In this document: piece by piece, positions 1 to 64,000 of the stretch
How the letters are laid out: every line of letters starts with the position of its first letter
How positions within the stretch are numbered: position 1 is the first letter of the stretch
NCBI GenBank assembly: GCA_040218735.1
Contig: JAVJQW010000046.1
Coordinates: 160,001 to 224,000, forward strand
From: Deltaproteobacteria bacterium
GTDB lineage: Bacteria > Myxococcota > Kuafuiibacteriia > Kuafuiibacteriales > Kuafuiibacteriaceae
DNA length: 64,000 nt
Reading direction: 5' to 3'
Notes under the pieces: model-generated
Told to the model about the DNA's origin: nothing
The model's database searches: none
What the model saw: the letters and a program-made list of their open reading frames with translations, nothing else
Program-made: the position numbers and the translations under genes

Positions 1-636
1 GCGGTCACTCGCGCCGCTCGCGCGGGGGAGGATCGCGCCGTCCGCGACGAACGCGACGAGGCCGCGCTCGGCGAGCTGACCGCGCAGGTGGGCTTGGTCC
101 TCGACGGTGTCGACGAAGCGCTCCGCGTCGTATGCGCCGTACTCGTCGGCGAAGAGGCTGAGGCGCGCGACCGCGGGGAGGTCGTCGAGGAGGAGCGCGA
201 TCGCCTCGCGGGCGAGCACCGAGCGCCCCGCCGCGGGGAGGCCGGCGGTGATGCGCAGCTCGACGAAGTCGTCGGTGACGCACGCGGCGGTGCGTTCGAG
301 GACCTCCTGCCCGCCCGCGTCGATGCCGACCGCACCGCTCTTGCCGCTGCCGCGTCGTCCGCGACACACGTCGTGGATCACGGTCCGGGCGACGCGCGCG
401 AGGAAGTCCTCGAACGCGACGCGGCGCACGCGGTTCGCGAAGAGCGCGGGGTCGACGCCGGCGCGCTGGGTGTCGACGCGGAGCCGGAGCTTGGACGGCG
501 CGGCGAACGGGTCGCCCTGCACGTGGTCGATGAAGAGCTGCACCTCGCCGAGGTCGTATGCACCCGCGATGTCCTTGTAGGCGCGGTAGCCGCGGCGGTC
601 GATGCGACGCAGCTCGGATTCGAGAGGGGAAGACAC
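1..636 (-). CDS. ABC-class ATPase-like protein (COG3044/PF09818 type), N-terminal part; runs off the window start
   Basis: Not in the ORF track. Hand translation from GTG at 636 gives SSPLESELRRIDRRGYRAYKDIAGAYDLGEVQLFIDHVQGDPFAAPSK...FVADGAILPRASGASDR, the characteristic N-terminal motifs of this family. It starts 2 nt after the sixA stop. Confidence 0.85.
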   Translation of the reverse strand, partial: MSSPLESELRRIDRRGYRAYKDIAGAYDLGEVQLFIDHVQGDPFAAPSKLRLRVDTQRAGVDPALFANRVRRVAFEDFLARVARTVIHDVCRGRRGSGKSGAVGIDAGGQEVLERTAACVTDDFVELRITAGLPAAGRSVLAREAIALLLDDLPAVARLSLFADEYGAYDAERFVDTVEDQAHLRGQLAERGLVAFVADGAILPRASGASDR

Positions 637-638
637 GG

Positions 639-1145
639 TCAGTCGTTGATGTCGGTGACGAGGCGCGGGCCGTTCGGCTCGATGACGAACTCGAATGCGC
701 CACGACGCGTGTTTCGGTCGAACATCACCCCGAGCACGGTGCCGGGCGAGAAGGAGCGCGGGTACTCGGGCACGCGCAGCAGGGCGCTCGCGAGGATGCT
801 CATCGTGGGTTCGTGACCGACGACGAGGAGCCCTTGGACGTTGGCCGGGGACTGAGCGATCACGTCGACGAGCGCGGCGGTCGACGGGGGCTCGGCGACG
901 ATGCGGCGCGCCGCGATGCCTTCGTCGAGCCCGAGCTCGCCGGCGAGGAGCTCCGCGGTCTGCACGGCGCGCACGAGCGGGCTGGTGAGGATGTGATCGA
1001 TCTGCGGCGGCTGCGCGGCGAGGAGGCGGCCCACCTTGCGCACGGAGCGTCGCCCGATCCCGGTGAGCGAGCGTTGACCGTCCGCGACGTCGTAGCCCGG
1101 TTCCGCTTGGCCGTGACGCGCGAGGAACACCGGGAGGACACCCAT
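639..1145 (-). CDS. sixA: Phosphohistidine phosphatase SixA (histidine phosphatase family)
   Basis: RHGQA, SPLVRAVQTA and LVVGHEP motifs. ATG at 1145 is preceded 7 nt upstream by a TATCGT hexamer. Confidence 0.88.
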   Translation of the reverse strand: MGVLPVFLARHGQAEPGYDVADGQRSLTGIGRRSVRKVGRLLAAQPPQIDHILTSPLVRAVQTAELLAGELGLDEGIAARRIVAEPPSTAALVDVIAQSPANVQGLLVVGHEPTMSILASALLRVPEYPRSFSPGTVLGVMFDRNTRRGAFEFVIEPNGPRLVTDIND

Positions 1146-1193
1146 GCCGCCGACGATAGCGAAAACCGGCGCCGAGCGCATACTCTTGGTGCC

Positions 1194-2111
1194 TTGCTCT
1201 TCTGGACGCTCGTCGCAGCGCTGCCCGCGGTCGAGCTGGCGGGTCAGGTCGACGCGGCGCGCCTCGTCGCCGACGTCCAGGCGCTGCAGGCCCCGCGGAC
1301 GCGTGTCACCGGCAGCGCGGGGCTCGTCGAGGCGCAAAGCTGGCTCGAAGATCAGCTGCGTGATCTCGGGCTGTCACCTCGCCGCCAACACCTGGTCGTC
1401 GAGCACACGTTCACGGAGCGCGCGGTGGGCGCGACGAACGTCCTCGTCGAGCTCGGCGGGGAGGGGCCGCCGCTCTACCTCGTCGCGCACCTCGACTCGA
1501 AGGCGGCGCACGACGACGAGGACGCGGCGGAGGTGAAGTGGGATCCGCGGCGTGACGCGGCGCCGGGGGCCGACGACGACGCGAGCGGGTGCGCCGCGCT
1601 GCTGGAGGTGGCGCGGTTACTGCGGGACCGCGGTCGGCGTCGCGTCGTGTTGGCGTGGGTCGACGCCGAGGAGATGTCGATCATGGCCGAGGACGGGTTC
1701 ATGACGAACCTCGGCTCCGAGCCCCTCGCGCGCGAAGCGGAGGACGGCGCGCAGGCGATCTCCGTGGACATGTTGCTCCGCCCGCGGCCCTGGGGCGGCA
1801 GCCTGCGGATCTACGAAGACGGCCGCGAGGCGTCGGCGGAGCTCGCGCGCGTGCTCGTCGAGGCGTCGTGGTTGGTCGCGCCTCGAATCGAGGTGCAGCG
1901 ACGCTGGGTGCCCGACTTCACGTGGAGCGACCACGGGAGCTTCTGGGCGGAGGGGCTCGGCGCGGTGCTCCTGATCGAAGACGACTTCGAGCACGCGCGG
2001 TATCACCGCGTGACGGATCGGTTCGATCCTGAGGATGCGTTCTATTCGAGCGAACAGCTGACGGCTGCGACGCGGATGCTCGTCTCGGCGGTCGTGTTGC
2101 TCGGAGGCTGA
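1194..2111 (+). CDS. M28 family metallopeptidase, probably exported
   Basis: AHLDS, GADDDASG, DAEE, VDML, SDHGSF and YH motifs. Start is uncertain (TTG 1194 chosen within ORF 558-2111). Confidence 0.85.
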   Translation: MLFWTLVAALPAVELAGQVDAARLVADVQALQAPRTRVTGSAGLVEAQSWLEDQLRDLGLSPRRQHLVVEHTFTERAVGATNVLVELGGEGPPLYLVAHLDSKAAHDDEDAAEVKWDPRRDAAPGADDDASGCAALLEVARLLRDRGRRRVVLAWVDAEEMSIMAEDGFMTNLGSEPLAREAEDGAQAISVDMLLRPRPWGGSLRIYEDGREASAELARVLVEASWLVAPRIEVQRRWVPDFTWSDHGSFWAEGLGAVLLIEDDFEHARYHRVTDRFDPEDAFYSSEQLTAATRMLVSAVVLLGG

Positions 2112-2112
2112 C

Positions 2113-2439
2113 TCAGTTGCGCATGACGTCGATCTTGGTGGCGTCGATCGTCTTGAAGTTCTGGAAGATGGCCAGAACGATCGCGAGCGCGATGGCGGCC
2201 TCGGCCGCGGCGATCACGATGACGAACAGCGCAAAGACGTGTCCGCCGAGGGTGCCCGTCACGTAGTAGGAGAACGCGACGAGGTTGATGTTCGCGGCGT
2301 TGAGGACGAGCTCGACGCCGATGAGGACGCCGACCGCGTTGCGCCGCGTGAGGACGGTGTACGTCCCGAGCGAGAAGAGCACGGCGGCCAGGAAGAGGAA
2401 GTGCTTGAGGCCGACCTGGAGGATCGCGAGCTGGTCCAT
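2113..2439 (-). CDS. nuoK: NADH-quinone oxidoreductase subunit K
   Basis: RRNAVGVLIGVELVLNAANINLVAFS and IAAAEAAIALAI; three TM helices. Confidence 0.96.
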   Translation of the reverse strand: MDQLAILQVGLKHFLFLAAVLFSLGTYTVLTRRNAVGVLIGVELVLNAANINLVAFSYYVTGTLGGHVFALFVIVIAAAEAAIALAIVLAIFQNFKTIDATKIDVMRN

Positions 2440-2969
2440 TAGTCCTTCATCTCCTTGCGGGCCATGACCACCGCGCCGACGAGCGAGCCGAGGATCACCA
2501 CGGAGAGGATCTCGAACGGGAGCAGGTAGGTCGAAAGCAGGAGGTCACCCAGCGGGGCGGTGGTCTCGAAGCGCGAGGTCACCGGCAGGGTCTTCCAGTC
2601 CGTCGAGACGGCGACGTAGGCGAGCATCCCGAACACGCCGAGGGAAACGACGGCGGCGGGTTGGGCGCCGACGACCGGGTTCGAGCCCTCGACCTCCGTG
2701 ATGCGGTTCGTGAGCATCACCGCAAACAGGAAGAGCACCAAGATTCCGCCGACGTAGACGATCAGCTGGGTGATCGCGAGGTAGTCGGCCGACAGCCACG
2801 CGAACAGCGCCGCGACGCCGAACAGGGCCGCGAGCAGGGCGAACGCCGAGTAAACGAGGTTCTTGGAGAACGCGGCGCCGGCCGCGCCCACTCCGGCGAG
2901 CGTGGCGAACAGGAACCAGACCTGATCGCTCAGCCGGATCACTTCGAAGACGTCCGCTACTGGGCTCAT
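2439..2969 (-). CDS. nuoJ: NADH-quinone oxidoreductase subunit J
   Basis: QLIVYVGGILVLFLFAVMLT and YLLPFEILSV; its stop overlaps the nuoK start. Confidence 0.95.
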   Translation of the reverse strand: MSPVADVFEVIRLSDQVWFLFATLAGVGAAGAAFSKNLVYSAFALLAALFGVAALFAWLSADYLAITQLIVYVGGILVLFLFAVMLTNRITEVEGSNPVVGAQPAAVVSLGVFGMLAYVAVSTDWKTLPVTSRFETTAPLGDLLLSTYLLPFEILSVVILGSLVGAVVMARKEMKD

Positions 2970-2979
2970 GAGCGCGCGG

Positions 2980-3009
2980 ACGCTAACAGAGCCTCGGCGA
3001 CGGCGGCAA
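2980..3009 (-). promoter_or_regulatory. Putative sigma70 promoter of nuoJK
   Basis: Minus strand TTGCCG-N18-TAGCGT with an extended TG, 10 nt before the ATG; no Shine-Dalgarno. Confidence 0.5.
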
Positions 3010-3043
3010 TGACAAACGGCCGGGGACGTCTATGATGCCAACC

Positions 3044-3790
3044 GTGCGGAAAAACACCGCGATCGGGCTCTGTGCGGCGCTGTCGACCGCCCTCGCGGGC
3101 TGCTACGGGCACCACCTGACGCCCGCCGCGAGCCCCCCGAAGGCCGGCGCGGCACGGCCGCCGCTCGTGGCCCCGATGCAGGGCCACTACACGATCGAGC
3201 GCGACGGCGAGCGGATCGGCGACGAGCGCTTCACGGTGACCTCGAGCGCGGGCGTGTGGCGCGTCGAGGGCGAGGTGAAGCTCGAGAGCCCGACCGCGTC
3301 CGTGCACGGCTACGTCTTGGAGATCGACGAGGCCACGGCCGAGCCGCAGCGATTTCACGTTTGGTTCGAGCTGTACGGCGCGCGCCGCGAGGCGACCGGG
3401 CGGCGTACGGAGGACGGTTTCATTCACGTCGAGACCACGGGCATCGGCGGCACGCGCACGAAGGAGGTGCCGTACGCGGCGGGCACGGCGATCGCGTACG
3501 ACTCGCCGCTGTTCGCGACGATGGCGCTGAGCCTCCTCGTCGGATCGATGCAGCCCGAAAGCCCGGTCGCGGTGCGCACGATCCTCCTGCCGCTCCCGGA
3601 CCTCGCGCCGACGGTGCTGCTCACGACCTACCGCCTCGAAGCGCGCGAAGGTGCGATCGCCAAGGTCGTCGTCGAGCGCCCGCGCACCAAGCTGCCGGTG
3701 GCGTTGTGGGTTCGCGACGACGGGTTGCCGGTGCGGGTCAGGACGTTCGTCGCGCGCGGCGCGCCGCCGATCGAGAGACGCCTCGAATGA
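3044..3790 (+). CDS. Hypothetical lipoprotein
   Basis: Lipobox LAGC and a beta-rich body. GTG 3044 lies 7 nt after TATGAT (the ORF track starts at 3032). Confidence 0.75.
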   Translation: MRKNTAIGLCAALSTALAGCYGHHLTPAASPPKAGAARPPLVAPMQGHYTIERDGERIGDERFTVTSSAGVWRVEGEVKLESPTASVHGYVLEIDEATAEPQRFHVWFELYGARREATGRRTEDGFIHVETTGIGGTRTKEVPYAAGTAIAYDSPLFATMALSLLVGSMQPESPVAVRTILLPLPDLAPTVLLTTYRLEAREGAIAKVVVERPRTKLPVALWVRDDGLPVRVRTFVARGAPPIERRLE

Positions 3791-3868
3791 GGCTGCGTCG
3801 ACGTTCCACATTTTACCACGCGAGAAGGTAGCTGGGCACGGTCGGATCCGGGGCGTACCCCCGGCGGC

Positions 3869-4621
3869 ATGCTTCACGTCGAAGAATGGGGCGAAGGCCC
3901 CCCGCTCCTCCTCCTCCACGGCATGACCGGCGCGGGCGCCGACTGGCGCTACGTGTTCGATCGCGACGCGCTCGGGGCCGCGTGGCACGTGCTCGCCCCG
4001 GACCTCCGGGGGCACGGCCAATCCGACAACCCGAGTGGGACGTTCTCGCTGAGCGCGTGCGCCGATGATGTCGCGGAGCTGCTCGATGCGCGCGGGATCG
4101 ACCAGGTGCGCGGGATCGGCTTCAGCCTCGGGGGCAACGTGCTCCTGCACCTCGCGCTGCGAGCCCGTGTCAGGGCGATGGTCGTCGCGGGCGCGCTCGG
4201 CTACTTCCCACCGACGGCGCGCGGGATCATGCGGTCGATGACGGAGGCCTCGCGGACGCAGGCCGAGTGGGCGGAAGCGCGCGCGCGCCACGGCGACGAC
4301 GATCGTGTCCGCGCGCTGTGGTCGTACGTCCGGACCATGGCCGACGCGTCCGAGGACTTCGCGCCGCCATCCGACGGTGACTCACGAGCTGGTCCCGCGC
4401 ACCTGTGCGGCTGGCGGTCCGTCGCGGCGCGCACGTTGATCGTCGCGGGGGATCGCGACCCGCTGTACCCCGCGCGCCACTTCCTCGAGATGTACGAGGC
4501 GGTCGAAGACGTCGCGCTGTGGATCGTCCCGAACGCTGGCCACGAGGTTCCGTTCGTGGAGCCCACGTTCGGCGAGCGCGCGCTCGCTTTCCTCACCGCT
4601 CAGCCCGAAGGCCGCCGGTAG
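3869..4621 (+). CDS. Alpha/beta fold hydrolase
   Basis: LLLLHG, PDLRGHGQS, GFSLGG nucleophile elbow, GDRD and PNAGH. Confidence 0.9.
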   Translation: MLHVEEWGEGPPLLLLHGMTGAGADWRYVFDRDALGAAWHVLAPDLRGHGQSDNPSGTFSLSACADDVAELLDARGIDQVRGIGFSLGGNVLLHLALRARVRAMVVAGALGYFPPTARGIMRSMTEASRTQAEWAEARARHGDDDRVRALWSYVRTMADASEDFAPPSDGDSRAGPAHLCGWRSVAARTLIVAGDRDPLYPARHFLEMYEAVEDVALWIVPNAGHEVPFVEPTFGERALAFLTAQPEGRR

Positions 4622-4977
4622 CGCAACACCACGCGCACGTCTTCGAGCGGCGCGGGATCGGCTTCGTCGCGGACGAACTGCCAACGGCGGATCGATGCGA
4701 GCGCGCTCGCGTCGAACACGCGCGGTGGTGCGGACTCGACGACGCGCTCCTGTTCGACCTGACCGTCGACCCCGACGGTGAACGCGACGCAGACCCAGCC
4801 TTCGACGCCGCGGTGGTAGGCGCCCGGCGGATAACGCGGCGGCACGCGGCGGAGCGCGCGCGTGAGGCGCCGGTCCGCGGCGATTCGACGCTCGGTGCAC
4901 CCCGTGTCTCTCGGGGCGATCGAACGTTGGGGCGCGGTGCAGGCGACGAGGAACAACGGGAGCAAGGCGATTCGCAC
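4600..4977 (-). CDS. Small lipoprotein with a TonB C-terminal domain
   Basis: Lipobox LVAC; PRYPPGA..GVEGWVCVAFTVGVDGQV..VVESAP..FDASAL.SIRRWQF is a TonB_C signature. Confidence 0.8.
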   Translation of the reverse strand: MRIALLPLFLVACTAPQRSIAPRDTGCTERRIAADRRLTRALRRVPPRYPPGAYHRGVEGWVCVAFTVGVDGQVEQERVVESAPPRVFDASALASIRRWQFVRDEADPAPLEDVRVVLRYRRPSG

Positions 4978-5029
4978 ATCGACCTGTGCGGCGAACGTGC
5001 TCGGTCCTTACGGGGGTCGGTTCGACGAT

Positions 5030-6367
5030 TCAGTTCGCGTCGAGCATCGCGACGCGGTTTGCGTCGGCCTGGGCGCCGCTCGCGTCGCCGGCGGCGCGGC
5101 GGAGCTCGGGCACGAAGATCGCGGCGCCTTCGGCTTTGGCGGTGGCGCGGTCGAGGTGCTCGAGCAGCTCGGCGGCGGAGAGATCCGGCGGCGCGCAGAC
5201 GATGCCCCGCACGATGTGGTGCATCTTCGGGTCGTGCGCGGCGTGATCGACGTCCGGGTTCATCCAGCACCCGCGACACAGCGTCACGTACTGCTCGGAG
5301 TGCGCGTACACCACGGCGTCGCGCGGGAGATCGGTCGATAGGTTCGCGAGCTGCTGCGCTTCGGTCTGCGTACCGGCGAAGCCGTAGCGCCGGTACCCGT
5401 TGCGCGCGAGCGTCGCGAGGTGCGGGAACACGGCGACCTTGCCGTCACCGTACTTGTGAAACGTGATCGGCGCGCCGTCGAACAGGATCACGTCGCCGTA
5501 GTCGACGCCGAGCGCCTCCTTGTAGACGACCGACCGGATGATGCCGTGGCAGGGGCTCAGGCGCTCCAGCCACACCGTCTCTTCCTCGCCCGGCACCTGC
5601 GCTTCCGCCCGGGTGCGCTCGGCGAGCGGGCGCTGCGCGAGCCGGACCTTCATCGCGGGGTACGAGCCCTCCGGCAGGCCGCTGCCCGCGAGCTCGACCT
5701 TCTGGTCGATGCTGCGCCACATCTCGAGCGCCTTCACGCCGTCCCCGGCCCCTGTCGCGCAGATCCCGAGGTTCCACCGGACGGAGTCGTTGTCGTGGCC
5801 TCCCAAATCGAACGCACGCTGGTTGGCCGCTTGCCCCTCCGCGAACCGCCCACGTGTCTTCAGGAACAGCCCGTAGTCGTAGTGCAGCGCCCAGTCGTCG
5901 TCGTGCGCCGCCACCCGGGTCTTCAGCGCGCGCTCCACGACGTCGTCCCACGTCCGTCCGAGCACACGCCCGACCGTCGCCAGGCCACCGAGGACGGTGA
6001 ACTGAATCGGTCCCTTCGTCCGTGTCGCCAGCACCTTCAGGCGCTCCGCGACCTCGACGAACACCGGTGCTACCGCCGGCGCACCGTTGAGGTCGTCGAT
6101 GTCGTGCACCGTCTCGAGCACGTTGCCGACGGCCGCCACGACGTCGGGCCGATCCTCGTGCGCCGCGAACACGGCCTCGAGCGCTTCCGCGGCGTCCTCG
6201 CGCGCGAGCAGCTGACGCTCCACGATCCCGAGCAGCGCACCGACCGCGTCGAGGTCTTCCTCTTGGAGCGGGAGCAGCGCCGCCGCAGCCTGCCACGCCT
6301 GGTCGGAGGCCCCTTCCGCCGCGTGAGCCTTCACGCGCTCGACGATCTCGGCGATCTCGGCGCTCAC
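5030..6367 (-). CDS. TPR-repeat protein
   Basis: TPR-like segments HYDYGLFLKTRGRFAEG and RWNLGICATGAG; CxxC near the C-terminus. GTG 6367 overlaps the upstream stop. Confidence 0.75.
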   Translation of the reverse strand: MSAEIAEIVERVKAHAAEGASDQAWQAAAALLPLQEEDLDAVGALLGIVERQLLAREDAAEALEAVFAAHEDRPDVVAAVGNVLETVHDIDDLNGAPAVAPVFVEVAERLKVLATRTKGPIQFTVLGGLATVGRVLGRTWDDVVERALKTRVAAHDDDWALHYDYGLFLKTRGRFAEGQAANQRAFDLGGHDNDSVRWNLGICATGAGDGVKALEMWRSIDQKVELAGSGLPEGSYPAMKVRLAQRPLAERTRAEAQVPGEEETVWLERLSPCHGIIRSVVYKEALGVDYGDVILFDGAPITFHKYGDGKVAVFPHLATLARNGYRRYGFAGTQTEAQQLANLSTDLPRDAVVYAHSEQYVTLCRGCWMNPDVDHAAHDPKMHHIVRGIVCAPPDLSAAELLEHLDRATAKAEGAAIFVPELRRAAGDASGAQADANRVAMLDAN

Positions 6368-6786
6368 TCGGGCATCGGCTTCTTGGCGTCTTGGAGCGCC
6401 TCGGTGATCGCGTCGAGCATCGCCGCCTCCTTGTCGGAGGAGTGATACGTCGACGTCCAGCCCGCGGCGCCGTCGACCAGCTCGCGGTCCTGTGCTTCGT
6501 GGCGGCAATAGATCGTCAGCGCGCCTTCGTCGTCGTCACGCTCCCAGCTGATGACGTAGCGCTCGCGCATCGCGTCGATCGACGTACGCGTGAACGTCCA
6601 CTCCGTGACGATCTGGTGCTTCGCTTGGTCCCAATTCGCGATCGCGAGGCTGCGCTCGTCGAGCGCGCGGGTGATCGCGGGCGGTGCGTCGTCGGGGTCG
6701 GCGCGATAGCTGCGCCAGGAGGCTGGGAGGACGTAGGCGCACGCCGCCGCCGAGAGCAGGAGGAGGGCGGCGAGCGCGCGTCGCAT
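6364..6786 (-). CDS. Hypothetical lipoprotein
   Basis: MRRALAALLLLSAAAC lipobox; starts 8 nt after the atpA stop. Confidence 0.7.
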   Translation of the reverse strand: MRRALAALLLLSAAACAYVLPASWRSYRADPDDAPPAITRALDERSLAIANWDQAKHQIVTEWTFTRTSIDAMRERYVISWERDDDEGALTIYCRHEAQDRELVDGAAGWTSTYHSSDKEAAMLDAITEALQDAKKPMPE

Positions 6787-6794
6787 CGGGCGCC

Positions 6795-8363
<1,569 letters not shown>

Positions 8364-8372
8364 CGTGGCGGC

Positions 8373-8401
8373 GAGGTAACGAACCCCTGCCGGAAAATCA
8401 A
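8373..8401 (-). promoter_or_regulatory. Putative sigma70 promoter of stand-alone atpA
   Basis: Minus strand TTGATT-N17-TACCTC, 9 nt before the ATG; no SD. Confidence 0.55.
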
Positions 8402-8426
8402 CCGAAACCGCGACCCGAACGCGCGC

Positions 8427-9080
8427 TCAGTAGCCGATGTAGATCGAGGCCGTCATGGAGATGCCGTCGAGGTTGTTCACGTCACGTCCGTTCATGAGGA
8501 GACCCCCACCCACAGCGCCTCCGAGCACCACGGCGTCGAGGTCGTCCTCCAGCCCGATCTGCGCCCCCAGGAAGAAGACACCGTCCCCGTTGCGGCGAAT
8601 CCCGGGCTCTCCGCTGAACCCGTCGCCCTCGGCGTGCATGTCCGACAGGAACTCGAGCTTGGGGCCGACGTAGGGCCTGACCCCGGTCCCCTCGTAGACC
8701 AGCAGCGGCGCCACCGTGACGCGGTGGATCGTGATGTTCGAGCGCTGGGTCAGCCGGAACCGCAGCAGCTCGCCGCCGCCCGCGAGCACGACGCGTAGCT
8801 TGTCCGACGCTCGGATGTGCAGCCGCAGCTCCCCCAGCGCACCGTAGGCGACGCTCTCGAAGACCGGGAGTGTCACCGTCGCGCCGAGCGTCACGTCGAA
8901 GAAGTCGATCGGTGCGAACCGAAACCACGCCGTGAGCTCGGGATCGGCCTCGATCCCCGGACCGGTGAAGCTCCCGCCGACCATGTAGTCGAAGGTCTCG
9001 AGCTGCTTCACGGGGCGGACCCCCGAGACACACCCGGTCCCCAGCGCGAGGCAGCCCAACAGCAGAACGAGGCGCCGCAT
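8427..9080 (-). CDS. Hypothetical lipoprotein, outer-membrane beta-barrel-like
   Basis: MRRLVLLLGCLALGTGC lipobox; alternating beta strands; aromatic C-terminus SIYIGY. Confidence 0.7.
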   Translation of the reverse strand: MRRLVLLLGCLALGTGCVSGVRPVKQLETFDYMVGGSFTGPGIEADPELTAWFRFAPIDFFDVTLGATVTLPVFESVAYGALGELRLHIRASDKLRVVLAGGGELLRFRLTQRSNITIHRVTVAPLLVYEGTGVRPYVGPKLEFLSDMHAEGDGFSGEPGIRRNGDGVFFLGAQIGLEDDLDAVVLGGAVGGGLLMNGRDVNNLDGISMTASIYIGY

Positions 9081-9763
9081 CAGAACCGCCCTCCGATCAG
9101 GAAAGAGGTGCGGTCGGAGCTGATGTCGACGGAGGGCACGATCTCGACCTCGTCGACGTACGCCAGGACCAGGCCGTCGATCAGCAGCGCCGCGGCCGCG
9201 CCGAGCAACAACCCGGCGATCGCGATGCCCCCCGAGTCCGAGTCCCCGGCGATCGGGAGCCCGACGATCAACAGCCCTAGGCTCCCCACGAGCGGCGTCC
9301 CCGCGTTCAGCGCGATCGACGCGAGCCCCTCCTCGAAGTTGCCGTACGCCCAGTGCACCGCGGTCGGCCCGAGCAGGTAGGTCGTGATCCCCGCGTAGAT
9401 GAGCAGCGCGCTCTCCGAGAAGCCGCCGCCCACCGCGACGCCGAGCCCGAGCAGACCGAGCGCCACGTTGCCGATGCCGTACGAGATCCGTTCGTCCCCC
9501 TCCAGCTTGCGCATCTTCGGCTGGGGCTTCGCGGGCGGCGGCGCCGGCGGTGGCGCCTCGACCTCGATCCGCGGCGCGCCCGGCTCCGCCTCGGGCTCGG
9601 GCGCCTCTTCGGGCTCGTTCACGAACAGCTCGCCCGGTCCGAGGGGCGGCGTGTCGGGGGAGACGAACGTGATGTCCGGGGTGTCGACGACGGTCGCGGT
9701 GGTCGTCGTCGAGACCTGGGGCACCGCCGCGACGGTCCACGCGGCGATCAAGGGGAGCAGCAT
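9080..9763 (-). CDS. Hypothetical secreted/membrane protein
   Basis: Signal peptide MLLPLIAAWTVAA, Pro-rich linker, Gly-rich hydrophobic helices, ends FLIGGRF. Confidence 0.7.
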   Translation of the reverse strand: MLLPLIAAWTVAAVPQVSTTTTATVVDTPDITFVSPDTPPLGPGELFVNEPEEAPEPEAEPGAPRIEVEAPPPAPPPAKPQPKMRKLEGDERISYGIGNVALGLLGLGVAVGGGFSESALLIYAGITTYLLGPTAVHWAYGNFEEGLASIALNAGTPLVGSLGLLIVGLPIAGDSDSGGIAIAGLLLGAAAALLIDGLVLAYVDEVEIVPSVDISSDRTSFLIGGRF

Positions 9764-9977
9764 CGCGCGCCCCCTCTCTGCACGACGGGTGCCGCACGCG
9801 CGGACGGGGCACGCGCCCCTCGATCCGCCCCACACCCTGACGCGGACGCCTTCGTCCCGTGACGCGCTCGCCCCACCGAACCGCAAGGCGACGACGAATC
9901 GAGCCGGCGCGCAAGCGCGTGACCGACGTCATCGGTGTTGTCGCCGTGTAATCGGCGCTGCGGGGCCTATTGCGTAG

Positions 9978-10392
9978 GCTGGTCGGGATGCACGCCGGCC
10001 CCGTCACGAGCTGCGCGCCGGGGCTGACTACCTCTCTCGCCTCGGCTACTTCGGCGCCGAGCAGGGGGCCGCGATCGATCTCCTCCGTCGCGCCGCGCCC
10101 GACCTCGGCCCCGACGCCGTGCTCGACGGCCCCGTCACCGTGCCGTCCCGTACACAGATCGCGCAGCACGCTGCACAGTTCGCCGCCGACGTGTTCGCCG
10201 CCCCCTCGGCGCCCGTCGCCGACGCGCCCGAGGGGGCGCCGCGTGTCATCCACCGCCCCCGCGCGCGCCCGCCGCGCCGCGACCGCGAGCCGCATGTCAC
10301 CCGAGCGGCAGACCGCGCGCATTCGCGATCTGACTCAGCGCCGCGACGCGCTCACTTCACGAGGTCCTTCGCGACCCGTTCACACATCGTGA
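9978..10392 (+). pseudogene. Possible degenerate or frameshifted coding remnant
   Basis: Protein-like frame ADYLSRLGYFGAEQGAAIDLLRRAAPDLGPDAVLDG... has an in-frame TAG at 9975 and no start codon at its 5' end; it appears to continue in another frame (SPERQTARIRDLTQRRDAL). Confidence 0.25.
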
Positions 10393-11509
10393 GGAAACCT
10401 TCCGCCGCGCAGCTCCCCTGCGACGACGCGGCCTTCACCGTGACCTCCGAGCGCAGGTCGATCAGCTCACCGTTCAAGACACAGCGCGACCCGAACTTCG
10501 TGATGCGCGAACGGAGGATGTGGGTCGCCGCGAGCGCCTTGCCGAGCTCGATCTGACACGAGTCGTCGTAGCAGGCCTTGTAGCTGTCGCTCTTGAGCGA
10601 GCTGACCTGATCCTTGAGCGCGCGCTCCTGCGAGCTGCGGTCGATCGTCCGCACGCCGGACTGCGTGACGAAAACGCGGAGCTGATCGCCGAGGTTTCGG
10701 ACCAACGACTTGTCGATCCGATTCTTGCGGCTCTTGGCGTTCATGTCCTCGACGTCCATCACCGCGAGCACCCAGCTCTTCGTGTGCGCGGCGGCCTTCC
10801 CCGGCGATGACGGCGGTGGCGCGCTCGTCGTCGTGGGCGGCGGTGGCGCGCTCGTGGTCGGCGGCGGGGGAGGGGGCGGCGGAGGCGCCGCGACGAGGGC
10901 GCTCGGATCCAACACGAGGCGCCCCGAGGTGGTGTTCGGGATCTGCGCGGTGAACGTCGCGTTCGGGAGGCCGCTCGCGGTGCCCTGGTATTGGATCTCG
11001 GTCGTGCCGATCACCTTGCTGTTCGAGACGCTCGGTGAGCTCGCGCTGCGGACGCCGCCCCAGATGGTGTCGACCAACCCGGCGAGGAGGAAGAAACCGC
11101 CGGCCGCGAGGAGCGGGTCCGTGTCCTCTTCGGAGGACGCTGGCCCATCGAACGAAGTCGAGTCCCCGGTGTCCACCGCGAGCGCGAGGCCCATCCCCAC
11201 GACGAGCTCGACGATGCCGACGACCAGCATCGGGACCCACCCGTCGGACTCGGTGGTCTCCTCGACCTCGTAGCTCACGCTGTCGTTCAGCGGCGCGGCG
11301 CCGAGCGCCTTCTGCTCGCCGCCGTAGGTCCGTGTGACCTGCGCGCCGGCCGGCTGCGACTCCAGCCGCAGCTGGTGGGTCTTCTGCGTTCGCTCCGTCT
11401 CTTGGCTCGTCCACCCGAAGGCGAACTGCGTCGGAATGCCGCATCCGGCCATCGAAGCGGCGCAGGTGAGGGCGAGGGCTGCCCGTAGGATCTGCTGCAG
11501 GTGGGCCAC
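10352..11509 (-). CDS. Lipoprotein with PEGA-like N-terminus, TM pair, Pro-rich linker and a CsgG/TolB-N-like C-terminal domain
   Basis: Lipobox MAGC; LESQPAGAQV; VLAVMDV...CYDDSCQIELGKALAATHILRSRITKFGSRCVLNGELIDL. Confidence 0.75.
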   Translation of the reverse strand: MAHLQQILRAALALTCAASMAGCGIPTQFAFGWTSQETERTQKTHQLRLESQPAGAQVTRTYGGEQKALGAAPLNDSVSYEVEETTESDGWVPMLVVGIVELVVGMGLALAVDTGDSTSFDGPASSEEDTDPLLAAGGFFLLAGLVDTIWGGVRSASSPSVSNSKVIGTTEIQYQGTASGLPNATFTAQIPNTTSGRLVLDPSALVAAPPPPPPPPPTTSAPPPPTTTSAPPPSSPGKAAAHTKSWVLAVMDVEDMNAKSRKNRIDKSLVRNLGDQLRVFVTQSGVRTIDRSSQERALKDQVSSLKSDSYKACYDDSCQIELGKALAATHILRSRITKFGSRCVLNGELIDLRSEVTVKAASSQGSCAAEGFLTMCERVAKDLVK

Positions 11510-11594
11510 GTGGCCGGGACGCTAACGTCGAAGCGCCGCCGATGTCGAGATCGCGTGCGGGCGGGGCCCAGCGAGGTTAAAGGGACGTCGAGGC

Positions 11595-12932
11595 ATGTCC
11601 GAAGCGCTGACCGTCCACCGTCTGCAGTTCGCGTTCACGGTGACGTATCACTACCTCTTCCCGCAGCTCACGATGGGGCTCGCGCTCATCCTCGTCCTGC
11701 TGCGCACGCTCGGGATGCGGACGGGCGACGCGAAGTACGTCGAGATCGCGCGCTTCCTCCAGAAGATCTTCCTCGTCAGCTTCGGCTTCGGCGTCGTGAC
11801 CGGCATCCCGATGGAGTTCCAGTTCGGCACCAACTGGGCGGCGTTTTCGCGCGGGGCGGGGAGCATCGTCGGACAGACCCTCGCGATGGAGGGGGTGTTC
11901 GCGTTCTTCCTGGAGTCGTCGTTCCTGGGTTTTCTGATCTACGGCGAAGACAAACTCGGGGAGCGCGGCACACTCGTCGTCACGGTGTTGTTGTTCGTCG
12001 GCTCCTGGTTGTCCGGCTTCTTCATCATCGTGACGGACGCGTGGATGCAGCACCCCGTCGGTTACGTCATCACGGAGGACGGCACCCTCGCGCTCACCAG
12101 CCTCCTCGACGTGCTCCTCAACGAGTGGGCGTGGTGGCAGTTCGCCCACAACATGCTGGGCGCGACCGTCACCGGCGCCTTCGTCAGCACCGGCATCGCC
12201 GCCTTCTACCTGTTGTCGGGGCGCGCGACCGCACACGCCGAGACGTTGATCCGCGTGACCATCCCGACCGCGCTCGCCGCGTGTGTGCTCTTGGTCTTCC
12301 CCACCGGCGATCAGCAGGGGCGCCTCGTCGCGCAACACCAACCCGTCACGCTCGCCGCGATGGAAGGGCTATTCGACACCCACGAGGGCGCGCCGCTCGC
12401 GCTGATCGGACAGCCCAACGTCGACGAGCGTCGCCTCGACAACCCGCTCGAGATCCCGAACATGTTGTCGTTCCTCACGTACAAACGATGGAACGCCGAG
12501 GTCCGCGGGCTCGACGCGTTCCCGGAGGAGACGTGGCCCGACAACATCCCGCTGCTGTACTTCGCGTACCACGTGATGGTCGGCCTCGGGACGATGTTCA
12601 TCGCGGTGCTCTCGATTGCGTTCCTTCTGCTGCTGAAGAAGCGCCTCACCACCACCCGCCCCGTGCTCTACGTGCTGATGTTGTTCAGCCCGCTCCCGTT
12701 CGTCGCGAACACCGCCGGCTGGATGACCGCGGAGCTCGGCCGTCAGCCCTGGCTGATCTACGGCGTGCTGAAGACGGCCGACGGCGCGTCGCCGCACGTC
12801 GGCGCGGGCAACGCGATGTTCACGCTGCTCGGGTACATGGGCCTGTACACCGTGCTGAGCCTCCTCTACGTGCTGCTGATCGTCCGCGAGCTCGAGCACG
12901 GCCCCGAGCACCACCAAAAGGAGGTCGCGTGA
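11595..12932 (+). CDS. cydA: Cytochrome bd ubiquinol oxidase subunit I (short Q-loop type)
   Basis: RLQFAFTVTYHYLFPQLT, EFQFGTNW, QPVTLAAMEG and GWMTAELGRQPW. Confidence 0.97.
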   Translation: MSEALTVHRLQFAFTVTYHYLFPQLTMGLALILVLLRTLGMRTGDAKYVEIARFLQKIFLVSFGFGVVTGIPMEFQFGTNWAAFSRGAGSIVGQTLAMEGVFAFFLESSFLGFLIYGEDKLGERGTLVVTVLLFVGSWLSGFFIIVTDAWMQHPVGYVITEDGTLALTSLLDVLLNEWAWWQFAHNMLGATVTGAFVSTGIAAFYLLSGRATAHAETLIRVTIPTALAACVLLVFPTGDQQGRLVAQHQPVTLAAMEGLFDTHEGAPLALIGQPNVDERRLDNPLEIPNMLSFLTYKRWNAEVRGLDAFPEETWPDNIPLLYFAYHVMVGLGTMFIAVLSIAFLLLLKKRLTTTRPVLYVLMLFSPLPFVANTAGWMTAELGRQPWLIYGVLKTADGASPHVGAGNAMFTLLGYMGLYTVLSLLYVLLIVRELEHGPEHHQKEVA

Positions 12933-13966
12933 TGGAGACGGTCTGGTTCGCGCTCCTCACGTTCCTCCTCGCCGGGTACGTCGTGCTCGACGGCTTCGAT
13001 CTCGGCGCGGGGGCGATCAGCCCGTGGGTCGCACGCACCCGCGACGAGCGTGCGGCGTTGCTCCGATCCATCGGCCCGCTCTGGGACGGCAACGAAGTCT
13101 GGCTCATCGCCGCGGGGGGGACGTTGTTCATGGCGTTCCCGCGCCTGTTCTCCGCGGCCTTCGCGGGCTTCTACCTCCCGCTCACGATCTTCGTGTGGCT
13201 GATCGTGTTGCGCGGCCTCTCCATCGAGCTGCGCGGACACTTCGAGTCACCGGTGTGGATCGACATCTGGGACTTCGTGTTCTTCGCGTCGAGCGCGCTG
13301 CTCGCGTTGGTACTCGGTGTCGCGCTCGGCAACGTCGTGCGGGGCGTCCCGCTCGACGGCGAAGGCTGGTTCTTCACGCCGCTGTGGACGGACTTCACCC
13401 ACGACGGTCACGTCGGCGTCCTCGACCCGTACACCCTCCTCGTCGGCACCACCGCGCTCAGCGCGCTCGCGTTGCACGGCGCCTCGTGGGTCGCGCACGC
13501 GACGGGCGGTGACCTCGCCGCCCGCGCGCGCCGCGGAGCGACGCGGCTGTGGTGGTCGACCGCGCTGCTCACCACCGGGATGACCGCGGCGTCGTTCGCG
13601 CTGCAGCCGCAGCTCTCCGCCAACCTCGCCGACCAGCCCTGGGGCGCCGCCTTCCCGCTCGTCGCGCTCGGGGGGCTGCTCGCGCACCGCGTGTACCTCG
13701 GCCGCGACGCGCCCACCCGCGCGTTCCTCGGCTCGGGCACCTACCTCGCCGGGATGCTCGCGAGCGTGGCGTTCGGTCTGTACCCGCTGGTCCTCCCGTC
13801 GACGCTCGAGCCGGCCCACGCGCTCACTGCGGCCAACGCCCACGGCCCCGGCGACGGCACGACGGTGGCGCTGTTCTGGTGGATCCCGGGGATGGCGTTG
13901 GTGCTGGGTTACACCGTCCTCGTGTATCGCACGTTCGGGCGAGCAAAAGTGGCCGACCCGAGTTGA
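12932..13966 (+). CDS. cydB: Cytochrome bd ubiquinol oxidase subunit II
   Basis: YVVLDGFDLGAG and IGPLWDGNEVWLI; the ATG overlaps the cydA stop and follows an AAGGAGG RBS. Confidence 0.97.
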   Translation: METVWFALLTFLLAGYVVLDGFDLGAGAISPWVARTRDERAALLRSIGPLWDGNEVWLIAAGGTLFMAFPRLFSAAFAGFYLPLTIFVWLIVLRGLSIELRGHFESPVWIDIWDFVFFASSALLALVLGVALGNVVRGVPLDGEGWFFTPLWTDFTHDGHVGVLDPYTLLVGTTALSALALHGASWVAHATGGDLAARARRGATRLWWSTALLTTGMTAASFALQPQLSANLADQPWGAAFPLVALGGLLAHRVYLGRDAPTRAFLGSGTYLAGMLASVAFGLYPLVLPSTLEPAHALTAANAHGPGDGTTVALFWWIPGMALVLGYTVLVYRTFGRAKVADPS

Positions 13967-14011
13967 GAATCCACCCAACGCGCCGAACTGAATCCTTGGA
14001 GGGAGCTCAGG

Positions 14012-14182
14012 ATGCGCGCGGTGGAGTTGATGGTGGCGCTGGGGATGATCATCACGATGGCAAAGGCCATCTGGTCCGACGAAGCGCCGGTGAGGACCGC
14101 GCGCGTCTGTGTCCTCGAACCGGTCGTCGATGGCCCCGTCACGCCGGACGCGTCGATCGACTTCCACCCGTTCTGCCAGTGA
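14012..14182 (+). CDS. 56-aa small protein with an N-terminal hydrophobic helix
   Basis: Below the ORF-track cutoff. GGAGGGAG SD, then MRAVELMVALGMIITMAKAIWSDEAPVRTARVCVLEPVVDGPVTPDASIDFHPFCQ; 45 nt after cydB. Confidence 0.55.
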   Translation: MRAVELMVALGMIITMAKAIWSDEAPVRTARVCVLEPVVDGPVTPDASIDFHPFCQ

Positions 14183-14195
14183 CGAAGAAACCGCG

Positions 14196-14224
14196 TTGAC
14201 GGTGCCCGATCACGTCTCTACCTT
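14196..14224 (+). promoter_or_regulatory. Sigma70-type promoter
   Basis: TTGACG-N17-TACCTT, followed by the perfect palindrome GCCGTTAACGGC (14226-14237) over the predicted TSS. Confidence 0.6.
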
Positions 14225-14230
14225 GGCCGT

Positions 14231-14847
14231 TAACGGCGTCCGTCGGACGTCGGATCTTTTGCCACGTCTCGAACTGTGAACCTTCACGACGCGGACCGGA
14301 CTGGCCGCGTGCTCGAAAACCTAGCCTGAGCAACACACGACGCTAGAGCGCCTCTTCTTCGCGAAGGGACGTTCGCGGCGCACGCACCCCCGGCCCCGTT
14401 CGCGGGACAATCCGGTGCGTCGCCGTGGTTCACGCCGGTGTGGCGGCCACTCGGATGGGAGCGGCCGTGGCGTGAAGCCTGCCCTCACGTTTCACCATCG
14501 GCTGCGGTTCGCCGTGGCGCGTTGGGGCTGTGGGCCGTTCGCCTTCGGGCGGGCGCCGTTCCTCCACACCGTCGATCGCTCGGGCATCCAGGTTCGATGG
14601 TGCCGTGCACCGCGAAAACACGCCCCGATGCCACCGCCGGCGATTCCCGTCCGGCGTCGAGCCCTGGGGCCGCGGTCGACGGCACCTACGAACCGCCGGG
14701 GAGCCCAAGCGGTCCCGGGGCGAACGGACGATCCGGGCTGCCTCGCGACCCGCCCGCGCGTGACGGAAACGAAAAGAGTCTTCGCATGAATGACAACCTC
14801 GAACCCGCTCGGGCTCGGCCGCTTATCCACCCTGCGGCCGGGCCCGA
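14231..14847 (+). ncRNA. Candidate large structured ncRNA or 5' leader of unknown family
   Basis: No credible CDS. Nested complementary pairs: 14429-14436/14469-14476, 14504-14511/14689-14696 and 14569-14579/14672-14682. cUUCGg hairpin at 14537-14554 and a terminal 14-bp stem at 14809-14847. Confidence 0.45.
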
Positions 14848-14868
14848 ACGCTGCTATGTCCGAGGTGC

Positions 14869-17800
14869 GTGCGGGATCTGTGGCTGTACGATCGGCTCGC
14901 CGCCGACGTGATCGACCGCGAGCTCCTCGGTGAGCTCACCGAGCTCGCCGCGCAGCGTCACACGGTGCGCGCGCCGTTCCTCGCACGCCTGTACCCCCAC
15001 GCGACCCACGAAGACCCCGAGCTCCGCGCCACCATCGTCGCCTGCTTCGCAGGGGTCGAAGGGTACGAAGGCCTCCGCGTCATCGTCCGCGCCCTGAACG
15101 ACGAGATCGCTCAGGTCCGCGACGCCGCCGTCACCGCGCTCCTGAAGACCGGGGCGCGCGCGAACCTCCGCCTCGCCCACGGCCTGTTCCACCACCGCCC
15201 CGACGTCCGCGCGCGCGTCGTCGCGGAGAGCAGCGTCCCGGGCGCGCTCGCGGCGCACCTCCTCGCAGATCCGGCCTCGCGTGACGTCGTCATCGAGCGC
15301 GCCCCTCAGCTCATCCACGGCGGCGACGGGGTCGAGACGATCGTCATGCTCCACACCACGGGTGTCGTCCCGCGCGAAGTCACGCGCGCGGCGCTCCTCG
15401 CGCTGGAGTGGGACGAGCGCACGCAGCCGCTCCTGGAGGGCCTGCCGATCGGGGTGCTCCCGCTGCTGCCGAAGAACCGCGCCGCGCTCGACGAGAGCCT
15501 CCAGGCCGAGAGCAACGACCGGCTCGACGTCGTGCTCCGGCTCGTCGGTGACGACGCCGGGTTCGTCGAGCGCTTCGTGCGGGGCGCGAAGCGGCGCTCC
15601 GTCCAGGGCGCTCAGGGGCTGCGCGTCGCGTGGTCGATCGCTCGGGTCGTCGCGTCGTTCGAGGACCCGCCGCCCGAGATGATCGCGCTGAGCGCGGCGC
15701 ACTTGCCGCTGCTGCTGGCGCACCCGGTGCTGGAGGTCGGCGTCGCGAAGGCGGCGGCGCGTCTGATCGCCGAGCTCCGTCCCAAGGCGGACCTCGAGGA
15801 CCCGCTCGCCGACGTCTTCGGGACGCCGGTGTGCCTCGACGGCGCGATGCTCGACCTCGACGTCATCTCCGGGATCCTGATGCTGTCGAAGGTCCCGCCG
15901 GTGGTGTCGATCGCGACCTACGGGACGATCGCCGAGTGGGAGGCGGCGATCCGCGCGAACCCACGGGCCGGAGTGCCGCTGCTTGCGCAGACGCCGCCGA
16001 GCAAACACGCGAAGCTGTTTCGGGAGCTCGTCGGTGCGCTGCTCGTGTCTCCGCGTCGCGACGCGGAGCTCGTGCTCGACGTCGTCGCCACGGTCTCGAA
16101 CGTGCGCTCGGAGCTGTACTTCCTGGAGGAGGCGGCGTCGCGCGATCGCGACCTCGTGTGGCTGCTCGTGCAGACCGCGATGCGGCGCGAGCGCGAGGGG
16201 TCGTTCGCGTTGTCGAACGTGCAGCGCTCGCGGCTCGTCACTTGGCTCGCCGCGCGCCTCGACGCCGCACAGCTCGACACACTGATGATTCACGTCGCGA
16301 CACGCGCCCAGGTCGAGGGTCAGACCCTCGCCGACGAGATCGTGTGCGCTGCGAGCCGTGCGCGGGGGGAGGGTGTGGCGGATCGTGTCGCTGCGTTCGC
16401 CGTCGAACACCAGCGCGCGGTGCTGATGTGGACGCGCCGCTTCGCGCACTTCCCCTCTGCGGTGTTCTTCGCGATCGCGGGGCGCCTCGCCGCGAGCCCG
16501 GACGCCGAGGTGCGTGCGCTCGCGCAGATCGTCCAGGCGCCGGCGTCGCCCGAGATGCGGATGACGGAGGAGCGCTCGGACGTTCGTGCGCTGACCGAAG
16601 AAGAGACGGACGCGATCCTCGCCGCCGACTCGGCGGATCTCTTCTCGGCGCTGCGCGTGGTCTACACCCACCCGGTGCGCGGCGTCGCGCGCGCGTTGTT
16701 GGATCGCAAGGAGGCCGCGCCGAGCCCGCGCATCGCGGCGGCGATCCTCTTCGGCTTCGACGACCCGGTTCTCACGAGCCGCGCGTTCTCGCGGTACACC
16801 GAGGACGAAGAGACGTTCTGGTCGACGCTCGAGACCGAGATGGTCGACCGCGGTCGCCGCGCGCCGTTCATCCCGCTGATCGCCGCGGCGTGGCTGCACC
16901 GCTGGGAGATCCCGCTGCAGAGCTTGGAGCGCGAGGTGCTCGCGCACCCCGAGGGGCCGTCGGCCGTGCTGCGGGCGAGCCTCTACTGGCCCGCGCCGCT
17001 CCTCGTCACGCAGGTGTGGTGCGGGTTCGCGCGCCTCGCGGCGGTGTGGCGGATGCGTGATCATGAGCGGTTCGCGCGCGTCTTCGACGAGGACCTGGGG
17101 CGGATGGTCGCGATCCAGGTGCACCTGCACGGCGTGCCCGCGGCGCGCATCCTCGTGGAGATGTTCCTCGGCGGCGTCGAGGCCGACGTGATGGAGCGTC
17201 TGCAGCACCTCGTCGTCGCGTTGTTGGATCGCACGACCGAGGTGACGCGCGCGGAGCTCTCGCGCTGGTTCGACACGGACGTCAGCGGCGCGCACGCGGT
17301 CGCGACGGAGGTGGCCACCGACGAGACGTTGGTCGCGGAGGCGATGCGCACGGACGACCCCGCGCGGCTCGCGGAGCTCGCGGCGTGTGATCAGCTGTTC
17401 GTCGCACGCGCCGCGCTCCCGCGGATCGACGAACCGCAGCACCTCGTCGCGCGGGTGCGATCGGGGGCGGTCGGCTTCGGTCGTCACGTGGCCGAGCGCC
17501 TCCTCGCGATCGCGGACCCGGCGACGCTCGACGCGCTCCTCGGAGAGGACGTGGATCCCGCGCTGCGTTTTGCGTTGGGGATGGCGCGCCTGCCGGACGA
17601 GCCGGAGGTGTGGCCTCGTCTCGCGGCGGCGATCTGCGCGCCGTCCGGTCGGCGCTGGTTCCTCGACGACGACCTCACGGCGATCCGCGACGCGGGCGTG
17701 CTCGAGCACCGCATCGGCTGTGACCTCGCGACCTCCGACCAGCTCGCGGCGTACGCCGAGGCGGTGCGGATCCTCGTCGAGAGCGAGATGGGCGGTGAGG

Positions 17801-19851
17801 TTCGCGATGCGCTCCTCGCGTTCCTCGACCAGGGGACGGAGCGGCTCTTGGCGGTGCGCACGTCGGCGGCGCGGCGTCTGTTCGCGTGCGGGGTGCGTCG
17901 TGCGTTCCCGCTGGCGCTCACGGCGGCGCTCGACGCGTGGGAGCGCCTCGCGCCGGGGGTGCAGGCGGGGCCGTTTGCTTCGTTGAATCCGCAGTGCGCC
18001 GAGGAGGCCGCGACGTGTGTCGTCACGGCGGGGCGCAGCGGGGCGACGCGCCGGTTGCTCGACGAGCTCGAGCGGATGAGCCCGATGGACAACCAAGAGG
18101 CGCTCACCGCGATCCTCGCGCAGGCCGAGACGAAGGAGATCCAGGAGCGTGCGCTCCGGGCGCTCAGCCGTGACCTGTCGTCCCAGGGGCGCGTACGTCG
18201 GCTCGCGGAGATCTTCGCGTGGGGCGCCAAGGAGTCGCGGTTGCTCGTCGGCTCCGCCTACCGCGTGCACCTGATCGGCGGCGACGCGTACGGCTACACC
18301 CGCCTCGAAGAGAAGTCGATCTACGTGAACCCGATGGCGTTCCTCCGCGGCCACCGCGACGGGGAGGGGGTGCTGCGCGGTCTCATCCTCCACGAGCTCG
18401 GTCACCACATGTTCCACGCCGACAAACCGGCGCTGAAGATCTGGAAGGACGCCGAGCGAGAGAAGCGGCACTCGCTGTTGAACCTCGTCGCCGACGAACA
18501 CCTGGAGCGAAACCTCCGCGCGCGGCGAACGGAGCACGGCGACTACCTGAAGACGCTCGCGGCGCACGCGTTTCAGCACCAGCGTCGCGCGGTCGAGGTC
18601 ATGGAGCTCGCGCAGCGCCTCGGGCCGCACACGTTCGCGGTGTTGTCGGCGGCCCGGTTGGAGGTCGCGCGTTCGCCGGCGCAGGTCGAGGTCGCGCTCG
18701 GGATGTTGTTCCGCGAGATGGAGCGGAGCGGCACGAGCTTCGTGCGCTTCGTGCGTGCGTTGCGGATGGGGCTCGGCGATCGCTACGGCGATCCGAAGGT
18801 GAAGGAAGCGCTCGCGCTGTTCGACAAGTCGTTCAGGAAGTCGTCGATGGAGCAGCTCTGGTCGATCACCAAGAAGCTGATCGAGATCTTCGGCGAGGAG
18901 GCGAAGCTCATCGAGGTCCTCGATCTGCACGACAACGCCAACGGCACCGGGAGCGGAGTGGAAGGCGACGCGCGCGCGCGGCGGGGCGTCGACGACGAGT
19001 CCGTGCAGCGCGAGGTCGATCGCATCCTCGACGGCGACAAGACCAAACCCAAACACGGCGACCGCACGATCAACCGGAGCGAGGACGAGTCGTTCGACGA
19101 GATCCGCGACATCCAGCGCGTCGCCCCCGAGCCGGAGCAGCACCGCGATGGCGTTCGACGCGTCGCGCGTGCGGCGCGGCGCCTGCGCGAGGTGCTGAAG
19201 GTGTTGGGTCTGCAGCTCGAGCCGAGGCGTGCCCGGCTGAAGGGGCGCAAGGTGGATCGCGGTGGGTTGCCGCGCGCGATCGTTCGACGGGATCCGCGGA
19301 TGCTCGTCGCGCGCGAGGCCGTGCAGCGCGCCGACCTTTCGCTGTCGGTGTTGATCGATTGCTCGGGGTCGATGTCGCTCGACCAGAACCTCGAGAAGGC
19401 GAAGCTGTTCGGCCTCTTGATCGCCGAAGCGTGCCGCGGGTTACGCGGGGTCGACGCGACCTTCTGGGGCTTCTCGGACGTGTCGATCTTCGACGCGGGC
19501 TCCGCGGAGCGCTGCGCGGTGTCCGGCCTCACGCTGCAGGGCGGCAACAACGACGCGGGGGCGCTGTGGCACGTCGCCCAGGTGGGGCGCCGTTCGACGC
19601 GCCGCGCGAAGGTGCTCGTGATGATCAGCGACGGCTCCCCGACGGAGTGCTCGGTGGCGGCGCTGCGGGCGCTCGTGCGCAAGCTGGAGCGGCGCTACGG
19701 CTACGTGTGTGCGCAGGTGGCGGTGCGCCGGCTCGACGAGGAGTGCTTCACGCACCACATCGACCTCATCGACGACGACCTCGACCGCGCCGTGCGGCGG
19801 TTCTCGAAGGTCGTGTCGCGGCTGGTGCGTCAGGCCTTGTCAGGCGCGTGA
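14869..19851 (+). CDS. Large HEAT/ARM-repeat protein with an HExxH metallopeptidase-like domain and a C-terminal vWA domain
   Basis: HEAT-like ALNDEIAQVRDAAVTAL; ILHELGHH; NLVADEHLE; vWA MIDAS DCSGS, GGNND and ISDG. Confidence 0.85.
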   Translation: MRDLWLYDRLAADVIDRELLGELTELAAQRHTVRAPFLARLYPHATHEDPELRATIVACFAGVEGYEGLRVIVRALNDEIAQVRDAAVTALLKTGARANLRLAHGLFHHRPDVRARVVAESSVPGALAAHLLADPASRDVVIERAPQLIHGGDGVETIVMLHTTGVVPREVTRAALLALEWDERTQPLLEGLPIGVLPLLPKNRAALDESLQAESNDRLDVVLRLVGDDAGFVERFVRGAKRRSVQGAQGLRVAWSIARVVASFEDPPPEMIALSAAHLPLLLAHPVLEVGVAKAAARLIAELRPKADLEDPLADVFGTPVCLDGAMLDLDVISGILMLSKVPPVVSIATYGTIAEWEAAIRANPRAGVPLLAQTPPSKHAKLFRELVGALLVSPRRDAELVLDVVATVSNVRSELYFLEEAASRDRDLVWLLVQTAMRREREGSFALSNVQRSRLVTWLAARLDAAQLDTLMIHVATRAQVEGQTLADEIVCAASRARGEGVADRVAAFAVEHQRAVLMWTRRFAHFPSAVFFAIAGRLAASPDAEVRALAQIVQAPASPEMRMTEERSDVRALTEEETDAILAADSADLFSALRVVYTHPVRGVARALLDRKEAAPSPRIAAAILFGFDDPVLTSRAFSRYTEDEETFWSTLETEMVDRGRRAPFIPLIAAAWLHRWEIPLQSLEREVLAHPEGPSAVLRASLYWPAPLLVTQVWCGFARLAAVWRMRDHERFARVFDEDLGRMVAIQVHLHGVPAARILVEMFLGGVEADVMERLQHLVVALLDRTTEVTRAELSRWFDTDVSGAHAVATEVATDETLVAEAMRTDDPARLAELAACDQLFVARAALPRIDEPQHLVARVRSGAVGFGRHVAERLLAIADPATLDALLGEDVDPALRFALGMARLPDEPEVWPRLAAAICAPSGRRWFLDDDLTAIRDAGVLEHRIGCDLATSDQLAAYAEAVRILVESEMGGEVRDALLAFLDQGTERLLAVRTSAARRLFACGVRRAFPLALTAALDAWERLAPGVQAGPFASLNPQCAEEAATCVVTAGRSGATRRLLDELERMSPMDNQEALTAILAQAETKEIQERALRALSRDLSSQGRVRRLAEIFAWGAKESRLLVGSAYRVHLIGGDAYGYTRLEEKSIYVNPMAFLRGHRDGEGVLRGLILHELGHHMFHADKPALKIWKDAEREKRHSLLNLVADEHLERNLRARRTEHGDYLKTLAAHAFQHQRRAVEVMELAQRLGPHTFAVLSAARLEVARSPAQVEVALGMLFREMERSGTSFVRFVRALRMGLGDRYGDPKVKEALALFDKSFRKSSMEQLWSITKKLIEIFGEEAKLIEVLDLHDNANGTGSGVEGDARARRGVDDESVQREVDRILDGDKTKPKHGDRTINRSEDESFDEIRDIQRVAPEPEQHRDGVRRVARAARRLREVLKVLGLQLEPRRARLKGRKVDRGGLPRAIVRRDPRMLVAREAVQRADLSLSVLIDCSGSMSLDQNLEKAKLFGLLIAEACRGLRGVDATFWGFSDVSIFDAGSAERCAVSGLTLQGGNNDAGALWHVAQVGRRSTRRAKVLVMISDGSPTECSVAALRALVRKLERRYGYVCAQVAVRRLDEECFTHHIDLIDDDLDRAVRRFSKVVSRLVRQALSGA

Positions 19852-19927
19852 GAGCGCGCACGATCGGCAGTCGGAGGGTGGGTGCTCGGTCTATTTCAGC
19901 GAGCGAACACTCGAGGAGACCAACCCG

Positions 19928-20707
19928 ATGAAATCCAAAACAATCCTACTCTCTGCCGTCCTGGTCACCCCCCTGCTCGCAGGCGCCGAAGGCGGCTGCG
20001 GTGGCGCCATCAACTCCATGACCGACGCTCCGTCGATGAACGGGACGTGGGACATCACGTACGACGACCGCCTCGACATCGAGGTGAAGCTCGGCGGCGC
20101 GGTCTACACGGAGACGCTCCCTTCCTCGGGTGGCAGCTTCACGATCGATCACGCGGGCACGCCGATCACGTTCGACCTCGACTGCGCGAAGCCGGAGGTC
20201 ATCTGCCCGAGTGAGACGTGGCCGATGTCCGTCCAAGCCGAGCACCGGAACGCGCGCTTCCCGCACCGGTTCTTCGTGAGCATCCCGCGCCAGTCTTGCG
20301 ACGGTACGCTCGTCGATCCCGACACGTCGGAGTGCGGCGCGGGCACGAGCAACCCGGATTGTGGTCAGGTCTGCGACGGCGAGATGAAGACGACGAACAC
20401 CGATCACTTCGGCGTGGTGAACGAGGCCGGCACCGCGTTCGACCTGCTCCTCGGCGCCGGCGTCGCGACCAACGGCATCAACTGCGCGCTCCTCGGTATC
20501 TCCGCCGCCAAGGCGAACCTCGAGACCTCGGGGTCCAGCACCGACGGTGACTGGGAGGCGACGGGCATGAAGGACGGCGAGGTCGCGGTCGCGTACACGG
20601 GCGGGTGCCTGTGGGCGGGTGATCCGAACGACGACGGGACGATCGAAGCGCTGACGATCGGCGCGCAGCTGAAGTTCACGACCGGCTTCGAAGGCAGCCG
20701 CCGGTAG
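19928..20707 (+). CDS. Cys-rich secreted protein or lipoprotein
   Basis: GAGGAG SD; MKSKTILLSAVLVTPLLAGAEGGCGG; multiple Cys. Confidence 0.75.
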   Translation: MKSKTILLSAVLVTPLLAGAEGGCGGAINSMTDAPSMNGTWDITYDDRLDIEVKLGGAVYTETLPSSGGSFTIDHAGTPITFDLDCAKPEVICPSETWPMSVQAEHRNARFPHRFFVSIPRQSCDGTLVDPDTSECGAGTSNPDCGQVCDGEMKTTNTDHFGVVNEAGTAFDLLLGAGVATNGINCALLGISAAKANLETSGSSTDGDWEATGMKDGEVAVAYTGGCLWAGDPNDDGTIEALTIGAQLKFTTGFEGSRR

Positions 20708-20708
20708 G

Positions 20709-23700
20709 TCACCGTAACGACCGATCCAGATCCTGCGCGCGGTCCTGAATCCAGCGGCCGCGCGCGAGCTGGTTCCACGCCTCGAAGCGCTCGACGATCG
20801 CGAACACTTCGTTCAGCGCGTCGCGCGCCGCCGCCGCATCCCCCGCCATCTCGCGCGCCGTCGCGTAGATCAGCAGCGCTTCGGCCAGGTTCACGCCGTT
20901 GTCGATCGTCTCGGAGCGACGCCAGCGTCGTGAGAACGACTCGACGCTCAACGCCGCCTCGTTCGCCGCCTCGAACGGGGCGAAGCGCGCGAGTTGGAGT
21001 CGCGCGCTCCCAAGGTGCGCGTGACCGAAGTAGTAGCTGAAGCGTGGGTTCGTCGGGTCGAGCTTCATCTGCGCGTCCATCGCCGCGAGCGCTTGCGCGA
21101 ACTGAGACTGTGCGGCGTCGAGCTCCCCGGCGTGAATCAAAGCCTCGCCGAGGCCGCAGCGCGCGACGACGATGCGCAAGTGTGTCGCGCGGCGCCCGGG
21201 CCGTTCTCGCTGCGCGATCTCCAGGACGTCGAGCGCGCGCGTGAGCTCGACGCGCGCCTGCTCGAACCGACGCGCTTCGGCCGCGTACTCCCCGGCCCGC
21301 AGGTGCAGCCAAGACCGACCGTCGACCGCCGCGAGGGCGTCCTGGGGCGCGCGTCGCTCGGACGCGGCGCGTGCCCGATCGAGCTCGGCGAAGGCCTCGT
21401 CGACTTCGCCCATGCGGGACGCGAGCGTCGCGCGGCCGACGTGCATCCGGACGAGGCGCTCGAGGTCCTCGTCGTCAGGCGTCGCCTCCAACAGAGGAGC
21501 GAGCAGGCGCTCGTAGGCCTCGGTCGCCTCCACCGCGGTCTCGAAGGGGCCGACGCCTTCACACAGTGACTGCTGATCGCCGAGCACGTCGATCAGGATG
21601 CGCCGCGCGGCGACGTCGTCTGCGTCGGCCTGGACGACGGGGACGAGCAGCTCGCGCGCGTCCGCGTTGCGCGTGCGCGCGAGCGCGTAGTCGAGGTCAC
21701 TTCGGTCCTGCCAGTGCAGCTCGCGCAGCGTCTTCGCCAGCTCCAGCTTCGCGTCGACGGAGTCGGGCGCGAGCGCGACGCGGCGTCGACCGAGGCGCTC
21801 CGCTTCGAGGAGCTCGCGCACCGCGAGGTCGTGCGCTTCGTAGCGGCTCGCGAGGCTCGCGCGTTTGCGGTGGCTCCGCACGCGACTCGCGATGACCTCC
21901 AAGGACGAACCGTCGTCACCGTTCAGTCGGTCGAGCAGATCGCCGGCGGTGTCGAGGAGCTCACCCCGCGCGCCGCTCGTCCCGGGGATGCGCGCGAGCT
22001 GGTCGTCGAGATCGTGCACGAGCCGGTCGGCGACTTGCTTGGCCTCGGCGCGGCGTCGCTCCGCGATCACCCGCTGTGCTTCGGCCTCGGCGCGTTCGAA
22101 CATCGCCCACACCGCGAGCACGAGCGCGAGCGCGAGCGCGACGGAGAGCGCGAAGACCCGTCGACGAAACTCGCGCGCGCTACGCGAGCGTCGCAGCTCC
22201 TCCGCGGCGACGGCCGCGTCCACGAACGCCCGCGCCGTGCGGTCCTCGGCCTCCGCGCTCCGGTAGTACGCGAGCTGTCCGCCCCGCGGCAGACCATCTT
22301 CGGGGCGTCCCGCCGTGTGCCACGCGAGCGCCGCCGTGCGCAGCTCTTCTCGTCGCTCGAGATCACGACGGCTCGCGTCGACCCACCGACGCAGCTGTGG
22401 CCACTTGTCGAGCAGCGCTTCGTGCACGAGGTCGACGTGATCGTCGGCGACGACGATCAGCCGCGCATCCGCGAGGCTCGAGAGGACACGCTTCGCTTCC
22501 GCCCCGCCCCCGGCGGCTTCGACCGCGCGCTCGTAGGGGATCGTGCGTCGCACGTCGGGCTGGTCTCGGCCGCTCACGACCAGCGCGAGCATCAACGTGC
22601 GCGCCCGAACGCGCCCCTCTTCTCCGAGCGCTTCCAGGACCGCGTCGGCGCTCCGCGCGAGCGCGCCGCCGAGGCCGCCGATCCGCTCGTACGCCTCCAC
22701 CGTGATCGTTCGACCGCCGCAGTCCACCCACAGCGTTCGCAGCGCGTGGCTCACCAGCGGCAGCGAGCCGGGTTCGTTGCCGGCGTCCGCGATGATGCGG
22801 TCCGGGAGCTCGGGCGCCCACGTCGTCCCGGTCAACGCGGCGGGGCCGACGATCGCTTGGCGGAGCGCAGCCCCGGTGAGCGGGCGTAGCTGGTAGCGCG
22901 CGGCCGCGTCGTTGAGCAGCGGTCCGAGCCCGGGGAGCCGGCTGACCTCCTGCGCGAAGTCGGTGCGCATCGTCGTGACGAGATAGATCGGCGCGTCGAG
23001 GGTGACGGCGTCGGTGAGCCAGCGATCGAGCTCGAGCGCCGCTCGGGTCTCGGGTGCGCGGAACAGCTCTTCGAGCTGGTCGACCACGATCAGCAGACCT
23101 TCGTCGGAGTCGAGATCCTCCGCGACCTCGCGGACTGGATCGTCCGAGGTGGTCCCGAGCGCCGCGCGAAGCGCACCGGCGGGATCGTCGCCGGGCCGAA
23201 TCACCGCGGCGCGCCAGCTCGTCGGCCCGCCGGCGATCCACCCGCAGCGGATGGCGGGGAGGAGGCCGGCCCGGACCACCGACGACTTGCCCACGCCGCT
23301 CGCGCCCTCCACGGCGAGCCACCGGCGGCTCGGCCCCATCCGGGCGACGAGCTCGCGAATCTCGTGGCTGCGTCCGAAGAAGAAGAGCGACTGGTCCTCG
23401 CGGAACGCGGCGAGGCCGGGGAAGGGCTCGCGGTCGTCGGTCGCTTCGATCTCGACGACCGACCGGGTGCCCACGCCGTGCGCGGCGGCGATCCGCCGGA
23501 CCTCCGCGAGCACGGCGGAGGCCGAGGCCGGGCGCCCGTCGGGCGTCGGGGCGAGGCAGCGGCGCACCAGATCGTCGAGGGCCGGCGGCACGTCTCTTGT
23601 GGTCGTCCGTAGCGACGCCGCCCCGATCGGAGCGGCGTCGTCCTCGAAGGGGCGCTCGCCGCTGAGCATCTCGTACGCGATCACACCGATCGCGAAGACG

Positions 23701-24395
23701 TCGGCGCGTTCGTCGTTCGCCTCACCGCGCACGCGCTCGGGCGCCATGTACCCGGGCGTTCCGATTCGGTCGTTGGCACCGATGCCTTGCCAGGCGCGCT
23801 CGTCCGCGGTCGCGATGCCGAAGTCGAGGACCTTGAGGCGCCCGTCCGCGCAGGAGAAGACGTTCGCCGGTTTGAGATCGCGGTGCACGATCCCGCTGTC
23901 GTGCGCGTACGCGACGCCCTGGCAGAGACCGTCGAGCAGCTCCAGCGCCCCCTCGACGGACAACGCCCCACGCTGGATGCGTTCGAAGAGTGTCTCCCCC
24001 TCCAGCAGCTCCATGACGAGGAATGGCGTTCCCGTCCACTTCGACTCGATCGCCTCGCGGCCTCGGTACAACGTACGGGCCGTCTTCACGTCGTGCACCA
24101 CGACGATGTTCGGGTGCGGAAGTCGCGCGGTGATCCGCGCTTCGCGTTGGAAGGTTCGGACGTACGTGCGGCGCTGCTCGGCACCGAGTCGGCTCAGGTG
24201 ACTCGGCGCCATCAGCTTGAGCGCGACGCGTCGGCCCAGCTTTCGATCCACCGCTTCGTACACCGCGCCGAACCCGCCGGCGCCGACGCGTCGAAGGATC
24301 TGGTAGCGCTTGCCGATCCGCGTCCCGCGCTCGAGCGGGGGCTCGGGCGCTCGCAAGGCATCTTGCATCCAGCTCGACAGGCCGTAGCCGCTCAT
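20709..24395 (-). CDS. Ser/Thr protein kinase fused to an nSTAND1-type NTPase, a TM helix and a TPR-like C-terminus
   Basis: Kinase GAGGFG, VALK, HRDLKPAN, DFG and GTPGYMAPE. NTPase PFPGLAAF..FFFGR, GASGVGKSS, VVDQLEELF and LVHEALL. TM FALSVALALALVLAVWAMF. Confidence 0.9.
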   Translation of the reverse strand: MSGYGLSSWMQDALRAPEPPLERGTRIGKRYQILRRVGAGGFGAVYEAVDRKLGRRVALKLMAPSHLSRLGAEQRRTYVRTFQREARITARLPHPNIVVVHDVKTARTLYRGREAIESKWTGTPFLVMELLEGETLFERIQRGALSVEGALELLDGLCQGVAYAHDSGIVHRDLKPANVFSCADGRLKVLDFGIATADERAWQGIGANDRIGTPGYMAPERVRGEANDERADVFAIGVIAYEMLSGERPFEDDAAPIGAASLRTTTRDVPPALDDLVRRCLAPTPDGRPASASAVLAEVRRIAAAHGVGTRSVVEIEATDDREPFPGLAAFREDQSLFFFGRSHEIRELVARMGPSRRWLAVEGASGVGKSSVVRAGLLPAIRCGWIAGGPTSWRAAVIRPGDDPAGALRAALGTTSDDPVREVAEDLDSDEGLLIVVDQLEELFRAPETRAALELDRWLTDAVTLDAPIYLVTTMRTDFAQEVSRLPGLGPLLNDAAARYQLRPLTGAALRQAIVGPAALTGTTWAPELPDRIIADAGNEPGSLPLVSHALRTLWVDCGGRTITVEAYERIGGLGGALARSADAVLEALGEEGRVRARTLMLALVVSGRDQPDVRRTIPYERAVEAAGGGAEAKRVLSSLADARLIVVADDHVDLVHEALLDKWPQLRRWVDASRRDLERREELRTAALAWHTAGRPEDGLPRGGQLAYYRSAEAEDRTARAFVDAAVAAEELRRSRSAREFRRRVFALSVALALALVLAVWAMFERAEAEAQRVIAERRRAEAKQVADRLVHDLDDQLARIPGTSGARGELLDTAGDLLDRLNGDDGSSLEVIASRVRSHRKRASLASRYEAHDLAVRELLEAERLGRRRVALAPDSVDAKLELAKTLRELHWQDRSDLDYALARTRNADARELLVPVVQADADDVAARRILIDVLGDQQSLCEGVGPFETAVEATEAYERLLAPLLEATPDDEDLERLVRMHVGRATLASRMGEVDEAFAELDRARAASERRAPQDALAAVDGRSWLHLRAGEYAAEARRFEQARVELTRALDVLEIAQRERPGRRATHLRIVVARCGLGEALIHAGELDAAQSQFAQALAAMDAQMKLDPTNPRFSYYFGHAHLGSARLQLARFAPFEAANEAALSVESFSRRWRRSETIDNGVNLAEALLIYATAREMAGDAAAARDALNEVFAIVERFEAWNQLARGRWIQDRAQDLDRSLR

Positions 24396-24991
24396 CCCAG
24401 GCCAGCCTCTTCGGCCTTCGCCTTGAGGCGTCGCGTCGCGCGCGAGAGCCGTTGACGCACCGTGGCCTCACTGAGGGGCGCGTCGGGTGTCGACAACCGC
24501 TCGGCGATCTGCGCGCACGAACACTCCTGCCGAAAACGAAGGAGGATGAGTGACGCGTCCTGCGGCCGGAGCTCGGCGAGCACCGACTCCAGGGCCTCGA
24601 CGCGCTTCTCGCGCTCGTCGCGATCGCGCAGGTTCGTGCTGGGGCCGGGGCCGGTGGCCTGGATCATCGCCGCCTCTCGCGTCTCGAGGCGCTGCTCGTG
24701 CGCACGGCGTCGCGCGCGCTTCGCGAGGTGTCGGTAGGCCTCGCGTCGGGTGATGCGGAACAGCCAGGCCCGCAGCCGGCGTTCAGCGTCTTCCTCGGAG
24801 CGGTCGACCTTGCCCAGGTGGCGGAACGTTCGGACCAGGACCGCCTGGAAGACCTCGTCCACCTCGGCCTCCGCGTTCAGCAACTGCGACAACCACCGTC
24901 GCAGCTCTCGTTCGTGGCGCGCGACGAGCACCTCGGCCGCGCGTTCGTCGTCGTCGGCGGCGAGATGGACGAAAACCTCGTCGACGGCCAT
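24392..24991 (-). CDS. ECF RNA polymerase sigma factor
   Basis: LRAWLFRITRREA (sigma2) and SEATVRQRLSRA (sigma4); its stop overlaps the kinase start. Confidence 0.88.
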   Translation of the reverse strand: MAVDEVFVHLAADDDERAAEVLVARHERELRRWLSQLLNAEAEVDEVFQAVLVRTFRHLGKVDRSEEDAERRLRAWLFRITRREAYRHLAKRARRRAHEQRLETREAAMIQATGPGPSTNLRDRDEREKRVEALESVLAELRPQDASLILLRFRQECSCAQIAERLSTPDAPLSEATVRQRLSRATRRLKAKAEEAGLG

Positions 24992-25047
24992 CGAAGCCCA
25001 GCGTACGGCAACCGGAGGGTCGGCCAGCGAAAAAAAGCGCGCGCCCC

Positions 25048-25075
25048 TGTCACGCGCGCCGAACTCGCCGGGTCT
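25048..25075 (+). promoter_or_regulatory. Putative ECF-type promoter TGTCAC-N17-GGTCT
   Basis: Same motif and spacing as 35735-35762; A-tract upstream; 8 nt before GTG 25084. Confidence 0.55.
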
Positions 25076-25083
25076 GCAGCCCC

Positions 25084-28023
25084 GTGAGACCCGTTTCGAT
25101 CGTCGGATCCGGCGCCCGGATCGTCACCGTCTGTATCGTCCTGGCCCCCAGCGCCGCCGTCGCCAAGGGGGGGACCGGCCCCGCCCAGCCGGCACCGTCC
25201 GGTCGCCTCGCGCCCCAGGCGGCGTCGCAGATCGGGGTGCGGCAGTGCCCGGCGCCGGCGCGCTCGGACTGCGAGAGCCTGAGCTACGCGCTGTCCCCGT
25301 GCGGCGAGCAGGAGTCTCGGCGCGCGACAGGGCGGGTCGGGTTCGGCGCCTGCTTCGAGCGGTGCGCGGAGGTGACCCCGACGATCGCGCAGTGTCAGGA
25401 CGAAGCCTGGCTGAACTCGATCTGCGGTCGGCTCGAGCGGCAGCGCATGGACCTGGAGCCGGTCGCGAGCGGAGTTCACCCTTCGGTGTGTTTCCAGCTG
25501 CTGTCGACGCTCGGTGACGCGGTCTTCATGGGCACCGCGAGCGCGACCGCGATGGTCCCGCCCGAGGTCGACTGCGACGGGTGCGTCACGCCCAACAACA
25601 CACCGCTGAGCCTGACGCCCGCGCGCCGCCTCGACGACGACCGCTCGGATTACACCATCGAGCCCCCGACGTCGAACTACTACGGCCGGCTCGCCGAGGA
25701 CTTCACGCACTTGTCGAAGGCGCCGGGCAGCGACCCGCACCAGAACCGCTTCACGATGCAGAGGCAGACCTGGGCGAGCAACGGTCCGACCGTGCTGTCC
25801 TGCGCGGAGTACGTCTACGAGAAGTACTACAACTTCAACGCCTACCTGGATCGCGCGGCGGCGGTCGCGCCCGATCACCGCGCGATGTTCGACATCGCCT
25901 ACGCGTTGGATCGCAACGGCGGCCCCGAGCCGTGGGCGATCGGGGAGCGCGGGGTGCTCGGTCTCCCGGTGCAGCACTTCGACAGCGCAGTCGCGACGAC
26001 GCCGCAGGTCGAGCTGCCGTCGGAGCTGCAGGGGCGCAACGTCTTCTTCGACGCGGTCTACATGCTCGACGCGGAGCGCGCCGACTTCCGAGAGCAGTTC
26101 GATGCCGGCGAGCTGCAGACGTCGCGACCGGTCGGCTACGGCATCTTCCTCTTCGACGACGACCTGCAACAGCGCATGCGCGCCGGCGCCCAGACGCGCA
26201 ACCGCGTCGTGAAGAGCTTCGCGTACCACAAGATGATGGGCGCGGCGCTGACGCCGAGCCTGATCGAGCCGCAGTTCAGGCTCTACGAAGGCGCGCGCCG
26301 ACGTTTCGCCGATCTGGTTCGTCGACACCAGCTGATCTGGATCGCGTACTTCGAGTGGCTCACGCAGTTCACCGACGACGTCGACCAAGCCATCCCGGAG
26401 GTCCAGGTGTTCTTCGATCCGGCGGGGAACCTGATCGACCCCGCGCCGTTCATCGGCAGCCCGGTCGCGAAGGTCCTGGACGGGGCGCGTGAGTTCAAGA
26501 GCCAGCGTCGGCAGGCCCACGGCCTCCGCACCTCGACGACGAACCAGCGCCCGCAACTCATCTTGCCGGCGCGTCGTCCGGCTGCGTTCTCTGCGCAGTT
26601 CTCTGCCGCGGGCCCGGGCGGACTCTCCGGCCACCCTGGGTTCTCGCCCCTCGTCCAGCAGACGATCGACGAGACCCTCACCAGCCTCACGCCCTACGAG
26701 AGCTGCAACACCTGGGTCTGTTTCCTGGAGGCGATCGCCCAGACCGAAGCGCTGATCGAGGAGGCGCTCGTCGCCGCGCGCGACCTCGGCTGCCTCGACG
26801 TCGGGAGCCCCCCGCACCCTTGCGACTGGAGCCCGCTCGACTTCGTCGAGGCGCTCGGCGATCCCTACGAGACGGTCCGCGAGCCCGAGTTCCGCGCGTG
26901 CGTCGAGAAGACGCCGGGCGAGACGCCGTTCGCCCGACTTCAGCAGGCGGACTTCAGCTACGGCAACGGGCAGGTCCCCTCGTGGGATGGGCAGCCGTGC
27001 GTCGCGGGGGACTACACCGTCTCGATCCCCATGGTAGAGCGCTACTTCGACTGCCGCGTCGAGTGGGTGAAGGCGGTCCTCCTCGAGCTCCAGAGCCAGC
27101 TCGACGAACCCGATCTCTTCGAGCCCGGTCCGCCGGCGCAGCTCGTCGTCGGCAAGCAGGACAGCGACCACAACCGCGTCGGCAACGACATGTTCGGCGC
27201 GCAGCTCGACTACGACATCGGCTGGACGCTCCCCGGCACGAGCCTGCCGGCGCCAGGGACCGGAGACTACTGCGGCCTCCAACCTTCGGCGCGGGCCAGC
27301 ATGTCGGCGCGCGGGCGGGCGCTGTTCCTCGAGAAGCAGCTGGTCGAAGCCAGCGCGGAGGTATCACTCGCGCCCGGCGAGCCGAGCTCCGCGTTCCTGG
27401 AGGTCGCGGGCCAGGAGATCTTCCACCCCGACCCGGTGCAGTTCTCGGCGGCGGCCTTCAACCCCGTGCTCGAGGCGCAGGAAGATCTCTCGGAGGACAT
27501 CGTGAAGGCGAGCGCCACGATCACGGTGGTGTTCATTCCGGTGAAGATCGCGGGCGGCATCGCGGGGCGCATCTCGGCGGGGGCGTCGGTGGCGGCGGGC
27601 GCGCAGAAGGGTTCGTCGTGCGCGAACGGTGACCTCGGCCTCGTCGCGGAGTTCGCGCCGGCCACCGCGCTCGACGCGTTTGCGTCGGCGAGCATCGACG
27701 CGGTGATCGTCGAGGCGGGTGTGCAGATCACGCTCACGATCATCTCGCTCGAGCTCCCGCTGTCGACGAGCCTGCGCTTCGACGGCGTGGGCGCGGGCGC
27801 GACGCAGGACTCGAGACTCACCGCGAACGCCTCGCTCGACTTCGTGCTGCGGATGCTGTCGGGGCGCGTGAGCGCGTTCGTCGAGGTTTGTTACATCATC
27901 GACTGCGAGCGCGCCGAGGCCACGCTCTTCTCGTGGGGCGGCCCCACACTCACCGAGAACATCTTCGACGTCGCCTTCGAGGTCCCCGTCGAAGCCATGT
28001 CGATTCTGCAGGACGACCTGTGA
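25084..28023 (+). CDS. Large secreted Cys-rich protein with an amphipathic beta-sheet C-terminus
   Basis: Signal-like N-terminus; SCAEYVYEKYY and CDWSP motifs; C-terminal long alternating strands (ATITVVFIPVKIAGGIAGRISAG...VEAGVQITLTIISLELPL...LSGRVSAFVEV). Confidence 0.8.
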   Translation: MRPVSIVGSGARIVTVCIVLAPSAAVAKGGTGPAQPAPSGRLAPQAASQIGVRQCPAPARSDCESLSYALSPCGEQESRRATGRVGFGACFERCAEVTPTIAQCQDEAWLNSICGRLERQRMDLEPVASGVHPSVCFQLLSTLGDAVFMGTASATAMVPPEVDCDGCVTPNNTPLSLTPARRLDDDRSDYTIEPPTSNYYGRLAEDFTHLSKAPGSDPHQNRFTMQRQTWASNGPTVLSCAEYVYEKYYNFNAYLDRAAAVAPDHRAMFDIAYALDRNGGPEPWAIGERGVLGLPVQHFDSAVATTPQVELPSELQGRNVFFDAVYMLDAERADFREQFDAGELQTSRPVGYGIFLFDDDLQQRMRAGAQTRNRVVKSFAYHKMMGAALTPSLIEPQFRLYEGARRRFADLVRRHQLIWIAYFEWLTQFTDDVDQAIPEVQVFFDPAGNLIDPAPFIGSPVAKVLDGAREFKSQRRQAHGLRTSTTNQRPQLILPARRPAAFSAQFSAAGPGGLSGHPGFSPLVQQTIDETLTSLTPYESCNTWVCFLEAIAQTEALIEEALVAARDLGCLDVGSPPHPCDWSPLDFVEALGDPYETVREPEFRACVEKTPGETPFARLQQADFSYGNGQVPSWDGQPCVAGDYTVSIPMVERYFDCRVEWVKAVLLELQSQLDEPDLFEPGPPAQLVVGKQDSDHNRVGNDMFGAQLDYDIGWTLPGTSLPAPGTGDYCGLQPSARASMSARGRALFLEKQLVEASAEVSLAPGEPSSAFLEVAGQEIFHPDPVQFSAAAFNPVLEAQEDLSEDIVKASATITVVFIPVKIAGGIAGRISAGASVAAGAQKGSSCANGDLGLVAEFAPATALDAFASASIDAVIVEAGVQITLTIISLELPLSTSLRFDGVGAGATQDSRLTANASLDFVLRMLSGRVSAFVEVCYIIDCERAEATLFSWGGPTLTENIFDVAFEVPVEAMSILQDDL

Positions 28024-28034
28024 GGAGGCCCCTC

Positions 28035-29798
28035 GTGAAGAACGTCTACGTGCTCTCGATCATCGGCGTGGGTCTGCTGTCCGCGCTGTGGTTGTGGCGT
28101 CCATCCACGTCCCAGAGTCCCGACGCCGTCGATCAAGACGCGCGTCACTACCGACTCGCGCTCACGGTGCGCGACGAGACGCGCCTCCCCGTCGCGGAGG
28201 GTGCGGCGGTTCCGGTCACCGCGGAGGTGCACCTGCAGACGGATCTGTTGGTCACCGTGCCGACGCCTCGGACGCGCGGATTGCGTTTCGTTCGCGTCGA
28301 CGCCGCGACGCTCGCGGTGGGGGACGACGGCCGGAGCGGCTCCCTCGCTTCCGCGGTGGAGGGCCTCGACGCGCTCGTCGTGTTGCGCGACGACGGCACC
28401 GTCGCCGGCATTCGTGTCCCCGAGCGCACCGAGCTGGTCGCCGAGCGGCTCGTGAAGCTCGTGGCGAGCGAGCTGGTGTGGACGCGGCCCGCGAAGGGCG
28501 TCACCCACGAGCGGACCCGTCTCGGCGAGGTCGAGTCGAGCTACGCGATCGACGCTCGGACCTTTGTGCGCACCCGGCGCGGGGTTCGGTCTTGGGCGGC
28601 GTTCGACGGACTCGGCGTTCGAGGGCTGCGCGCGGAGCTCACCGGAGGCGCACGCGGCGCCATCGTCGAAGACGACATGATCACGACGCTCGAAGTCGAC
28701 GAGCGGGTCGTCGCCTACCGGAAGAACGAACGTCTCCTGCAGGCGCAGACGAGGCTCGACCTCGAGCTGCTGGGCCGCGTCGCCGCGCCCTCCGCAGCCC
28801 GGCTCGGCCCGCTGCGCTCCCTCGTCGATCACCCGGTCAGCGTTCACGCGGAGGCGCGCGCGCAGGACGCACGCATCGCGGGCCTCACCGCCGATGCGCT
28901 CTGGTCCGCGCTCGACCGAACGGGGGCGTCCGGCGAGTTTGCCGACCACGCGCGAATGCTCGTGCGCGCGACCGCGCTGCTCCGGAAGCAACCCGCGCTC
29001 GTCGACCAGGTCGGCGCGAGGTTCCGGGAGCCGGCGACATCGGACGCGGAGCGCACGCTCCTGCTCGATCTGCTCGTGGGTGCGGGGACGCCCGCGGCGC
29101 AAGCCGCGTTGACGGAGCTCCTGGACGAGCCGCTGGTGCGCACCCACCCCGAGCGCCACCTCTGGGACCAGCGCGTCTCACTCATCGGCGCGCCGACGCC
29201 CGCGACCGTCACCTATGCCTCCGCCGCCTTCGCGCGACGCTCCGGGGTCGACGGAACGACCGCCGCGTACGTGCTCGGCGCGGTGGCGAGTCACCTGCCG
29301 GATCGCCGCGCTGCAGCCGCGCCGATCGTCGAGCGGCTCAAAGCGGCGCGGGAACCGTTCGAGCGCGCGCACCTCATCTCGGCGCTCGGCAACGCGGGCG
29401 GGGACGCGTTCGTCGGGTCCATCGCGGCGTACGCCGACGCCGGCGAGCCCGAGGTCCGCCTCGCGGTGGCCAAGGCGCTGCGCAAGACCGACGTCGAGGA
29501 TGCACGCGCCACGCTCGTGCGCCTCAGCGCGGACCGGAGCGCGGTCGTCCAGCGCCGCGCGCTGCTGTCGTTGAGCCGCATGTCGACGTTGTCACCGGCC
29601 GAGCTCGACGCGCTCGGTGCGGCGGTGCGGACGGCGGCAGTCGCTCAGACGAGCCTCGGCGCGCTCGTGAACCTGCTTGCGGCGCAGCCGTGCTCTTCGC
29701 GGCGCGACGCGGTCCTGCGGGCGGTGCGTGCGCAGCCCAAGGAGGGCGGGGCGGTCATCGACGCGCGGACGCGCGCCCTCGAAGCGCGGTGCGGCTGA
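28035..29798 (+). CDS. Membrane-anchored protein with a beta domain plus a helical domain, resembling the vitellogenin/MTP lipid-transfer N-terminal module
   Basis: GGAGG SD; N-terminal TM; ERTRLGEVESSY; LLDLLVGAGTPAAQ; PT motif; YVLGAV; ISALGNAG; EVRLAVAKALRK. Confidence 0.7.
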   Translation: MKNVYVLSIIGVGLLSALWLWRPSTSQSPDAVDQDARHYRLALTVRDETRLPVAEGAAVPVTAEVHLQTDLLVTVPTPRTRGLRFVRVDAATLAVGDDGRSGSLASAVEGLDALVVLRDDGTVAGIRVPERTELVAERLVKLVASELVWTRPAKGVTHERTRLGEVESSYAIDARTFVRTRRGVRSWAAFDGLGVRGLRAELTGGARGAIVEDDMITTLEVDERVVAYRKNERLLQAQTRLDLELLGRVAAPSAARLGPLRSLVDHPVSVHAEARAQDARIAGLTADALWSALDRTGASGEFADHARMLVRATALLRKQPALVDQVGARFREPATSDAERTLLLDLLVGAGTPAAQAALTELLDEPLVRTHPERHLWDQRVSLIGAPTPATVTYASAAFARRSGVDGTTAAYVLGAVASHLPDRRAAAAPIVERLKAAREPFERAHLISALGNAGGDAFVGSIAAYADAGEPEVRLAVAKALRKTDVEDARATLVRLSADRSAVVQRRALLSLSRMSTLSPAELDALGAAVRTAAVAQTSLGALVNLLAAQPCSSRRDAVLRAVRAQPKEGGAVIDARTRALEARCG

Positions 29799-29823
29799 TG
29801 CGGCCGGGACGGGAGCACTGAAC

Positions 29824-32800
29824 ATGTGGATCTTGTTGTTGGGGGCGGCGATCGCGTCGCCCGGGTCGGGAGCCTTCGAGGCCAACGTGGGGCAGGCGCC
29901 CGCCGCGGTGAGTCACCTGGTCCGCGGCGATCGGGAGGTCGCGTTCGTGACCGAGGACGGGTTCGTGCTCTCGGTACCGACGCCGGATTCCGTGGTGAGC
30001 CTCCGCGGCCGCTGGCGGGGGGCGTCGAGGTCTCGCGCGAAGGGAGCGGAGCCTCTGCAAGGTGCCTTGCATTACTTCCTCGACGGCCCCGAGGGTCGGC
30101 GCGCAGCGCGGTACCGCCGCCTCGAGGCCGCCAATATGTATCCCGGGATCGATCTCGGCTACGGCCTCGGGGACACGCTGCGCTTCGGTTTCGAGCTCAC
30201 ACCGGGCGCGGACGCGGCGAGGATTCGGCTCGGCTTCGACGGGGAGGTCGTGCTGCGCATCGAGCCGCGGAACGCGTGGATCGACGTCGTCGACCCGCGG
30301 TCCAATCGTGTCGTGATGACCGTCCAGCTGTCGGGTCTACGCGCGTGGCAGGAGGGGGCGGGCCGCCGGGATGAGGTCGACGTCCGCTTCGTACGACGGG
30401 GCGACGCGCTCGGGTTCACGCTGGGACCGCACGACGCGAGACGCGCCGTGTATATCGATCCCGACATCACCTTCGCGAGTTACATCGGCGGCGCGAACTT
30501 CGACGAAGGCCGCGACGTCGCGGTGGACGCCGCAGGTTTTGTGTACGTCACGGGCGCCAGCCTCGACCCCGGAGCGATGTTCCCGACCACGTCCGGCGCG
30601 GTTCAACCCATGCCGTCGGGCGCCATCGACGCCTTCGTGTTGAAGGTCGACCCGTCGCAGACGGGTGCCAACGCGCTCGTCTACGGATCGTTCATCGGCG
30701 GCGCCAGCGACGACCAATCGAACGGCATCGCCGTCGACGCCAACGGCCGCGCTGCGATCGGCGGTACGACCTGGTACGGAACCGGCAACGCCTTCCCCAC
30801 GACCGCGAACGCCTACTCGCAGACGCCCGGCTCGTCCTTCGTCACCATGCTGAACGCAGCCGGCTCGCAGCTCGTCTACTCGACCTTCTTCGGGGGAACG
30901 ACGACGAGTGTGGCCGCGGTCGCGATCGATCCCGCCGGCGATGTCATCGCGGTGGGCGTCACCGACGGCACCACCGCCATCCCGCAGGTCAACGCCATGA
31001 CCGTGCCCGGGCAGAGGAGCGCGTTCGTCGTGAAGTTCGACGTCGCGGGCGTGCAGGCCTCCAGCGTGGTGTACGGGACGCGCTTCGACGCCAACAGCGC
31101 GCTGGGCGTCGAGGCGGACGCAACGGGGATCTACCTCCTCGGTCAGACGGCGGGCCTCGGTCTCAACCCCACGCCGGGCGCGGCGCAGACCACAGCGGGC
31201 GGAGGCTTCGACTACTTCGTCGCCAAGCTGGACCCGGCGCAGGCCGGCAGCGCCGCCATCGTCTACACGACCTACGTGGGAGGCACGACCACGGATGGCG
31301 GAGCGATCTACTACGATGGCATCGCCATCGACCCGAGCGGCGCGGTCTACGTGACCGGGGTGACCGGGGGCGGCTTCCCGACGACCCCGGGGGCGCTCGC
31401 CACGACGGCACCCGGCGGAGGCGAGGGGTTCGTCACGAAGATCGCTCCGAGCGGCGGCTCCTTCGTGTACTCCACGTACCTCGGCGCCACCGGCAACGAC
31501 GGCGGCTATGACATCGCCGTCGACGCGATGGGCCGCGCGTACGTCGCGGGCTTCGGCGACGGCGTACCGGTGACGGGGTGCGGGGCGACGTCGCCCGGGG
31601 GTGGTTTCGTCCTCCAGCTCGACGCGCAAGGGAGCGCCGTCGTGCAGGCCAGCTACCTGGCACCGGGCGCGAACCTCCGACCCTACGCGCTCGCTCTCGG
31701 GCCCACCGGGAACGCCTACGTGGTCGGCTCCATCGGTCCTCCGCTGGTGCTTTCGACCCCGGGCGGTTTCCAGACGGTGCAGGCCGGGCTCGACGCCTTC
31801 GTCGCCGAGCTATCGCCCTCCGGCGCTTGCGCCGACCTCGCGGTCTCGATCACCGCCTCGCCGAACCCGGTGTCGGGAGGCGCCGCCGCTCAGTTGCAGG
31901 CCAGCTTGCAGAACCTCGGTAGCGACGACGTCGCGCAGGCCGACCTCTCGGTCTTCGTGCCGCCCGAGCTCACGGTCTTGGGCATCACGCCCTCTGTGTG
32001 CACCGGCGGCCCCACGTACGTGTGCCCCGTCGGACCGCTCGCCGCGGGCGGGAGCGTCACGGTGGCCTTCGACGTCGAGGCGACGGCGGCCGGCACCTTC
32101 ACCGCCACCGCGGCGGTGTCCGCGGCGGTTCAGGACCCGGACTCCGCGAACGACGCGGACGAGGTCGCGCTCGTCGTGACCGCACCCAACACCCCCTGCG
32201 GCTTCGTCACGTTGTTTGGGGCGTGCGCCGACGACACCCTCAGCTTCTGCGAGGATCGCGGTCGCCCCGCCGAGCGGTTGGTGGAGGTCGACTGCGCCAC
32301 CGATGCGTTCCCGGCCGGAGTCCCCGGACAGTGCACGCTCATCAACGCGAGCTACGGCTTCGACTGCGCGGTCTCCCCCGGCGGAGTCTGTGCGTTCGTC
32401 GACGCGCAGGACCGCCCCATCTTCGCGCTCTGCGCAGGCGACGCGGCCGGCTGTCGGATCGATCCCAGCGCAGGCACCGCGCAGTGTGAGCTCGGACTGC
32501 CGGCGTGTCTGTCGGAGGGGTTCGACGTGCAGTGCGCGGGGGACCTGTTGGTGCAGGAGTGTCAGGTCGATCAGCCGGTCGTGCTGGACTGTGCGTCGAT
32601 CGGTGGCGAGTGCGCCAACGCGCGGTGCGAGGCGTTGCCGCTCGGCGCGCCCTGCGAGGCCGGACGTTTGCTGTGCGCGACGGGCCTCGTCTGCGACGCG
32701 GTGTCCGAGCGCTGCGGGGATCCGGCGCAGCGCTGCGATCCCACGACCTACCGGAGCCGCTGCGACGGCACCACGCTCACCGCCTGCGACCGAACCCGGA

Positions 32801-33519
32801 GCCGCGTCGTCTCCGTCGATTGCAACGCAGCTTTCACGCCCTCCGACGGCACGACCTGCGGCGCGCCGTTCACGTGCCAGGGGCGCAGCTGCGGCGATGT
32901 CAACCTGACTTGCATCGGCGGGGGTGAAGGCGCCCGCTGCGATCTCGCGCGCGAGATCTACTGCGGTGCGGGCTTCGGGTGTGTGCTCGAACGCGACGTG
33001 AGCGGCGACATCGGCGGCGTCTGCCGAAGCACGTCGATGTGCGCGGCCCCGCCCGACCCGGCCTGCGTCGGTGACATCGCGCCGGTCTGCCTCCGCGGGG
33101 AGGGCATCACCGCCGTGGAGGCGCAGGGCGTGGACTGCGCGAGCTTCGGCGGCGCCTGCGGCATGGATGGGACGACCGCGATCTGCGTTGGCGGCGTGGA
33201 CGCCGTGTGCCAGGTCGTGGCGCGGGGCGGCGCGTTGCTCCGTTGCCAGTCGGGGCTCACGTGCGAGGACGTCGACCCCGACGGCTTCGGCGTCTGCCGC
33301 GGCGAGGTGGAAGAAGTCGACGGTGGCGTGCGGACCGACGCATCCACGCCGGGCCGTGACGGAGGCGTCGCGGACGCTCCAGACGCCGGGGTCGAGCCCC
33401 CCGAGGACGGCGAAGGCTGTAGTTGCCGCGCCGCGCCGCGTTCGTCCGACGCCGAGTCGGGATGGCTGCTCCTGGCGCTCCTCCTCGGGCGCCCGAGAAA
33501 AAAACGCCCCCGCCATTGA
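29824..33519 (+). CDS. SBBP-repeat beta-propeller surface protein with a DUF11-like Ig domain, a Cys-rich region and a MYXO-CTERM anchor
   Basis: Repeats of (S/T)Y(I/L)GG...D.G..IAVD..G..YV.G; ADLAVSITASPNPV; C-terminal GCSCR...GWLLLALLLGRPRKKR. Confidence 0.88.
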   Translation: MWILLLGAAIASPGSGAFEANVGQAPAAVSHLVRGDREVAFVTEDGFVLSVPTPDSVVSLRGRWRGASRSRAKGAEPLQGALHYFLDGPEGRRAARYRRLEAANMYPGIDLGYGLGDTLRFGFELTPGADAARIRLGFDGEVVLRIEPRNAWIDVVDPRSNRVVMTVQLSGLRAWQEGAGRRDEVDVRFVRRGDALGFTLGPHDARRAVYIDPDITFASYIGGANFDEGRDVAVDAAGFVYVTGASLDPGAMFPTTSGAVQPMPSGAIDAFVLKVDPSQTGANALVYGSFIGGASDDQSNGIAVDANGRAAIGGTTWYGTGNAFPTTANAYSQTPGSSFVTMLNAAGSQLVYSTFFGGTTTSVAAVAIDPAGDVIAVGVTDGTTAIPQVNAMTVPGQRSAFVVKFDVAGVQASSVVYGTRFDANSALGVEADATGIYLLGQTAGLGLNPTPGAAQTTAGGGFDYFVAKLDPAQAGSAAIVYTTYVGGTTTDGGAIYYDGIAIDPSGAVYVTGVTGGGFPTTPGALATTAPGGGEGFVTKIAPSGGSFVYSTYLGATGNDGGYDIAVDAMGRAYVAGFGDGVPVTGCGATSPGGGFVLQLDAQGSAVVQASYLAPGANLRPYALALGPTGNAYVVGSIGPPLVLSTPGGFQTVQAGLDAFVAELSPSGACADLAVSITASPNPVSGGAAAQLQASLQNLGSDDVAQADLSVFVPPELTVLGITPSVCTGGPTYVCPVGPLAAGGSVTVAFDVEATAAGTFTATAAVSAAVQDPDSANDADEVALVVTAPNTPCGFVTLFGACADDTLSFCEDRGRPAERLVEVDCATDAFPAGVPGQCTLINASYGFDCAVSPGGVCAFVDAQDRPIFALCAGDAAGCRIDPSAGTAQCELGLPACLSEGFDVQCAGDLLVQECQVDQPVVLDCASIGGECANARCEALPLGAPCEAGRLLCATGLVCDAVSERCGDPAQRCDPTTYRSRCDGTTLTACDRTRSRVVSVDCNAAFTPSDGTTCGAPFTCQGRSCGDVNLTCIGGGEGARCDLAREIYCGAGFGCVLERDVSGDIGGVCRSTSMCAAPPDPACVGDIAPVCLRGEGITAVEAQGVDCASFGGACGMDGTTAICVGGVDAVCQVVARGGALLRCQSGLTCEDVDPDGFGVCRGEVEEVDGGVRTDASTPGRDGGVADAPDAGVEPPEDGEGCSCRAAPRSSDAESGWLLLALLLGRPRKKRPRH

Positions 33520-33542
33520 ACGGTCCGGTGGAGTCGGGCGTT
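33517..33542 (+). promoter_or_regulatory. Putative autoregulatory ECF promoter TGAAC-N17-CGTT
   Basis: Typical ECF AAC/CGT elements 14 nt upstream of the sigma GTG; A-tract upstream. Confidence 0.5.
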
Positions 33543-33556
33543 GTGTCCCCCGAACC

Positions 33557-34105
33557 GTGCGGGACCTCACCGACGAAGCCCTGATCCTCGCCGTCCGCCG
33601 CGGCGAGATCCGCGCCTTCGACGAGCTGTACCGCCGCTACGCCGACCGTCTCTTCGGGTACCTGCTGAGGTACGTCACGGACCGCGCCGAGGCCGAGGAC
33701 CTCCTCCAGGAGGTCTTCATGGCCGTCCTCAAGGACCAGGCGTTGGAGCTGCGCCCCGGACAGGTCGGTGGCTGGTTCTTCACCGTCGCCAAGAACCGCG
33801 CGCTGTCACGGGTCCGTCGGCGCCGCACCGAAGAGAAACACCGCCCCGAGCCGCCCGCGCCGATCGAGACCCCCGAGGCCAACGCCGAGCGCCGCGAGCT
33901 GGTCGCGCGCGTCGAGCTCGCCGTCGAAGGGCTCCCCCAACCGCAAGCCGAGGCGCTGATGCTCAAAGTCGTCGGCGGCCTCACCTACGCGCAGATCGCC
34001 AGCGTGCAGGACGTGCCCGAAGGCACCGCGAAGTCGCGCCTGCACCACGCCATCCGCGCCGTGCGCGCCTTCTTCGCGCGCGACCAAGAAGGAGAAATCT
34101 CATGA
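33557..34105 (+). CDS. ECF RNA polymerase sigma factor
   Basis: AFDELYRRY, AEDLLQEVF, WFFTVAKN and PEGTAKSRLHHA. Confidence 0.93.
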   Translation: MRDLTDEALILAVRRGEIRAFDELYRRYADRLFGYLLRYVTDRAEAEDLLQEVFMAVLKDQALELRPGQVGGWFFTVAKNRALSRVRRRRTEEKHRPEPPAPIETPEANAERRELVARVELAVEGLPQPQAEALMLKVVGGLTYAQIASVQDVPEGTAKSRLHHAIRAVRAFFARDQEGEIS

Positions 34106-34530
34106 ACCACGAAGAATGCCTGGACGCCCTGCACGACCACCACTTCGGTGAGCTCGACCGCGCGACCGACGACGCCGTGCGCGCCCACCTCGCCGACTGC
34201 AGCGACTGCGCGCTCGAGTACTGCCGCCTGCGCGCGGACCTCGATCGCCTCGGCGCACTGCAGACCGCGCGACCGAGCGCCGCGGTGCGCGCCGCGCTGC
34301 GCGCGAAGGTCGAGGCCGAGTTCACGCCGACGTTGTTCGACCGCATCCGCGCGTTCTTCGCGGCGCCCGTCCCGATCTACCAGCCGGCCATGGTGCTGGC
34401 GCTCGTCGTCGCGGTCGTCGCCGTCGCGTGGCCGTCCGACTCTACGTCCTCCGTCCCCACCTCCAACCCGACCGTCGTCGACGACTTCGACGGCGCGGAC
34501 CTTCGCATCGTGGACCACCGCGTCCTCTGA
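34102..34530 (+). CDS. Zinc-finger (ZAS) anti-sigma factor
   Basis: HLADCSDC (HxxxCxxC), one TM helix, ATGA overlap with the sigma gene. Confidence 0.88.
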   Translation: MNHEECLDALHDHHFGELDRATDDAVRAHLADCSDCALEYCRLRADLDRLGALQTARPSAAVRAALRAKVEAEFTPTLFDRIRAFFAAPVPIYQPAMVLALVVAVVAVAWPSDSTSSVPTSNPTVVDDFDGADLRIVDHRVL

Positions 34531-34541
34531 GGAATCGAACC

Positions 34542-35714
34542 ATGAAGAAGACCCTCCTGTTTGCACTGACCCTCTGCTTCGTCGGCACTCCGCTCGCGCG
34601 CGCCGGCGATCCCTTCCACCCCGAAGACCGACGCCCGACGATCGAAAACGCGAAGGCGATGTTCACGGAGGTCGACCGCCTCGTGAAGAAGGAGTTCGTC
34701 GACAAGGCGGCCTCCGAGGACGACGCGCGCTGGAGCCAGGCGATCCACGGGATGCTGAAGGGCCTCGGCCCGAACAATCAGCTCCTCACGCCCGAGGACC
34801 TGAAGGTCATGAAGGGCAGCGTGAAGGGCTCGATCAAGGGCATCGGCGTGGCGTTCGAGAAGGTCCAGGACCTCGTCATCGTGCGCGAAGTGCTGCCGAA
34901 CGCGCCGGCGTCGGGCACGCGGATGCAGGCGAGCGATCGCATCCTCGCCGTCGACGGGAAGTTCCTCGCGGAGGCGTCGATGATGGACATCGTCCAGATG
35001 ATCCGCGGCGAAGAGGGCACCTCGGTCGAGCTACTCATGCAGCGCGGCACCGAGGAGTGGACCGAGACGATCACGCGCGGCTCGATCACGTACCACAGCG
35101 TCCAGTTCTTCGTGCGCCCCGACCGCGTCGGTTACCTGCGCATCACGAGCTTCACCGAGACGGTGCCGAAGGACCTCGACGCGGCGCTCGCCCAGGCGAA
35201 GAAGGCCGGCGTGCAGTCGATGGTCCTCGACCTTCGCAACTGCCCGGGCGGGCTGTTCAACGTGTCGACCGACGTCGCCGATCGTTTCCTCTCGCGCGGT
35301 CGCACGATCGTCTCCGTGAAGCGGCGCGACGGCACGACCGAGACCTTCCGCGCCAAGGACAACGCCGCGTTCACCGGCAAGCTCGTCGTGCTCGTGAACG
35401 AGAAGTCCGCGTCGAGCGCAGAGATCCTCGCCGCGGCGCTCTCGGAGAACGGCCGCGCGACGCTCGTGGGCGAGAAGACGTTCGGCAAGGGCACCGTCGA
35501 GAAGATCTTCGAGCTCTCCGGCGGCTTCGGCCTCAAGCTCACCGTCTCGCGGTTCTACTCGCCCGACGGCAACAACTGGCAGGACAAGGGCATCGAGCCG
35601 GCGTTTGTCATCCCGAGTGACTTCGCGCCGAAGCCCGCCTACACGAAGGAGCCCGCGCAGGACCTCGAGCAGGACGCGCAGCTCAAGGCAGCGCTCGGCG
35701 TCCTGAAGTTCTGA
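34542..35714 (+). CDS. ctpA: S41 carboxyl-terminal processing protease
   Basis: Signal peptide; PDZ GIG; DLRNCPGG, SASSAEI and GEKTFGKG. Confidence 0.9.
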   Translation: MKKTLLFALTLCFVGTPLARAGDPFHPEDRRPTIENAKAMFTEVDRLVKKEFVDKAASEDDARWSQAIHGMLKGLGPNNQLLTPEDLKVMKGSVKGSIKGIGVAFEKVQDLVIVREVLPNAPASGTRMQASDRILAVDGKFLAEASMMDIVQMIRGEEGTSVELLMQRGTEEWTETITRGSITYHSVQFFVRPDRVGYLRITSFTETVPKDLDAALAQAKKAGVQSMVLDLRNCPGGLFNVSTDVADRFLSRGRTIVSVKRRDGTTETFRAKDNAAFTGKLVVLVNEKSASSAEILAAALSENGRATLVGEKTFGKGTVEKIFELSGGFGLKLTVSRFYSPDGNNWQDKGIEPAFVIPSDFAPKPAYTKEPAQDLEQDAQLKAALGVLKF

Positions 35715-35734
35715 CGAAGAATTCCTCGCGGACC

Positions 35735-35762
35735 TGTCACGTCGCCGGCGGAGCCGGGGTCT
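35735..35762 (+). promoter_or_regulatory. Putative ECF-type promoter TGTCAC-N17-GGTCT (second copy)
   Basis: Exact match to the 25048-25075 motif; 9 nt before the ORF start. Confidence 0.55.
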
Positions 35763-35771
35763 TTCGAATGC

Positions 35772-38018
35772 GTGATGAATCGCATGAAGACCCCGACGCT
35801 GGGGATGACCGCCTTGCTCCTCGCCGCCTGCGGCGGAGCACCCGCTACGTTCGACGAGGCCACGAGCGAGACGATCGGCACGGGCTCACCGCCCATCGAC
35901 GACGACATCGCCTCGCTCGTCGAGCCCGATCGGCTCGTGGGGATCGGGATCTCTGGGACAACCGACGAGGTCCTCGCGTGGACCGCGGCGAACACCGTCA
36001 GCGGTGGCAACGCGACGAACTTCGCTTGGACCCGCTCCCCCAACCGCTTCACCACGGCGCCCAATCACTCCGCGGCGCAGATCGTCGCGAACGCGGTCGC
36101 GACCGACGGAACGGTGCACACCTGGTACGGGGACGGCACGTACACCACCGGTGACTCCAACCACCTCGCCTTCCAGGGCCCGCAGGCCTTCGGGATCCCG
36201 GGCGGACGGACGCCGCTGAACATCGTCGGCATCGCGATCGCCAAACCCTCCGACCTCGTCTACGCGTGGTACGACGACGGGCAGGTGAGCGTCGGCGACG
36301 CCTGGGACCTCGGTTCGCGAACGGGTCCGCACCGGATGTGGCCGACGGAGCGCGCGTACGCACCGGCCGCCGGGCGGACCCCGGCCGACGTGATCGATAT
36401 GGCGATCGAGGTGGCGCGCGTGAACCGCGTCGTCGCTTGGTATCGCGACGGGTACGCGAGCGAGGGGACCTTCGAGGACCTGGACGCCCACCGCGGGCCG
36501 TTCCACTACACGCGACACGGGGTGTTGAAGGGGGTCTATCCCGAGACGCCGCCGTCGCTGCCTTCGGGACCGCCGTCCGCGGCGCCGCCGTGGTCGTCTG
36601 CGCCGCCGGTGTCGATGCTGGACATCAGCGCCGGCGACCAGGACAACGGCGTGGCGGCCGGCCACAACTTCTTCGCGGTCGCGCTGAATGACTCCGTCCG
36701 GTTCTACACCCGCGACGGCACGTCGCTGATGACCGCGGATCTCGACGCGATGTTCGAACCCTTCAAGCGGTCGTCACCCAACGGGGCAACGCCCCGCCCG
36801 CTCGACGTCAACCACTACATCGGCTTCGACACCCCCTGCGACGACCCGTCCTATCCGACGACCAACGCCTACCGCTACTGCGTGAGCGGCGGCGCGTACG
36901 ACACCCGGGTGGAGTACGACAAGATCGGTCGCCGCTTCGTGATCGTCGCGCAGATCAGAAATCCGCTGTGGACGAACATCTTCTCCGCCAATCCCCGGCA
37001 GAACATCTCGCCCGCCGAGCCCTACGTCAGCGGCTACGCCTACCCGAACCCTCCGGACGGCGCGCCCAAGACCATGAACGCCGGGGCCAACGGTGGGCTC
37101 GCGCGTCGCCTGAAGGTGGTGGCCGTCTCGCGCGCCGAGGATCCGGCGCTCGGCTTTCACACCTACGTGTTCGTCCAGAACAACTACCGCGACTGGCCGT
37201 GGATGAGCATCAACGGCGACTGGCTCGTCCTCGCGAACCGTGGACCCGAGCAGATCAACGGGCCGGTCGCGACGTTGATGTCCCTCGCAGAGCTGCGCGA
37301 CGGCGTGGAGCGGCCTCAGTTCGTACACTACAAACGGCAAGAGCTCGAGGGTGCGATCGTCGCCGGTCCGGCGCGCCACCACGGGACGCCGCAGTCACTC
37401 CTCCTCGGCGTGGATGACGATGCCACGTGGCGCGTGTTTGCGCTGACCCACCCGACGCTGCCCTACGACAAGGTCCCCGCCGGGAGCACGGTGCTGCCGG
37501 TCCCCGGTCGAGACGTGACCAACGAGCGTGCGGTGTACCGCGACGGTTTCCTCCACGTGGTGGCGCACTTCCCGCGAACCGGAATGGGGGGCTTCTTCGA
37601 GATCGACTACTTCCGGATCCCGGTCACGATGAACGGCAACGTCCCGGTGCTCTCGGTTCGGTACCCGGGCTTCCGATCCGCGTCCTACTCGGACCCGACC
37701 CAAGCCCGGTCGTACGAGGAGCCGGGCATGCAGGTGAACAGCACGGGCGACGTCCTGCTCCTGTACGGCGCGGCGAGCGGCGGCGTCGTCGCGGCCCAAG
37801 ACCAGGTGTTCCGCGTCCTGTGGCCCGCGAACGCGTCGGCGCCATCGTCGCCGGTGGTCTGGCGCTCCGGCCAGATCGATGTCAGCAGCCACGGGGACGT
37901 GATCCATGCGCTCCACTTCGCTACGGACCCCGTCGACCCCACGGCGTTCTGGGCCATCCACAAGGTTCGCAACGCCGCGGGCAGCTGGCGCACCTTCGTG
38001 GGGACGTACAAGCCGTAG
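35772..38018 (+). CDS. Large lipoprotein with four N-terminal ~47-53 aa repeats and a beta-rich C-terminal domain
   Basis: Lipobox LAAC; repeated (I/L)VG.AI....V.AWY.DG....G...L motif. Confidence 0.8.
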   Translation: MMNRMKTPTLGMTALLLAACGGAPATFDEATSETIGTGSPPIDDDIASLVEPDRLVGIGISGTTDEVLAWTAANTVSGGNATNFAWTRSPNRFTTAPNHSAAQIVANAVATDGTVHTWYGDGTYTTGDSNHLAFQGPQAFGIPGGRTPLNIVGIAIAKPSDLVYAWYDDGQVSVGDAWDLGSRTGPHRMWPTERAYAPAAGRTPADVIDMAIEVARVNRVVAWYRDGYASEGTFEDLDAHRGPFHYTRHGVLKGVYPETPPSLPSGPPSAAPPWSSAPPVSMLDISAGDQDNGVAAGHNFFAVALNDSVRFYTRDGTSLMTADLDAMFEPFKRSSPNGATPRPLDVNHYIGFDTPCDDPSYPTTNAYRYCVSGGAYDTRVEYDKIGRRFVIVAQIRNPLWTNIFSANPRQNISPAEPYVSGYAYPNPPDGAPKTMNAGANGGLARRLKVVAVSRAEDPALGFHTYVFVQNNYRDWPWMSINGDWLVLANRGPEQINGPVATLMSLAELRDGVERPQFVHYKRQELEGAIVAGPARHHGTPQSLLLGVDDDATWRVFALTHPTLPYDKVPAGSTVLPVPGRDVTNERAVYRDGFLHVVAHFPRTGMGGFFEIDYFRIPVTMNGNVPVLSVRYPGFRSASYSDPTQARSYEEPGMQVNSTGDVLLLYGAASGGVVAAQDQVFRVLWPANASAPSSPVVWRSGQIDVSSHGDVIHALHFATDPVDPTAFWAIHKVRNAAGSWRTFVGTYKP

Positions 38019-38070
38019 CTCACGGCCGCGCCCTTGTGTGGGGATTGGCGCCCACGTAGAACGCCGGGCG

Positions 38071-39177
38071 ATGAGCAAGCTGTCGATCGAAGAGGTCCGC
38101 GAGGGTCGCACGATGGAGGCGACCTTCTGGCTCAACCCGGTCGACGGCGAGAAGTACCGCTTCCGGGCGACCCACCTCGACGGTCGGCGCGCCCCAAAGG
38201 TCGTCCTCTCCGACGACGCGCGCATCACGCCCGGCACGCCGTGCCGGGTGCGCGTGAAGAAGGTCCACAAGAAGGAGCGCAAACACCGCGGCTGGATCGA
38301 GGTGGAGTTCATCGAGCGCGTGTCGTTCGAGCCGGACGGCGTCTACCTCGACCCGGTGGTGTCGAAGAAACTCCAGGTCTGCCTGGAGAGCGGGCTCAAC
38401 ATCCTCCTCGACGGACCGCAGGGCTGCGGCAAGACGGTGCTCGCGCGCGCGATCGGCAAGTCGCTCGGGATGGAGCTCGTGTTCTTCAACTGCGCCGCCG
38501 TCGTCGAGGCCACCGACTTCCTCGCCACGATCCAGGTGCGGGCGGGCGAGGGCGGTGCGCCGGTCACCGACTTCGTGAAGACGGAGATCCTCACCGCGCT
38601 GGAGGCGGCCGCCGAGAACCCGGGGCGTCGCTACCTCGTGTTCTTGGACGAGCTCAACCGCTGCCAAGAGAGCGCGCGCAACGCGTTGATGCCGGCGCTC
38701 GATTCGTCGCGGCGGGTCTTCGATCCGACGAGCAACCGCTTCGTCGAGATCCCCGACAACGTGCTGTTCATCGCGGCCGTCAACCGCGGCTCGGAGTTCT
38801 CGGGGACGTTCGGGATCGACGCCGCGCAGCTCGATCGCTTCGCCCCGATCCAGATGACGTACCTCCCTCCGAAGGAGGAGGAGCGCCTCCTCGCGGACCG
38901 GCACCCGGAGCTCGGCAAGAAGATCGTTCACGCGATCGTCGATCTCGCGGATCGCATTCGGCACATGTCCGATCTCCAGAGCGGCCTCTCCGTGCGCGCG
39001 ACGGAGGAGGTGTGCATCTACCTCAAACACCCGCTCTTCGAGGAAGACCGGTGGGCCGCGCTCCCCGAGATCCTGAAGTCGTCGTTCTGCGGGCGCTTCT
39101 CCGGTTCGTGGGGTGACACGACGACCGACGCCGGCGCGGTGTGGCTCGTCATCGAGCGCGCGTTAGTCGAGGACTGA
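38071..39177 (+). CDS. MoxR-family AAA+ ATPase with a short N-terminal beta domain
   Basis: Walker A GPQGCGKT, Walker B VFLDELNR, AAVN, LDRF and SVR. Confidence 0.9.
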   Translation: MSKLSIEEVREGRTMEATFWLNPVDGEKYRFRATHLDGRRAPKVVLSDDARITPGTPCRVRVKKVHKKERKHRGWIEVEFIERVSFEPDGVYLDPVVSKKLQVCLESGLNILLDGPQGCGKTVLARAIGKSLGMELVFFNCAAVVEATDFLATIQVRAGEGGAPVTDFVKTEILTALEAAAENPGRRYLVFLDELNRCQESARNALMPALDSSRRVFDPTSNRFVEIPDNVLFIAAVNRGSEFSGTFGIDAAQLDRFAPIQMTYLPPKEEERLLADRHPELGKKIVHAIVDLADRIRHMSDLQSGLSVRATEEVCIYLKHPLFEEDRWAALPEILKSSFCGRFSGSWGDTTTDAGAVWLVIERALVED

Positions 39178-40053
39178 CCACTTCCACACCATCTCGAACG
39201 GCACGAACGCACCGTCCATCTGCATCCCGCAGAACACCGCCTCGTCGAGGACGAGGGGCCCACCGAACAGGAGCGGCACGCGGACCGCGCTCGCCGCCGG
39301 GTACTGGATGCTGCCGCGCCACTCGACGTCGACGCGGTCGGCCGTACGACGCACGGTGATCTTCGCGCCGGGCACGAGGAGCGCGAGCGCGACGCGCCAG
39401 GTGGTGTCGGGGTTGGCGTAGCCGCCGCGGATGACGTGAGGGGCGGAGCGCGACTCGCCGACCGGCGTGTCCTTCGCGAGCCGACGCACGATACGCCGGA
39501 CGTTGGCGGACGCCATCGCGAAGTCCGACTCGAGCACCAGCGGGTCGCCGGTCGCCGCGCCGCCGCGGCAGAGGCGTCGACGCTTCACGAGCGGCTCGGC
39601 CTGTCGCGCGCGTTCGGACGCTTCCGTCCCGCGGTGCGCGAGCTCCAGCGTCTCGCGCGCGACCTCGGGGAAGCCGACGAGGGCGCCGCCGATCGCCATG
39701 TGGAAGTTCGCCCAGCGCACCGCGAGGCGCTGGCGCGTCGTGAACACCGCTTCGCCATCGCGCGGCGCGGGGTGACCGGCGCACGTTCGATCGGATCCGT
39801 TCGAGAGTCGTACGCGGCAGCTCATGGCCTTCGTCTCGGCCGCGAGCTGCGCGAGCCCGAACGTCACGGCCACCGCGAACGCACCGAGGACGATCGGCGT
39901 TCGGCGCCGCACGAACAACGCGACGGCGCCGGCGACGAGCGCTAACGTCAGCACCCACGCCGCGAACAGCGCCGCGCTCGCGGCGACGTGCACCAGGACC
40001 ATCGCGACGATGACGCGGAGGACGAGCTCGACGACCTGGGTGCGGGCGTTCAC
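39163..40053 (-). CDS. Hypothetical membrane protein
   Basis: Three N-terminal hydrophobic segments; the GTG overlaps the pth2 stop. Confidence 0.6.
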   Translation of the reverse strand: MNARTQVVELVLRVIVAMVLVHVAASAALFAAWVLTLALVAGAVALFVRRRTPIVLGAFAVAVTFGLAQLAAETKAMSCRVRLSNGSDRTCAGHPAPRDGEAVFTTRQRLAVRWANFHMAIGGALVGFPEVARETLELAHRGTEASERARQAEPLVKRRRLCRGGAATGDPLVLESDFAMASANVRRIVRRLAKDTPVGESRSAPHVIRGGYANPDTTWRVALALLVPGAKITVRRTADRVDVEWRGSIQYPAASAVRVPLLFGGPLVLDEAVFCGMQMDGAFVPFEMVWKWSVLD

Positions 40054-40838
40054 GCGAGCTTCGTCGCGACGGCGCCGTCGGGGCCGGTGATACTGTCGAT
40101 CTCCTCCACCTCCGCCGGTCCGATCGCTACGGTGGTGCGCGTCGGGACGCCGCCGAACTCCGTTCGCCCGGAGTCGGTGATCAGCGTGGTCGGGAGCTGC
40201 ATCGCGGTCGCGCGTTCGTGCGCGGCCAACAGATCCTCTTCGGTCTCGACCGACAGCACGACCTTCGCGAACCCGCGCCGGCTCCAGATCTCCATCGGTC
40301 CGTCGAGCGGAATGGAGAGCGCGCCGTCCTCGCCCTGGTCGCGCCGGAAGAACACCGCGAGCGAAGCGTGCGCGCACTGGGCAGCGATCTTGCCTTTGCG
40401 CATCTTGAGGTCACGTCGGTACAGCAGCACCTGCTTGGTCTTCGCCGGGCGGTACATCGCGCTGAACGCCGTCCATCCGTCCTCGCCTCGCAACGCTTGG
40501 TGAATCTCCATCCCGCCGTCGACGATCGTCCGCCGCGCGCGGTGCAGCTCGACGTCGCCCTTCGCGACGACCGAGTGCAGGCCCTCGTCGTCGATCGTCG
40601 TGGTGAGCGTCGAGCTCGGATCCTGCGGGAGCGGGTGCGGTCTTCCGTCCGGTATCGCGTCGAAGGCCACGCTCGCGGTCTGTTCGCCGAGTGTCCAACG
40701 CGCGAAGAACCGGAGCCGCTCGGCGTCGCCGAGGACCGTGTAGATCCCGCGCGAAGGCTTGGGCGTGTCGCCGTACTCGGAAGCCTCCGGGTCGAGGCGC
40801 CACAGACCGAGGTAGGGGGCGACGGCCAAAGCTGCCAT
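40050..40838 (-). CDS. pth2: Peptidyl-tRNA hydrolase Pth2 with an extra N-terminal beta domain
   Basis: RRDLKMRKGKIAAQCAHAS, KVVL, DSGRTE and TVAIGP. Confidence 0.88.
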   Translation of the reverse strand: MAALAVAPYLGLWRLDPEASEYGDTPKPSRGIYTVLGDAERLRFFARWTLGEQTASVAFDAIPDGRPHPLPQDPSSTLTTTIDDEGLHSVVAKGDVELHRARRTIVDGGMEIHQALRGEDGWTAFSAMYRPAKTKQVLLYRRDLKMRKGKIAAQCAHASLAVFFRRDQGEDGALSIPLDGPMEIWSRRGFAKVVLSVETEEDLLAAHERATAMQLPTTLITDSGRTEFGGVPTRTTVAIGPAEVEEIDSITGPDGAVATKLA

Positions 40839-40922
40839 TAAACTACCGAACTACGCCGACCCGCACCATCGGCGTGATGACGCCTGGCGTCGCGCGCTCA
40901 CGGGCGGCAGAACGTGCCTCCC

Positions 40923-42005
40923 ATGGCGGAACGTTCGCTCGTCGAGACCATCGGTGCCCTCGAGCCCGCCGCGCTGGGGCGCGTGATCCACCACGTCGGG
41001 TTGGAGGACTCCGCGGCGCTGGTCGCCCTGACCAGCCGCGAACAGCTCGAGGGGCTCTTCGACGACGACCTGTGGCCCGAGGACGTCTTCGCCCCCGACC
41101 GGTTCGCGCTGTGGCTCGAGCTGATGCTGGAGGCCGGCGACGCCTGGGCGGCGGACCGCCTCGCCGGACTCCCGGACGACCTCGTGCAAATGGCCTTCCA
41201 CCGCCTCGTCATCGTGCTGCGGCTCGAAGAGCTCGTCCTCACCTCCAACGCGCGCGACCGCGCCCACGCGGAGCGCATCGAGGCCGCCCTCGACAGCTGC
41301 CCGAGCGAGGAGCTCGGCGACTACGTCATCGTCGCGCGGCAGCCCGACGGCTGGGACGCCATCTTCGGCGCTCTGGTCGCGCTCCACGACCACGAACACG
41401 ACGCGCTCGTTCGCCTCCTCGAAGCGTGCGCCGAGCTCGCGCTCGACGAGGTCGACGAAGTCGGGGGCCTCTACGAGATGCTGACGGCCGCCGCCTCCGC
41501 CGCCGAGGACGCGCTCGACGGGCGCGACACACGTCGCCGCCGCCGAGGTTTCGTCGCCGCGGAGGACGCACGGAACTTCTTCACGGCGCTGTCCCGCGCA
41601 ACCCTCGACGAGGTCGTCGCGACGCCGGGCGACGGGCTCTTCCGCGCGTACCGCCGACAGCTCGACGAAACACCGGCGCTCGACGAGGCGGCGCTGTTGT
41701 CGATGCTGCGGGACGCGGGGGTGAAGGTGCCCGATGCGCCGCGTCGCCTCCCGGGGCCGCCGACGGCGTTCGAGCGGGCGATGGCCGCGCTCGCCGAGTC
41801 CGATCCGGAGGGCTTCGAAGAGGCCAACGAAGCGCTCGCGTTCCTAGGCAACCTCGCGCTCGCCGCGCGCTCCGAGCTCGGCGCGGCGGAGGCCGCGCGC
41901 GACGTGGTGGTGAAGATCGAACGCGGGATGCAGCACCTCGCCGTCGATCGATTCGACGACCGCGGGCTCGTCCACCTCTTCCGCGTCGGTTGGAAGCTCG
42001 GCTAA
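40923..42005 (+). CDS. Hypothetical acidic helical protein (DUF6178-like)
   Basis: GLEDSAALVALTSREQL..FD.DLW and ELAFLGN-like motifs; family recalled from memory. Confidence 0.6.
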   Translation: MAERSLVETIGALEPAALGRVIHHVGLEDSAALVALTSREQLEGLFDDDLWPEDVFAPDRFALWLELMLEAGDAWAADRLAGLPDDLVQMAFHRLVIVLRLEELVLTSNARDRAHAERIEAALDSCPSEELGDYVIVARQPDGWDAIFGALVALHDHEHDALVRLLEACAELALDEVDEVGGLYEMLTAAASAAEDALDGRDTRRRRRGFVAAEDARNFFTALSRATLDEVVATPGDGLFRAYRRQLDETPALDEAALLSMLRDAGVKVPDAPRRLPGPPTAFERAMAALAESDPEGFEEANEALAFLGNLALAARSELGAAEAARDVVVKIERGMQHLAVDRFDDRGLVHLFRVGWKLG

Positions 42006-43054
42006 CGCAAGAAGGCCGCGACGCGCGCGGCGAGGTCCCGCCGCAGGTCGCTCCTGAACAGCGAGTAGTCGTAGATGTGCAGGTCGTCGCCGCGCACCGA
42101 GACCTCGTCGTCGTAGATGTCGACCTCCAGCAGCCCGCGCTCCGTGCATCGGGTGCTCAGCGCGGATCGGTGCACGGGCGCGCCGTCGCCTTCGGAGCTC
42201 AGCCGCGCCGCGCCGCCGTGCGCGGAACGTTCGCTCCACGCAGTGCCGACCGCGCCCGTTACCGGGTTCGTGCAGGTGAGCGTCGGCATCGCGAACGTCG
42301 TCGGGCCGGACGGCGTCCAGGCGCGGACCTGGTCGAACCGCGACGGCGCTTCGTTGGCCTTCACCGAGTTGTAGACGATCCAGCACCCGGCCTCGTCCCG
42401 GTCGCTGCACGGCGAGAGCCCCGGCAAGGCGTCGGCGACGACGTCCGTCGGGACCAGCGCACCGACGACGTACCCCGCGACGAGACGATCGCGCAGGTCA
42501 CCGTGTGCGAAGCGCTCCGAGAGCAGCCGGTACGCGTGCTGCGCGCCCTGGCTGTGGCCCGCGATGACGATCGGGCGCCCGTCGCCCCACGCCGCGAGGT
42601 AGTGCTCGAAGGCCGCGAGCACGTCGCCGTAGGCGAGGTCGAGCGCGGCGTCGCGGCTGTCCTGATCGTCGCCGAGGTACGAACCGAGCGTCGCCTGACG
42701 GTAGCGCGGCGCGAACACGCGCGCGTGTCCGTTGAAGACACTCGCCTGGTTGGGGAGCACGTTGTCGTCGGTGCGTTCGTTCGTGCTTTCGTCGTCGATC
42801 GGCTGGTTCCACGACTTGCCGGAGAAGTAGGTCGTCGGGTGGATGAAGAAGACGTCCACCGTCGCCTCGGCCTGACCGTCCGTCTCACCGGCGGCCCCGA
42901 GGTCGGCGTTGTCGTCGCGCCACGGCAGCGCGGCCCAGGCCGCCTCGTCCGTGTAGGTGGGGGCGGGCGGCGGCGTCGACTCCGAGAACGGCGTGCGCGG
43001 GATCAGGCAGCCGGTGAGGGCGAGGGACGCGAACAGGGTCGAAGCGACGCGCAT
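42002..43054 (-). CDS. DUF3089 family alpha/beta hydrolase lipoprotein
   Basis: Lipobox LTGC; DVFFIHPTTY, FAPRYRQAT, GHSQG and HIYDY. Confidence 0.88.
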   Translation of the reverse strand: MRVASTLFASLALTGCLIPRTPFSESTPPPAPTYTDEAAWAALPWRDDNADLGAAGETDGQAEATVDVFFIHPTTYFSGKSWNQPIDDESTNERTDDNVLPNQASVFNGHARVFAPRYRQATLGSYLGDDQDSRDAALDLAYGDVLAAFEHYLAAWGDGRPIVIAGHSQGAQHAYRLLSERFAHGDLRDRLVAGYVVGALVPTDVVADALPGLSPCSDRDEAGCWIVYNSVKANEAPSRFDQVRAWTPSGPTTFAMPTLTCTNPVTGAVGTAWSERSAHGGAARLSSEGDGAPVHRSALSTRCTERGLLEVDIYDDEVSVRGDDLHIYDYSLFRSDLRRDLAARVAAFLR

Positions 43055-43103
43055 ACTTGGATAGACCGGACGGCCCCACCGTAGCGGTCATCCGTGATCG
43101 CGG

Positions 43104-43499
43104 CTACGCCTCGACCATGATGCAGTCACCGACGACGGGGTGCGCGAAGCGCTCCGCGGCCTGCGCCGCCGCGCGATCGAACGATCCCGGCTGCAGCCAC
43201 ACCACCTCGAACGCGTCGGCGTCGAGCCCCTCCAGGATGGCGCGCGTCACGTCGGGCGGCACCACGAAGTCGACGATGTGGATCGGTCCCGGCGCGGCCT
43301 GCACGGTCGGGTAGGCGGTTCGCCCGGCGACCGCGGCCTCGGTCGGGTGGATCGGCACCACGTCGAACCCCTTGCGGGCGAGGTTCAACAGGATCTTGTG
43401 GCCGAACTTTCGCGGGTCGTTGGAGGCGCCGACGATCGCGACGCGGACGTCCCCCGGTTCGCGGTCGAGCAACGCGCGAACGTGGGCGTCGACGGGCAA
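43104..43499 (-). CDS. CoA-binding protein (YccU-like)
   Basis: VAIVGASNDPRKFG, VWLQPG and CIMV. Confidence 0.88.
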   Translation of the reverse strand: MPVDAHVRALLDREPGDVRVAIVGASNDPRKFGHKILLNLARKGFDVVPIHPTEAAVAGRTAYPTVQAAPGPIHIVDFVVPPDVTRAILEGLDADAFEVVWLQPGSFDRAAAQAAERFAHPVVGDCIMVEA

Positions 43500-43501
43500 G
43501 T

Positions 43502-44056
43502 CTACTCGCGGTTCTCGAGCGCGATGCGGAGGCGCTCGAGCTCGGTGCGGATCGTCCCGTCCAGGACGAACGATCCGACCTCGGCGCGGATCCCGCCGAT
43601 GAGGGCCGGGTCCACGGTCACGTTCATCTCGATCTTCTTGCCGGTCCGCTTCTCGAGCGCGCGGCGCAGCTGATCGATCGACCCCTCCGACATCTCGATG
43701 GCGGAGGTCACGTACGCCTGCTCACGACCGGCGCGCTCGTCGGCGAGCTCGTTCACGGTCTTCGCGATCTCGCGGATCTCACGGATGCGATCCTTCTCGG
43801 CGAGGAGGCGGAGGCACCGCTGCGTGAGGTCCGACAGACCGGCGCTGTTCATGACCTGCTCGAGCGCCTTGCTGCGCTCCTCGACGGTCACGGCGGGGTT
43901 CATCAGCAGGTCCGCCAGCTCCGGGACCTCGTCCAGGGCGGCGGCGAGCCCGTTGAGCTCGTCCTTGAGGCTGATCAGGGTGTCGTCGCCCTTGGCGGCG
44001 GCCGACTCCACGAAGGCTTCTGCGTAGCGGCGGGCGGCCGCGCTGGCGAGTGACAT
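43502..44056 (-). CDS. atpH: F0F1 ATP synthase subunit delta
   Basis: ARRYAEA, VTSA and VDPALIGGI...DGTIR. Confidence 0.93.
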   Translation of the reverse strand: MSLASAAARRYAEAFVESAAAKGDDTLISLKDELNGLAAALDEVPELADLLMNPAVTVEERSKALEQVMNSAGLSDLTQRCLRLLAEKDRIREIREIAKTVNELADERAGREQAYVTSAIEMSEGSIDQLRRALEKRTGKKIEMNVTVDPALIGGIRAEVGSFVLDGTIRTELERLRIALENRE

Positions 44057-44069
44057 CTCTTCGGACTCC

Positions 44070-44618
44070 TCAGCTCGGCTGCTTCTCGAGCTCGGTGATG
44101 TACTGGTCGGTGAGGCGCCGGCGGTCGGCGTCCGTGATGCGCTCCTTCACGAGCTGCTCGGCGGCTTCCATCGTCGCCTTCACGGCCTCGCCTCGGATGA
44201 AGTTCTCGACCTTCCGGATCTCCTGGTTGATCGTGAACTCGCTCTCGCGCTGCATCCGCACGATCGCCTTCTCCGTCTCGTCCTTCATCCGCTCGGCGTC
44301 CGCCTTCGCCTCGGCCTCGTAGGCCTCGACGATGCGCTCGACCTCGTCTTCGAGGTTCTCGAGCTTCTTGGCGTACTCCTCGAGGCGCTTCTCGGCCTCG
44401 GCCTGCTTCTGCTTCGCCTCTTCGAGCTGCTTGGCCATGTTGGCGCGGCGGTTCGACAGGCCCTCCCGGACGACCGGGCGGAGCTTCACGGCGAGGAAGC
44501 CGAAGAAGAGGACGGCGTTCGTGATGATGGAGGCGATGACGAACCAGTCCATCTCGCCGTGGCCACCGCCACCGGCGGCGGCGAGGGTGTTCAGGAGGAT
44601 GAGGCCGTTGGGGTTCAC
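44070..44618 (-). CDS. atpF: F0F1 ATP synthase subunit b
   Basis: N-terminal TM followed by a charged coiled coil; adjacent to atpH. Confidence 0.88.
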   Translation of the reverse strand: MNPNGLILLNTLAAAGGGGHGEMDWFVIASIITNAVLFFGFLAVKLRPVVREGLSNRRANMAKQLEEAKQKQAEAEKRLEEYAKKLENLEDEVERIVEAYEAEAKADAERMKDETEKAIVRMQRESEFTINQEIRKVENFIRGEAVKATMEAAEQLVKERITDADRRRLTDQYITELEKQPS

Positions 44619-44619
44619 G

Positions 44620-45048
44620 TCAGACGTTCCTTCCGAGGAGCTTGCTCGCGGTCAGCTCCGCGATCTTCTCCGCTTCGACGATGATGTCGGCGTGCGCTTC
44701 GCGGCGCTTCTTCTCGATCTCGCCGAGGGCGGACTCCAGCTTGCCCGCCAGGACCTTCTTCTCCTCGTCGATCCGGGCGTCCATCTCGGCGCGCGCGGAG
44801 GCGCGGATCTCGTTGCGCTTTTCGATCCCGCGGGCGGTCGCGACCTTGATCTTCTCGTTGAAGGTCTCGGCGCGCTCTTCGGCCTGGGCGAGCATACCCT
44901 CGGCCCGGACGACGGCCCCTTCCAGACGCTCGTGACGCTCCTCGAACAGCTTCAGGAACGGCTTGAAGAGGATCGCGTTCAGGAAGACCAGAGGGATCAA
45001 GAACAGAACCAAAACGAGGATATACGTGACGTTGAGGTCCAGCGACAT
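44620..45048 (-). CDS. atpF2: F0F1 ATP synthase subunit b'
   Basis: FLNAILFKPFLKLFEER, coiled coil, ends KLLGR. Confidence 0.88.
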   Translation of the reverse strand: MSLDLNVTYILVLVLFLIPLVFLNAILFKPFLKLFEERHERLEGAVVRAEGMLAQAEERAETFNEKIKVATARGIEKRNEIRASARAEMDARIDEEKKVLAGKLESALGEIEKKRREAHADIIVEAEKIAELTASKLLGRNV

Positions 45049-45057
45049 CGCGTCGGT

Positions 45058-45086
45058 CCGATAACGACCTCCGCCAAGCGAGTCAA
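45058..45086 (-). promoter_or_regulatory. Putative sigma70 promoter of atpF'-atpF-atpH
   Basis: Minus strand TTGACT-N17-TATCGG, 9 nt before the ATG; same geometry as the atpA promoter. Confidence 0.55.
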
Positions 45087-45148
45087 TCGAAGAGTGTTGG
45101 CAGACTTGGTAGCTCCCGGGGGCCTTCGGGTGGTATTCGTCCAGGACC

Positions 45149-45799
45149 GTGGTCCGCCGCAAACGCGAACCGCTGACCGAGGGGGACCTCGCGAAGCACA
45201 TGGTGAGCATCCGCCGGTATTTGGCCGGCATGCTGCGCCCCGACGAGCTCGAGGACGCCACCCAGATCGTCCTCACGCGCGCGCTGGAGAACCTCTCGAA
45301 GTTCCGCGGCGATAGCTCGCCCCGCGTCTGGATCCTCGGGATCGCGCGCAACGTCGGCTTCGAGGTCGCGCGCGCACGGCAGAAGGAGATCGCCCGGACC
45401 TGGCCGCGCACCGCGAAGGTCCAGGACGGCGACGACCTCACCACCGGTGATCTCCTCGCCGCCGACGGCCCGACCCAAGAGGAGACACTCGGTCGCAAGG
45501 AGCAGCAGGCGCTCGCGCTCGCCGCGCTCGACGGGATGAGCCTCGACGACAAACTCGCGCTCCTCGTCACGTACGTGGATGGCCTCCCGGGTCCGGAAGC
45601 CGCGGAGCTGCTCGGGGTTTCGTTCGCGGCCTTCCGTCAGCGCCTCTCGCGAGCCCGCCAGGCGCTCGCCGTGCGGCTGGACGACCTCACCCGACGCGGC
45701 GCGCCCGGATCCGCCGAAGTGATGGACCAGTGGAAGTCGCTCCTCGATCCGACCGGTGCGGCCGAATCGCTTGACCCCGAGCCCGAAAACACCGGATAG
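45149..45799 (+). CDS. ECF RNA polymerase sigma factor
   Basis: LEDATQ, FRGDSSPRVWILGIARN and EAAELLGVS..AFRQRLSRAR. Confidence 0.88.
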   Translation: MVRRKREPLTEGDLAKHMVSIRRYLAGMLRPDELEDATQIVLTRALENLSKFRGDSSPRVWILGIARNVGFEVARARQKEIARTWPRTAKVQDGDDLTTGDLLAADGPTQEETLGRKEQQALALAALDGMSLDDKLALLVTYVDGLPGPEAAELLGVSFAAFRQRLSRARQALAVRLDDLTRRGAPGSAEVMDQWKSLLDPTGAAESLDPEPENTG

Positions 45800-45812
45800 C
45801 TCGGGTCGCGAA

Positions 45813-47102
<1,290 letters not shown>

Positions 47103-47185
47103 CGCGCCTCCACACTCGCTCAACATCTCCCCGCTACTTCTGAAGACGGCCCGATGCACGGGCCGCCTGGAAGGGGGAGCCTCAT

Positions 47186-47473
47186 TTGAAGCCACGAAAT
47201 CTGCTGTTCGCCGCGCTGCTCGTCAGCGCGTGCGCCGGCGCCGAACCGTCCGACGTCCGCGACGGCGGAGCGCCATCACCATCGCTCGACGGTTCGGCGG
47301 ACCGTGACGGAGTCACGCCGTCATCGGCGAAAACCGTCGTCTTCACACCCATCGCCGCCGGGCAGGCGAGCGGCGGCGCCCACCGCGTCCGGCTCAGCGT
47401 CGGCGCCGTCGCCGTGCGCGGCACCTCGTCCACGATTCGACTCCGCTACGTCCTCGGGAGGGACCACCGATGA
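47186..47473 (+). CDS. Small hypothetical lipoprotein
   Basis: Lipobox VSAC; GGGGAG SD; its stop overlaps the next ATG. Confidence 0.55.
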   Translation: MKPRNLLFAALLVSACAGAEPSDVRDGGAPSPSLDGSADRDGVTPSSAKTVVFTPIAAGQASGGAHRVRLSVGAVAVRGTSSTIRLRYVLGRDHR

Positions 47474-48897
47474 AACGACTGATCACGCTCACCACGCTCT
47501 CCATCCTCGCGTTGTCGACACGGGCCGCCGACGCGCAGGTCCCGGCGCTGCTCCCCGTGCAGGGGCAGCTCACCGACGCGGACGACGCGCCGCTCACTGG
47601 CGACGTCGAGGTCCAATTCGGCCTGTACGACGTCGCGACCGGCGGCGCGCCGTTCTTCTCGACGACCCGAACGCTCACGCTCGCCGACGGCACGTTCGCG
47701 GTGAACCTGGGGAGCGAGGACACGCTCGACTTCGCCGCGTTCCCGGCGTCGGGCGAGGTGTACGTGGGGCTGACGGTGGGCGGCGACGACGAGCTGTCGC
47801 CGCGGGTGCGCGTCGGGACGGTCCCGTACGCGGCGCGCGCCGCGCGCTGCGGCGAGGCGACGACGCTCCAGGGCGCGGCGGCGGACGACTTCGCGACGTT
47901 CGACCACGCCCACGACTACGCGGATCTGACCGGGGTCCCCGCGACGTTCCCGCCGAGCGCGCATGGGCACGCCTGGAGTGAGCTCACCGACGTCCCGGCC
48001 GAGCTCGCGGACGGAGACGACGACACGCTGGGGCAGCTCACCTGCGCCGACGGGCAGAAGCCGGCCTTCACGGGCGGCGGATGGGGGTGCGCGGACGATG
48101 TCGACCCGGTCACGGCGATCGCGACCGCCGACGCGTACGTGCGCAACACGGGCGACGCGATCAGCGGCGACCTGAGGATCAACGGGTCGCCGAACAACGG
48201 AACGCAAGCGGCGTTGACGCTCGAGAACGGTGGATCGGGGATCATGCGCCTCGACGCCAACGACATCGACGTCGCCGCCGCCGAGCTGCGGCTCAACCGC
48301 ATCTCGACGAACACGGTGTCCACCTACGGCACGCTGCGTGCGCGCGGCGATCTGCAGGCCGACGGCGAGGCGACGTTCAGCGCGAACGCGGTGTTCGAGG
48401 GCGACGTGTTGATGACCGGGCCGGTGCGGGTTCGTTCGCCGCTCGTCGTCGCGTCGGGGCGTCCGAGTCGGGGTGAGATCGACCGCCCCGCGGCGCACAT
48501 CATCTACAACGAGGGCCCGACGACCGGTGCAGCCTCGGCGTTGCCCTTCGCGGCGGCGGTGCGGGCGCCCTACTGCGAGGAGTTCAGCGGGTGCACGGTG
48601 GTGCTCATCGAGGGCGGTCACAACGCGACGCAACCTGGCTTGCGCCGCTCCTCCGGCGTCCACCACCTGATGATCGATCCCGTGTCGCAGGTCTGGGTGC
48701 TCGACGGCGGCGGCGGGGGGCGGCAGGGCGCCTACGGCGGCGGGCAGGCCCGTACGGAGATTCTGTCGGTCGGCCGCTGTGCGTTCGCGGCGAATCAAGG
48801 CCTGGCCAACGGGAACACGCTCGACTTCGCCGTGACGAAGGAGATCGCGGACGGCGCGGGCATCAACCGCGTGTGCACCTTGGTGGTGCGGGACTAG
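47470..48897 (+). CDS. Secreted tail-fibre-like (trimeric adhesin-type) protein
   Basis: Signal peptide; VP..L..QG.L.D...F.LY..ATGG and PR..VGTVPYA domain; HxH repeats HAHDYADLTGVP and HGHAWSELTDVP; YVRNTGDAISGDL. Confidence 0.75.
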   Translation: MKRLITLTTLSILALSTRAADAQVPALLPVQGQLTDADDAPLTGDVEVQFGLYDVATGGAPFFSTTRTLTLADGTFAVNLGSEDTLDFAAFPASGEVYVGLTVGGDDELSPRVRVGTVPYAARAARCGEATTLQGAAADDFATFDHAHDYADLTGVPATFPPSAHGHAWSELTDVPAELADGDDDTLGQLTCADGQKPAFTGGGWGCADDVDPVTAIATADAYVRNTGDAISGDLRINGSPNNGTQAALTLENGGSGIMRLDANDIDVAAAELRLNRISTNTVSTYGTLRARGDLQADGEATFSANAVFEGDVLMTGPVRVRSPLVVASGRPSRGEIDRPAAHIIYNEGPTTGAASALPFAAAVRAPYCEEFSGCTVVLIEGGHNATQPGLRRSSGVHHLMIDPVSQVWVLDGGGGGRQGAYGGGQARTEILSVGRCAFAANQGLANGNTLDFAVTKEIADGAGINRVCTLVVRD

Positions 48898-48946
48898 ATT
48901 CGAGAGCGTTGCTCAGCGGCGCCGGACTCGGTATCCCGCCTGCGAG

Positions 48947-50047
48947 ATGTGGCCGTTCGGGAAGAAGAAGAAGAAGCCGACGTCGAAAGTCACGCAGAAC
49001 GCCGACGGGTCGAAGACGTTCGAGATGAGCTTCGAGCTCACCGGCGATCCGCGGCCGGTGGAGAACGCGGTGGTCGAGGCCTTCGACGCCGCGTTGGGTG
49101 GGCTCGGCGGTGAGGTCATGCACGCGATCGATCCGTCGCGTCTGGTGTCCTTCCAGGACGGCGGCCCGCCGGTGTGGAGCGTCGGCTTCGTCGACGTCGG
49201 GGGCGACCGCCCGCATCGGCACCTGCTGACCTACGGCTTCAGTCACGCGCTCTCGCCGGAGCCGCTCCGCGAGGGGATCCGCCACGAGTACTCGCTCGCG
49301 GTCTCGGCCAATACCCCGCCGAACCCGTGGGCCGACGCGCTGCTGAGGCACATCGCGCGCTACGTGCTGAAGAGCGGGAAGGACCTCCAGGTCGGCGACG
49401 TGCTGCCGTGTTACGCGCCGATCACGTACATCCCGTTCCAGCCCCAGGACCACGCGGCGATGCCGGACTCCCCGCTCGTCGCGCTCCTGGTCGCGCCAGA
49501 TCCCGTGTTCGAGTCGATCGAGACCCCCCACGGTGCGGTCGAAGTGCGGCGGCTGATCGGCGTGCACGCCGACGAGTACCGGCGGATCGAGACGTGGTCG
49601 GCGGGGGCCTTCGCAGAGGAGCTCGCGAAGCACGACCCGATGCTGCTCACCGACTCGACGCGCGCGAGCCTGATGGACGATCCGAACGCGCGTGAAGTCA
49701 TCGACCGACGCGCGCGCGAAGAAGGGTCGTCGAACCCGGTGATCGTCGCCGACATGTACTGGGAGGACACCGGAAGCGAGCTCCAGATCGAGTTCCCGGG
49801 GGGCGCCGAAGCGGAGAAGCTCCTCGCGGCGCTGCACGGTCGACTCGACTTCGGTCAGCCGCTGCTCGTCGCGATGCGGACGTCACCGCCGATCACGTTC
49901 ACGCCGGCGGACACGTTCGACATCAACTGGTCGCCCGACGGCTTGCACATCGACGGGCGCCTCGACGACCCGAACCTCGCGCGCATCGTGAGCTTCATTC
50001 GCCCCGACGCGCCCGGGAGCGTGGTGAAGCTCCCGCTGAAGAAGTAA
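48947..50047 (+). CDS. Suppressor of fused (SuFu) family protein
   Basis: HLLTYGFS, LARYV-like IARYV, IETPHGAVE..LIGV..DE, LLTD..RAS and EEGSS; C-terminal LHGRL..G. Confidence 0.85.
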   Translation: MWPFGKKKKKPTSKVTQNADGSKTFEMSFELTGDPRPVENAVVEAFDAALGGLGGEVMHAIDPSRLVSFQDGGPPVWSVGFVDVGGDRPHRHLLTYGFSHALSPEPLREGIRHEYSLAVSANTPPNPWADALLRHIARYVLKSGKDLQVGDVLPCYAPITYIPFQPQDHAAMPDSPLVALLVAPDPVFESIETPHGAVEVRRLIGVHADEYRRIETWSAGAFAEELAKHDPMLLTDSTRASLMDDPNAREVIDRRAREEGSSNPVIVADMYWEDTGSELQIEFPGGAEAEKLLAALHGRLDFGQPLLVAMRTSPPITFTPADTFDINWSPDGLHIDGRLDDPNLARIVSFIRPDAPGSVVKLPLKK

Positions 50048-50048
50048 C

Positions 50049-51104
50049 TCAGCCGCCGAGCCCGGCGAGGTGCGTCGGGTAGTCGTCCACGGCGATGGTC
50101 TTCGCGCCCTCGCCGTCGCACGCCTCGCCGGCGTGTTTGCCGATGATGAACGTGTTCGCTTCGTCGACGCCGGCCATACGGTACGCGCAGATGTCGGTGC
50201 TCGCGTTGCCGTAGGCGAAGTCGACGTCGAGGCCCGCGCGCTCGAGATCGAGGATCGTGTTGGCCTTGAAGTCGTCGACGTACGTCGGGAGCGCGTCGGT
50301 CACGTCCTGTACGTGGAAGAGCGGGCCGACGGGGAAGTCGCGGGTCTCGAGCCAGCGGCGGGAGATCGGCTGGAACAGGTACGGGCGGCCGGTGACGAAG
50401 ACCGGGAGGTAGCCGAGCTCGGCGTAGTGGCGGACGACGTCGTCGGCGCCTTCGTACATGTCGGCGTTTTCGTCGAGCACCTGCTCGAGGCCCCACATCC
50501 ACTGTTCCTTCGACAGCGGGGAGCCCGCGAGGTCGATCAACGTCTCGGAGGTGTTGCCGACGGTGTGCAGCACGATGCCGTCGACCGCTTCGAGGTCGTC
50601 GGTGGTGAGGGTGCCGTCGATGTCGAACACCACGGCCGGTTGGCTCGCGGGGATCGCGTACACCCACGCGGTGACCTCGGACGCGTCGCCGGCGACGGAC
50701 CATCGAACCTCGTAGCGGCCTTCGCGGTCGAGCTGCGCGCCGTCGATCGCGATCGTCGCGCGACCGTCGTCGTTCGTCACGGCGGCGCCGACGTCGAACC
50801 AGTCGCAGTCCCCTTCGAAGCGCGCCGCGGCACGGACCGTCTCGCTCTGGAGGTCCTTGCTCGTCGGGCCGTAGGCGAACTTGGCTTCCACCTCGGCGCG
50901 GCTCCCGGACCGCACGACGACGTCGTCGGCGGCGTGCACGGGCCCGCCGAGCGCGACGACCAGTCGGCTGCCGCTCTTGTCCCAGCGGCCGTCCTCGAAC
51001 TCGGGCTCGCCGCAGATCTGCGTGGTGGCCGAGGGCGCGGGTTCGAGGGCGGAGCCGCCGCAGGCGGCGGCGAGGAGGGTCACGGACGAAACGAGTCGCT
51101 TCAT
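50049..51104 (-). CDS. Lipoprotein with an LNS2 (lipin/Nir/RdgB-type) HAD domain
   Basis: Lipobox AAAC; KFAYGP, VVFDIDGTLT, FVTGRP and AYGNASTDI.AY. Confidence 0.82.
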   Translation of the reverse strand: MKRLVSSVTLLAAACGGSALEPAPSATTQICGEPEFEDGRWDKSGSRLVVALGGPVHAADDVVVRSGSRAEVEAKFAYGPTSKDLQSETVRAAARFEGDCDWFDVGAAVTNDDGRATIAIDGAQLDREGRYEVRWSVAGDASEVTAWVYAIPASQPAVVFDIDGTLTTDDLEAVDGIVLHTVGNTSETLIDLAGSPLSKEQWMWGLEQVLDENADMYEGADDVVRHYAELGYLPVFVTGRPYLFQPISRRWLETRDFPVGPLFHVQDVTDALPTYVDDFKANTILDLERAGLDVDFAYGNASTDICAYRMAGVDEANTFIIGKHAGEACDGEGAKTIAVDDYPTHLAGLGG

Positions 51105-51212
51105 TGGCGGCGCGTCATCGCAGGACACGTGCCAGCGTTTCGGGCACGCCGATGGCGTCGCGGTGTTGGCGCGCTCACGTCGAGGTGTCGCGCGTTCACC
51201 ACAAACGTGTGG

Positions 51213-51608
51213 TCAGCGGATGTCGTCGTCGGTTTGGTCCTCGCCGTCGCTCCCCTTGGAACGCAGCTCGTAGCCGCGGCGTTCGTTCCCGCCGGGTGAT
51301 TGGTAGATGTACGGCGAGCCCCACGGGTCTTCCGGGACGGACTCGATGAGTGCGGCGCCGCGGGGCGGTGATTGGAGCGCGGCGAGACCTTCGGTGGTCG
51401 ATGGGTAGCGGTAGAACTTGAGCTTGTAGAGATCGAGCGCGCTGTCGAAGTTGTCGATCTGGATCTTCGCCGCGTTCACGCGCGCATCTTCCATGGCGTT
51501 CTTCACGGTGATGCCCACGATGGTGGCGATCATGCTGAGGATCGTCACGACGACGAGGATTTCGATGAGGGTCATGCCGCGTTGATGCGGACGTCTTCTT
51601 CGTTTCAT
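51213..51608 (-). CDS. gspG: Type II secretion major pseudopilin GspG
   Basis: RGMTLIEILVV prepilin site; ALDLYKL, YPST.EGL.AL, DPWG.PY.Y and DDDI. Confidence 0.92.
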   Translation of the reverse strand: MKRRRRPHQRGMTLIEILVVVTILSMIATIVGITVKNAMEDARVNAAKIQIDNFDSALDLYKLKFYRYPSTTEGLAALQSPPRGAALIESVPEDPWGSPYIYQSPGGNERRGYELRSKGSDGEDQTDDDIR

Positions 51609-51776
51609 GGCGGCACCCCAAGAGCAGGCGCCGTGCCACTCGACATTCAGTAGAACGCGCCCGCCTCGCAAGACACGTTGACCGACGGTGCGCCACCGCG
51701 CGCGACATTCTGGCACCGCGATCATTCGCCTCGCGGCATCGTCGCCTGGCATGTCACGTGCTCATCGCGAGCCGGC

Positions 51777-52250
51777 ATGAGAAACATCGTCCTTCTGTCG
51801 GCCGTGGGAGCGGTCGCCATCGGCTACACACGAAACGAACCCCTAGACCCGCCCGCGATACGCGCGCCCTCCGCTTGCGACACCTTCACCGCTGCCGCCC
51901 AGATGATGCGCCTCGGCTACGCATCGTCGCATCCGTTCCGCGACGACGCGCAGATCCAACGCGCCAAGGCGCTCCTGTGGACGTACCCGGGAGGATGCGA
52001 GGACGCGACGTTCCACCACGTCGCGACGCGCCTCATCCTCTCCGGCGAGGGTCGCGCCACGGCGCACGACGTGCTGCGTTGGGGCCGAGCGGAGCTGTCG
52101 GCGCCGTACGTCGACGCGGTGACCTTCGAGAGCTACCGAACGCTTTTCAACCTGATGTCGGGGCGAGGGCTCCTGAACCGCATCGACTGGCGGGCCGCGA
52201 CGGATCCGCCGTTGCTGCGCGAGCAGTTCTTCGAAGCGCGCGTGCGCTGA
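51777..52250 (+). CDS. Hypothetical exported protein
   Basis: Signal-like MRNIVLLSAVGAVAIG; fills the gap in a plausible frame. Confidence 0.55.
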   Translation: MRNIVLLSAVGAVAIGYTRNEPLDPPAIRAPSACDTFTAAAQMMRLGYASSHPFRDDAQIQRAKALLWTYPGGCEDATFHHVATRLILSGEGRATAHDVLRWGRAELSAPYVDAVTFESYRTLFNLMSGRGLLNRIDWRAATDPPLLREQFFEARVR

Positions 52251-52293
52251 AGGGGCTGGCGCCCGCGCCACGGCTTCGCGACACTCGCGGCCC

Positions 52294-53277
52294 ATGGCCG
52301 TCGAAGTGATCGTGCACGAATCTGCAGCGCTGAAGGGCAACCCGCTCGGCGACGAAGCCGTGCGCAAGCTCCACCTCATCGTCCCCGACGACCTCGACCC
52401 CGCCACCCCCGTGCCCTGCGTGTGGTACCTCGCGGGCTACGCGGGGGTGGGGCGGTCGATGTTGTCGCACGACCCGTGGCAGGAGGGCCTCGAAGAGCGC
52501 CTCGTTCGTCTGCGAGAAGAGGGCCGCATCGGTCCGATGATCGTCGCGCTGCCCGACGCGTTCACGAAGCTCGGCGGGTGCCAGTACCTGTCCTCGCCCG
52601 CGGTCGGCGACTACGAGACCTACCTCCTCGAGGAGCTCCCCGTCGTCGTCGCGGACCGCTACACGATTCGCTCGCACGGCATCGCCGGGAAGTCGTCCGG
52701 CGGGTACGGCGCGATCGTGCACGCGATGCGTCGACCGGATCTCTTCGACGCCGTCGCGTGTCACTCGGGGGACATGGGCTTCGAGCTGTCGCTGATGCCG
52801 GACCTCCCGCAGCTGATGAACGCGGTGCGGGATCACGGCGGGGTGGAGAAGCTCGTCGCGTCGTTCGATCGCGCGATCAAGAAGAAGTCGGGGCGATGGT
52901 TCGGACCGCTGTCGATGCTCGCGCTGTGCGCGGTGTACAGCCCGGACGCGGCGTCGCCGCTCGGCATCGGGCTCCCGTTCGATCTCGACCGCGGGACGCT
53001 CATCCCCGAGCGCCTCGACCAGTGGCGCGCGTGGGACCCCGTGCACATGATCGACGACGCCAATCACCTCGAGGCGTTGAAGGCGATGAAGCTCGTGTTC
53101 ATCGACTGCGGCAAACGCGACGAACACGCGCTGCACTGGGGGGCGCTCGCCTTCCACCGCAAGCTGGAGGACGCCGGGGTCGAGCACGTGTACGAGACCT
53201 TCGACGACGGCCACCGCGGGACGGGGTACCGCCTGGACGAATCACTCCCTCGGCTCTACGCCGCGCTCTGCGAATGA
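52294..53277 (+). CDS. Putative esterase (Fes/IroD-like alpha/beta hydrolase)
   Basis: LKGNPLGD, GKSSGGYG, FIDCG..DE and FDDGH. Confidence 0.88.
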   Translation: MAVEVIVHESAALKGNPLGDEAVRKLHLIVPDDLDPATPVPCVWYLAGYAGVGRSMLSHDPWQEGLEERLVRLREEGRIGPMIVALPDAFTKLGGCQYLSSPAVGDYETYLLEELPVVVADRYTIRSHGIAGKSSGGYGAIVHAMRRPDLFDAVACHSGDMGFELSLMPDLPQLMNAVRDHGGVEKLVASFDRAIKKKSGRWFGPLSMLALCAVYSPDAASPLGIGLPFDLDRGTLIPERLDQWRAWDPVHMIDDANHLEALKAMKLVFIDCGKRDEHALHWGALAFHRKLEDAGVEHVYETFDDGHRGTGYRLDESLPRLYAALCE

Positions 53278-53303
53278 ACGCGGCGGCGTGGTAGCTTCGC
53301 GCC

Positions 53304-55967
53304 GTGGACGACGCGCCGCCGACCGTCGAGAGTCCGCCTCCGGCGCCGCCGGAGCCGCAGGCCGGTTTGTTGATCGGTAAACGCTGGCGGCTCGAGAGCA
53401 AGATCATCGACGGCGGCATGGGCTCGGTGTGGCGCGCGGTCGACGAGCGCCTCGACGAGCTCGCGTGCGTCAAGCTCATCAAGCCGCACCTGCTGCAAAG
53501 CCAGCTCGCGCAGGATCGCTTCACGCGCGAGGCCCGCGCGGCGTCGCGGCTGCGCGGACCGAACGTGGTGTCGATCCTCGACTTCGCGATCGATGAAGAT
53601 CTCCGCATCCCGTACATCGCGATGGAGCTGCTGCGCGGGGAGCCGCTCGGCGCGCGCCTGCAGCGTGGACCGCTCGGGCACCTCGCGACCGGGACACTGC
53701 TGAGCGACGTCTGCTCCGTCGTCAGCCGCGCGCACGAGCTGGGGATGGTCCACCGCGACCTCAAACCCGCGAACATCTTCCTCACGCCCCACGAGGACGG
53801 GTTCATCAGCACGGTGCTCGACTTCGGGATCGTGAAGGCGATCGGACCGGAGATCATCACGCTCACCGACACCAACGCGGCGGTGGGGACGCCGAACTAT
53901 ATGAGCCCGGAGCAGTTCGAAGACGCGCGCAACGTCGATCACCGCGCCGACCTGTGGGCGCTGACGATCATCGCGTACGAGTGCATGACGGGCTGCGCGG
54001 CCTACGTCGGAGACTCACCGCTGCAGCTCGCGGTGCAGATCCGAGAGAAGTCTCCCACGGCGCCGTCCGCGTACGCGAAGGTGCCGAAGGGGTTCGACGA
54101 GTGGATCCTGCGCGGGACGGCGCGGAGCATCGACGAGCGTTTTCAGTCCGCGGAGGAGCTGCTCGACAGCTTCCGCGCGCTCGGCGCTTCCGCGGTTGCG
54201 TCGCCCCCTGCCCCCAAACCGAAGGAGGCGCCCCGCACGCACTCGTGGGCGTCGGACGCCAATCAGATCGACATCGACCGCCTCGAAGAGGTGACCTTCG
54301 AGAGCACGCTGGTGCGTGAGTTCCTCGACGATCCGAACCGCTACTTCGTCTCTGGCGCGAAGGGCTGCGGCAAGACACTGCTCCTCACGCACAAACGGGC
54401 GCGGCTCCACGCGCGGTACAAGTCCGAAGGCCACGCGAAGGTGCAGTTCATCCCGGAGGGGCGACCGTACCTCGACCTGATGAGTGACCTCGGGACGCTC
54501 AGCAAGGCGAGCATCGAGCTGATGTCGAGGGTGGCGCAGACGAAGCGCCTGTGGTCGTTCGCGCTGAAGCTCTCCGCGATCTCCCACGCCGCGGACGCGA
54601 CGATCGATTCGGACGCGATCGCAAGCTGGCCTGCGCGCCTCCGCGACGTCGCCGAAGGGCGCGCGACGGAGCCGACGGTGATCGTTCGCGAGCTGCTGTC
54701 GCTCACGCCGGCGCAGCTCCACGCGACGCTCGCGCAGGCGGAGATGCCGCTCGAACACGCGGTGCGGGGCATCCACAGCGGGATGTACTTCTTCATCGAC
54801 AAGATCGATCAGGCGATGCGCGGCGTGACACGCGACGCGTGGATCGCGATGCAGGCCGGGATGGTCGAAGCCGCCTGGGACCTCGTGAACACCAACGCGC
54901 ACCTGAAGGTGTACGCGACGATCCGCGAGGAGGCGTTCTCGAGCTACGAGTCGGACATCAAGAGCAACCTGTACGGCGCCACCACGAACATCCGGTACGG
55001 CAAGCAGGACCTGCGCGCGATACTGGAGCACCTCACGGCGTTCTACGAAGGCATCCCGCTGAGGGACTTCGTCTCGGTGGACGTCGTGCACGCGCCGAGC
55101 GCCGCCCAGACCGAGGGCGCCTTCGACTTCATGCACCGGCACTCCCTCGGGCGCCCGCGCGATCTGGTGATCGTCGCGTCGGAGATCTCACGCAACCGCG
55201 GGCAGCTCGACGAGCGGCGCTTCAAGCGCGTCGTGCACGAGACGAGCGCGGGCATCATCGTTTCGAACGTGTTCGACGAGATGCGTGTGTTCCTGGAGGT
55301 CCTCGCCGACCGCGACACGCGCCGGAAGTTCTTCTCACGTCTGCCCTACAACGTGCTGACCGAGGACGATCTGATCGACGCTTGGTGCAAGTACCACGGC
55401 GTCGGGCGGGAGTATTACGACGACTACGGGAAGAGCTCCGACGACGTCTTCCACCCGTTTCGCGAGCTGTTCGACTGCGGCCTGCTCGGGTGCGTCGAGC
55501 GTGACGAGGTCGAGGGCACGCGGGTGATGGCGTTCAAGCAGCCGCACGAACCGATCGATGAGCGTCGCCGCGACATCCCCTCGTCCACGCACTACCTCCT
55601 GCACCCGACGTTCGCCGCGCTCGTGCGCCGGCTGGGGCTCGGCGACGAGTTCCGCACGATGCGGGAGATCGTCGTCGGCCACGAGCTCCCTTGGCGACCG
55701 CACTACACGATCGTCCACCGCGTGCAGCGCGAGATGTACCGGGTGAAGCGCGCGATGTCCGTCGAGGTCGAAGAGGCGGTGCTCGAGCTCCTCGCGGACT
55801 TCGGTCGCGAGGTCACGGGGGGGCGTACGTTGATCGAGGCGCAGGTCGCCCTCGGCAAGAGCGCTCCGTTCGCGCGGCTGTGCCACGAGCTCGAGCGGCT
55901 CCGGCTCGACGAGGTGCACCTCGCGTTGCTGGAGGCGTTCGGGCCCGCGGCACGAAAACACACGTGA
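53304..55967 (+). CDS. Ser/Thr protein kinase fused to a P-loop NTPase (FunZ/Sll1717-like)
   Basis: Kinase GGMG, HRDLKPAN, DFG and GTPNYMSPE. NTPase GAKGCGKT, FFIDKID and RPRDL. Confidence 0.85.
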   Translation: MDDAPPTVESPPPAPPEPQAGLLIGKRWRLESKIIDGGMGSVWRAVDERLDELACVKLIKPHLLQSQLAQDRFTREARAASRLRGPNVVSILDFAIDEDLRIPYIAMELLRGEPLGARLQRGPLGHLATGTLLSDVCSVVSRAHELGMVHRDLKPANIFLTPHEDGFISTVLDFGIVKAIGPEIITLTDTNAAVGTPNYMSPEQFEDARNVDHRADLWALTIIAYECMTGCAAYVGDSPLQLAVQIREKSPTAPSAYAKVPKGFDEWILRGTARSIDERFQSAEELLDSFRALGASAVASPPAPKPKEAPRTHSWASDANQIDIDRLEEVTFESTLVREFLDDPNRYFVSGAKGCGKTLLLTHKRARLHARYKSEGHAKVQFIPEGRPYLDLMSDLGTLSKASIELMSRVAQTKRLWSFALKLSAISHAADATIDSDAIASWPARLRDVAEGRATEPTVIVRELLSLTPAQLHATLAQAEMPLEHAVRGIHSGMYFFIDKIDQAMRGVTRDAWIAMQAGMVEAAWDLVNTNAHLKVYATIREEAFSSYESDIKSNLYGATTNIRYGKQDLRAILEHLTAFYEGIPLRDFVSVDVVHAPSAAQTEGAFDFMHRHSLGRPRDLVIVASEISRNRGQLDERRFKRVVHETSAGIIVSNVFDEMRVFLEVLADRDTRRKFFSRLPYNVLTEDDLIDAWCKYHGVGREYYDDYGKSSDDVFHPFRELFDCGLLGCVERDEVEGTRVMAFKQPHEPIDERRRDIPSSTHYLLHPTFAALVRRLGLGDEFRTMREIVVGHELPWRPHYTIVHRVQREMYRVKRAMSVEVEEAVLELLADFGREVTGGRTLIEAQVALGKSAPFARLCHELERLRLDEVHLALLEAFGPAARKHT

Positions 55968-56017
55968 CGCGGTCTACTCAGTAGACGCTTGGGTCTGACG
56001 AACGCACGTTTCGATCG

Positions 56018-56860
56018 TCAGAAAGAACGTCGGACGCGGTAGGCGCTCGCGTTGTCGAGCGTGACGTGTTCGAGCGCTTCGGTCACGCCGAGGAGCGTCT
56101 CTTGGGCGCCGATCATCAGGATGCCGTCACGCGCGAGCACCCTCGGGCAGCGCTCGACGATGCGTTTACGCGCAGAGATGTCGAAGTAGATGAGGACGTT
56201 GCGCATCAAGATCAGGTCGAACTTCTCGAGGTCCCACGGCTCGATCAGGTTGACGATCCGCGGCTCGACCCACCGCCGTAGGCTGTCACGGACCCTCAGG
56301 CCTCCGCTCTCGCGGACGAAGTAGCGACGCAGGTCGTCGGGCGGGACCCCGCGGTTCACGTCGTGGAGGGTGTAGAGCCCTTCGCGGGTGCGCTCGACCA
56401 TGGATGCGCTGATGTCGCTGGCGACGATCTTCACGTCCCAGGACATGAGGTACGGGAACACACGGTCGAGGAGCATCGCGAGGCTGTACGGCTCTTGCCC
56501 GCTCGAGCACGCGGCGCTCCAGATGCGGAGGCGCCGGACCTCCTTTCGTCGTTCGATGAGGTCGGGCAGCACTTCCTTCTCGAGTGACTTGAAGACGGCG
56601 GTGTCCCGGAAGAAGTAGCTCTCGTTCGTCGTCATCGCATCGACGATCGCCGAGATGAGGTGTCGCGAGGCGCCGCGGTCGAGGCGGTCCACGAGCTCGT
56701 CCATCGACTCGATGCCCTCCTGGTCGAGGACCGGCGCGAGGCGGTTGTCGATCAGGTAGTCCTTCGTCGGGTCGAGGACGATCGCGGACTTCTGCGCGAC
56801 GAGGCGCCGGATCACCTCGTGCGCCGAGCGCCGCGGGGTCATGGGACGACCGGGCTTCAT
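56018..56860 (-). CDS. cheR: Chemotaxis methyltransferase CheR
   Basis: TTNESYFFRD, IWSAACSSGQEPYSLAM and RNVLIYF. Confidence 0.96.
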   Translation of the reverse strand: MKPGRPMTPRRSAHEVIRRLVAQKSAIVLDPTKDYLIDNRLAPVLDQEGIESMDELVDRLDRGASRHLISAIVDAMTTNESYFFRDTAVFKSLEKEVLPDLIERRKEVRRLRIWSAACSSGQEPYSLAMLLDRVFPYLMSWDVKIVASDISASMVERTREGLYTLHDVNRGVPPDDLRRYFVRESGGLRVRDSLRRWVEPRIVNLIEPWDLEKFDLILMRNVLIYFDISARKRIVERCPRVLARDGILMIGAQETLLGVTEALEHVTLDNASAYRVRRSF

Positions 56861-57924
56861 TTCTCGGCCCCCATGGCGACGAGGCGGGGCGGTCGCGTTC
56901 GGCGGGACAGCTCGGTTGCGATCTCCAAGACCGGACGAACGCTGGTGGCGAGGCCCTGCCGCGCGACGAAGCCCGGCATGCCCCAGACGACGCTGGAGGC
57001 TTCGTCCTGAACGAGCACGGCGGCGCCCGCGCGTCGAAGCGCTCGGGCCCCCGCGAGCCCGTCGCGACCCATCCCGGTGAGCACGACGCCGAGCGACTCG
57101 GCGCCGGCGATCTGCGCGGCCGAGCGAAACAGGACGTCGACGGCGGGGCGACACGAGTTCTCGGGCGGGCCGTCGTCGAGGATGGCGCAGAATCCGGAGC
57201 CGCGACGCCCGATCTCCAGGTGCCGGTTGCCCGGTGCGATGTAGACGCAGCCGGCGCGCAGAAGCTCGCCGTCGTCGGCCTCCTTCGCGGCGAGGGCGGT
57301 GGTGTCGCGCAATCGTTCGGCGAAGATCGGCGTGAACTCCGCGGGCATGTGCACCACGACGAGGATCGGCGCCGTGAAGTCCGAGGGGAGGGCGCTGAAC
57401 AGCCGCTGCAGCGCGTCGGGGCCGCCCGTCGACGCGCCGACGACGACCAGTGATGCGGGGCCCGCGGTCTTCGGACGCGCGCGGGTGATCTCCTTAGGGA
57501 GCACGGGCGTCGGCCGCCGCGAGGCACGCGTCGTGAGCGCGCGCAGGCGCGGGATGAGGTCGTGAGCGATGATGTTCGTCGGCGACTTCGCGATGGGTTT
57601 GGCGACGAAGTCACTCGCGCCGAGCTCGAGCGCGTCGAACGTCGTCTGCATCTCTGGTCGCGTGAGCGAGCTGAACATCACGACCGGGATGCTCGAGCCG
57701 CGCAGCCTCAGCTGGCGCAGCGTCTCGAGCCCGTCCATCTCCGGCATCTGTACGTCCAGCACGATGATGTCGGGCCGGTCGATGCCGATGCGCTCGAGGG
57801 CGATGCGGCCGTTGGATGCGGTGCCGACGACCTCCATGTCGTCGTGGGCGTCGATCGAATGCACGAGCACGCGCCGGATGACGACCGAGTCGTCGACGAT
57901 CAAGACTCGAATCCGGCGCGCCAC
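56857..57924 (-). CDS. cheB: Chemotaxis response regulator methylesterase CheB
   Basis: Receiver domain plus GASTGGP, HMP, RPAVD and LTGMGRDG. Confidence 0.96.
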   Translation of the reverse strand: MARRIRVLIVDDSVVIRRVLVHSIDAHDDMEVVGTASNGRIALERIGIDRPDIIVLDVQMPEMDGLETLRQLRLRGSSIPVVMFSSLTRPEMQTTFDALELGASDFVAKPIAKSPTNIIAHDLIPRLRALTTRASRRPTPVLPKEITRARPKTAGPASLVVVGASTGGPDALQRLFSALPSDFTAPILVVVHMPAEFTPIFAERLRDTTALAAKEADDGELLRAGCVYIAPGNRHLEIGRRGSGFCAILDDGPPENSCRPAVDVLFRSAAQIAGAESLGVVLTGMGRDGLAGARALRRAGAAVLVQDEASSVVWGMPGFVARQGLATSVRPVLEIATELSRRTRPPRLVAMGAEK

Positions 57925-57949
57925 TCGGTTTACTTCCTCTCGTCGACGG

Positions 57950-59380
57950 TCAGCGGGAGGCGCGATTCACGATCTGCTGCAGCTCGCTGGAGAGCATCGT
58001 GAGGTGCGACAACGCCTTCTTGGCGCTGTCCGTCGCGCTCGACGTGCTCTGCGCGGCGCGGGCGACGGTCGTGATGTTCGAGGCGATTTCGTTCGTCCCG
58101 CGGGCCGCTTCGCCGACGCTGCGGGAGATCTCGTTGGTCGTCGCGGTCTGCTCTTCCACGGCGCTCGCGATGCTGTTCTGGATGTCGTTGATCTGGTTGA
58201 TGATGCTTTGGATCTCACCGATCGCTTCGACGGCGCTCTTCGTGTCGTTCTGAATCGCCTCGATCTTCCGGCTGATGTCTTCGGTCGCTTTGGCGGTCTC
58301 CTTGGCGAGCTCCTTCACTTCGTTCGCCACCACCGCGAACCCCTTGCCTGCGTCGCCGGCGCGCGCCGCCTCGATCGTCGCGTTGAGCGCGAGGAGGTTC
58401 GTCTGCTGGGCGATCGACGTGATGACCTTGATGACCTTGCCGATCTCCGTGCTGCTCTCGCCGAGCTTCGAGATGGTCTGGTTCGTCGTGCGGGCCATCG
58501 ACACCGCCGACGTCGCGACGCGCGCGGCGTCGGACGCGTTCTTCGCGATGTCTCGGACGCTCAGCGCCATCTCCTCCGCAGCTGTGGCTACGGTCGAGAC
58601 GTTGCGGTTCACCTGCTCCGCGGCGCTCGCCACGACGTTCGCCTGCTGGCTGGTCTCCTCCGCGCTCGAACCCATCTCGTCGCTGATGACGCTCAGCTCT
58701 TCCGAGGACCGCATCACCTGCTCCGCTGTGTTGTTCACGCGCTGCAAGTTCTGGTCGAGGTCCGACGTGAGGCGCGCGAGGCCGCGAGCGATGCGTGCGA
58801 TGACGTCGTCGCCCGACACCGGCAGCGACGCGTTCAGTCGCCCTGCGCAGGCCGCGTCGATCGCCTCGGCGATGCGAATCAGGCGATCGTCGACGACAGG
58901 TGCGGGTGCGGGCGTGGGGGTCTCGGGAGTGGCTGCGGCGGACATGGGCGGAGTTCCTTTTCGTTCCGGATCATCGGCCGGTTCGGCTTGGTCTTCAGTG
59001 GCGGCGAGGTTGTCGAGCATCGGTTCGAAACGCTCGATGATCTCGTCCGAGACGGTGCGGGCGATTCGCATCGAGTCGAGGGCGCTGCGTACGTGGTCGA
59101 GGAAGGCGTCGCGGTCTTGCTTCGCCGAGACGAGCATGGCCTTGGCCACATCCCAGCTGGCTCGATCGATCCGCTTGGGGCCGTCGAGCGCCACGCCGAG
59201 GAATCGCGCGTACGCGACCGCTCGTTCGTCTTCGCCTTCGAAGAGCTGCGCGAAGCGTTCGTCGTCGAGGAGGAGCTCCTCGAGGCGCGACGCGAGGCGC
59301 CCGACGCCCTTCTCACCACCCACGCGAGCGTAGAGCGTTCCTGGGAAGCTCTTGTTCTTTCGGGTGCGCGAGGAGGGCAT
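57950..59380 (-). CDS. Soluble methyl-accepting chemotaxis protein with an N-terminal truncated-globin-like domain
   Basis: [37 protein letters not shown]; N-terminal TLYARVGG; no TM segments. Confidence 0.9.
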
Positions 59381-59395
59381 GGGATCACGTCTTCG

Positions 59396-59833
59396 TCAGG
59401 CCGCGACGATGTCCGCGAGGACGTTCTCGGTGTCCAGGACCAGGAGGAGGCTCTTCTCCAGCTTGTACACGCCGTTGATCAGCTCACGCGTCGTGGGGTG
59501 GAGCGTTCGCGGCGTGGGCTCGAAGGTGTCTTCGCGTGCGTCGATCACGTCGCCGATCTCGTCGACGAGCAGCGAAACGGTGTCTTGCTGCATCCGGAGC
59601 ACGACGTTCATCGGCGGTCGCTCGCCCTTGCGGGGCGCCATGTCGAGTCGCATCCGGAGGTCGATCGCGGTGACGATCTGCCCACGCAGATTGATCAATC
59701 CACGCACGATCGACGGCGCGCGCGGGACCGGTGTCATCGGTTGGTAGCGCAACACTTCTTGCACACCCAGGACCGGAACGCCGAAGTGCAGGCCGTCGAC
59801 GAAGAAGGTGCAGTACTGTCGGTCGTGGTTCAT
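59396..59833 (-). CDS. cheW: Chemotaxis coupling protein CheW
   Basis: VRGLINLRGQIVTAIDLR and LLVDEIGDV. Confidence 0.96.
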   Translation of the reverse strand: MNHDRQYCTFFVDGLHFGVPVLGVQEVLRYQPMTPVPRAPSIVRGLINLRGQIVTAIDLRMRLDMAPRKGERPPMNVVLRMQQDTVSLLVDEIGDVIDAREDTFEPTPRTLHPTTRELINGVYKLEKSLLLVLDTENVLADIVAA

Positions 59834-62178
59834 GCCGGGGCCTCCTGTCCGTCGTGTCGGTAGAGCGGCACGTTCGACGCGGTTACCGCGGCGGCAACGT
59901 CGACGACGTCGGTGACACGTTCGTCGATCACCACCGACCCGACCACGGCGCCCGAGGACTCGAACCGGTGGATCACGAGGTCGTCGTCCACGATGTCGAG
60001 GATCTCCTGCACGACCAGGCCGACCTGCGCGCCGTTGTGGCGATACACGATCACCTCCACGACGTCGTCGTCGCGGCTCGGGCGCTGAAGTCCGAGCGCG
60101 TCGGCGAGGTAGACCAGCGGCAGGATCCGTCCGCGGTACTGGAGCACGCTGGTTCGACCCGAGCTCTCGATTCGCGAGGCGGGGAGCTCCTCCAGACGTG
60201 ACACGGTCGACAGCGGAATCGCGACGCGGTGGTCTTCGCCCGCCGTGAACAGAAGGAGGGTCTCCTGGCGACCGGAGCTGGCGTCGTTCTCCGACTCGAG
60301 CTCACGCGCCTGCCGGTCACCGCGTTCGTGCAGCCCGGCGACCTGCGCGATGCCCAACACGTCGAGGATCAGCGCCACCGAGCCGTCGCCCATGATCGTC
60401 GCGCCCGAGAACGTGACGATGTCGTTGAGGAGGCTCGCGAGCGGCTTCACGACGATCTCCTCGGTGTCGTTGATCTCGTCGACGACGAGGCCGAAGCTCT
60501 GCCCGTCCGCTTGCAGCACGACGATGTTCACGATCGGCTCGTCGTCACTCTCGGGGCGCTCGACCGGTGGGTGATCGAGGACTTCGTCGAGGTAGATCAG
60601 CGGGAGGAGGTTGCCGCGGAGTCGGTGAACCGGGACCCCCTGGATACGTTCGATTCCACGGACCGCCGTCTCACCTTCCAGCCGGACCAGCTCGAGCAAG
60701 CTGACTTGCGGGAGCGCGTACCGTTGCTCGCGGCACGTCACGGTCAGCGCGGGGATGATCGCGAGCGTCAGAGGGATCTTGATCTTGAGCGCGCTGCCCT
60801 GACCGTAGGAGCTGTTGATGTCCACGGCGCCGCCGATGCGCTCGATGTTCGATCGCACGACGTCCATCCCGACGCCGCGGCCGGAGATGTTCGTGACCTT
60901 CTCCGCGGTCGAGAAGCCGGGGAGGAAGATCAGGCTGAGGATCTCGCGGGTGCCGAGGCGGACCGCTTCCTCCGGACCGATGAGCCCCTTGTCGAGCGCC
61001 TTGCGCAAGACACGTTGCGGATCGATTCCGCCGCCATCGTCGCTGATCTCGATGTTGACCTGCCCACCCTCGTGGTATGCGCGACACACCACGGTGCCCT
61101 CGGCGGGTTTGCCGGCCGAGACGCGCTCCTCCGGCGACTCGATCCCGTGGTCCGCCGCGTTGCGGATGATGTGCGTGAGGGGGTCCTTGATCGCTTCGAG
61201 GATCGTTTTGTCGAGCTCGGTCTCCTGGCCTTCGAGCTCGAGCTTGATCTTCTTCCCGCACGTCGCGGCGAGGTCGCGGATGATTCGCGGGAACTTCGAC
61301 CAAACGTTTCCGATCGGCTGCATCCGCGTCTTCATGACGCTGTCCTGCAGCTCGCTGGTGATGTGGTTGAGGCGCTGCGCCGTGGCGTTGAGTGCGGCGT
61401 CGGAGTTCTGCGTCGTGTGCTGGAGCACCTGGTTGCGCGCGAGCACAAGCTCACCGACCAGCGTCATCAGGTTGTCGAGGAGGCCGACGTCGACGCGGAT
61501 CGACGCGTCGGCGACCGCGCCGGATGATTCTTTCTGAGACGCTCGCTTCGTCGGTTCGGGCTTGGGCGCGGCCTTCGGCGCCGGGGCGGGGGCCGGGGCG
61601 GCCGGTGGCGTGGGCTCGGGCGCGCTCGCCGCGACCTCCTCCGGCTTGGTGCGACGCTTCGCCTTGACCGGCTTGAAGTCGATCATCGCCTGCGGCAACG
61701 GCGCCTCGTCGGCCGCCGCCTCGACGACGGGCTCCGGCTCCGGTTCCGGCTCCGGCGGTGCCTCCTCGGGCGCGCCGACGCCGGCGCCGAGGCGCTCGAG
61801 CTCCGCGATCAGCTCCGGATAGTCCTTGCTGCCCTCGTTCCCGTCCGCCTCGATGCACGCCATGATCTCGCGCACGGCGTCCACCAGCGTCAGGAGCGCG
61901 CTGATGATCTCCGGCGTGATCTGGAGATCACCGTCACGGAGGTGCGAGAGCAGGCTCTCGCCGACGTGGGTGACCGCCTCGAGCTTCGAGAACGCCAAGA
62001 ACCCACACGTGCCCTTGATCGTATGGATGCACCTGAAGATGTTGGCGATCAGGTCCTTGTCGCCCGGATTCTGCTCCAGGGCGACGAAGTCGTTGTCCAG
62101 CTGATCGAGGCCTTCCAGACTCTCGACGAGAAATTCGGTGACGATGTCGTCCATGTGCGTTGGCTCTTCTGCCTTCAT
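59830..62178 (-). CDS. cheA: Chemotaxis histidine kinase CheA with tandem C-terminal CheW domains
   Basis: Hpt IFRCIHTIKG, HIIRNAADHGIE, GRGVGMDVV and two CheW-like domains. Confidence 0.96.
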   Translation of the reverse strand: MKAEEPTHMDDIVTEFLVESLEGLDQLDNDFVALEQNPGDKDLIANIFRCIHTIKGTCGFLAFSKLEAVTHVGESLLSHLRDGDLQITPEIISALLTLVDAVREIMACIEADGNEGSKDYPELIAELERLGAGVGAPEEAPPEPEPEPEPVVEAAADEAPLPQAMIDFKPVKAKRRTKPEEVAASAPEPTPPAAPAPAPAPKAAPKPEPTKRASQKESSGAVADASIRVDVGLLDNLMTLVGELVLARNQVLQHTTQNSDAALNATAQRLNHITSELQDSVMKTRMQPIGNVWSKFPRIIRDLAATCGKKIKLELEGQETELDKTILEAIKDPLTHIIRNAADHGIESPEERVSAGKPAEGTVVCRAYHEGGQVNIEISDDGGGIDPQRVLRKALDKGLIGPEEAVRLGTREILSLIFLPGFSTAEKVTNISGRGVGMDVVRSNIERIGGAVDINSSYGQGSALKIKIPLTLAIIPALTVTCREQRYALPQVSLLELVRLEGETAVRGIERIQGVPVHRLRGNLLPLIYLDEVLDHPPVERPESDDEPIVNIVVLQADGQSFGLVVDEINDTEEIVVKPLASLLNDIVTFSGATIMGDGSVALILDVLGIAQVAGLHERGDRQARELESENDASSGRQETLLLFTAGEDHRVAIPLSTVSRLEELPASRIESSGRTSVLQYRGRILPLVYLADALGLQRPSRDDDVVEVIVYRHNGAQVGLVVQEILDIVDDDLVIHRFESSGAVVGSVVIDERVTDVVDVAAAVTASNVPLYRHDGQEAPA

Positions 62179-62207
62179 CGGCGAAGAGCCACGCAGCTTG
62201 AGCCGGC

Positions 62208-63230
62208 CTACTCGAGAGGTTGCGGCGTGATGCCGCGGAGGTTCCAGTAGCTGTCCCCGTAATCGAACGACAGCTGCGAGCCCTTCTCGATGTCCTGGTT
62301 GGCGACCAGGATCGCGTGCCAGCTCCCGTCCAGGAACACGTAGCCGACGTCGGCGTTCGGGTTCGAGTCGTGGTTCACGAACCGCGTGTGGTTGCCGGCC
62401 TCGGCAGCGTCGATCGTCGAGAACGGCACGGGCGAGACGTCCGGCGCGGGGTGGTAGCCGATCGCGTACTCGTCCTCGGTCGGGTCGAACGCGAGCCGCC
62501 CCGCCGAGTGCGCGTGGTGCCGCTTCGCGAGGTCGCGGATGTCCGCGTCCGTCGGGATCTTCACCTCGCCGAGGTACTCGCCGAGGAACGTCCCCGCCGG
62601 AATGTCCGCCTCCGCGAAGACACCGTGCCCCGCGTCCCCCGCGGGACGAATCGAGACATTCGGGACGGCCTGGTTGCGAATCGCGTCACCGTATCGCTCG
62701 ACGAGCGCTTCGTGCTCCAGCCACCCGAGCTCGCCGCCGTTCGACAACACCACGTTGTCGATCCAACCGGGCGGGTACTTGTACTTCTCGAAGCGGTGCT
62801 CGAGGCCCTTCAACGGACCGTCCAGCGCACCCCAGAGGTTGGGGCGCTCACCGTCAGACCACAGGTTCGCATCGACCTGGTCGCTCCATTCAAGACACGC
62901 GTTGTCCGTCGGACGCTCCAGTCCATCGAGGAAGCGAATCCCGTGCGCCTCGACCTGCGTCTTCAGACGCGCCTTGTGGATCGCCTGGTCGTCGCGCATC
63001 GCGAGCTGGGGCAGCACGCGGCCGGACGACCCGACGCTCTGCGCGTGGTAGCCGCTCTCGGCGATCGGCGTGAGGCCGTGCGCCGTCGCGATGCGGTCGA
63101 GGTCGAGATCACTCAGCCCGTAGGCCTGCGCCATCTCGCGCACGCGGGTGGGGACGCCGTTTTGCCCCTGCGCGTTGCGCAGCTCGGTGAGGAGCAGTCG
63201 ACGCTTCCCCTCGCTGATCCGCTGCGCCAC
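62208..63230 (-). CDS. SET-domain protein-lysine methyltransferase
   Basis: GHGVFA..DI..GTFLGEY.GEV, RFVNH..NPN and LSFDYG.SYW; start uncertain. Confidence 0.88.
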   Translation of the reverse strand: MAQRISEGKRRLLLTELRNAQGQNGVPTRVREMAQAYGLSDLDLDRIATAHGLTPIAESGYHAQSVGSSGRVLPQLAMRDDQAIHKARLKTQVEAHGIRFLDGLERPTDNACLEWSDQVDANLWSDGERPNLWGALDGPLKGLEHRFEKYKYPPGWIDNVVLSNGGELGWLEHEALVERYGDAIRNQAVPNVSIRPAGDAGHGVFAEADIPAGTFLGEYLGEVKIPTDADIRDLAKRHHAHSAGRLAFDPTEDEYAIGYHPAPDVSPVPFSTIDAAEAGNHTRFVNHDSNPNADVGYVFLDGSWHAILVANQDIEKGSQLSFDYGDSYWNLRGITPQPLE

Positions 63231-63241
63231 GAGTTCGATCG

Positions 63242-64000
63242 CTAGCAGGCTTCGCGGAGGTTGGCGAGCAACCAGGTGGGCCGGGCTTCCGGCTCCAGGT
63301 CCTCCGGGATGGACTTCGTGAGCCCCCACTGCGCGAGCGCCGCGTCGATGCCAAATGCCCGCGCGCCCCGGATGTCCGTCGCGATCTGGTCGCCGATCAT
63401 CACGCAGCGCTCGGTCCCGACGCGACGCACCGCGGCGTCGAAGATCGCGGCGTGGGGCTTTCCGAGTCGGTCGAACGTGAAGTCGAGGCCCCAGAACCGC
63501 GTCCGGATCGCGTTCTCGATCAGCAGCGCGATGCTGCCCGCCGCGAAGCCGAACGCCCCCTCGGCCTGCGGGTAGATGAGGTCGGGGTTGGGGAGGACCA
63601 TCCGGAAGTCGCGGCCAGCTTCGAGCTGCGCGAACACGATCGACATCGCGCGCTCCACGCCGGGGAGGAAGTCGTAGCCGGCCTCGTCACCCGCGACGAC
63701 GACATCGAACCAACCCTCGGCCGCGTCACACGGCACCGGCTCGCCGCCGGCGCGCTCCACGTACCGGCACGTGTCGTCGGGGCCGATCACCAGGGTTCGG
63801 GCTCCGTCGAGACCGTGCCGGGCGAAGTAGTCCGTGAGCAGGCTCCCGGAGGTGACGACGCGCTCCGCGCGGATCGGGACGCCGCGCCCTCCGTAGATGC
63901 GGGCGCTCGTCGTCTCCAGCTTCGAGGCGTCGTTCGTGACGATCGCGTACGGCTTGTCTTCGCGCTCGAGTCGCTCGATCAGGTCCGCCGCGCCGGGCAG
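63242..64000 (-). CDS. HAD-IIA family hydrolase (NagD-like); 5' end lies outside the window
   Basis: LPGAADLI, VTNDAS, VVTSG, NPDLIYP, GKPHAAIF and MIGDQIATDI.GA. Confidence 0.88.
   Translation of the reverse strand: MPGAADLIERLEREDKPYAIVTNDASKLETTSARIYGGRGVPIRAERVVTSGSLLTDYFARHGLDGARTLVIGPDDTCRYVERAGGEPVPCDAAEGWFDVVVAGDEAGYDFLPGVERAMSIVFAQLEAGRDFRMVLPNPDLIYPQAEGAFGFAAGSIALLIENAIRTRFWGLDFTFDRLGKPHAAIFDAAVRRVGTERCVMIGDQIATDIRGARAFGIDAALAQWGLTKSIPEDLEPEARPTWLLANLREAC

Follow-up and report, generated by a model that had tools for sequence, protein, structure and literature searches.

What does the longest break in an otherwise dense run of genes encode? A preliminary description of the window, by which we mean the whole 64,000-nt stretch of DNA analysed here, had singled out the interval upstream of a gene for a 1660-aa HEAT/HExxH/vWA protein as its longest gap free of coding sequence, and had proposed that it holds a novel structured RNA or a large regulatory leader for that gene. 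Codon-phase G+C and phase-spread measures both bore out the first claim. The gap (14183–14868) is non-coding and constitutes the longest phase-less stretch of the window, with the codon-phase G+C signal absent from about 14200 to 14860, and the phase-spread measure placed the two longest non-coding-like stretches of the window at 14145–14505 and 14535–14865. On its upstream side lies a 56-aa ORF 3′ of cydB (14012–14182, plus strand, as are all features below) that carries the codon-phase G+C signal and is kept in the sister species G001 with substitutions distributed 16/5/19 by codon phase; it has no match in Pfam or NCBIfam, and is listed as a neighbour without implying membership of the RNA. 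Small ORFs with a strong SD sequence and an ATG start were also seen upstream of the RNA core in genus g58, G124 and G126, their peptides being dissimilar among them.

Searching the whole window against Rfam 15 at gathering thresholds gave no match, and admitting E-values up to 10 over 13900–15100 brought up only mir-1304 (27 bits, threshold 90) and ASdes (14 bits, threshold 40), both far sub-threshold. ARAGORN reported no tRNA- or tmRNA-like gene in 13900–15000, and the parts of the literature that our search reached held no description of this RNA or of an RNA partner of a MoxR-vWA system. Purpose-built covariance models located the RNA in nine genomes belonging to three families and on one metagenome contig (L019); this corresponds to 9 of 401 genomes and, within family f1, to one of 12 genera. 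At the DNA level, two of the 20 genomes of the host's order matched (G000 and G001), and a protein-seeded locus search returned only the contig of G001 among genome contigs and none among metagenome contigs. Several candidates were discarded. Matches of 27–49 nt in five of 40 relatives besides G001 (E 0.002–0.007) were treated as chance, as was a 23-nt match from a metagenome pattern scan (L020), situated within a glycosyltransferase-like reading frame. Two extra matches of model R1, at L029 5653–5755 (minus strand) and L033 209–384 (plus strand), with E 0.003–0.006, were excluded as spurious. A match of model R2 in G078 (35 bits, E 0.0065) fell in an open, codon-biased frame, lacked domain P3 and the pseudoknot strand described below and was judged false; about one match of this kind is expected over 151 genomes.

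Comparison of the homologues resolved a core (14372–14555) consisting of helix P1, hairpin P2, domain P3, hairpin P4 and a loop-to-strand pseudoknot. P1 (14373–14428) is a long helix pairing 14373–14388 with 14414–14428 and capped by an apical hairpin at 14393–14408; in an RNAalifold analysis of three sequences, five of its pairs were changed on both sides in L019 and still paired. The most conserved element is P2 (14429–14476), a three-tier hairpin with a 6-nt bulge, a 1×1 internal loop and the loop GGAUGG (14453–14458), and 14424–14483 is 100% identical in G001. Across nine sequences the 17 pairs of P2 are paired in 93.4% of cells and six of them are changed on both sides, a covariation score matched by one of 500 shuffles, with slid controls at 0–1. 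Domain P3 (14477–14535) is assembled from P3a (14477–14480 with 14532–14535), a 3-nt bulge, P3b (14481–14490 with 14519–14528), a single strand containing CCAUC (14495–14499) and an inner hairpin; its architecture is identical in all nine sequences, and the sequence of P3b varies by lineage. P4 (14536–14555) has a cUUCGg loop in this genome and is represented by a differently sequenced hairpin at the same place in each of the nine. P3a, P3b and P4 thus remain paired despite lineage-specific sequences. The CCAUC strand is the pseudoknot partner of the P2 loop, and the two covary, GGAUGG occurring with CCAUC and GGGUGG with CCACC; nine of ten sequences contain five nucleotides perfectly complementary to the loop, a result that shuffles reach in 2–16% per sequence.

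RNAalifold on three sequences found compensatory changes at 10 of 65 predicted pairs, and in helices and pseudoknot alike pairing is kept through compensatory changes beyond those of the controls, the hallmark of a structured noncoding RNA, in a set of only ten sequences from about six lineages. Substitution rates were compared with the flanks. Relative to G001 the core carries 0.108 substitutions per site with no 3-periodicity, and the coding flanks 0.18–0.25; in a 97%-identical relative the gap differs at 11 of 686 sites, and the flanks at 17 of 283 and 9 of 232. The suggested test of conservation and covariation at homologous loci came out positive, the RNA being found there with compensatory changes in P1–P4 and the pseudoknot, and the absence of Rfam 15 matches together with covariation across three families bore out the idea of a novel structured RNA. 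As judged from these aligned sequences, the structure formed by P1–P4 and the pseudoknot is real, and the gap holds an uncatalogued, conserved, covarying structured RNA distributed across three families.

Outside the core, the picture is more varied. All local stems, the cUUCGg hairpin and the terminal stem that the preliminary description had listed are present, and those at 14378–14423 (P1), 14429–14476 (P2), 14537–14554 (P4) and 14289–14310, as well as the terminal stem, gained comparative support. Its two long-range pairings, 14504–14511 with 14689–14696 and 14569–14579 with 14672–14682, are complementary in this genome but are not conserved: in G001 neither side of the former stays complementary, and L019 has lost the 14689 partner altogether and has an unrelated sequence in place of the partner of 14569. 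The 3′ domain (14556–14809) contains conserved blocks and a small hairpin (14723–14733) within a longer stem. These blocks are common to L019 and G039, and the stem flanking 14723–14733 is altered on both sides, although alignment of this domain across families is too uncertain for a model. The RNA closes with a 13-bp terminal hairpin lacking a U-tract (14810–14846), and 22 nt separate this hairpin from the GTG codon at which the vWA gene begins. The hairpin's stem is kept in G001 and its loop diverged, with the U14815·G14841 pair replaced by U–A, as also in run X4; L019 has a hairpin with a U-rich tail at the corresponding place.

At the 5′ end, the promoter-like TTGACG-N17-TACCTT reported at the start of the gap is indeed there (14196–14224; TTGACG 14196–14201, TACCTT 14219–14224), and both hexamers are retained in G001 (TTGACG and TAACTT) around a diverged spacer. 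A consensus promoter scan scored no site at this position because the −10 hexamer fits the consensus at only three of six positions. Three nucleotides after the candidate start at about 14231 lies an 8-bp hairpin with a T-run (14234–14262), terminator-like by scan, in which two pairs are altered on both sides in G001 with pairing maintained; it may terminate the cyd operon, or else belong to the RNA as a 5′ stem-loop. The following 5′ domain (14263–14371) includes the hairpin 14289–14310, which is retained in G001. The stretch 14206–14371 shows zero differences in a close relative (run X13), and the 5′ domain 0.30 substitutions per site against G001, its alignment across lineages being uncertain. 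A short motif in common with G039 was spotted by eye in this domain.

Which strand carries the functional RNA was addressed through folding energy and base-pair identity. The comparison with shuffled sequences, suggested in the preliminary description, gave a divided result. The region 14231–14868 folds with z −3.55 on the plus strand and −4.44 on the minus strand (0 of 20 shuffles as good in each case). Taken by part on the plus strand, the 3′ part (14539–14868) reached −4.0 (0 of 100 shuffles), but the core (14372–14538) only −0.92, with 33 of 200 shuffles folding equally well, and the 5′ part −0.91. The background, taken from 26 windows of 330 nt, had mean z 0.06, standard deviation 0.61 and minimum −1.03; folding energy on this strand therefore supports only the 3′ part. 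The core scores −3.46 on the minus strand, and this value, together with that of the whole region, would suit a functional minus-strand transcript, antisense to the vWA leader. P2 does not discriminate, with 93.4% and 94.1% of cells paired on the two strands. P3a, however, contains one G·U pair in all nine sequences, which would be a C·A mismatch on the opposite strand and therefore indicates the plus strand, and several further invariant G·U pairs in P1 and P3 would likewise become C·A mismatches. With the X13 variants 14382 A>G and 14418 C>T, P1 gains G·U pairs on the plus strand, and the variants at 14382, 14418 and 14841 retain pairing on that strand only. Hairpins followed by a T-run or T-rich tail lie 3′ of the RNA in the plus-strand sense in four homologues (L019, G132, G126 and G138), and RNA and vWA gene share a strand in all four adjacent cases. 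We consider a minus-strand transcript very improbable; the functional strand, as read from the pairing pattern, is the plus strand.

The gene behind the RNA (14869–19851, GTG start) is translated into a 1660-aa protein combining a HEAT solenoid, an HExxH domain and a MIDAS-type vWA domain. Its Pfam matches (HEAT_2, HEAT and VWA) are weak, and NCBIfam, PADLOC and PDB sequence searches were empty; its family counts 517 proteins of about 1700 aa in public data. The predicted vWA domain (pLDDT 86.9) is closest in fold to the MIDAS domains of Rea1 (Z 19.3) and MDN1 (Z 19.2), followed by NorD (Z 18.6; Foldseek E 1.4e-8), and its DxSxS motif is present as DCSGS, invariant in 48 sequences. A model of the N-terminal 1100 aa retrieved generic HEAT solenoids only (TM 0.1–0.23), and domain and fold searches revealed no recognised RNA-binding domain. 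An AAA_5 ATPase gene of the MoxR type lies 18 kb from the vWA gene in this genome (37906–39177). In a tblastn search its segment 38077–39171 showed 71% identity to the AAA_5 gene directly after the vWA gene in G039. In G119, as in G039, such a gene comes immediately after the vWA gene, in G124 it is found on the same strand about 0.8 kb farther downstream, and in other genomes generally it is the usual downstream neighbour. The vWA protein thus shows the features of a MoxR(AAA_5)-vWA system, namely a MIDAS-type vWA fold with DxSxS and, in other genomes, an adjacent ATPase gene, and going by these models it is a plausible component of a molecular machine. MoxR-vWA systems are widespread and chaperone-like, with clients mostly unknown; those of known pairs such as NorQD and CobST are proteins and metal centres, not RNA.

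In a 151-genome sample of the phylum, the eight genomes that carry the protein are the same eight that carry the RNA (model R2, the G078 match being judged false), and G152 also contains both. Within genus g58, four species have both and the other two (94% and 95% complete) have neither. The positive genomes belong to three families, and the class of G039 excludes f1 and f17. Since the RNA was found only in genomes carrying the HEAT/vWA protein, the two probably work together, and this genome-by-genome co-occurrence makes the tie between the RNA and the HEAT-HExxH-vWA gene stronger than the preliminary description knew. Because related genomes are not independent observations, the co-occurrence amounts to about three family-level lineages plus gain and loss within g58, and the same pattern could arise if both had been inherited together on one island that was rearranged later.

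A conserved, structured, plus-strand noncoding RNA that shares its genomes with a giant protein can be accounted for in several ways. The reading that we put forward, and to which we give an even chance, is that the RNA is a partner of the HEAT/HExxH/vWA protein machine and not a simple cis leader. The gap would encode a plus-strand RNA of about 450–640 nt, made of the pseudoknotted core, the 3′ domain and the closing hairpin and founding a new RNA family, which would serve the HEAT/HExxH/MIDAS-vWA protein and the MoxR-type AAA+ ATPase as a bound subunit, a scaffold or a substrate. We infer its transcription and its ends: in this genome it is probably transcribed from about 14231 or through read-through of the cyd operon, the vWA gene would be co-transcribed behind it, and in other genomes it would stand alone as a gene, followed by a terminator-like hairpin of its own. 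We likewise infer the physical or functional contact with the protein. The more specific proposal that the RNA is an integral subunit or dedicated substrate of a midasin-like machine, built from the HEAT solenoid, the zincin-like HExxH domain, the MIDAS-vWA domain and an AAA_5 ring, is tentative and less probable than partnership as such.

Gene order bears most directly on the choice between such a partner and a cis-acting leader of the vWA gene, that is, a riboswitch-like or protein-binding 5′ UTR whose core senses a ligand or the protein itself and whose terminal hairpin gates read-through or translation. In G000, G001 and G124 the RNA directly precedes the vWA gene in the same orientation, and the interval there is too short for a promoter and so fits a cis-acting leader equally; the 22-nt distance from terminal hairpin to start codon and the aptamer-like character of a pseudoknotted, highly conserved core suit a leader too, and autoregulation by the protein would likewise account for co-occurrence. 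The leader proposed earlier suits only part of the cases: the RNA is not adjacent to the gene in G119, G138, G126 and G152, where the neighbours differ. In G119, G138 and G126 the two are on separate contigs and 2–4.6 kb of DNA upstream of the gene is free of the RNA, and in G039 the RNA is 1.4 kb upstream with two minus-strand ORFs in between. Downstream of the unlinked copies the genes vary even within one genus (a cNMP-binding protein, a TPR protein, a lipoprotein-like ORF) and are separated from the RNA by a long spacer or by a terminator made of a hairpin and a T-run. An RNA away from the gene with varying neighbours argues for a role in trans, and at 450–640 nt it is several times larger than a usual aptamer. 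We therefore regard the leader as an unlikely alternative, though the foremost of those considered.

Less probable again is an autonomous RNA gene of unrelated function that shares its patchiness with the vWA gene through one horizontally moving island. Both genes are patchy, as the counts of genomes and f1 genera given above indicate, adjacency in three lineages would be the expected residue of such an island, and the protein lacks an RNA-binding signature; after separation, however, in g58 and G126, both are still retained together, and joint presence in four species of g58 with joint absence in two is unexpected for unrelated, unlinked genes. The suggestion that the RNA is retron-related, a msr/msd RNA with its reverse transcriptase encoded elsewhere, fared worst. 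No support for it was found. The host genome does encode five reverse transcriptases, but all five genes (RVT_1) lie on contigs C28, C20, C8, C9 and C69 and none on C59, the contig of the window, no Rfam retron family matched, the RNA co-occurs with the vWA protein, and it is several times longer than a typical msr/msd. This possibility is almost negligible.

Partnership with the protein machine would have consequences beyond this locus. Large bacterial RNAs with complex folds are seldom found, and every new class so far has led to biochemistry that was not expected. In the genomes searched, the present one occurs exactly where the 1660-aa protein does, a member of an orphan family that has 517 proteins in public data and a MoxR-type ATPase partner; an RNA and a giant protein that were both orphans thus become a single pair open to experiment. 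If the midasin-like proposal is correct, they would form a new bacterial ribonucleoprotein and the first MoxR-vWA system known to work with or on a dedicated RNA. A dedicated RNA partner would provide one MoxR-vWA subfamily with a testable client or cofactor.

Among known systems, riboswitches and protein-binding leaders resemble the arrangement in G000, G001 and G124, where a conserved pseudoknotted core is followed by a hairpin before the start codon. The RNA differs in being much longer than known aptamers and in not always lying 5′ of a controllable gene; outside a 5′ UTR, it has its own terminator-like hairpin, as it does in G132, G126, G138 and L019. The RNAs OLE, GOLLD, ROOL, HEARO and raiA are several hundred nucleotides long, multi-domain and pseudoknotted, occur in narrow lineages and were found through intergenic conservation. 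In length, multiple domains, pseudoknotting, intergenic position and narrow lineage range our RNA is like them; it differs in having no Rfam 15 match, in being far rarer (nine genomes of those searched) and in its strict co-occurrence with a protein, which is missing from most of those classes. raiA is treated as a large structured bacterial noncoding RNA in the excerpts of PMC10861870 consulted.

With NorQ-NorD and Rea1/Mdn1 the protein shares the MIDAS-vWA fold, the DxSxS motif and an AAA_5 gene as usual downstream neighbour, and differs in that the adaptor here adds an 1100-aa HEAT solenoid and an HExxH domain. We know of no RNA partner of bacterial MoxR-vWA pairs, and co-occurrence with a dedicated noncoding RNA is new among MoxR/AAA_5-vWA systems. 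Rea1, to go by the titles of its PDB entries, remodels an RNA-protein particle, the pre-60S ribosome.

The other likeness is to Ro60 (Rsr) with Y RNA or YrlA, where a protein with HEAT-type repeats and a vWA/MIDAS domain is accompanied by a structured noncoding RNA encoded nearby on the same strand, and where RNA and protein have a common phylogenetic distribution. According to the portions of PMC4201824 consulted, bacterial YrlA and the Ro60 orthologue share a strand and are no more than 4 kb apart, and the TROVE domain is the HEAT-repeat ring of Ro60. In our set the RNA is within a few kb on the same strand in G000, G001, G124 and G039, but not in G119, G138, G126 and G152. The protein has no TROVE match in Pfam, and fold searches found no Ro60-like fold for either half of it, although a distant relation might escape such a search; among the matches of the C-terminal model, D. 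radiodurans Ro (2nvo) comes only 49th, through its vWA domain, with TM 0.21. The protein is also three times larger than Ro60 and has an HExxH domain, and the RNA is 3–5 times longer than Y RNAs, with no tRNA-like module by ARAGORN and no match to the Y RNA or YrlA families of Rfam. The midasin-like machine proposed above would be a distant functional parallel both to Ro60 and its Y RNA and to the action of Rea1 on pre-ribosomes, and a dedicated RNA partner would mean that Myxococcota-type bacteria, too, have RNA-protein machines of the Ro60 or midasin kind.

The gap at 14183-14868, which lacks a codon-phase G+C signal and is the longest non-coding-like stretch of the window by that measure, holds a candidate RNA present once in its genome (11.6 Mb, 69% G+C; the window lies on contig C59). 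Homologues of the window's proteins are mostly labelled Myxococcota or Deltaproteobacteria. Upstream of the RNA lie cydA (11595-12932) and cydB (12932-13966), both matched by Pfam, and directly after cydB a 56-aa ORF (14012-14182, + strand). No family match was obtained for this ORF. It has a Shine-Dalgarno-like site, its product has a hydrophobic N-terminus, and protein-level conservation is seen in the sister species G001; it may specify a small accessory subunit of cytochrome bd. Downstream, the 1660-aa vWA gene (14869-19851, + strand) starts with GTG at 14869. The sequence features named in the preliminary description were all present at their coordinates. Its promoter-like site sits 3 nt ahead of a terminator-like hairpin, which may instead mark the end of the cyd operon, and the ends of the candidate transcript are putative.

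The proposal that this is a highly structured RNA had mixed support from folding energy: favourable for the whole region, which beat shuffles on both strands (z -3.55 on + and -4.44 on -, 20 shuffles each; 26 background windows, z 0.06 ± 0.61, minimum -1.03), and for the 3′ part, the sole part to stand out on the + strand (z -4.0, 0/100 shuffles), but not for the + strand core (14372-14538, z -0.92) or 5′ part (z -0.91). The core reached z -3.46 on the minus strand. With its + strand z at only -0.92, energy alone would therefore miss the most important part.

Comparison with G001, whose counterpart is spread over two contigs that leave 14542-14648 without an equivalent, gave 0.108 substitutions per site and no periodicity in the core (14372-14538), 0.18-0.25 with a third-position excess in the coding flanks, and 0.27-0.30 in the 5′ and 3′ parts; 14424-14483 is 100% identical. 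In public DNA contigs of a 97%-identical relative (sequencing run X13), 11 of 686 gap sites differ, as do 17/283 and 9/232 flank sites (37 differences listed, 40 in the whole piece). Searching with 22 nt of the invariant stretch as a pattern retrieved two sequences: a true homologue, carried by a metagenome contig of 1.3 kb (L019), and a chance match. A covariance model of the core made from three sequences (R1) matched seven of 151 phylum-wide genomes (G000, which carries the window, G001, G039, G119, G124, G126 and G132) and five of 38 in the order of G119, gaining G152. A P2 hairpin model from nine sequences (R2) found all R1-positive genomes again and added G138 (47 bits), where P3, the 3′-domain motif and the pseudoknot strand are likewise present; the only other R2 match, in G078, inside a reading frame and without the other elements, was rejected as false. 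Both models were made from the family they then found, and the 151 genomes were scanned irrespective of protein. The collection comprises ten sequences from about six lineages.

RNAalifold analysis of three core sequences predicted 65 pairs, ten with a compensatory change, five of these in one P1 helix. The 17 pairs of P2 (14429-14476) are 93.4% paired across nine sequences (eight distinct), with two-sided changes in six; covariation scored 0.218 compared with 0.132 in shuffles (1/500 as high), and slid registers, as a control, contained 0-1 two-sided changed pairs. In P3 (14477-14535), all nine sequences have a 4-bp P3a with one G.U each, a 3-nt bulge, a P3b of 4-9 bp whose sequence varies by lineage, and an inner variable hairpin, followed by a P4 hairpin (14536-14555) of differing sequence. 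Relative to the pseudoknot strand, the inner hairpin is on the 3′ side in families f1 and f15 and in L019, and on the 5′ side in family f17. This pseudoknot joins the 6-nt P2 loop to a complementary conserved P3 single strand, and both co-vary: GGAUGG-CCAUC in G000, G001, L019 and G124, and GGGUGG or AGGUGG with CCACC in G039 and four species of genus g58. G126 has GGACGG opposite CCGCC, where one position has changed in a compensatory way and another is an A.C mismatch. All 5 nt match perfectly in nine of the ten sequences, compared with 2-16% of per-sequence shuffles of this stretch. The 3′ domain has blocks, along with a small hairpin in a co-varying stem, in common with L019 and G039, in an uncertain alignment. 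The two long-range pairings first described are not conserved in G001 or L019.

P2 alone is strand-neutral (93.4% vs 94.1% of cells paired). The + strand is favoured because of G.U pairs, population variants, T-tailed 3′ hairpins and the strand shared with the vWA gene. G.U pairs are kept in P3a (9/9 sequences) and also in P1 and P3. Stem-located variants retain pairing on the + strand only: 14382 A>G and 14418 C>T (X13) turn pairs into G.U, 14399 T>C converts U.G to C-G, and 14841 G>A (run X4) converts U.G to U-A. A + strand hairpin with a T-run or T-rich tail lies 3′ of the element in L019, G132, G126 and G138, and RNA and vWA gene share a strand in every adjacent case.

In the 151-genome sample, the protein's C-terminal half was found in eight genomes and the RNA in the same eight, counts that include related genomes rather than independent data points; G152 also has both, and the protein occurs in 9 of 401 genomes. 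The positive genomes belong to f1 (1 of 12 genera), f15 and f17, and the class of G039 excludes f1 and f17. Shared presence and absence inside g58 make co-inheritance with no functional tie a less likely account of this pattern: four species carry both RNA and protein, and the other two, G082 (94% complete) and G130 (95%), carry neither, negatives from incomplete genomes being weak.

A pure cis leader of the vWA gene fits the adjacent cases, in which the RNA immediately precedes the gene on its strand (G000 and G001) or the P2 hairpin lies ~320 nt from the vWA start codon (G124), but accounts for these only. Two minus-strand ORFs and a distance of 1.4 kb separate the upstream RNA from the gene in G039; in G119, G138 and G126 RNA and gene occupy separate contigs, the 2-4.6 kb upstream of the gene being RNA-free, and G152 has no vWA gene within 2 kb 3′ of the RNA (G132 was left out of this tally, its contig being too short). 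Neighbours of unlinked copies vary even inside g58: those in G119 encode a kinase-AAA_16-TPR protein (divergent from the RNA) and a cNMP-binding protein, those in G152 a TPR protein and a glycosyltransferase; L019 has a lipoprotein-like ORF 3′ of the RNA. Because strict co-occurrence outlasts separation, together with the terminator-like hairpins and shifting neighbours, these sequence comparisons give about an even chance that the RNA is a partner acting with the vWA protein system in trans; in G000, this trans-acting RNA would be co-transcribed ahead of the vWA gene.

Several further features were observed around the RNA copies. Just 3′ of that in G119 (L029, contig C59, ~5700-5850), three tandem hairpin-forming units of ~34 nt precede a T-rich terminator and the cNMP-binding gene. 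In the g58 loci L029, L031 and L032, a strong Shine-Dalgarno site and ATG, invariant in three species, lie ~250-300 nt upstream of the core and open a 55-70-aa ORF whose frame survives indels and whose peptide is poorly conserved; small ORFs of unrelated sequence, likewise opened by a Shine-Dalgarno site and ATG, precede the core in G124 and G126. These may be translated leaders or part of the RNA. The 211-aa ORF between RNA and vWA gene in G039 (L028, 4408-5043, - strand) resembles by eye, in its C-terminal part, a small inner-membrane protein.

The 1660-aa protein gave weak Pfam HEAT and VWA matches and no sequence match in NCBIfam, PADLOC or PDB; its family (517 members at E ≤ 1e-5, about 1700 aa) is named hypothetical or VWA-domain. 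For residues 1-1100, AlphaFold predicts an all-helical solenoid (pLDDT 90.5) with generic likeness only to karyopherins, CAND1 and processome HEAT proteins. In the model of residues 1101-1660 (pLDDT 86.9), a helical domain bearing HExxH accompanies a vWA domain nearest to the Rea1 MIDAS (Z 19.3), MDN1 MIDAS (Z 19.2) and NorD (Z 18.6; Foldseek E 1.4e-8). The HELGHH, DEHLER and DCSGS motifs are invariant or almost so in 48 sequences, and the protein contains no known RNA-binding module. An AAA_5/MoxR ATPase gene comes immediately after the vWA gene in G039 and G119; its G124 counterpart shares the strand and is ~0.8 kb downstream. In G000 the MoxR-type AAA_5 ATPase (37906-39177, + strand; 71% identity over 38077-39171 to the G039 orthologue) is 18 kb from the vWA gene, and the pair is thus split in the window's genome. 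An ORF 3′ of the vWA gene (~19930-20707, + strand), without a Pfam match, was seen to begin with a signal peptide and lipobox-like start (MKSKTILLSAV...GC). A 1228-aa protein with kinase, nSTAND1 NTPase and TPR repeats is encoded at 20709-24395 on the minus strand, convergent toward the end of the vWA gene region; kinase-TPR genes near the vWA gene in G000 and the RNA in G119 may be a coincidence or a third component.

Among known systems, the suggested retron relationship was rejected, Rfam and reverse-transcriptase searches offering no support. Pfam, both fold searches and a search for a tRNA-like module likewise lent no backing to membership in the Ro60/Y-RNA system. As described in PMC4201824, that system pairs a protein of HEAT repeats and a vWA domain with a structured RNA encoded nearby, and the present protein and RNA resemble it solely in composition and gene arrangement.

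Follow-up and report, generated by a model that had tools for sequence, protein, structure and literature searches.

A two-gene locus of Myxococcota that may encode a split LLTP-like module

From structure models and sequence profiles, we consider it reasonably probable that two adjacent genes of a bacterium of the phylum Myxococcota, herein g1 and g2, together encode a split large-lipid-transfer-protein (LLTP) module enclosing lipid or other hydrophobic cargo in the cell envelope. Bacteria may have such a split LLTP because g2 resembles the front half of these proteins and the tail of g1 is predicted to dock on it like the half that forms the lipid pocket. The LLTPs (vitellogenin, apoB, MTP, apolipophorin) are regarded as an animal superfamily, for example in the available text of PMC1783640, and our full-text literature searches found no paper on a bacterial LLTP. 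Public records label the g2 family merely “HEAT repeat” or “hypothetical” protein; the same 979-aa g1 protein is already deposited in public collections.

Both open reading frames described in the first-pass annotation are present on the + strand of the window (the whole 64,000-nucleotide stretch of DNA analyzed), with g1 upstream and a spacing of 11 nt. The position of a GGAGG motif within this gap suggests that translation of the two genes may be coupled. The features of the locus are as follows:

25084..28023, + strand: g1; 979 aa, GTG start, TGA stop (open reading frame and translation)
25084..25164, + strand: putative signal-peptide-like N terminus of g1, residues 1-27 (MRPVSIVGSGARIVTVCIVLAPSAAVA), read from sequence; relatives have Sec-like leaders
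25246..26373, + strand: Cys-rich, mostly helical N-terminal domain of g1, residues 55-430, with a conserved SC.EYVYEKYY motif (model and conserved residues)
26701..27099, + strand: central helical region of g1, residues 540-672, with an invariant GCL...C-DWSP motif (AF2 secondary structure and invariant columns)
27145..28014, + strand: C-terminal beta domain of g1, residues 688-977, the predicted docking part (AF2 model)
28024..28028, + strand: GGAGG Shine-Dalgarno of g2 (sequence), immediately 3' of the g1 stop codon and 6 nt ahead of the GTG
28035..29798, + strand: g2, putative membrane-anchored LLTP-N-like protein; 587 aa (open reading frame, translation, AF2 and Foldseek)
28038..28094, + strand: hydrophobic N-terminal helix of g2, residues 2-20 (VYVLSIIGVGLLSALWLW), AF2 helix; signal anchor or uncleaved signal
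28137..28784, + strand: beta-barrel-like domain of g2, residues 35-250, around helix 134-147 (AF2 model)
28842..29792, + strand: helical domain of g2, residues 270-586 (AF2, Pfam and family profile against 1lsh_A)

The AF2 model of g2 (pLDDT 93.7, pTM 0.85) bears out the proposed layout of an N-terminal hydrophobic helix (2-20), a beta domain (35-250) and a helical domain (270-586). As in the LLTP N-module, the barrel strands surround a longer central α-helix (134-147). The LLTP helical domain was defined as a two-layer array of about 17 helices directly following the barrel in a collinear arrangement; on helix count and order, g2 conforms, with ∼20 helices directly C-terminal of its barrel and collinear alignments to LLTPs. 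The chain is complete at residue 587, where the helical domain closes, and carries no LLTP A- or C-sheets; it ends, as had been proposed, where LLTPs continue into their lipid sheets. Foldseek also upholds the suggested resemblance to vitellogenin, apoB and MTP: ranks 1 through 11 are all LLTPs (MTP, lipovitellin, apoB and honey bee vitellogenin; E 1.3e-14 to 4.6e-7), with matches that span the barrel and the helical domain. The alignments are single and collinear (1lsh_A 21..623; 6i7s_G 30..613), and the barrel on its own matches the apoB barrel entry. Over the whole structure the similarity to LLTPs is modest, with global TM-scores of 0.27 to 0.53 and a high rmsd.

Sequence comparison points the same way for the helical part. 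A profile of 150 g2 relatives (the top 150, 462 to 679 aa) finds lipovitellin 1lsh_A with E 9.9e-7, profile positions 365-525 aligning to chain positions 338-509, and MTP with E about 1.2e-5. The g2 sequence itself scores 16.2 bits against Pfam Vitellogenin_N (E 0.0041; residues 426-503 to profile positions 458-544), below the 24-bit gathering cut-off; among its relatives, 21 of 78 reach this cut-off and 45 of 78 match at E ≤ 0.01. These matches are confined to the helical part, at about positions 335-575 of the 590 in the profile, and the barrel is recognized through fold only. HEAT_2 is the best Pfam match of g2 (38 bits, cut-off 27.7; residues 430-513) and is reached at its cut-off by 70 of 78 relatives, with E ≤ 0.01 in all 78; it covers just part of the helical domain, in its C-terminal half, and in g2 relatives is about half as long as the Vitellogenin_N match. 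The motifs singled out at first reading (LLDLLVGAGTPAAQ, PT, YVLGAV, ALGNAG and VRLAVAKALR) all occur in the g2 translation in the order given, and fall on nearly invariant columns of the 150-member alignment, which include L347, G351, A355, Q356, P387, G415, L451, G452, N453, R475 and L482. In the beta domain the motif E..LG...SY holds only roughly as written; the domain itself is present, with conserved points at G164 and G214. There are two Cys in g2. By predicted fold and by profile comparison, g2 is more than HEAT repeats and is kin to the LLTP N-module.

The signal-like N terminus of g1 and of its relatives, together with the conserved Cys, suggests that g1 is exported. The Cys-rich N-terminal region noted earlier is borne out by 23 Cys in g1 and by conserved Cys columns. 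The N-terminal domain is modeled with pLDDT about 90 over most of its length, and C94, C104, C114, C136, C240, E242, Y243, E246 and K247 are conserved in it; C570, C580, D581, W582, S583 and P584 are invariant in the central region. Short relatives (394 to 555 aa) are without the Cys-rich domain, and long relatives have additional domains, in stop-to-stop frames of 1397 to 2337 aa. This half would be an accessory part that varies among relatives, probably a targeting or binding module. A single-sequence search with g1 gave no match in Pfam, NCBIfam or PDB sequences, and the family profile gave chance-level matches alone against PDB sequences (best E 0.16). Against the ESM Atlas, residues 53-436 had no usable match and residues 680-979 matched unnamed clusters only. 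A word-indexed homologue search with a 26-row g1 alignment returned the same five close relatives only; further relatives were drawn from genomes.

Within the g1 family, residues 688-977 are conserved most widely. That the last ∼280 aa of g1 form long amphipathic strands, as first proposed, is confirmed by the AF2 model and by residue alternation: six short strands (688-780) are followed by long amphipathic strands (796-968) and a terminal helix (969-977), several strands within 688-968 being 20 to 27 residues long. The strands are Gly/Ala-rich, and those in 818-900 alternate between hydrophobic residues (mean Kyte-Doolittle about +2.1 to +2.7) and small or polar ones (-2.4 to 0). The sole Foldseek matches of g1 at E ≤ 0.001 are MTP (8.8e-5 and 4.6e-4) and lipovitellin (1.6e-4). 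In VIA, residues 691..961 of the model align to MTP 613..869 with a Z of 7.1, level with outer-membrane barrels. The matched part of MTP is exactly what the g2 alignment (30..613) leaves out. We take this likeness of the modeled domain to LLTP lipid sheets as a hint and not as proof.

A confident interface between the two proteins, which the first-pass annotation had anticipated, is predicted: ipSAE values for g1-g2 are 0.77, 0.85 and 0.86 (median 0.85), versus 0.20 for the best control. Of 157 solved complexes 116 attain the mark used for this score, as do 2 of 215 mismatched pairs. At least 62% of contacts are common to the runs, with partner pLDDT of at least 56. On g2 the predicted contacts follow the barrel and the helix at its center, together with a single face of helices 300-578. 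Part of the complex score may stem from the predictor having learned solved LLTP structures, where the corresponding regions are in contact inside a single chain.

The two genes co-occur widely in Myxococcota, whose failure to do so in other genomes the first-pass annotation had listed as counting against its proposal. Among 87 g1 places picked from the genome table, 73 lie directly upstream of g2 on the same strand and 7 downstream. When 19 g2 places that had no g1 neighbor in this coarse table were fetched, every one adjoined a g1-family gene, which lay upstream at 10, downstream at 6 and divergent at 3; at the places checked, adjacency is kept across three different arrangements. The source genome holds a second, paralogous pair, and a Nannocystaceae MAG has a pair at about 30% identity. 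At E ≤ 1e-30 the g2 family accounts for 690 clusters in a set of 1.84 billion representatives, and 94 of the 301 genomes sampled from the phylum have it. Relatives also occur in Myxococcus xanthus. All-against-all clustering of open reading frames at 43 loci revealed no third conserved gene; only g1 (43 of 43) and g2 (42 of 43) recur. The one locus missing g2 is cut by the contig end. The ECF sigma factor, kinase and anti-sigma genes that lie close to g1 and g2 in the window do not recur as partners at these loci. Stop-to-stop frames of 1014 to 1021 aa over g2 at two loci (L039 and L040) are not fusions; they are other-frame overlaps with g1.

The smallest LLTP is the alpha subunit of MTP (microsomal triglyceride transfer protein; PDB: 6I7S, 8EOJ). 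According to the available text of PMC6717300, it comprises a half barrel (aa 21-297), a helical domain (aa 298-603) whose clamp holds the sheets, and a C-terminal domain (aa 604-884) with a C-sheet of six strands, an A-sheet also of six strands but double the length, and a terminal helix of 11 aa. On this description, g2 aligns to the half barrel and helical domain and the g1 C-domain to the lipid-binding C- and A-sheets; in the g1 domain, too, a short sheet precedes a long one and a helix closes the chain, and the predicted g1-g2 interface falls on the same surfaces as the contact between clamp and sheets in MTP. In contrast to MTP, the bacterial system consists of two polypeptides from two genes, with the sheet protein usually encoded first, so that the g1-then-g2 order reverses the LLTP domain order. 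The PDI subunit is absent and g2 has a putative membrane anchor; the large Cys-rich half of g1 has no MTP counterpart; sequence identity between MTP and the bacterial proteins is 10-15%; and the setting would be the periplasm, because the source is bacterial, rather than the ER lumen. Compared with lipovitellin and vitellogenin (PDB: 1LSH, 9ENR, 9ENS; PF01347), g2 is far smaller, falls below the Pfam cut-off and has in its chain neither a large open lipid cavity domain (DUF1943-type sheets) nor a vWD domain or phosvitin.

Three other readings were weighed. That g2 is a plain HEAT-repeat scaffold with an unrelated beta domain, its LLTP likeness convergent or artifactual and its pairing with g1 of other meaning, is very improbable: the LLTP matches cover barrel and helices in one collinear alignment, the barrel matches apoB by itself, and relatives score above the curated cut-off of Vitellogenin_N along a region roughly double that matched by HEAT_2. 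Proteins with HEAT repeats of the PBS-lyase type (HEAT_2, PF13646; alphaRep designs, CpcE/NblB) have no N-terminal barrel or membrane anchor of the g2 kind and rank under all LLTPs in the g2 Foldseek list. We therefore reject “generic HEAT only”, the outcome that the first-pass annotation had named as counting against its proposal. It is also quite unlikely that the g1 domain is a membrane-inserting outer-membrane barrel or beta pore-former, with g2 as its periplasmic holder, chaperone or immunity protein and no lipid cavity. The Gly/Ala-rich, alternating strands would fit insertion, the VIA scores of barrels of the outer membrane and of pores of usher or autotransporter type (PapC 9.4, Omp33 7.8, AIDA-I 7.6, OmpT 7.4, EspP 7.4 and BamA 7.3) are as high as or above that of MTP, and there are weak Foldseek matches to MACPF and pleurotolysin pores (E 0.05 to 0.3). 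However, the barrel and pore alignments span just 85 to 199 residues, many with rmsd of 14 to 18 Å, versus 216 to 233 residues for MTP; LLTPs are the sole g1 matches at the stricter Foldseek threshold; g2 independently shows the LLTP N-module fold; and the predicted interface buries the g1 sheets against the g2 clamp.

The remaining reading keeps the LLTP-like pair and changes its role: the cargo would be another hydrophobic compound (a pigment, secondary metabolite or signal), or the pair would act in surface recognition or adhesion, with specificity from the variable N-terminal domains of g1. The absence of these domains from short forms and the extra domains of long ones are consistent with this, as are the paralogous DUF7948/SBBP/DUF11 surface-type proteins that adjoin both pairs in the source genome, and the up to four g2 copies per genome fit diversified specificities. 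Nevertheless, the surface-type neighbor is not conserved at the other loci among the 43 clustered and the present results favor no particular nonlipid ligand; we regard this reading as unlikely.

For the split LLTP module that we prefer, we infer the cell location, the formation of a cavity and the lipid cargo as follows. The N-terminal helix would hold g2 at the inner membrane, and its beta-barrel and two-layer helical clamp, as homologues of the N-terminal module in vitellogenin, MTP and apoB, would face the periplasm. Exported via its signal peptide, g1 would dock its C-terminal ∼290 residues (short-stranded sheet, long-stranded amphipathic sheet and terminal helix) on the g2 barrel and the inner face of the clamp. 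Between them, the two proteins may enclose a hydrophobic cavity in which lipid or other hydrophobic cargo is held or moved.

A bolder version, which we put forward tentatively and consider rather doubtful, is that this is a widespread two-protein LLTP of myxobacteria and their kin, truly homologous to vitellogenin, MTP and apoB, that shuttles lipids between inner and outer membrane across the periplasm or loads surface structures or vesicles, the animal LLTP being a fused descendant or transferred relative. If g1-g2 is a lipid-binding complex, it would represent a new kind of bacterial envelope lipid carrier and a simple, genetically tractable model for building an LLTP cavity from parts, and it would bear on the origin of animal lipoprotein machinery. 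If it is a true homologue of LLTPs, this “animal-only” machinery would gain a prokaryotic root.

Because G+C in the window is ~70%, many of its frames are spurious. Two are real genes, and both proteins are identical, letter for letter, to entries in public collections:

25084-28023, + strand: g1, the putatively exported partner, 979 aa
28021-28023, + strand: stop codon of g1
28024-28028, + strand: GGAGG, immediately 3' of the g1 stop, with the GTG start of g2 6 nt on
28035-29798, + strand: g2, 587 aa

The spacing of stop, GGAGG and GTG suggests that the genes are translationally coupled. g1 opens with a signal-peptide-like stretch, its relatives begin with typical Sec-type leaders, and it carries 23 cysteines, several of them conserved; g2 has a single hydrophobic helix at its N terminus. 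From these features both proteins are likely to be extracytoplasmic.

The first-pass annotation had read the pair as a split system resembling the large lipid transfer proteins (LLTPs: vitellogenin/lipovitellin, MTP and apoB), with g2 as the N-terminal module. Single-sequence searches were equivocal on the nature of g2: HEAT_2 scored 38 bits (cut-off 27.7), Vitellogenin_N scored 16.2 bits, below its cut-off of 24, and the PDB sequence matches were alphaRep designs only. An exhaustive profile search recovered 690 clusters at E ≤ 1e-30, 3,024 at ≤ 1e-10 and 10,692 at ≤ 0.001, the weaker of which surely include plain HEAT proteins; public names for the family are just "HEAT repeat domain-containing protein" or "hypothetical protein". 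The best 150 relatives are full-length (462-679 aa), and an AlphaFold2 model built on their alignment (pLDDT 93.7, pTM 0.85) comprises:

g2 residues 2-20: N-terminal helix
g2 residues 35-250: strands round a helix at 134-147
g2 residues 270 to 586: ~20 helices

When this model was compared with the PDB using Foldseek, ranks 1-11 were all LLTPs, and HEAT-type proteins appeared from rank 12 on (E 2e-5). Alignments made with a second structural method, VIA-align, are collinear over both domains.

Structural matches of g2 (Foldseek E; VIA-align Z, aligned residues, rmsd, g2 range, target range)
MTP 6i7s_G: E 1.3e-14; Z 16.2, 500, 11.0, 33..572, 30..613
Lipovitellin 1lsh_A: E 5.9e-12, TMq 0.53; Z 16.1, 512, 7.6, 34..572, 21..623
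ApoB100 entries: E about 1e-11 to 8e-10
Honey bee vitellogenin: E about 2e-9 to 9e-9
ApoB barrel entry 9bd8_A: E 4.6e-7; Z 16.3, 288, 7.6, 34..358

At the sequence level, the family profile picks up lipovitellin at E 9.9e-7 (profile positions 365-525 against chain 338-509) and MTP at about 1.2e-5. Vitellogenin_N was matched at E ≤ 0.01 by 45 of 78 relatives scanned against Pfam (every second one of the 150 after the first six), and 21 of the 78 passed the curated cut-off. All these matches are confined to the helical part of the profile (positions about 335-575), so the g2 barrel is recognized by predicted fold only. g2 therefore goes beyond generic HEAT repeats, as had been proposed, and is related to the LLTP N-terminal module by structure and, at the level of the family, by sequence; its family is classed as LLTP-related, and g2 itself, with its own score under the cut-off, is not classed as a Pfam Vitellogenin_N member. 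According to PMC6717300, MTP has a half barrel (aa 21-297) built of strands that enclose a longer helix, then a 17-helix two-layer domain (298-603) that clamps the lipid-binding sheets, and a C-terminal part made of a C-sheet, an A-sheet and an 11-residue C-terminal helix. g2 has the first two of these parts in the same order and ends after the helical domain.

No Pfam or NCBIfam family matched g1. A word-indexed search gave only five close relatives, and further ones were therefore collected from genomes, yielding a 46-row alignment. The resulting model is middling (pLDDT 73.7, pTM 0.66):

g1 residues 1-52, 437-532 and 672-685: disordered
g1 residues 55-430: Cys-rich helical domain, confident
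g1 residues 540-672: helical region
g1 residues 688-968: beta domain
g1 residues 969-977: end helix

Six short strands (688-780) open the beta domain and give way to strands of up to 27 residues; within 818-900, hydrophobic residues alternate with small or polar ones. A short sheet, a long sheet and an end helix thus follow one another as they do in MTP according to the same source. The sole three Foldseek matches at E ≤ 0.001 were MTP (8.8e-5, 4.6e-4) and lipovitellin (1.6e-4), followed by MTP 8eoj_B (0.015), bee vitellogenin (0.029) and then unrelated barrels and pore formers. A Foldseek-free search of the tail ranked PapC (9.4, with an rmsd of 17.0) above MTP (6.7) and apoB (6.1), as it did a small protein (8.7), and the g1 family profile gave no sequence signal to LLTPs among PDB sequences. 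The main rival explanation, that the g1 beta domain inserts in the membrane and g2 holds it, is compatible with the fold scores taken by themselves, though we consider it unlikely. The reading of the modeled tail as LLTP-type lipid sheets is positionally neat and draws mixed support from the fold searches; given the mixed scores and the missing sequence signal, the likeness is plausible, short of proof.

A complex of g2 31-587 with g1 640-979, each with its own alignment, was predicted with ipSAE values of 0.77, 0.85 and 0.86 (median 0.85), against 0.00, 0.20 and 0.00 for controls; the runs have at least 62% of contacts in common and a partner pLDDT of at least 56. Of 157 solved complexes, 116 clear the pass mark applied, as do 2 of 215 mismatched pairs. 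The proposed assembly of the two proteins thus gains a confidently predicted interface:

g2 45-65, 95, 162 and 190-193: barrel
g2 134-142: central barrel helix
g2 264-280: linker
g2 300 to 578: one face of successive helices
g1 688-782: short strands
g1 788-885: long-strand ends

These contacts resemble those of MTP, whose clamp and barrel grip its sheets (PMC6717300). Because of this mirroring, the predictor may owe part of the score to solved LLTPs that it has memorized; the prediction shows a likeness to LLTPs and supports g1-g2 binding, short of proof.

A second pair, whose g1-like protein is 33% identical to g1 over the full length, sits on a different contig of the window's genome (11.6 Mb in 70 contigs), and a Nannocystaceae MAG has a pair at about 30-36% identity. 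The g2 family (E ≤ 1e-20) occurs in 94 of 301 sampled genomes of the phylum (86/255 high-quality genomes; 35/137 genera), with up to 4 copies per genome, and the g1 family (E ≤ 1e-5) in at least 76/301, a floor since two g1 candidates per genome were scored. Among 87 g1 places hand-picked from the genome table, excluding extra fragments of the same frames, g1 lies directly upstream of a listed g2 on the same strand in 73 (match edges 12-1126 nt apart) and 657-740 nt downstream in 7; the other 7, including at least one at a contig end (G029:C81), have no g2 within 3 kb. Adjacency in the first-fetched 42 loci (41/41) is no independent test, as these were selected where g1 had matched. In the coarse table, 79 of 150 listed g2 places have a g1 neighbor. 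For a fair test, 19 places without one were searched ~5 kb to each side with the 46-row g1 profile, and all 19 proved to have an adjacent g1-family frame with the C-domain: upstream on the same strand in 10, downstream on the same strand in 6 and divergent in 3. One upstream case, L085, is weak (front part E 4e-14, tail 1.6e-4, about 1 kb away). The anticipated co-occurrence in other genomes is borne out: in the places examined g1 and g2 form an obligate gene pair, and adjacency retained across three arrangements argues for a functional one. In four downstream loci, the g1 that comes after g2 is short, with frames of 420-443 aa and a single one of 732 aa; the conserved core is thus the C-domain, and the Cys-rich front half is optional.

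Other gene orders mark sub-families (L075-L078, L087, L089-L094, L096, L097). In one type, g2 precedes a short g1 with little beyond the C-terminal beta domain, an order matching that of LLTP domains; in a second type the two genes diverge on opposite strands. At L042, which begins at a contig end, a partial second C-domain frame (L042:1-1035, +) directly precedes a full g1 (L042:1038-3852, +), so the sheet protein is tandemly duplicated in one genome. g1-like frames of 1,397-2,200 aa with extra N-terminal regions (for example Ser-rich or VCBS-like) at L036, L046, L066, L085 and L087 are either true fusions or neighbors joined by stop-to-stop reading.

No recurring third gene was found beside the pair in 43 loci. 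The surroundings in the window are:

14854-19143, - strand: very long frame overlapping the next
14869-19851, + strand: very long frame, 1,660 aa
20709-24395, - strand: 1,228-aa Ser/Thr kinase-nSTAND1 NTPase-TPR protein, 4-nt overlap with the sigma factor
24392-24991, - strand: ECF-type sigma factor, divergent from g1
25026-25060: G+C-rich inverted repeat (9-bp stem, A/T run alongside) between the sigma-factor gene and g1
29677-33519, + strand: gene for a ~1,280-aa protein, after g2
33541-34530, + strand: zf-HC2 anti-sigma-like frame

The ~1,280-aa protein has DUF7948, SBBP beta-propeller repeats, DUF11/CARDB and Cys-rich repeats, and a C-terminal tail (GC.C...hydrophobic...basic) that resembles a MYXO-CTERM sorting signal. 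A 37%-identical paralogue (L004:3045-6896, +; contig C39) lies directly upstream of the second pair, so both pairs of this genome have such a neighbor; it is absent beside the pair in the other genomes compared. Nor are the sigma factor, kinase and anti-sigma-like frame conserved there, kinase-like frames occurring at 8/43 loci. The inverted repeat scored as terminator-like on the minus strand, an odd place for a terminator, and may be a regulatory site. Either of the two very long frames may be the coding one; the plus-strand frame has weak HEAT-type matches only (E 1e-4, under cut-off).

The original observation is thus confirmed, and those parts of its LLTP-like interpretation that can be tested are supported. 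A full-text literature search, with subscription journals and preprint supplements outside its scope, found no paper on bacterial LLTP homologues. The pair may be likened to a split version of MTP, the smallest LLTP, differing in having two chains and a membrane anchor and in lacking PDI. g2 would sit at the inner membrane facing the periplasm, and the g1 sheets would dock in its clamp to form a hydrophobic pocket; this pocket would hold lipid, and the variable front half of g1 may target the complex.
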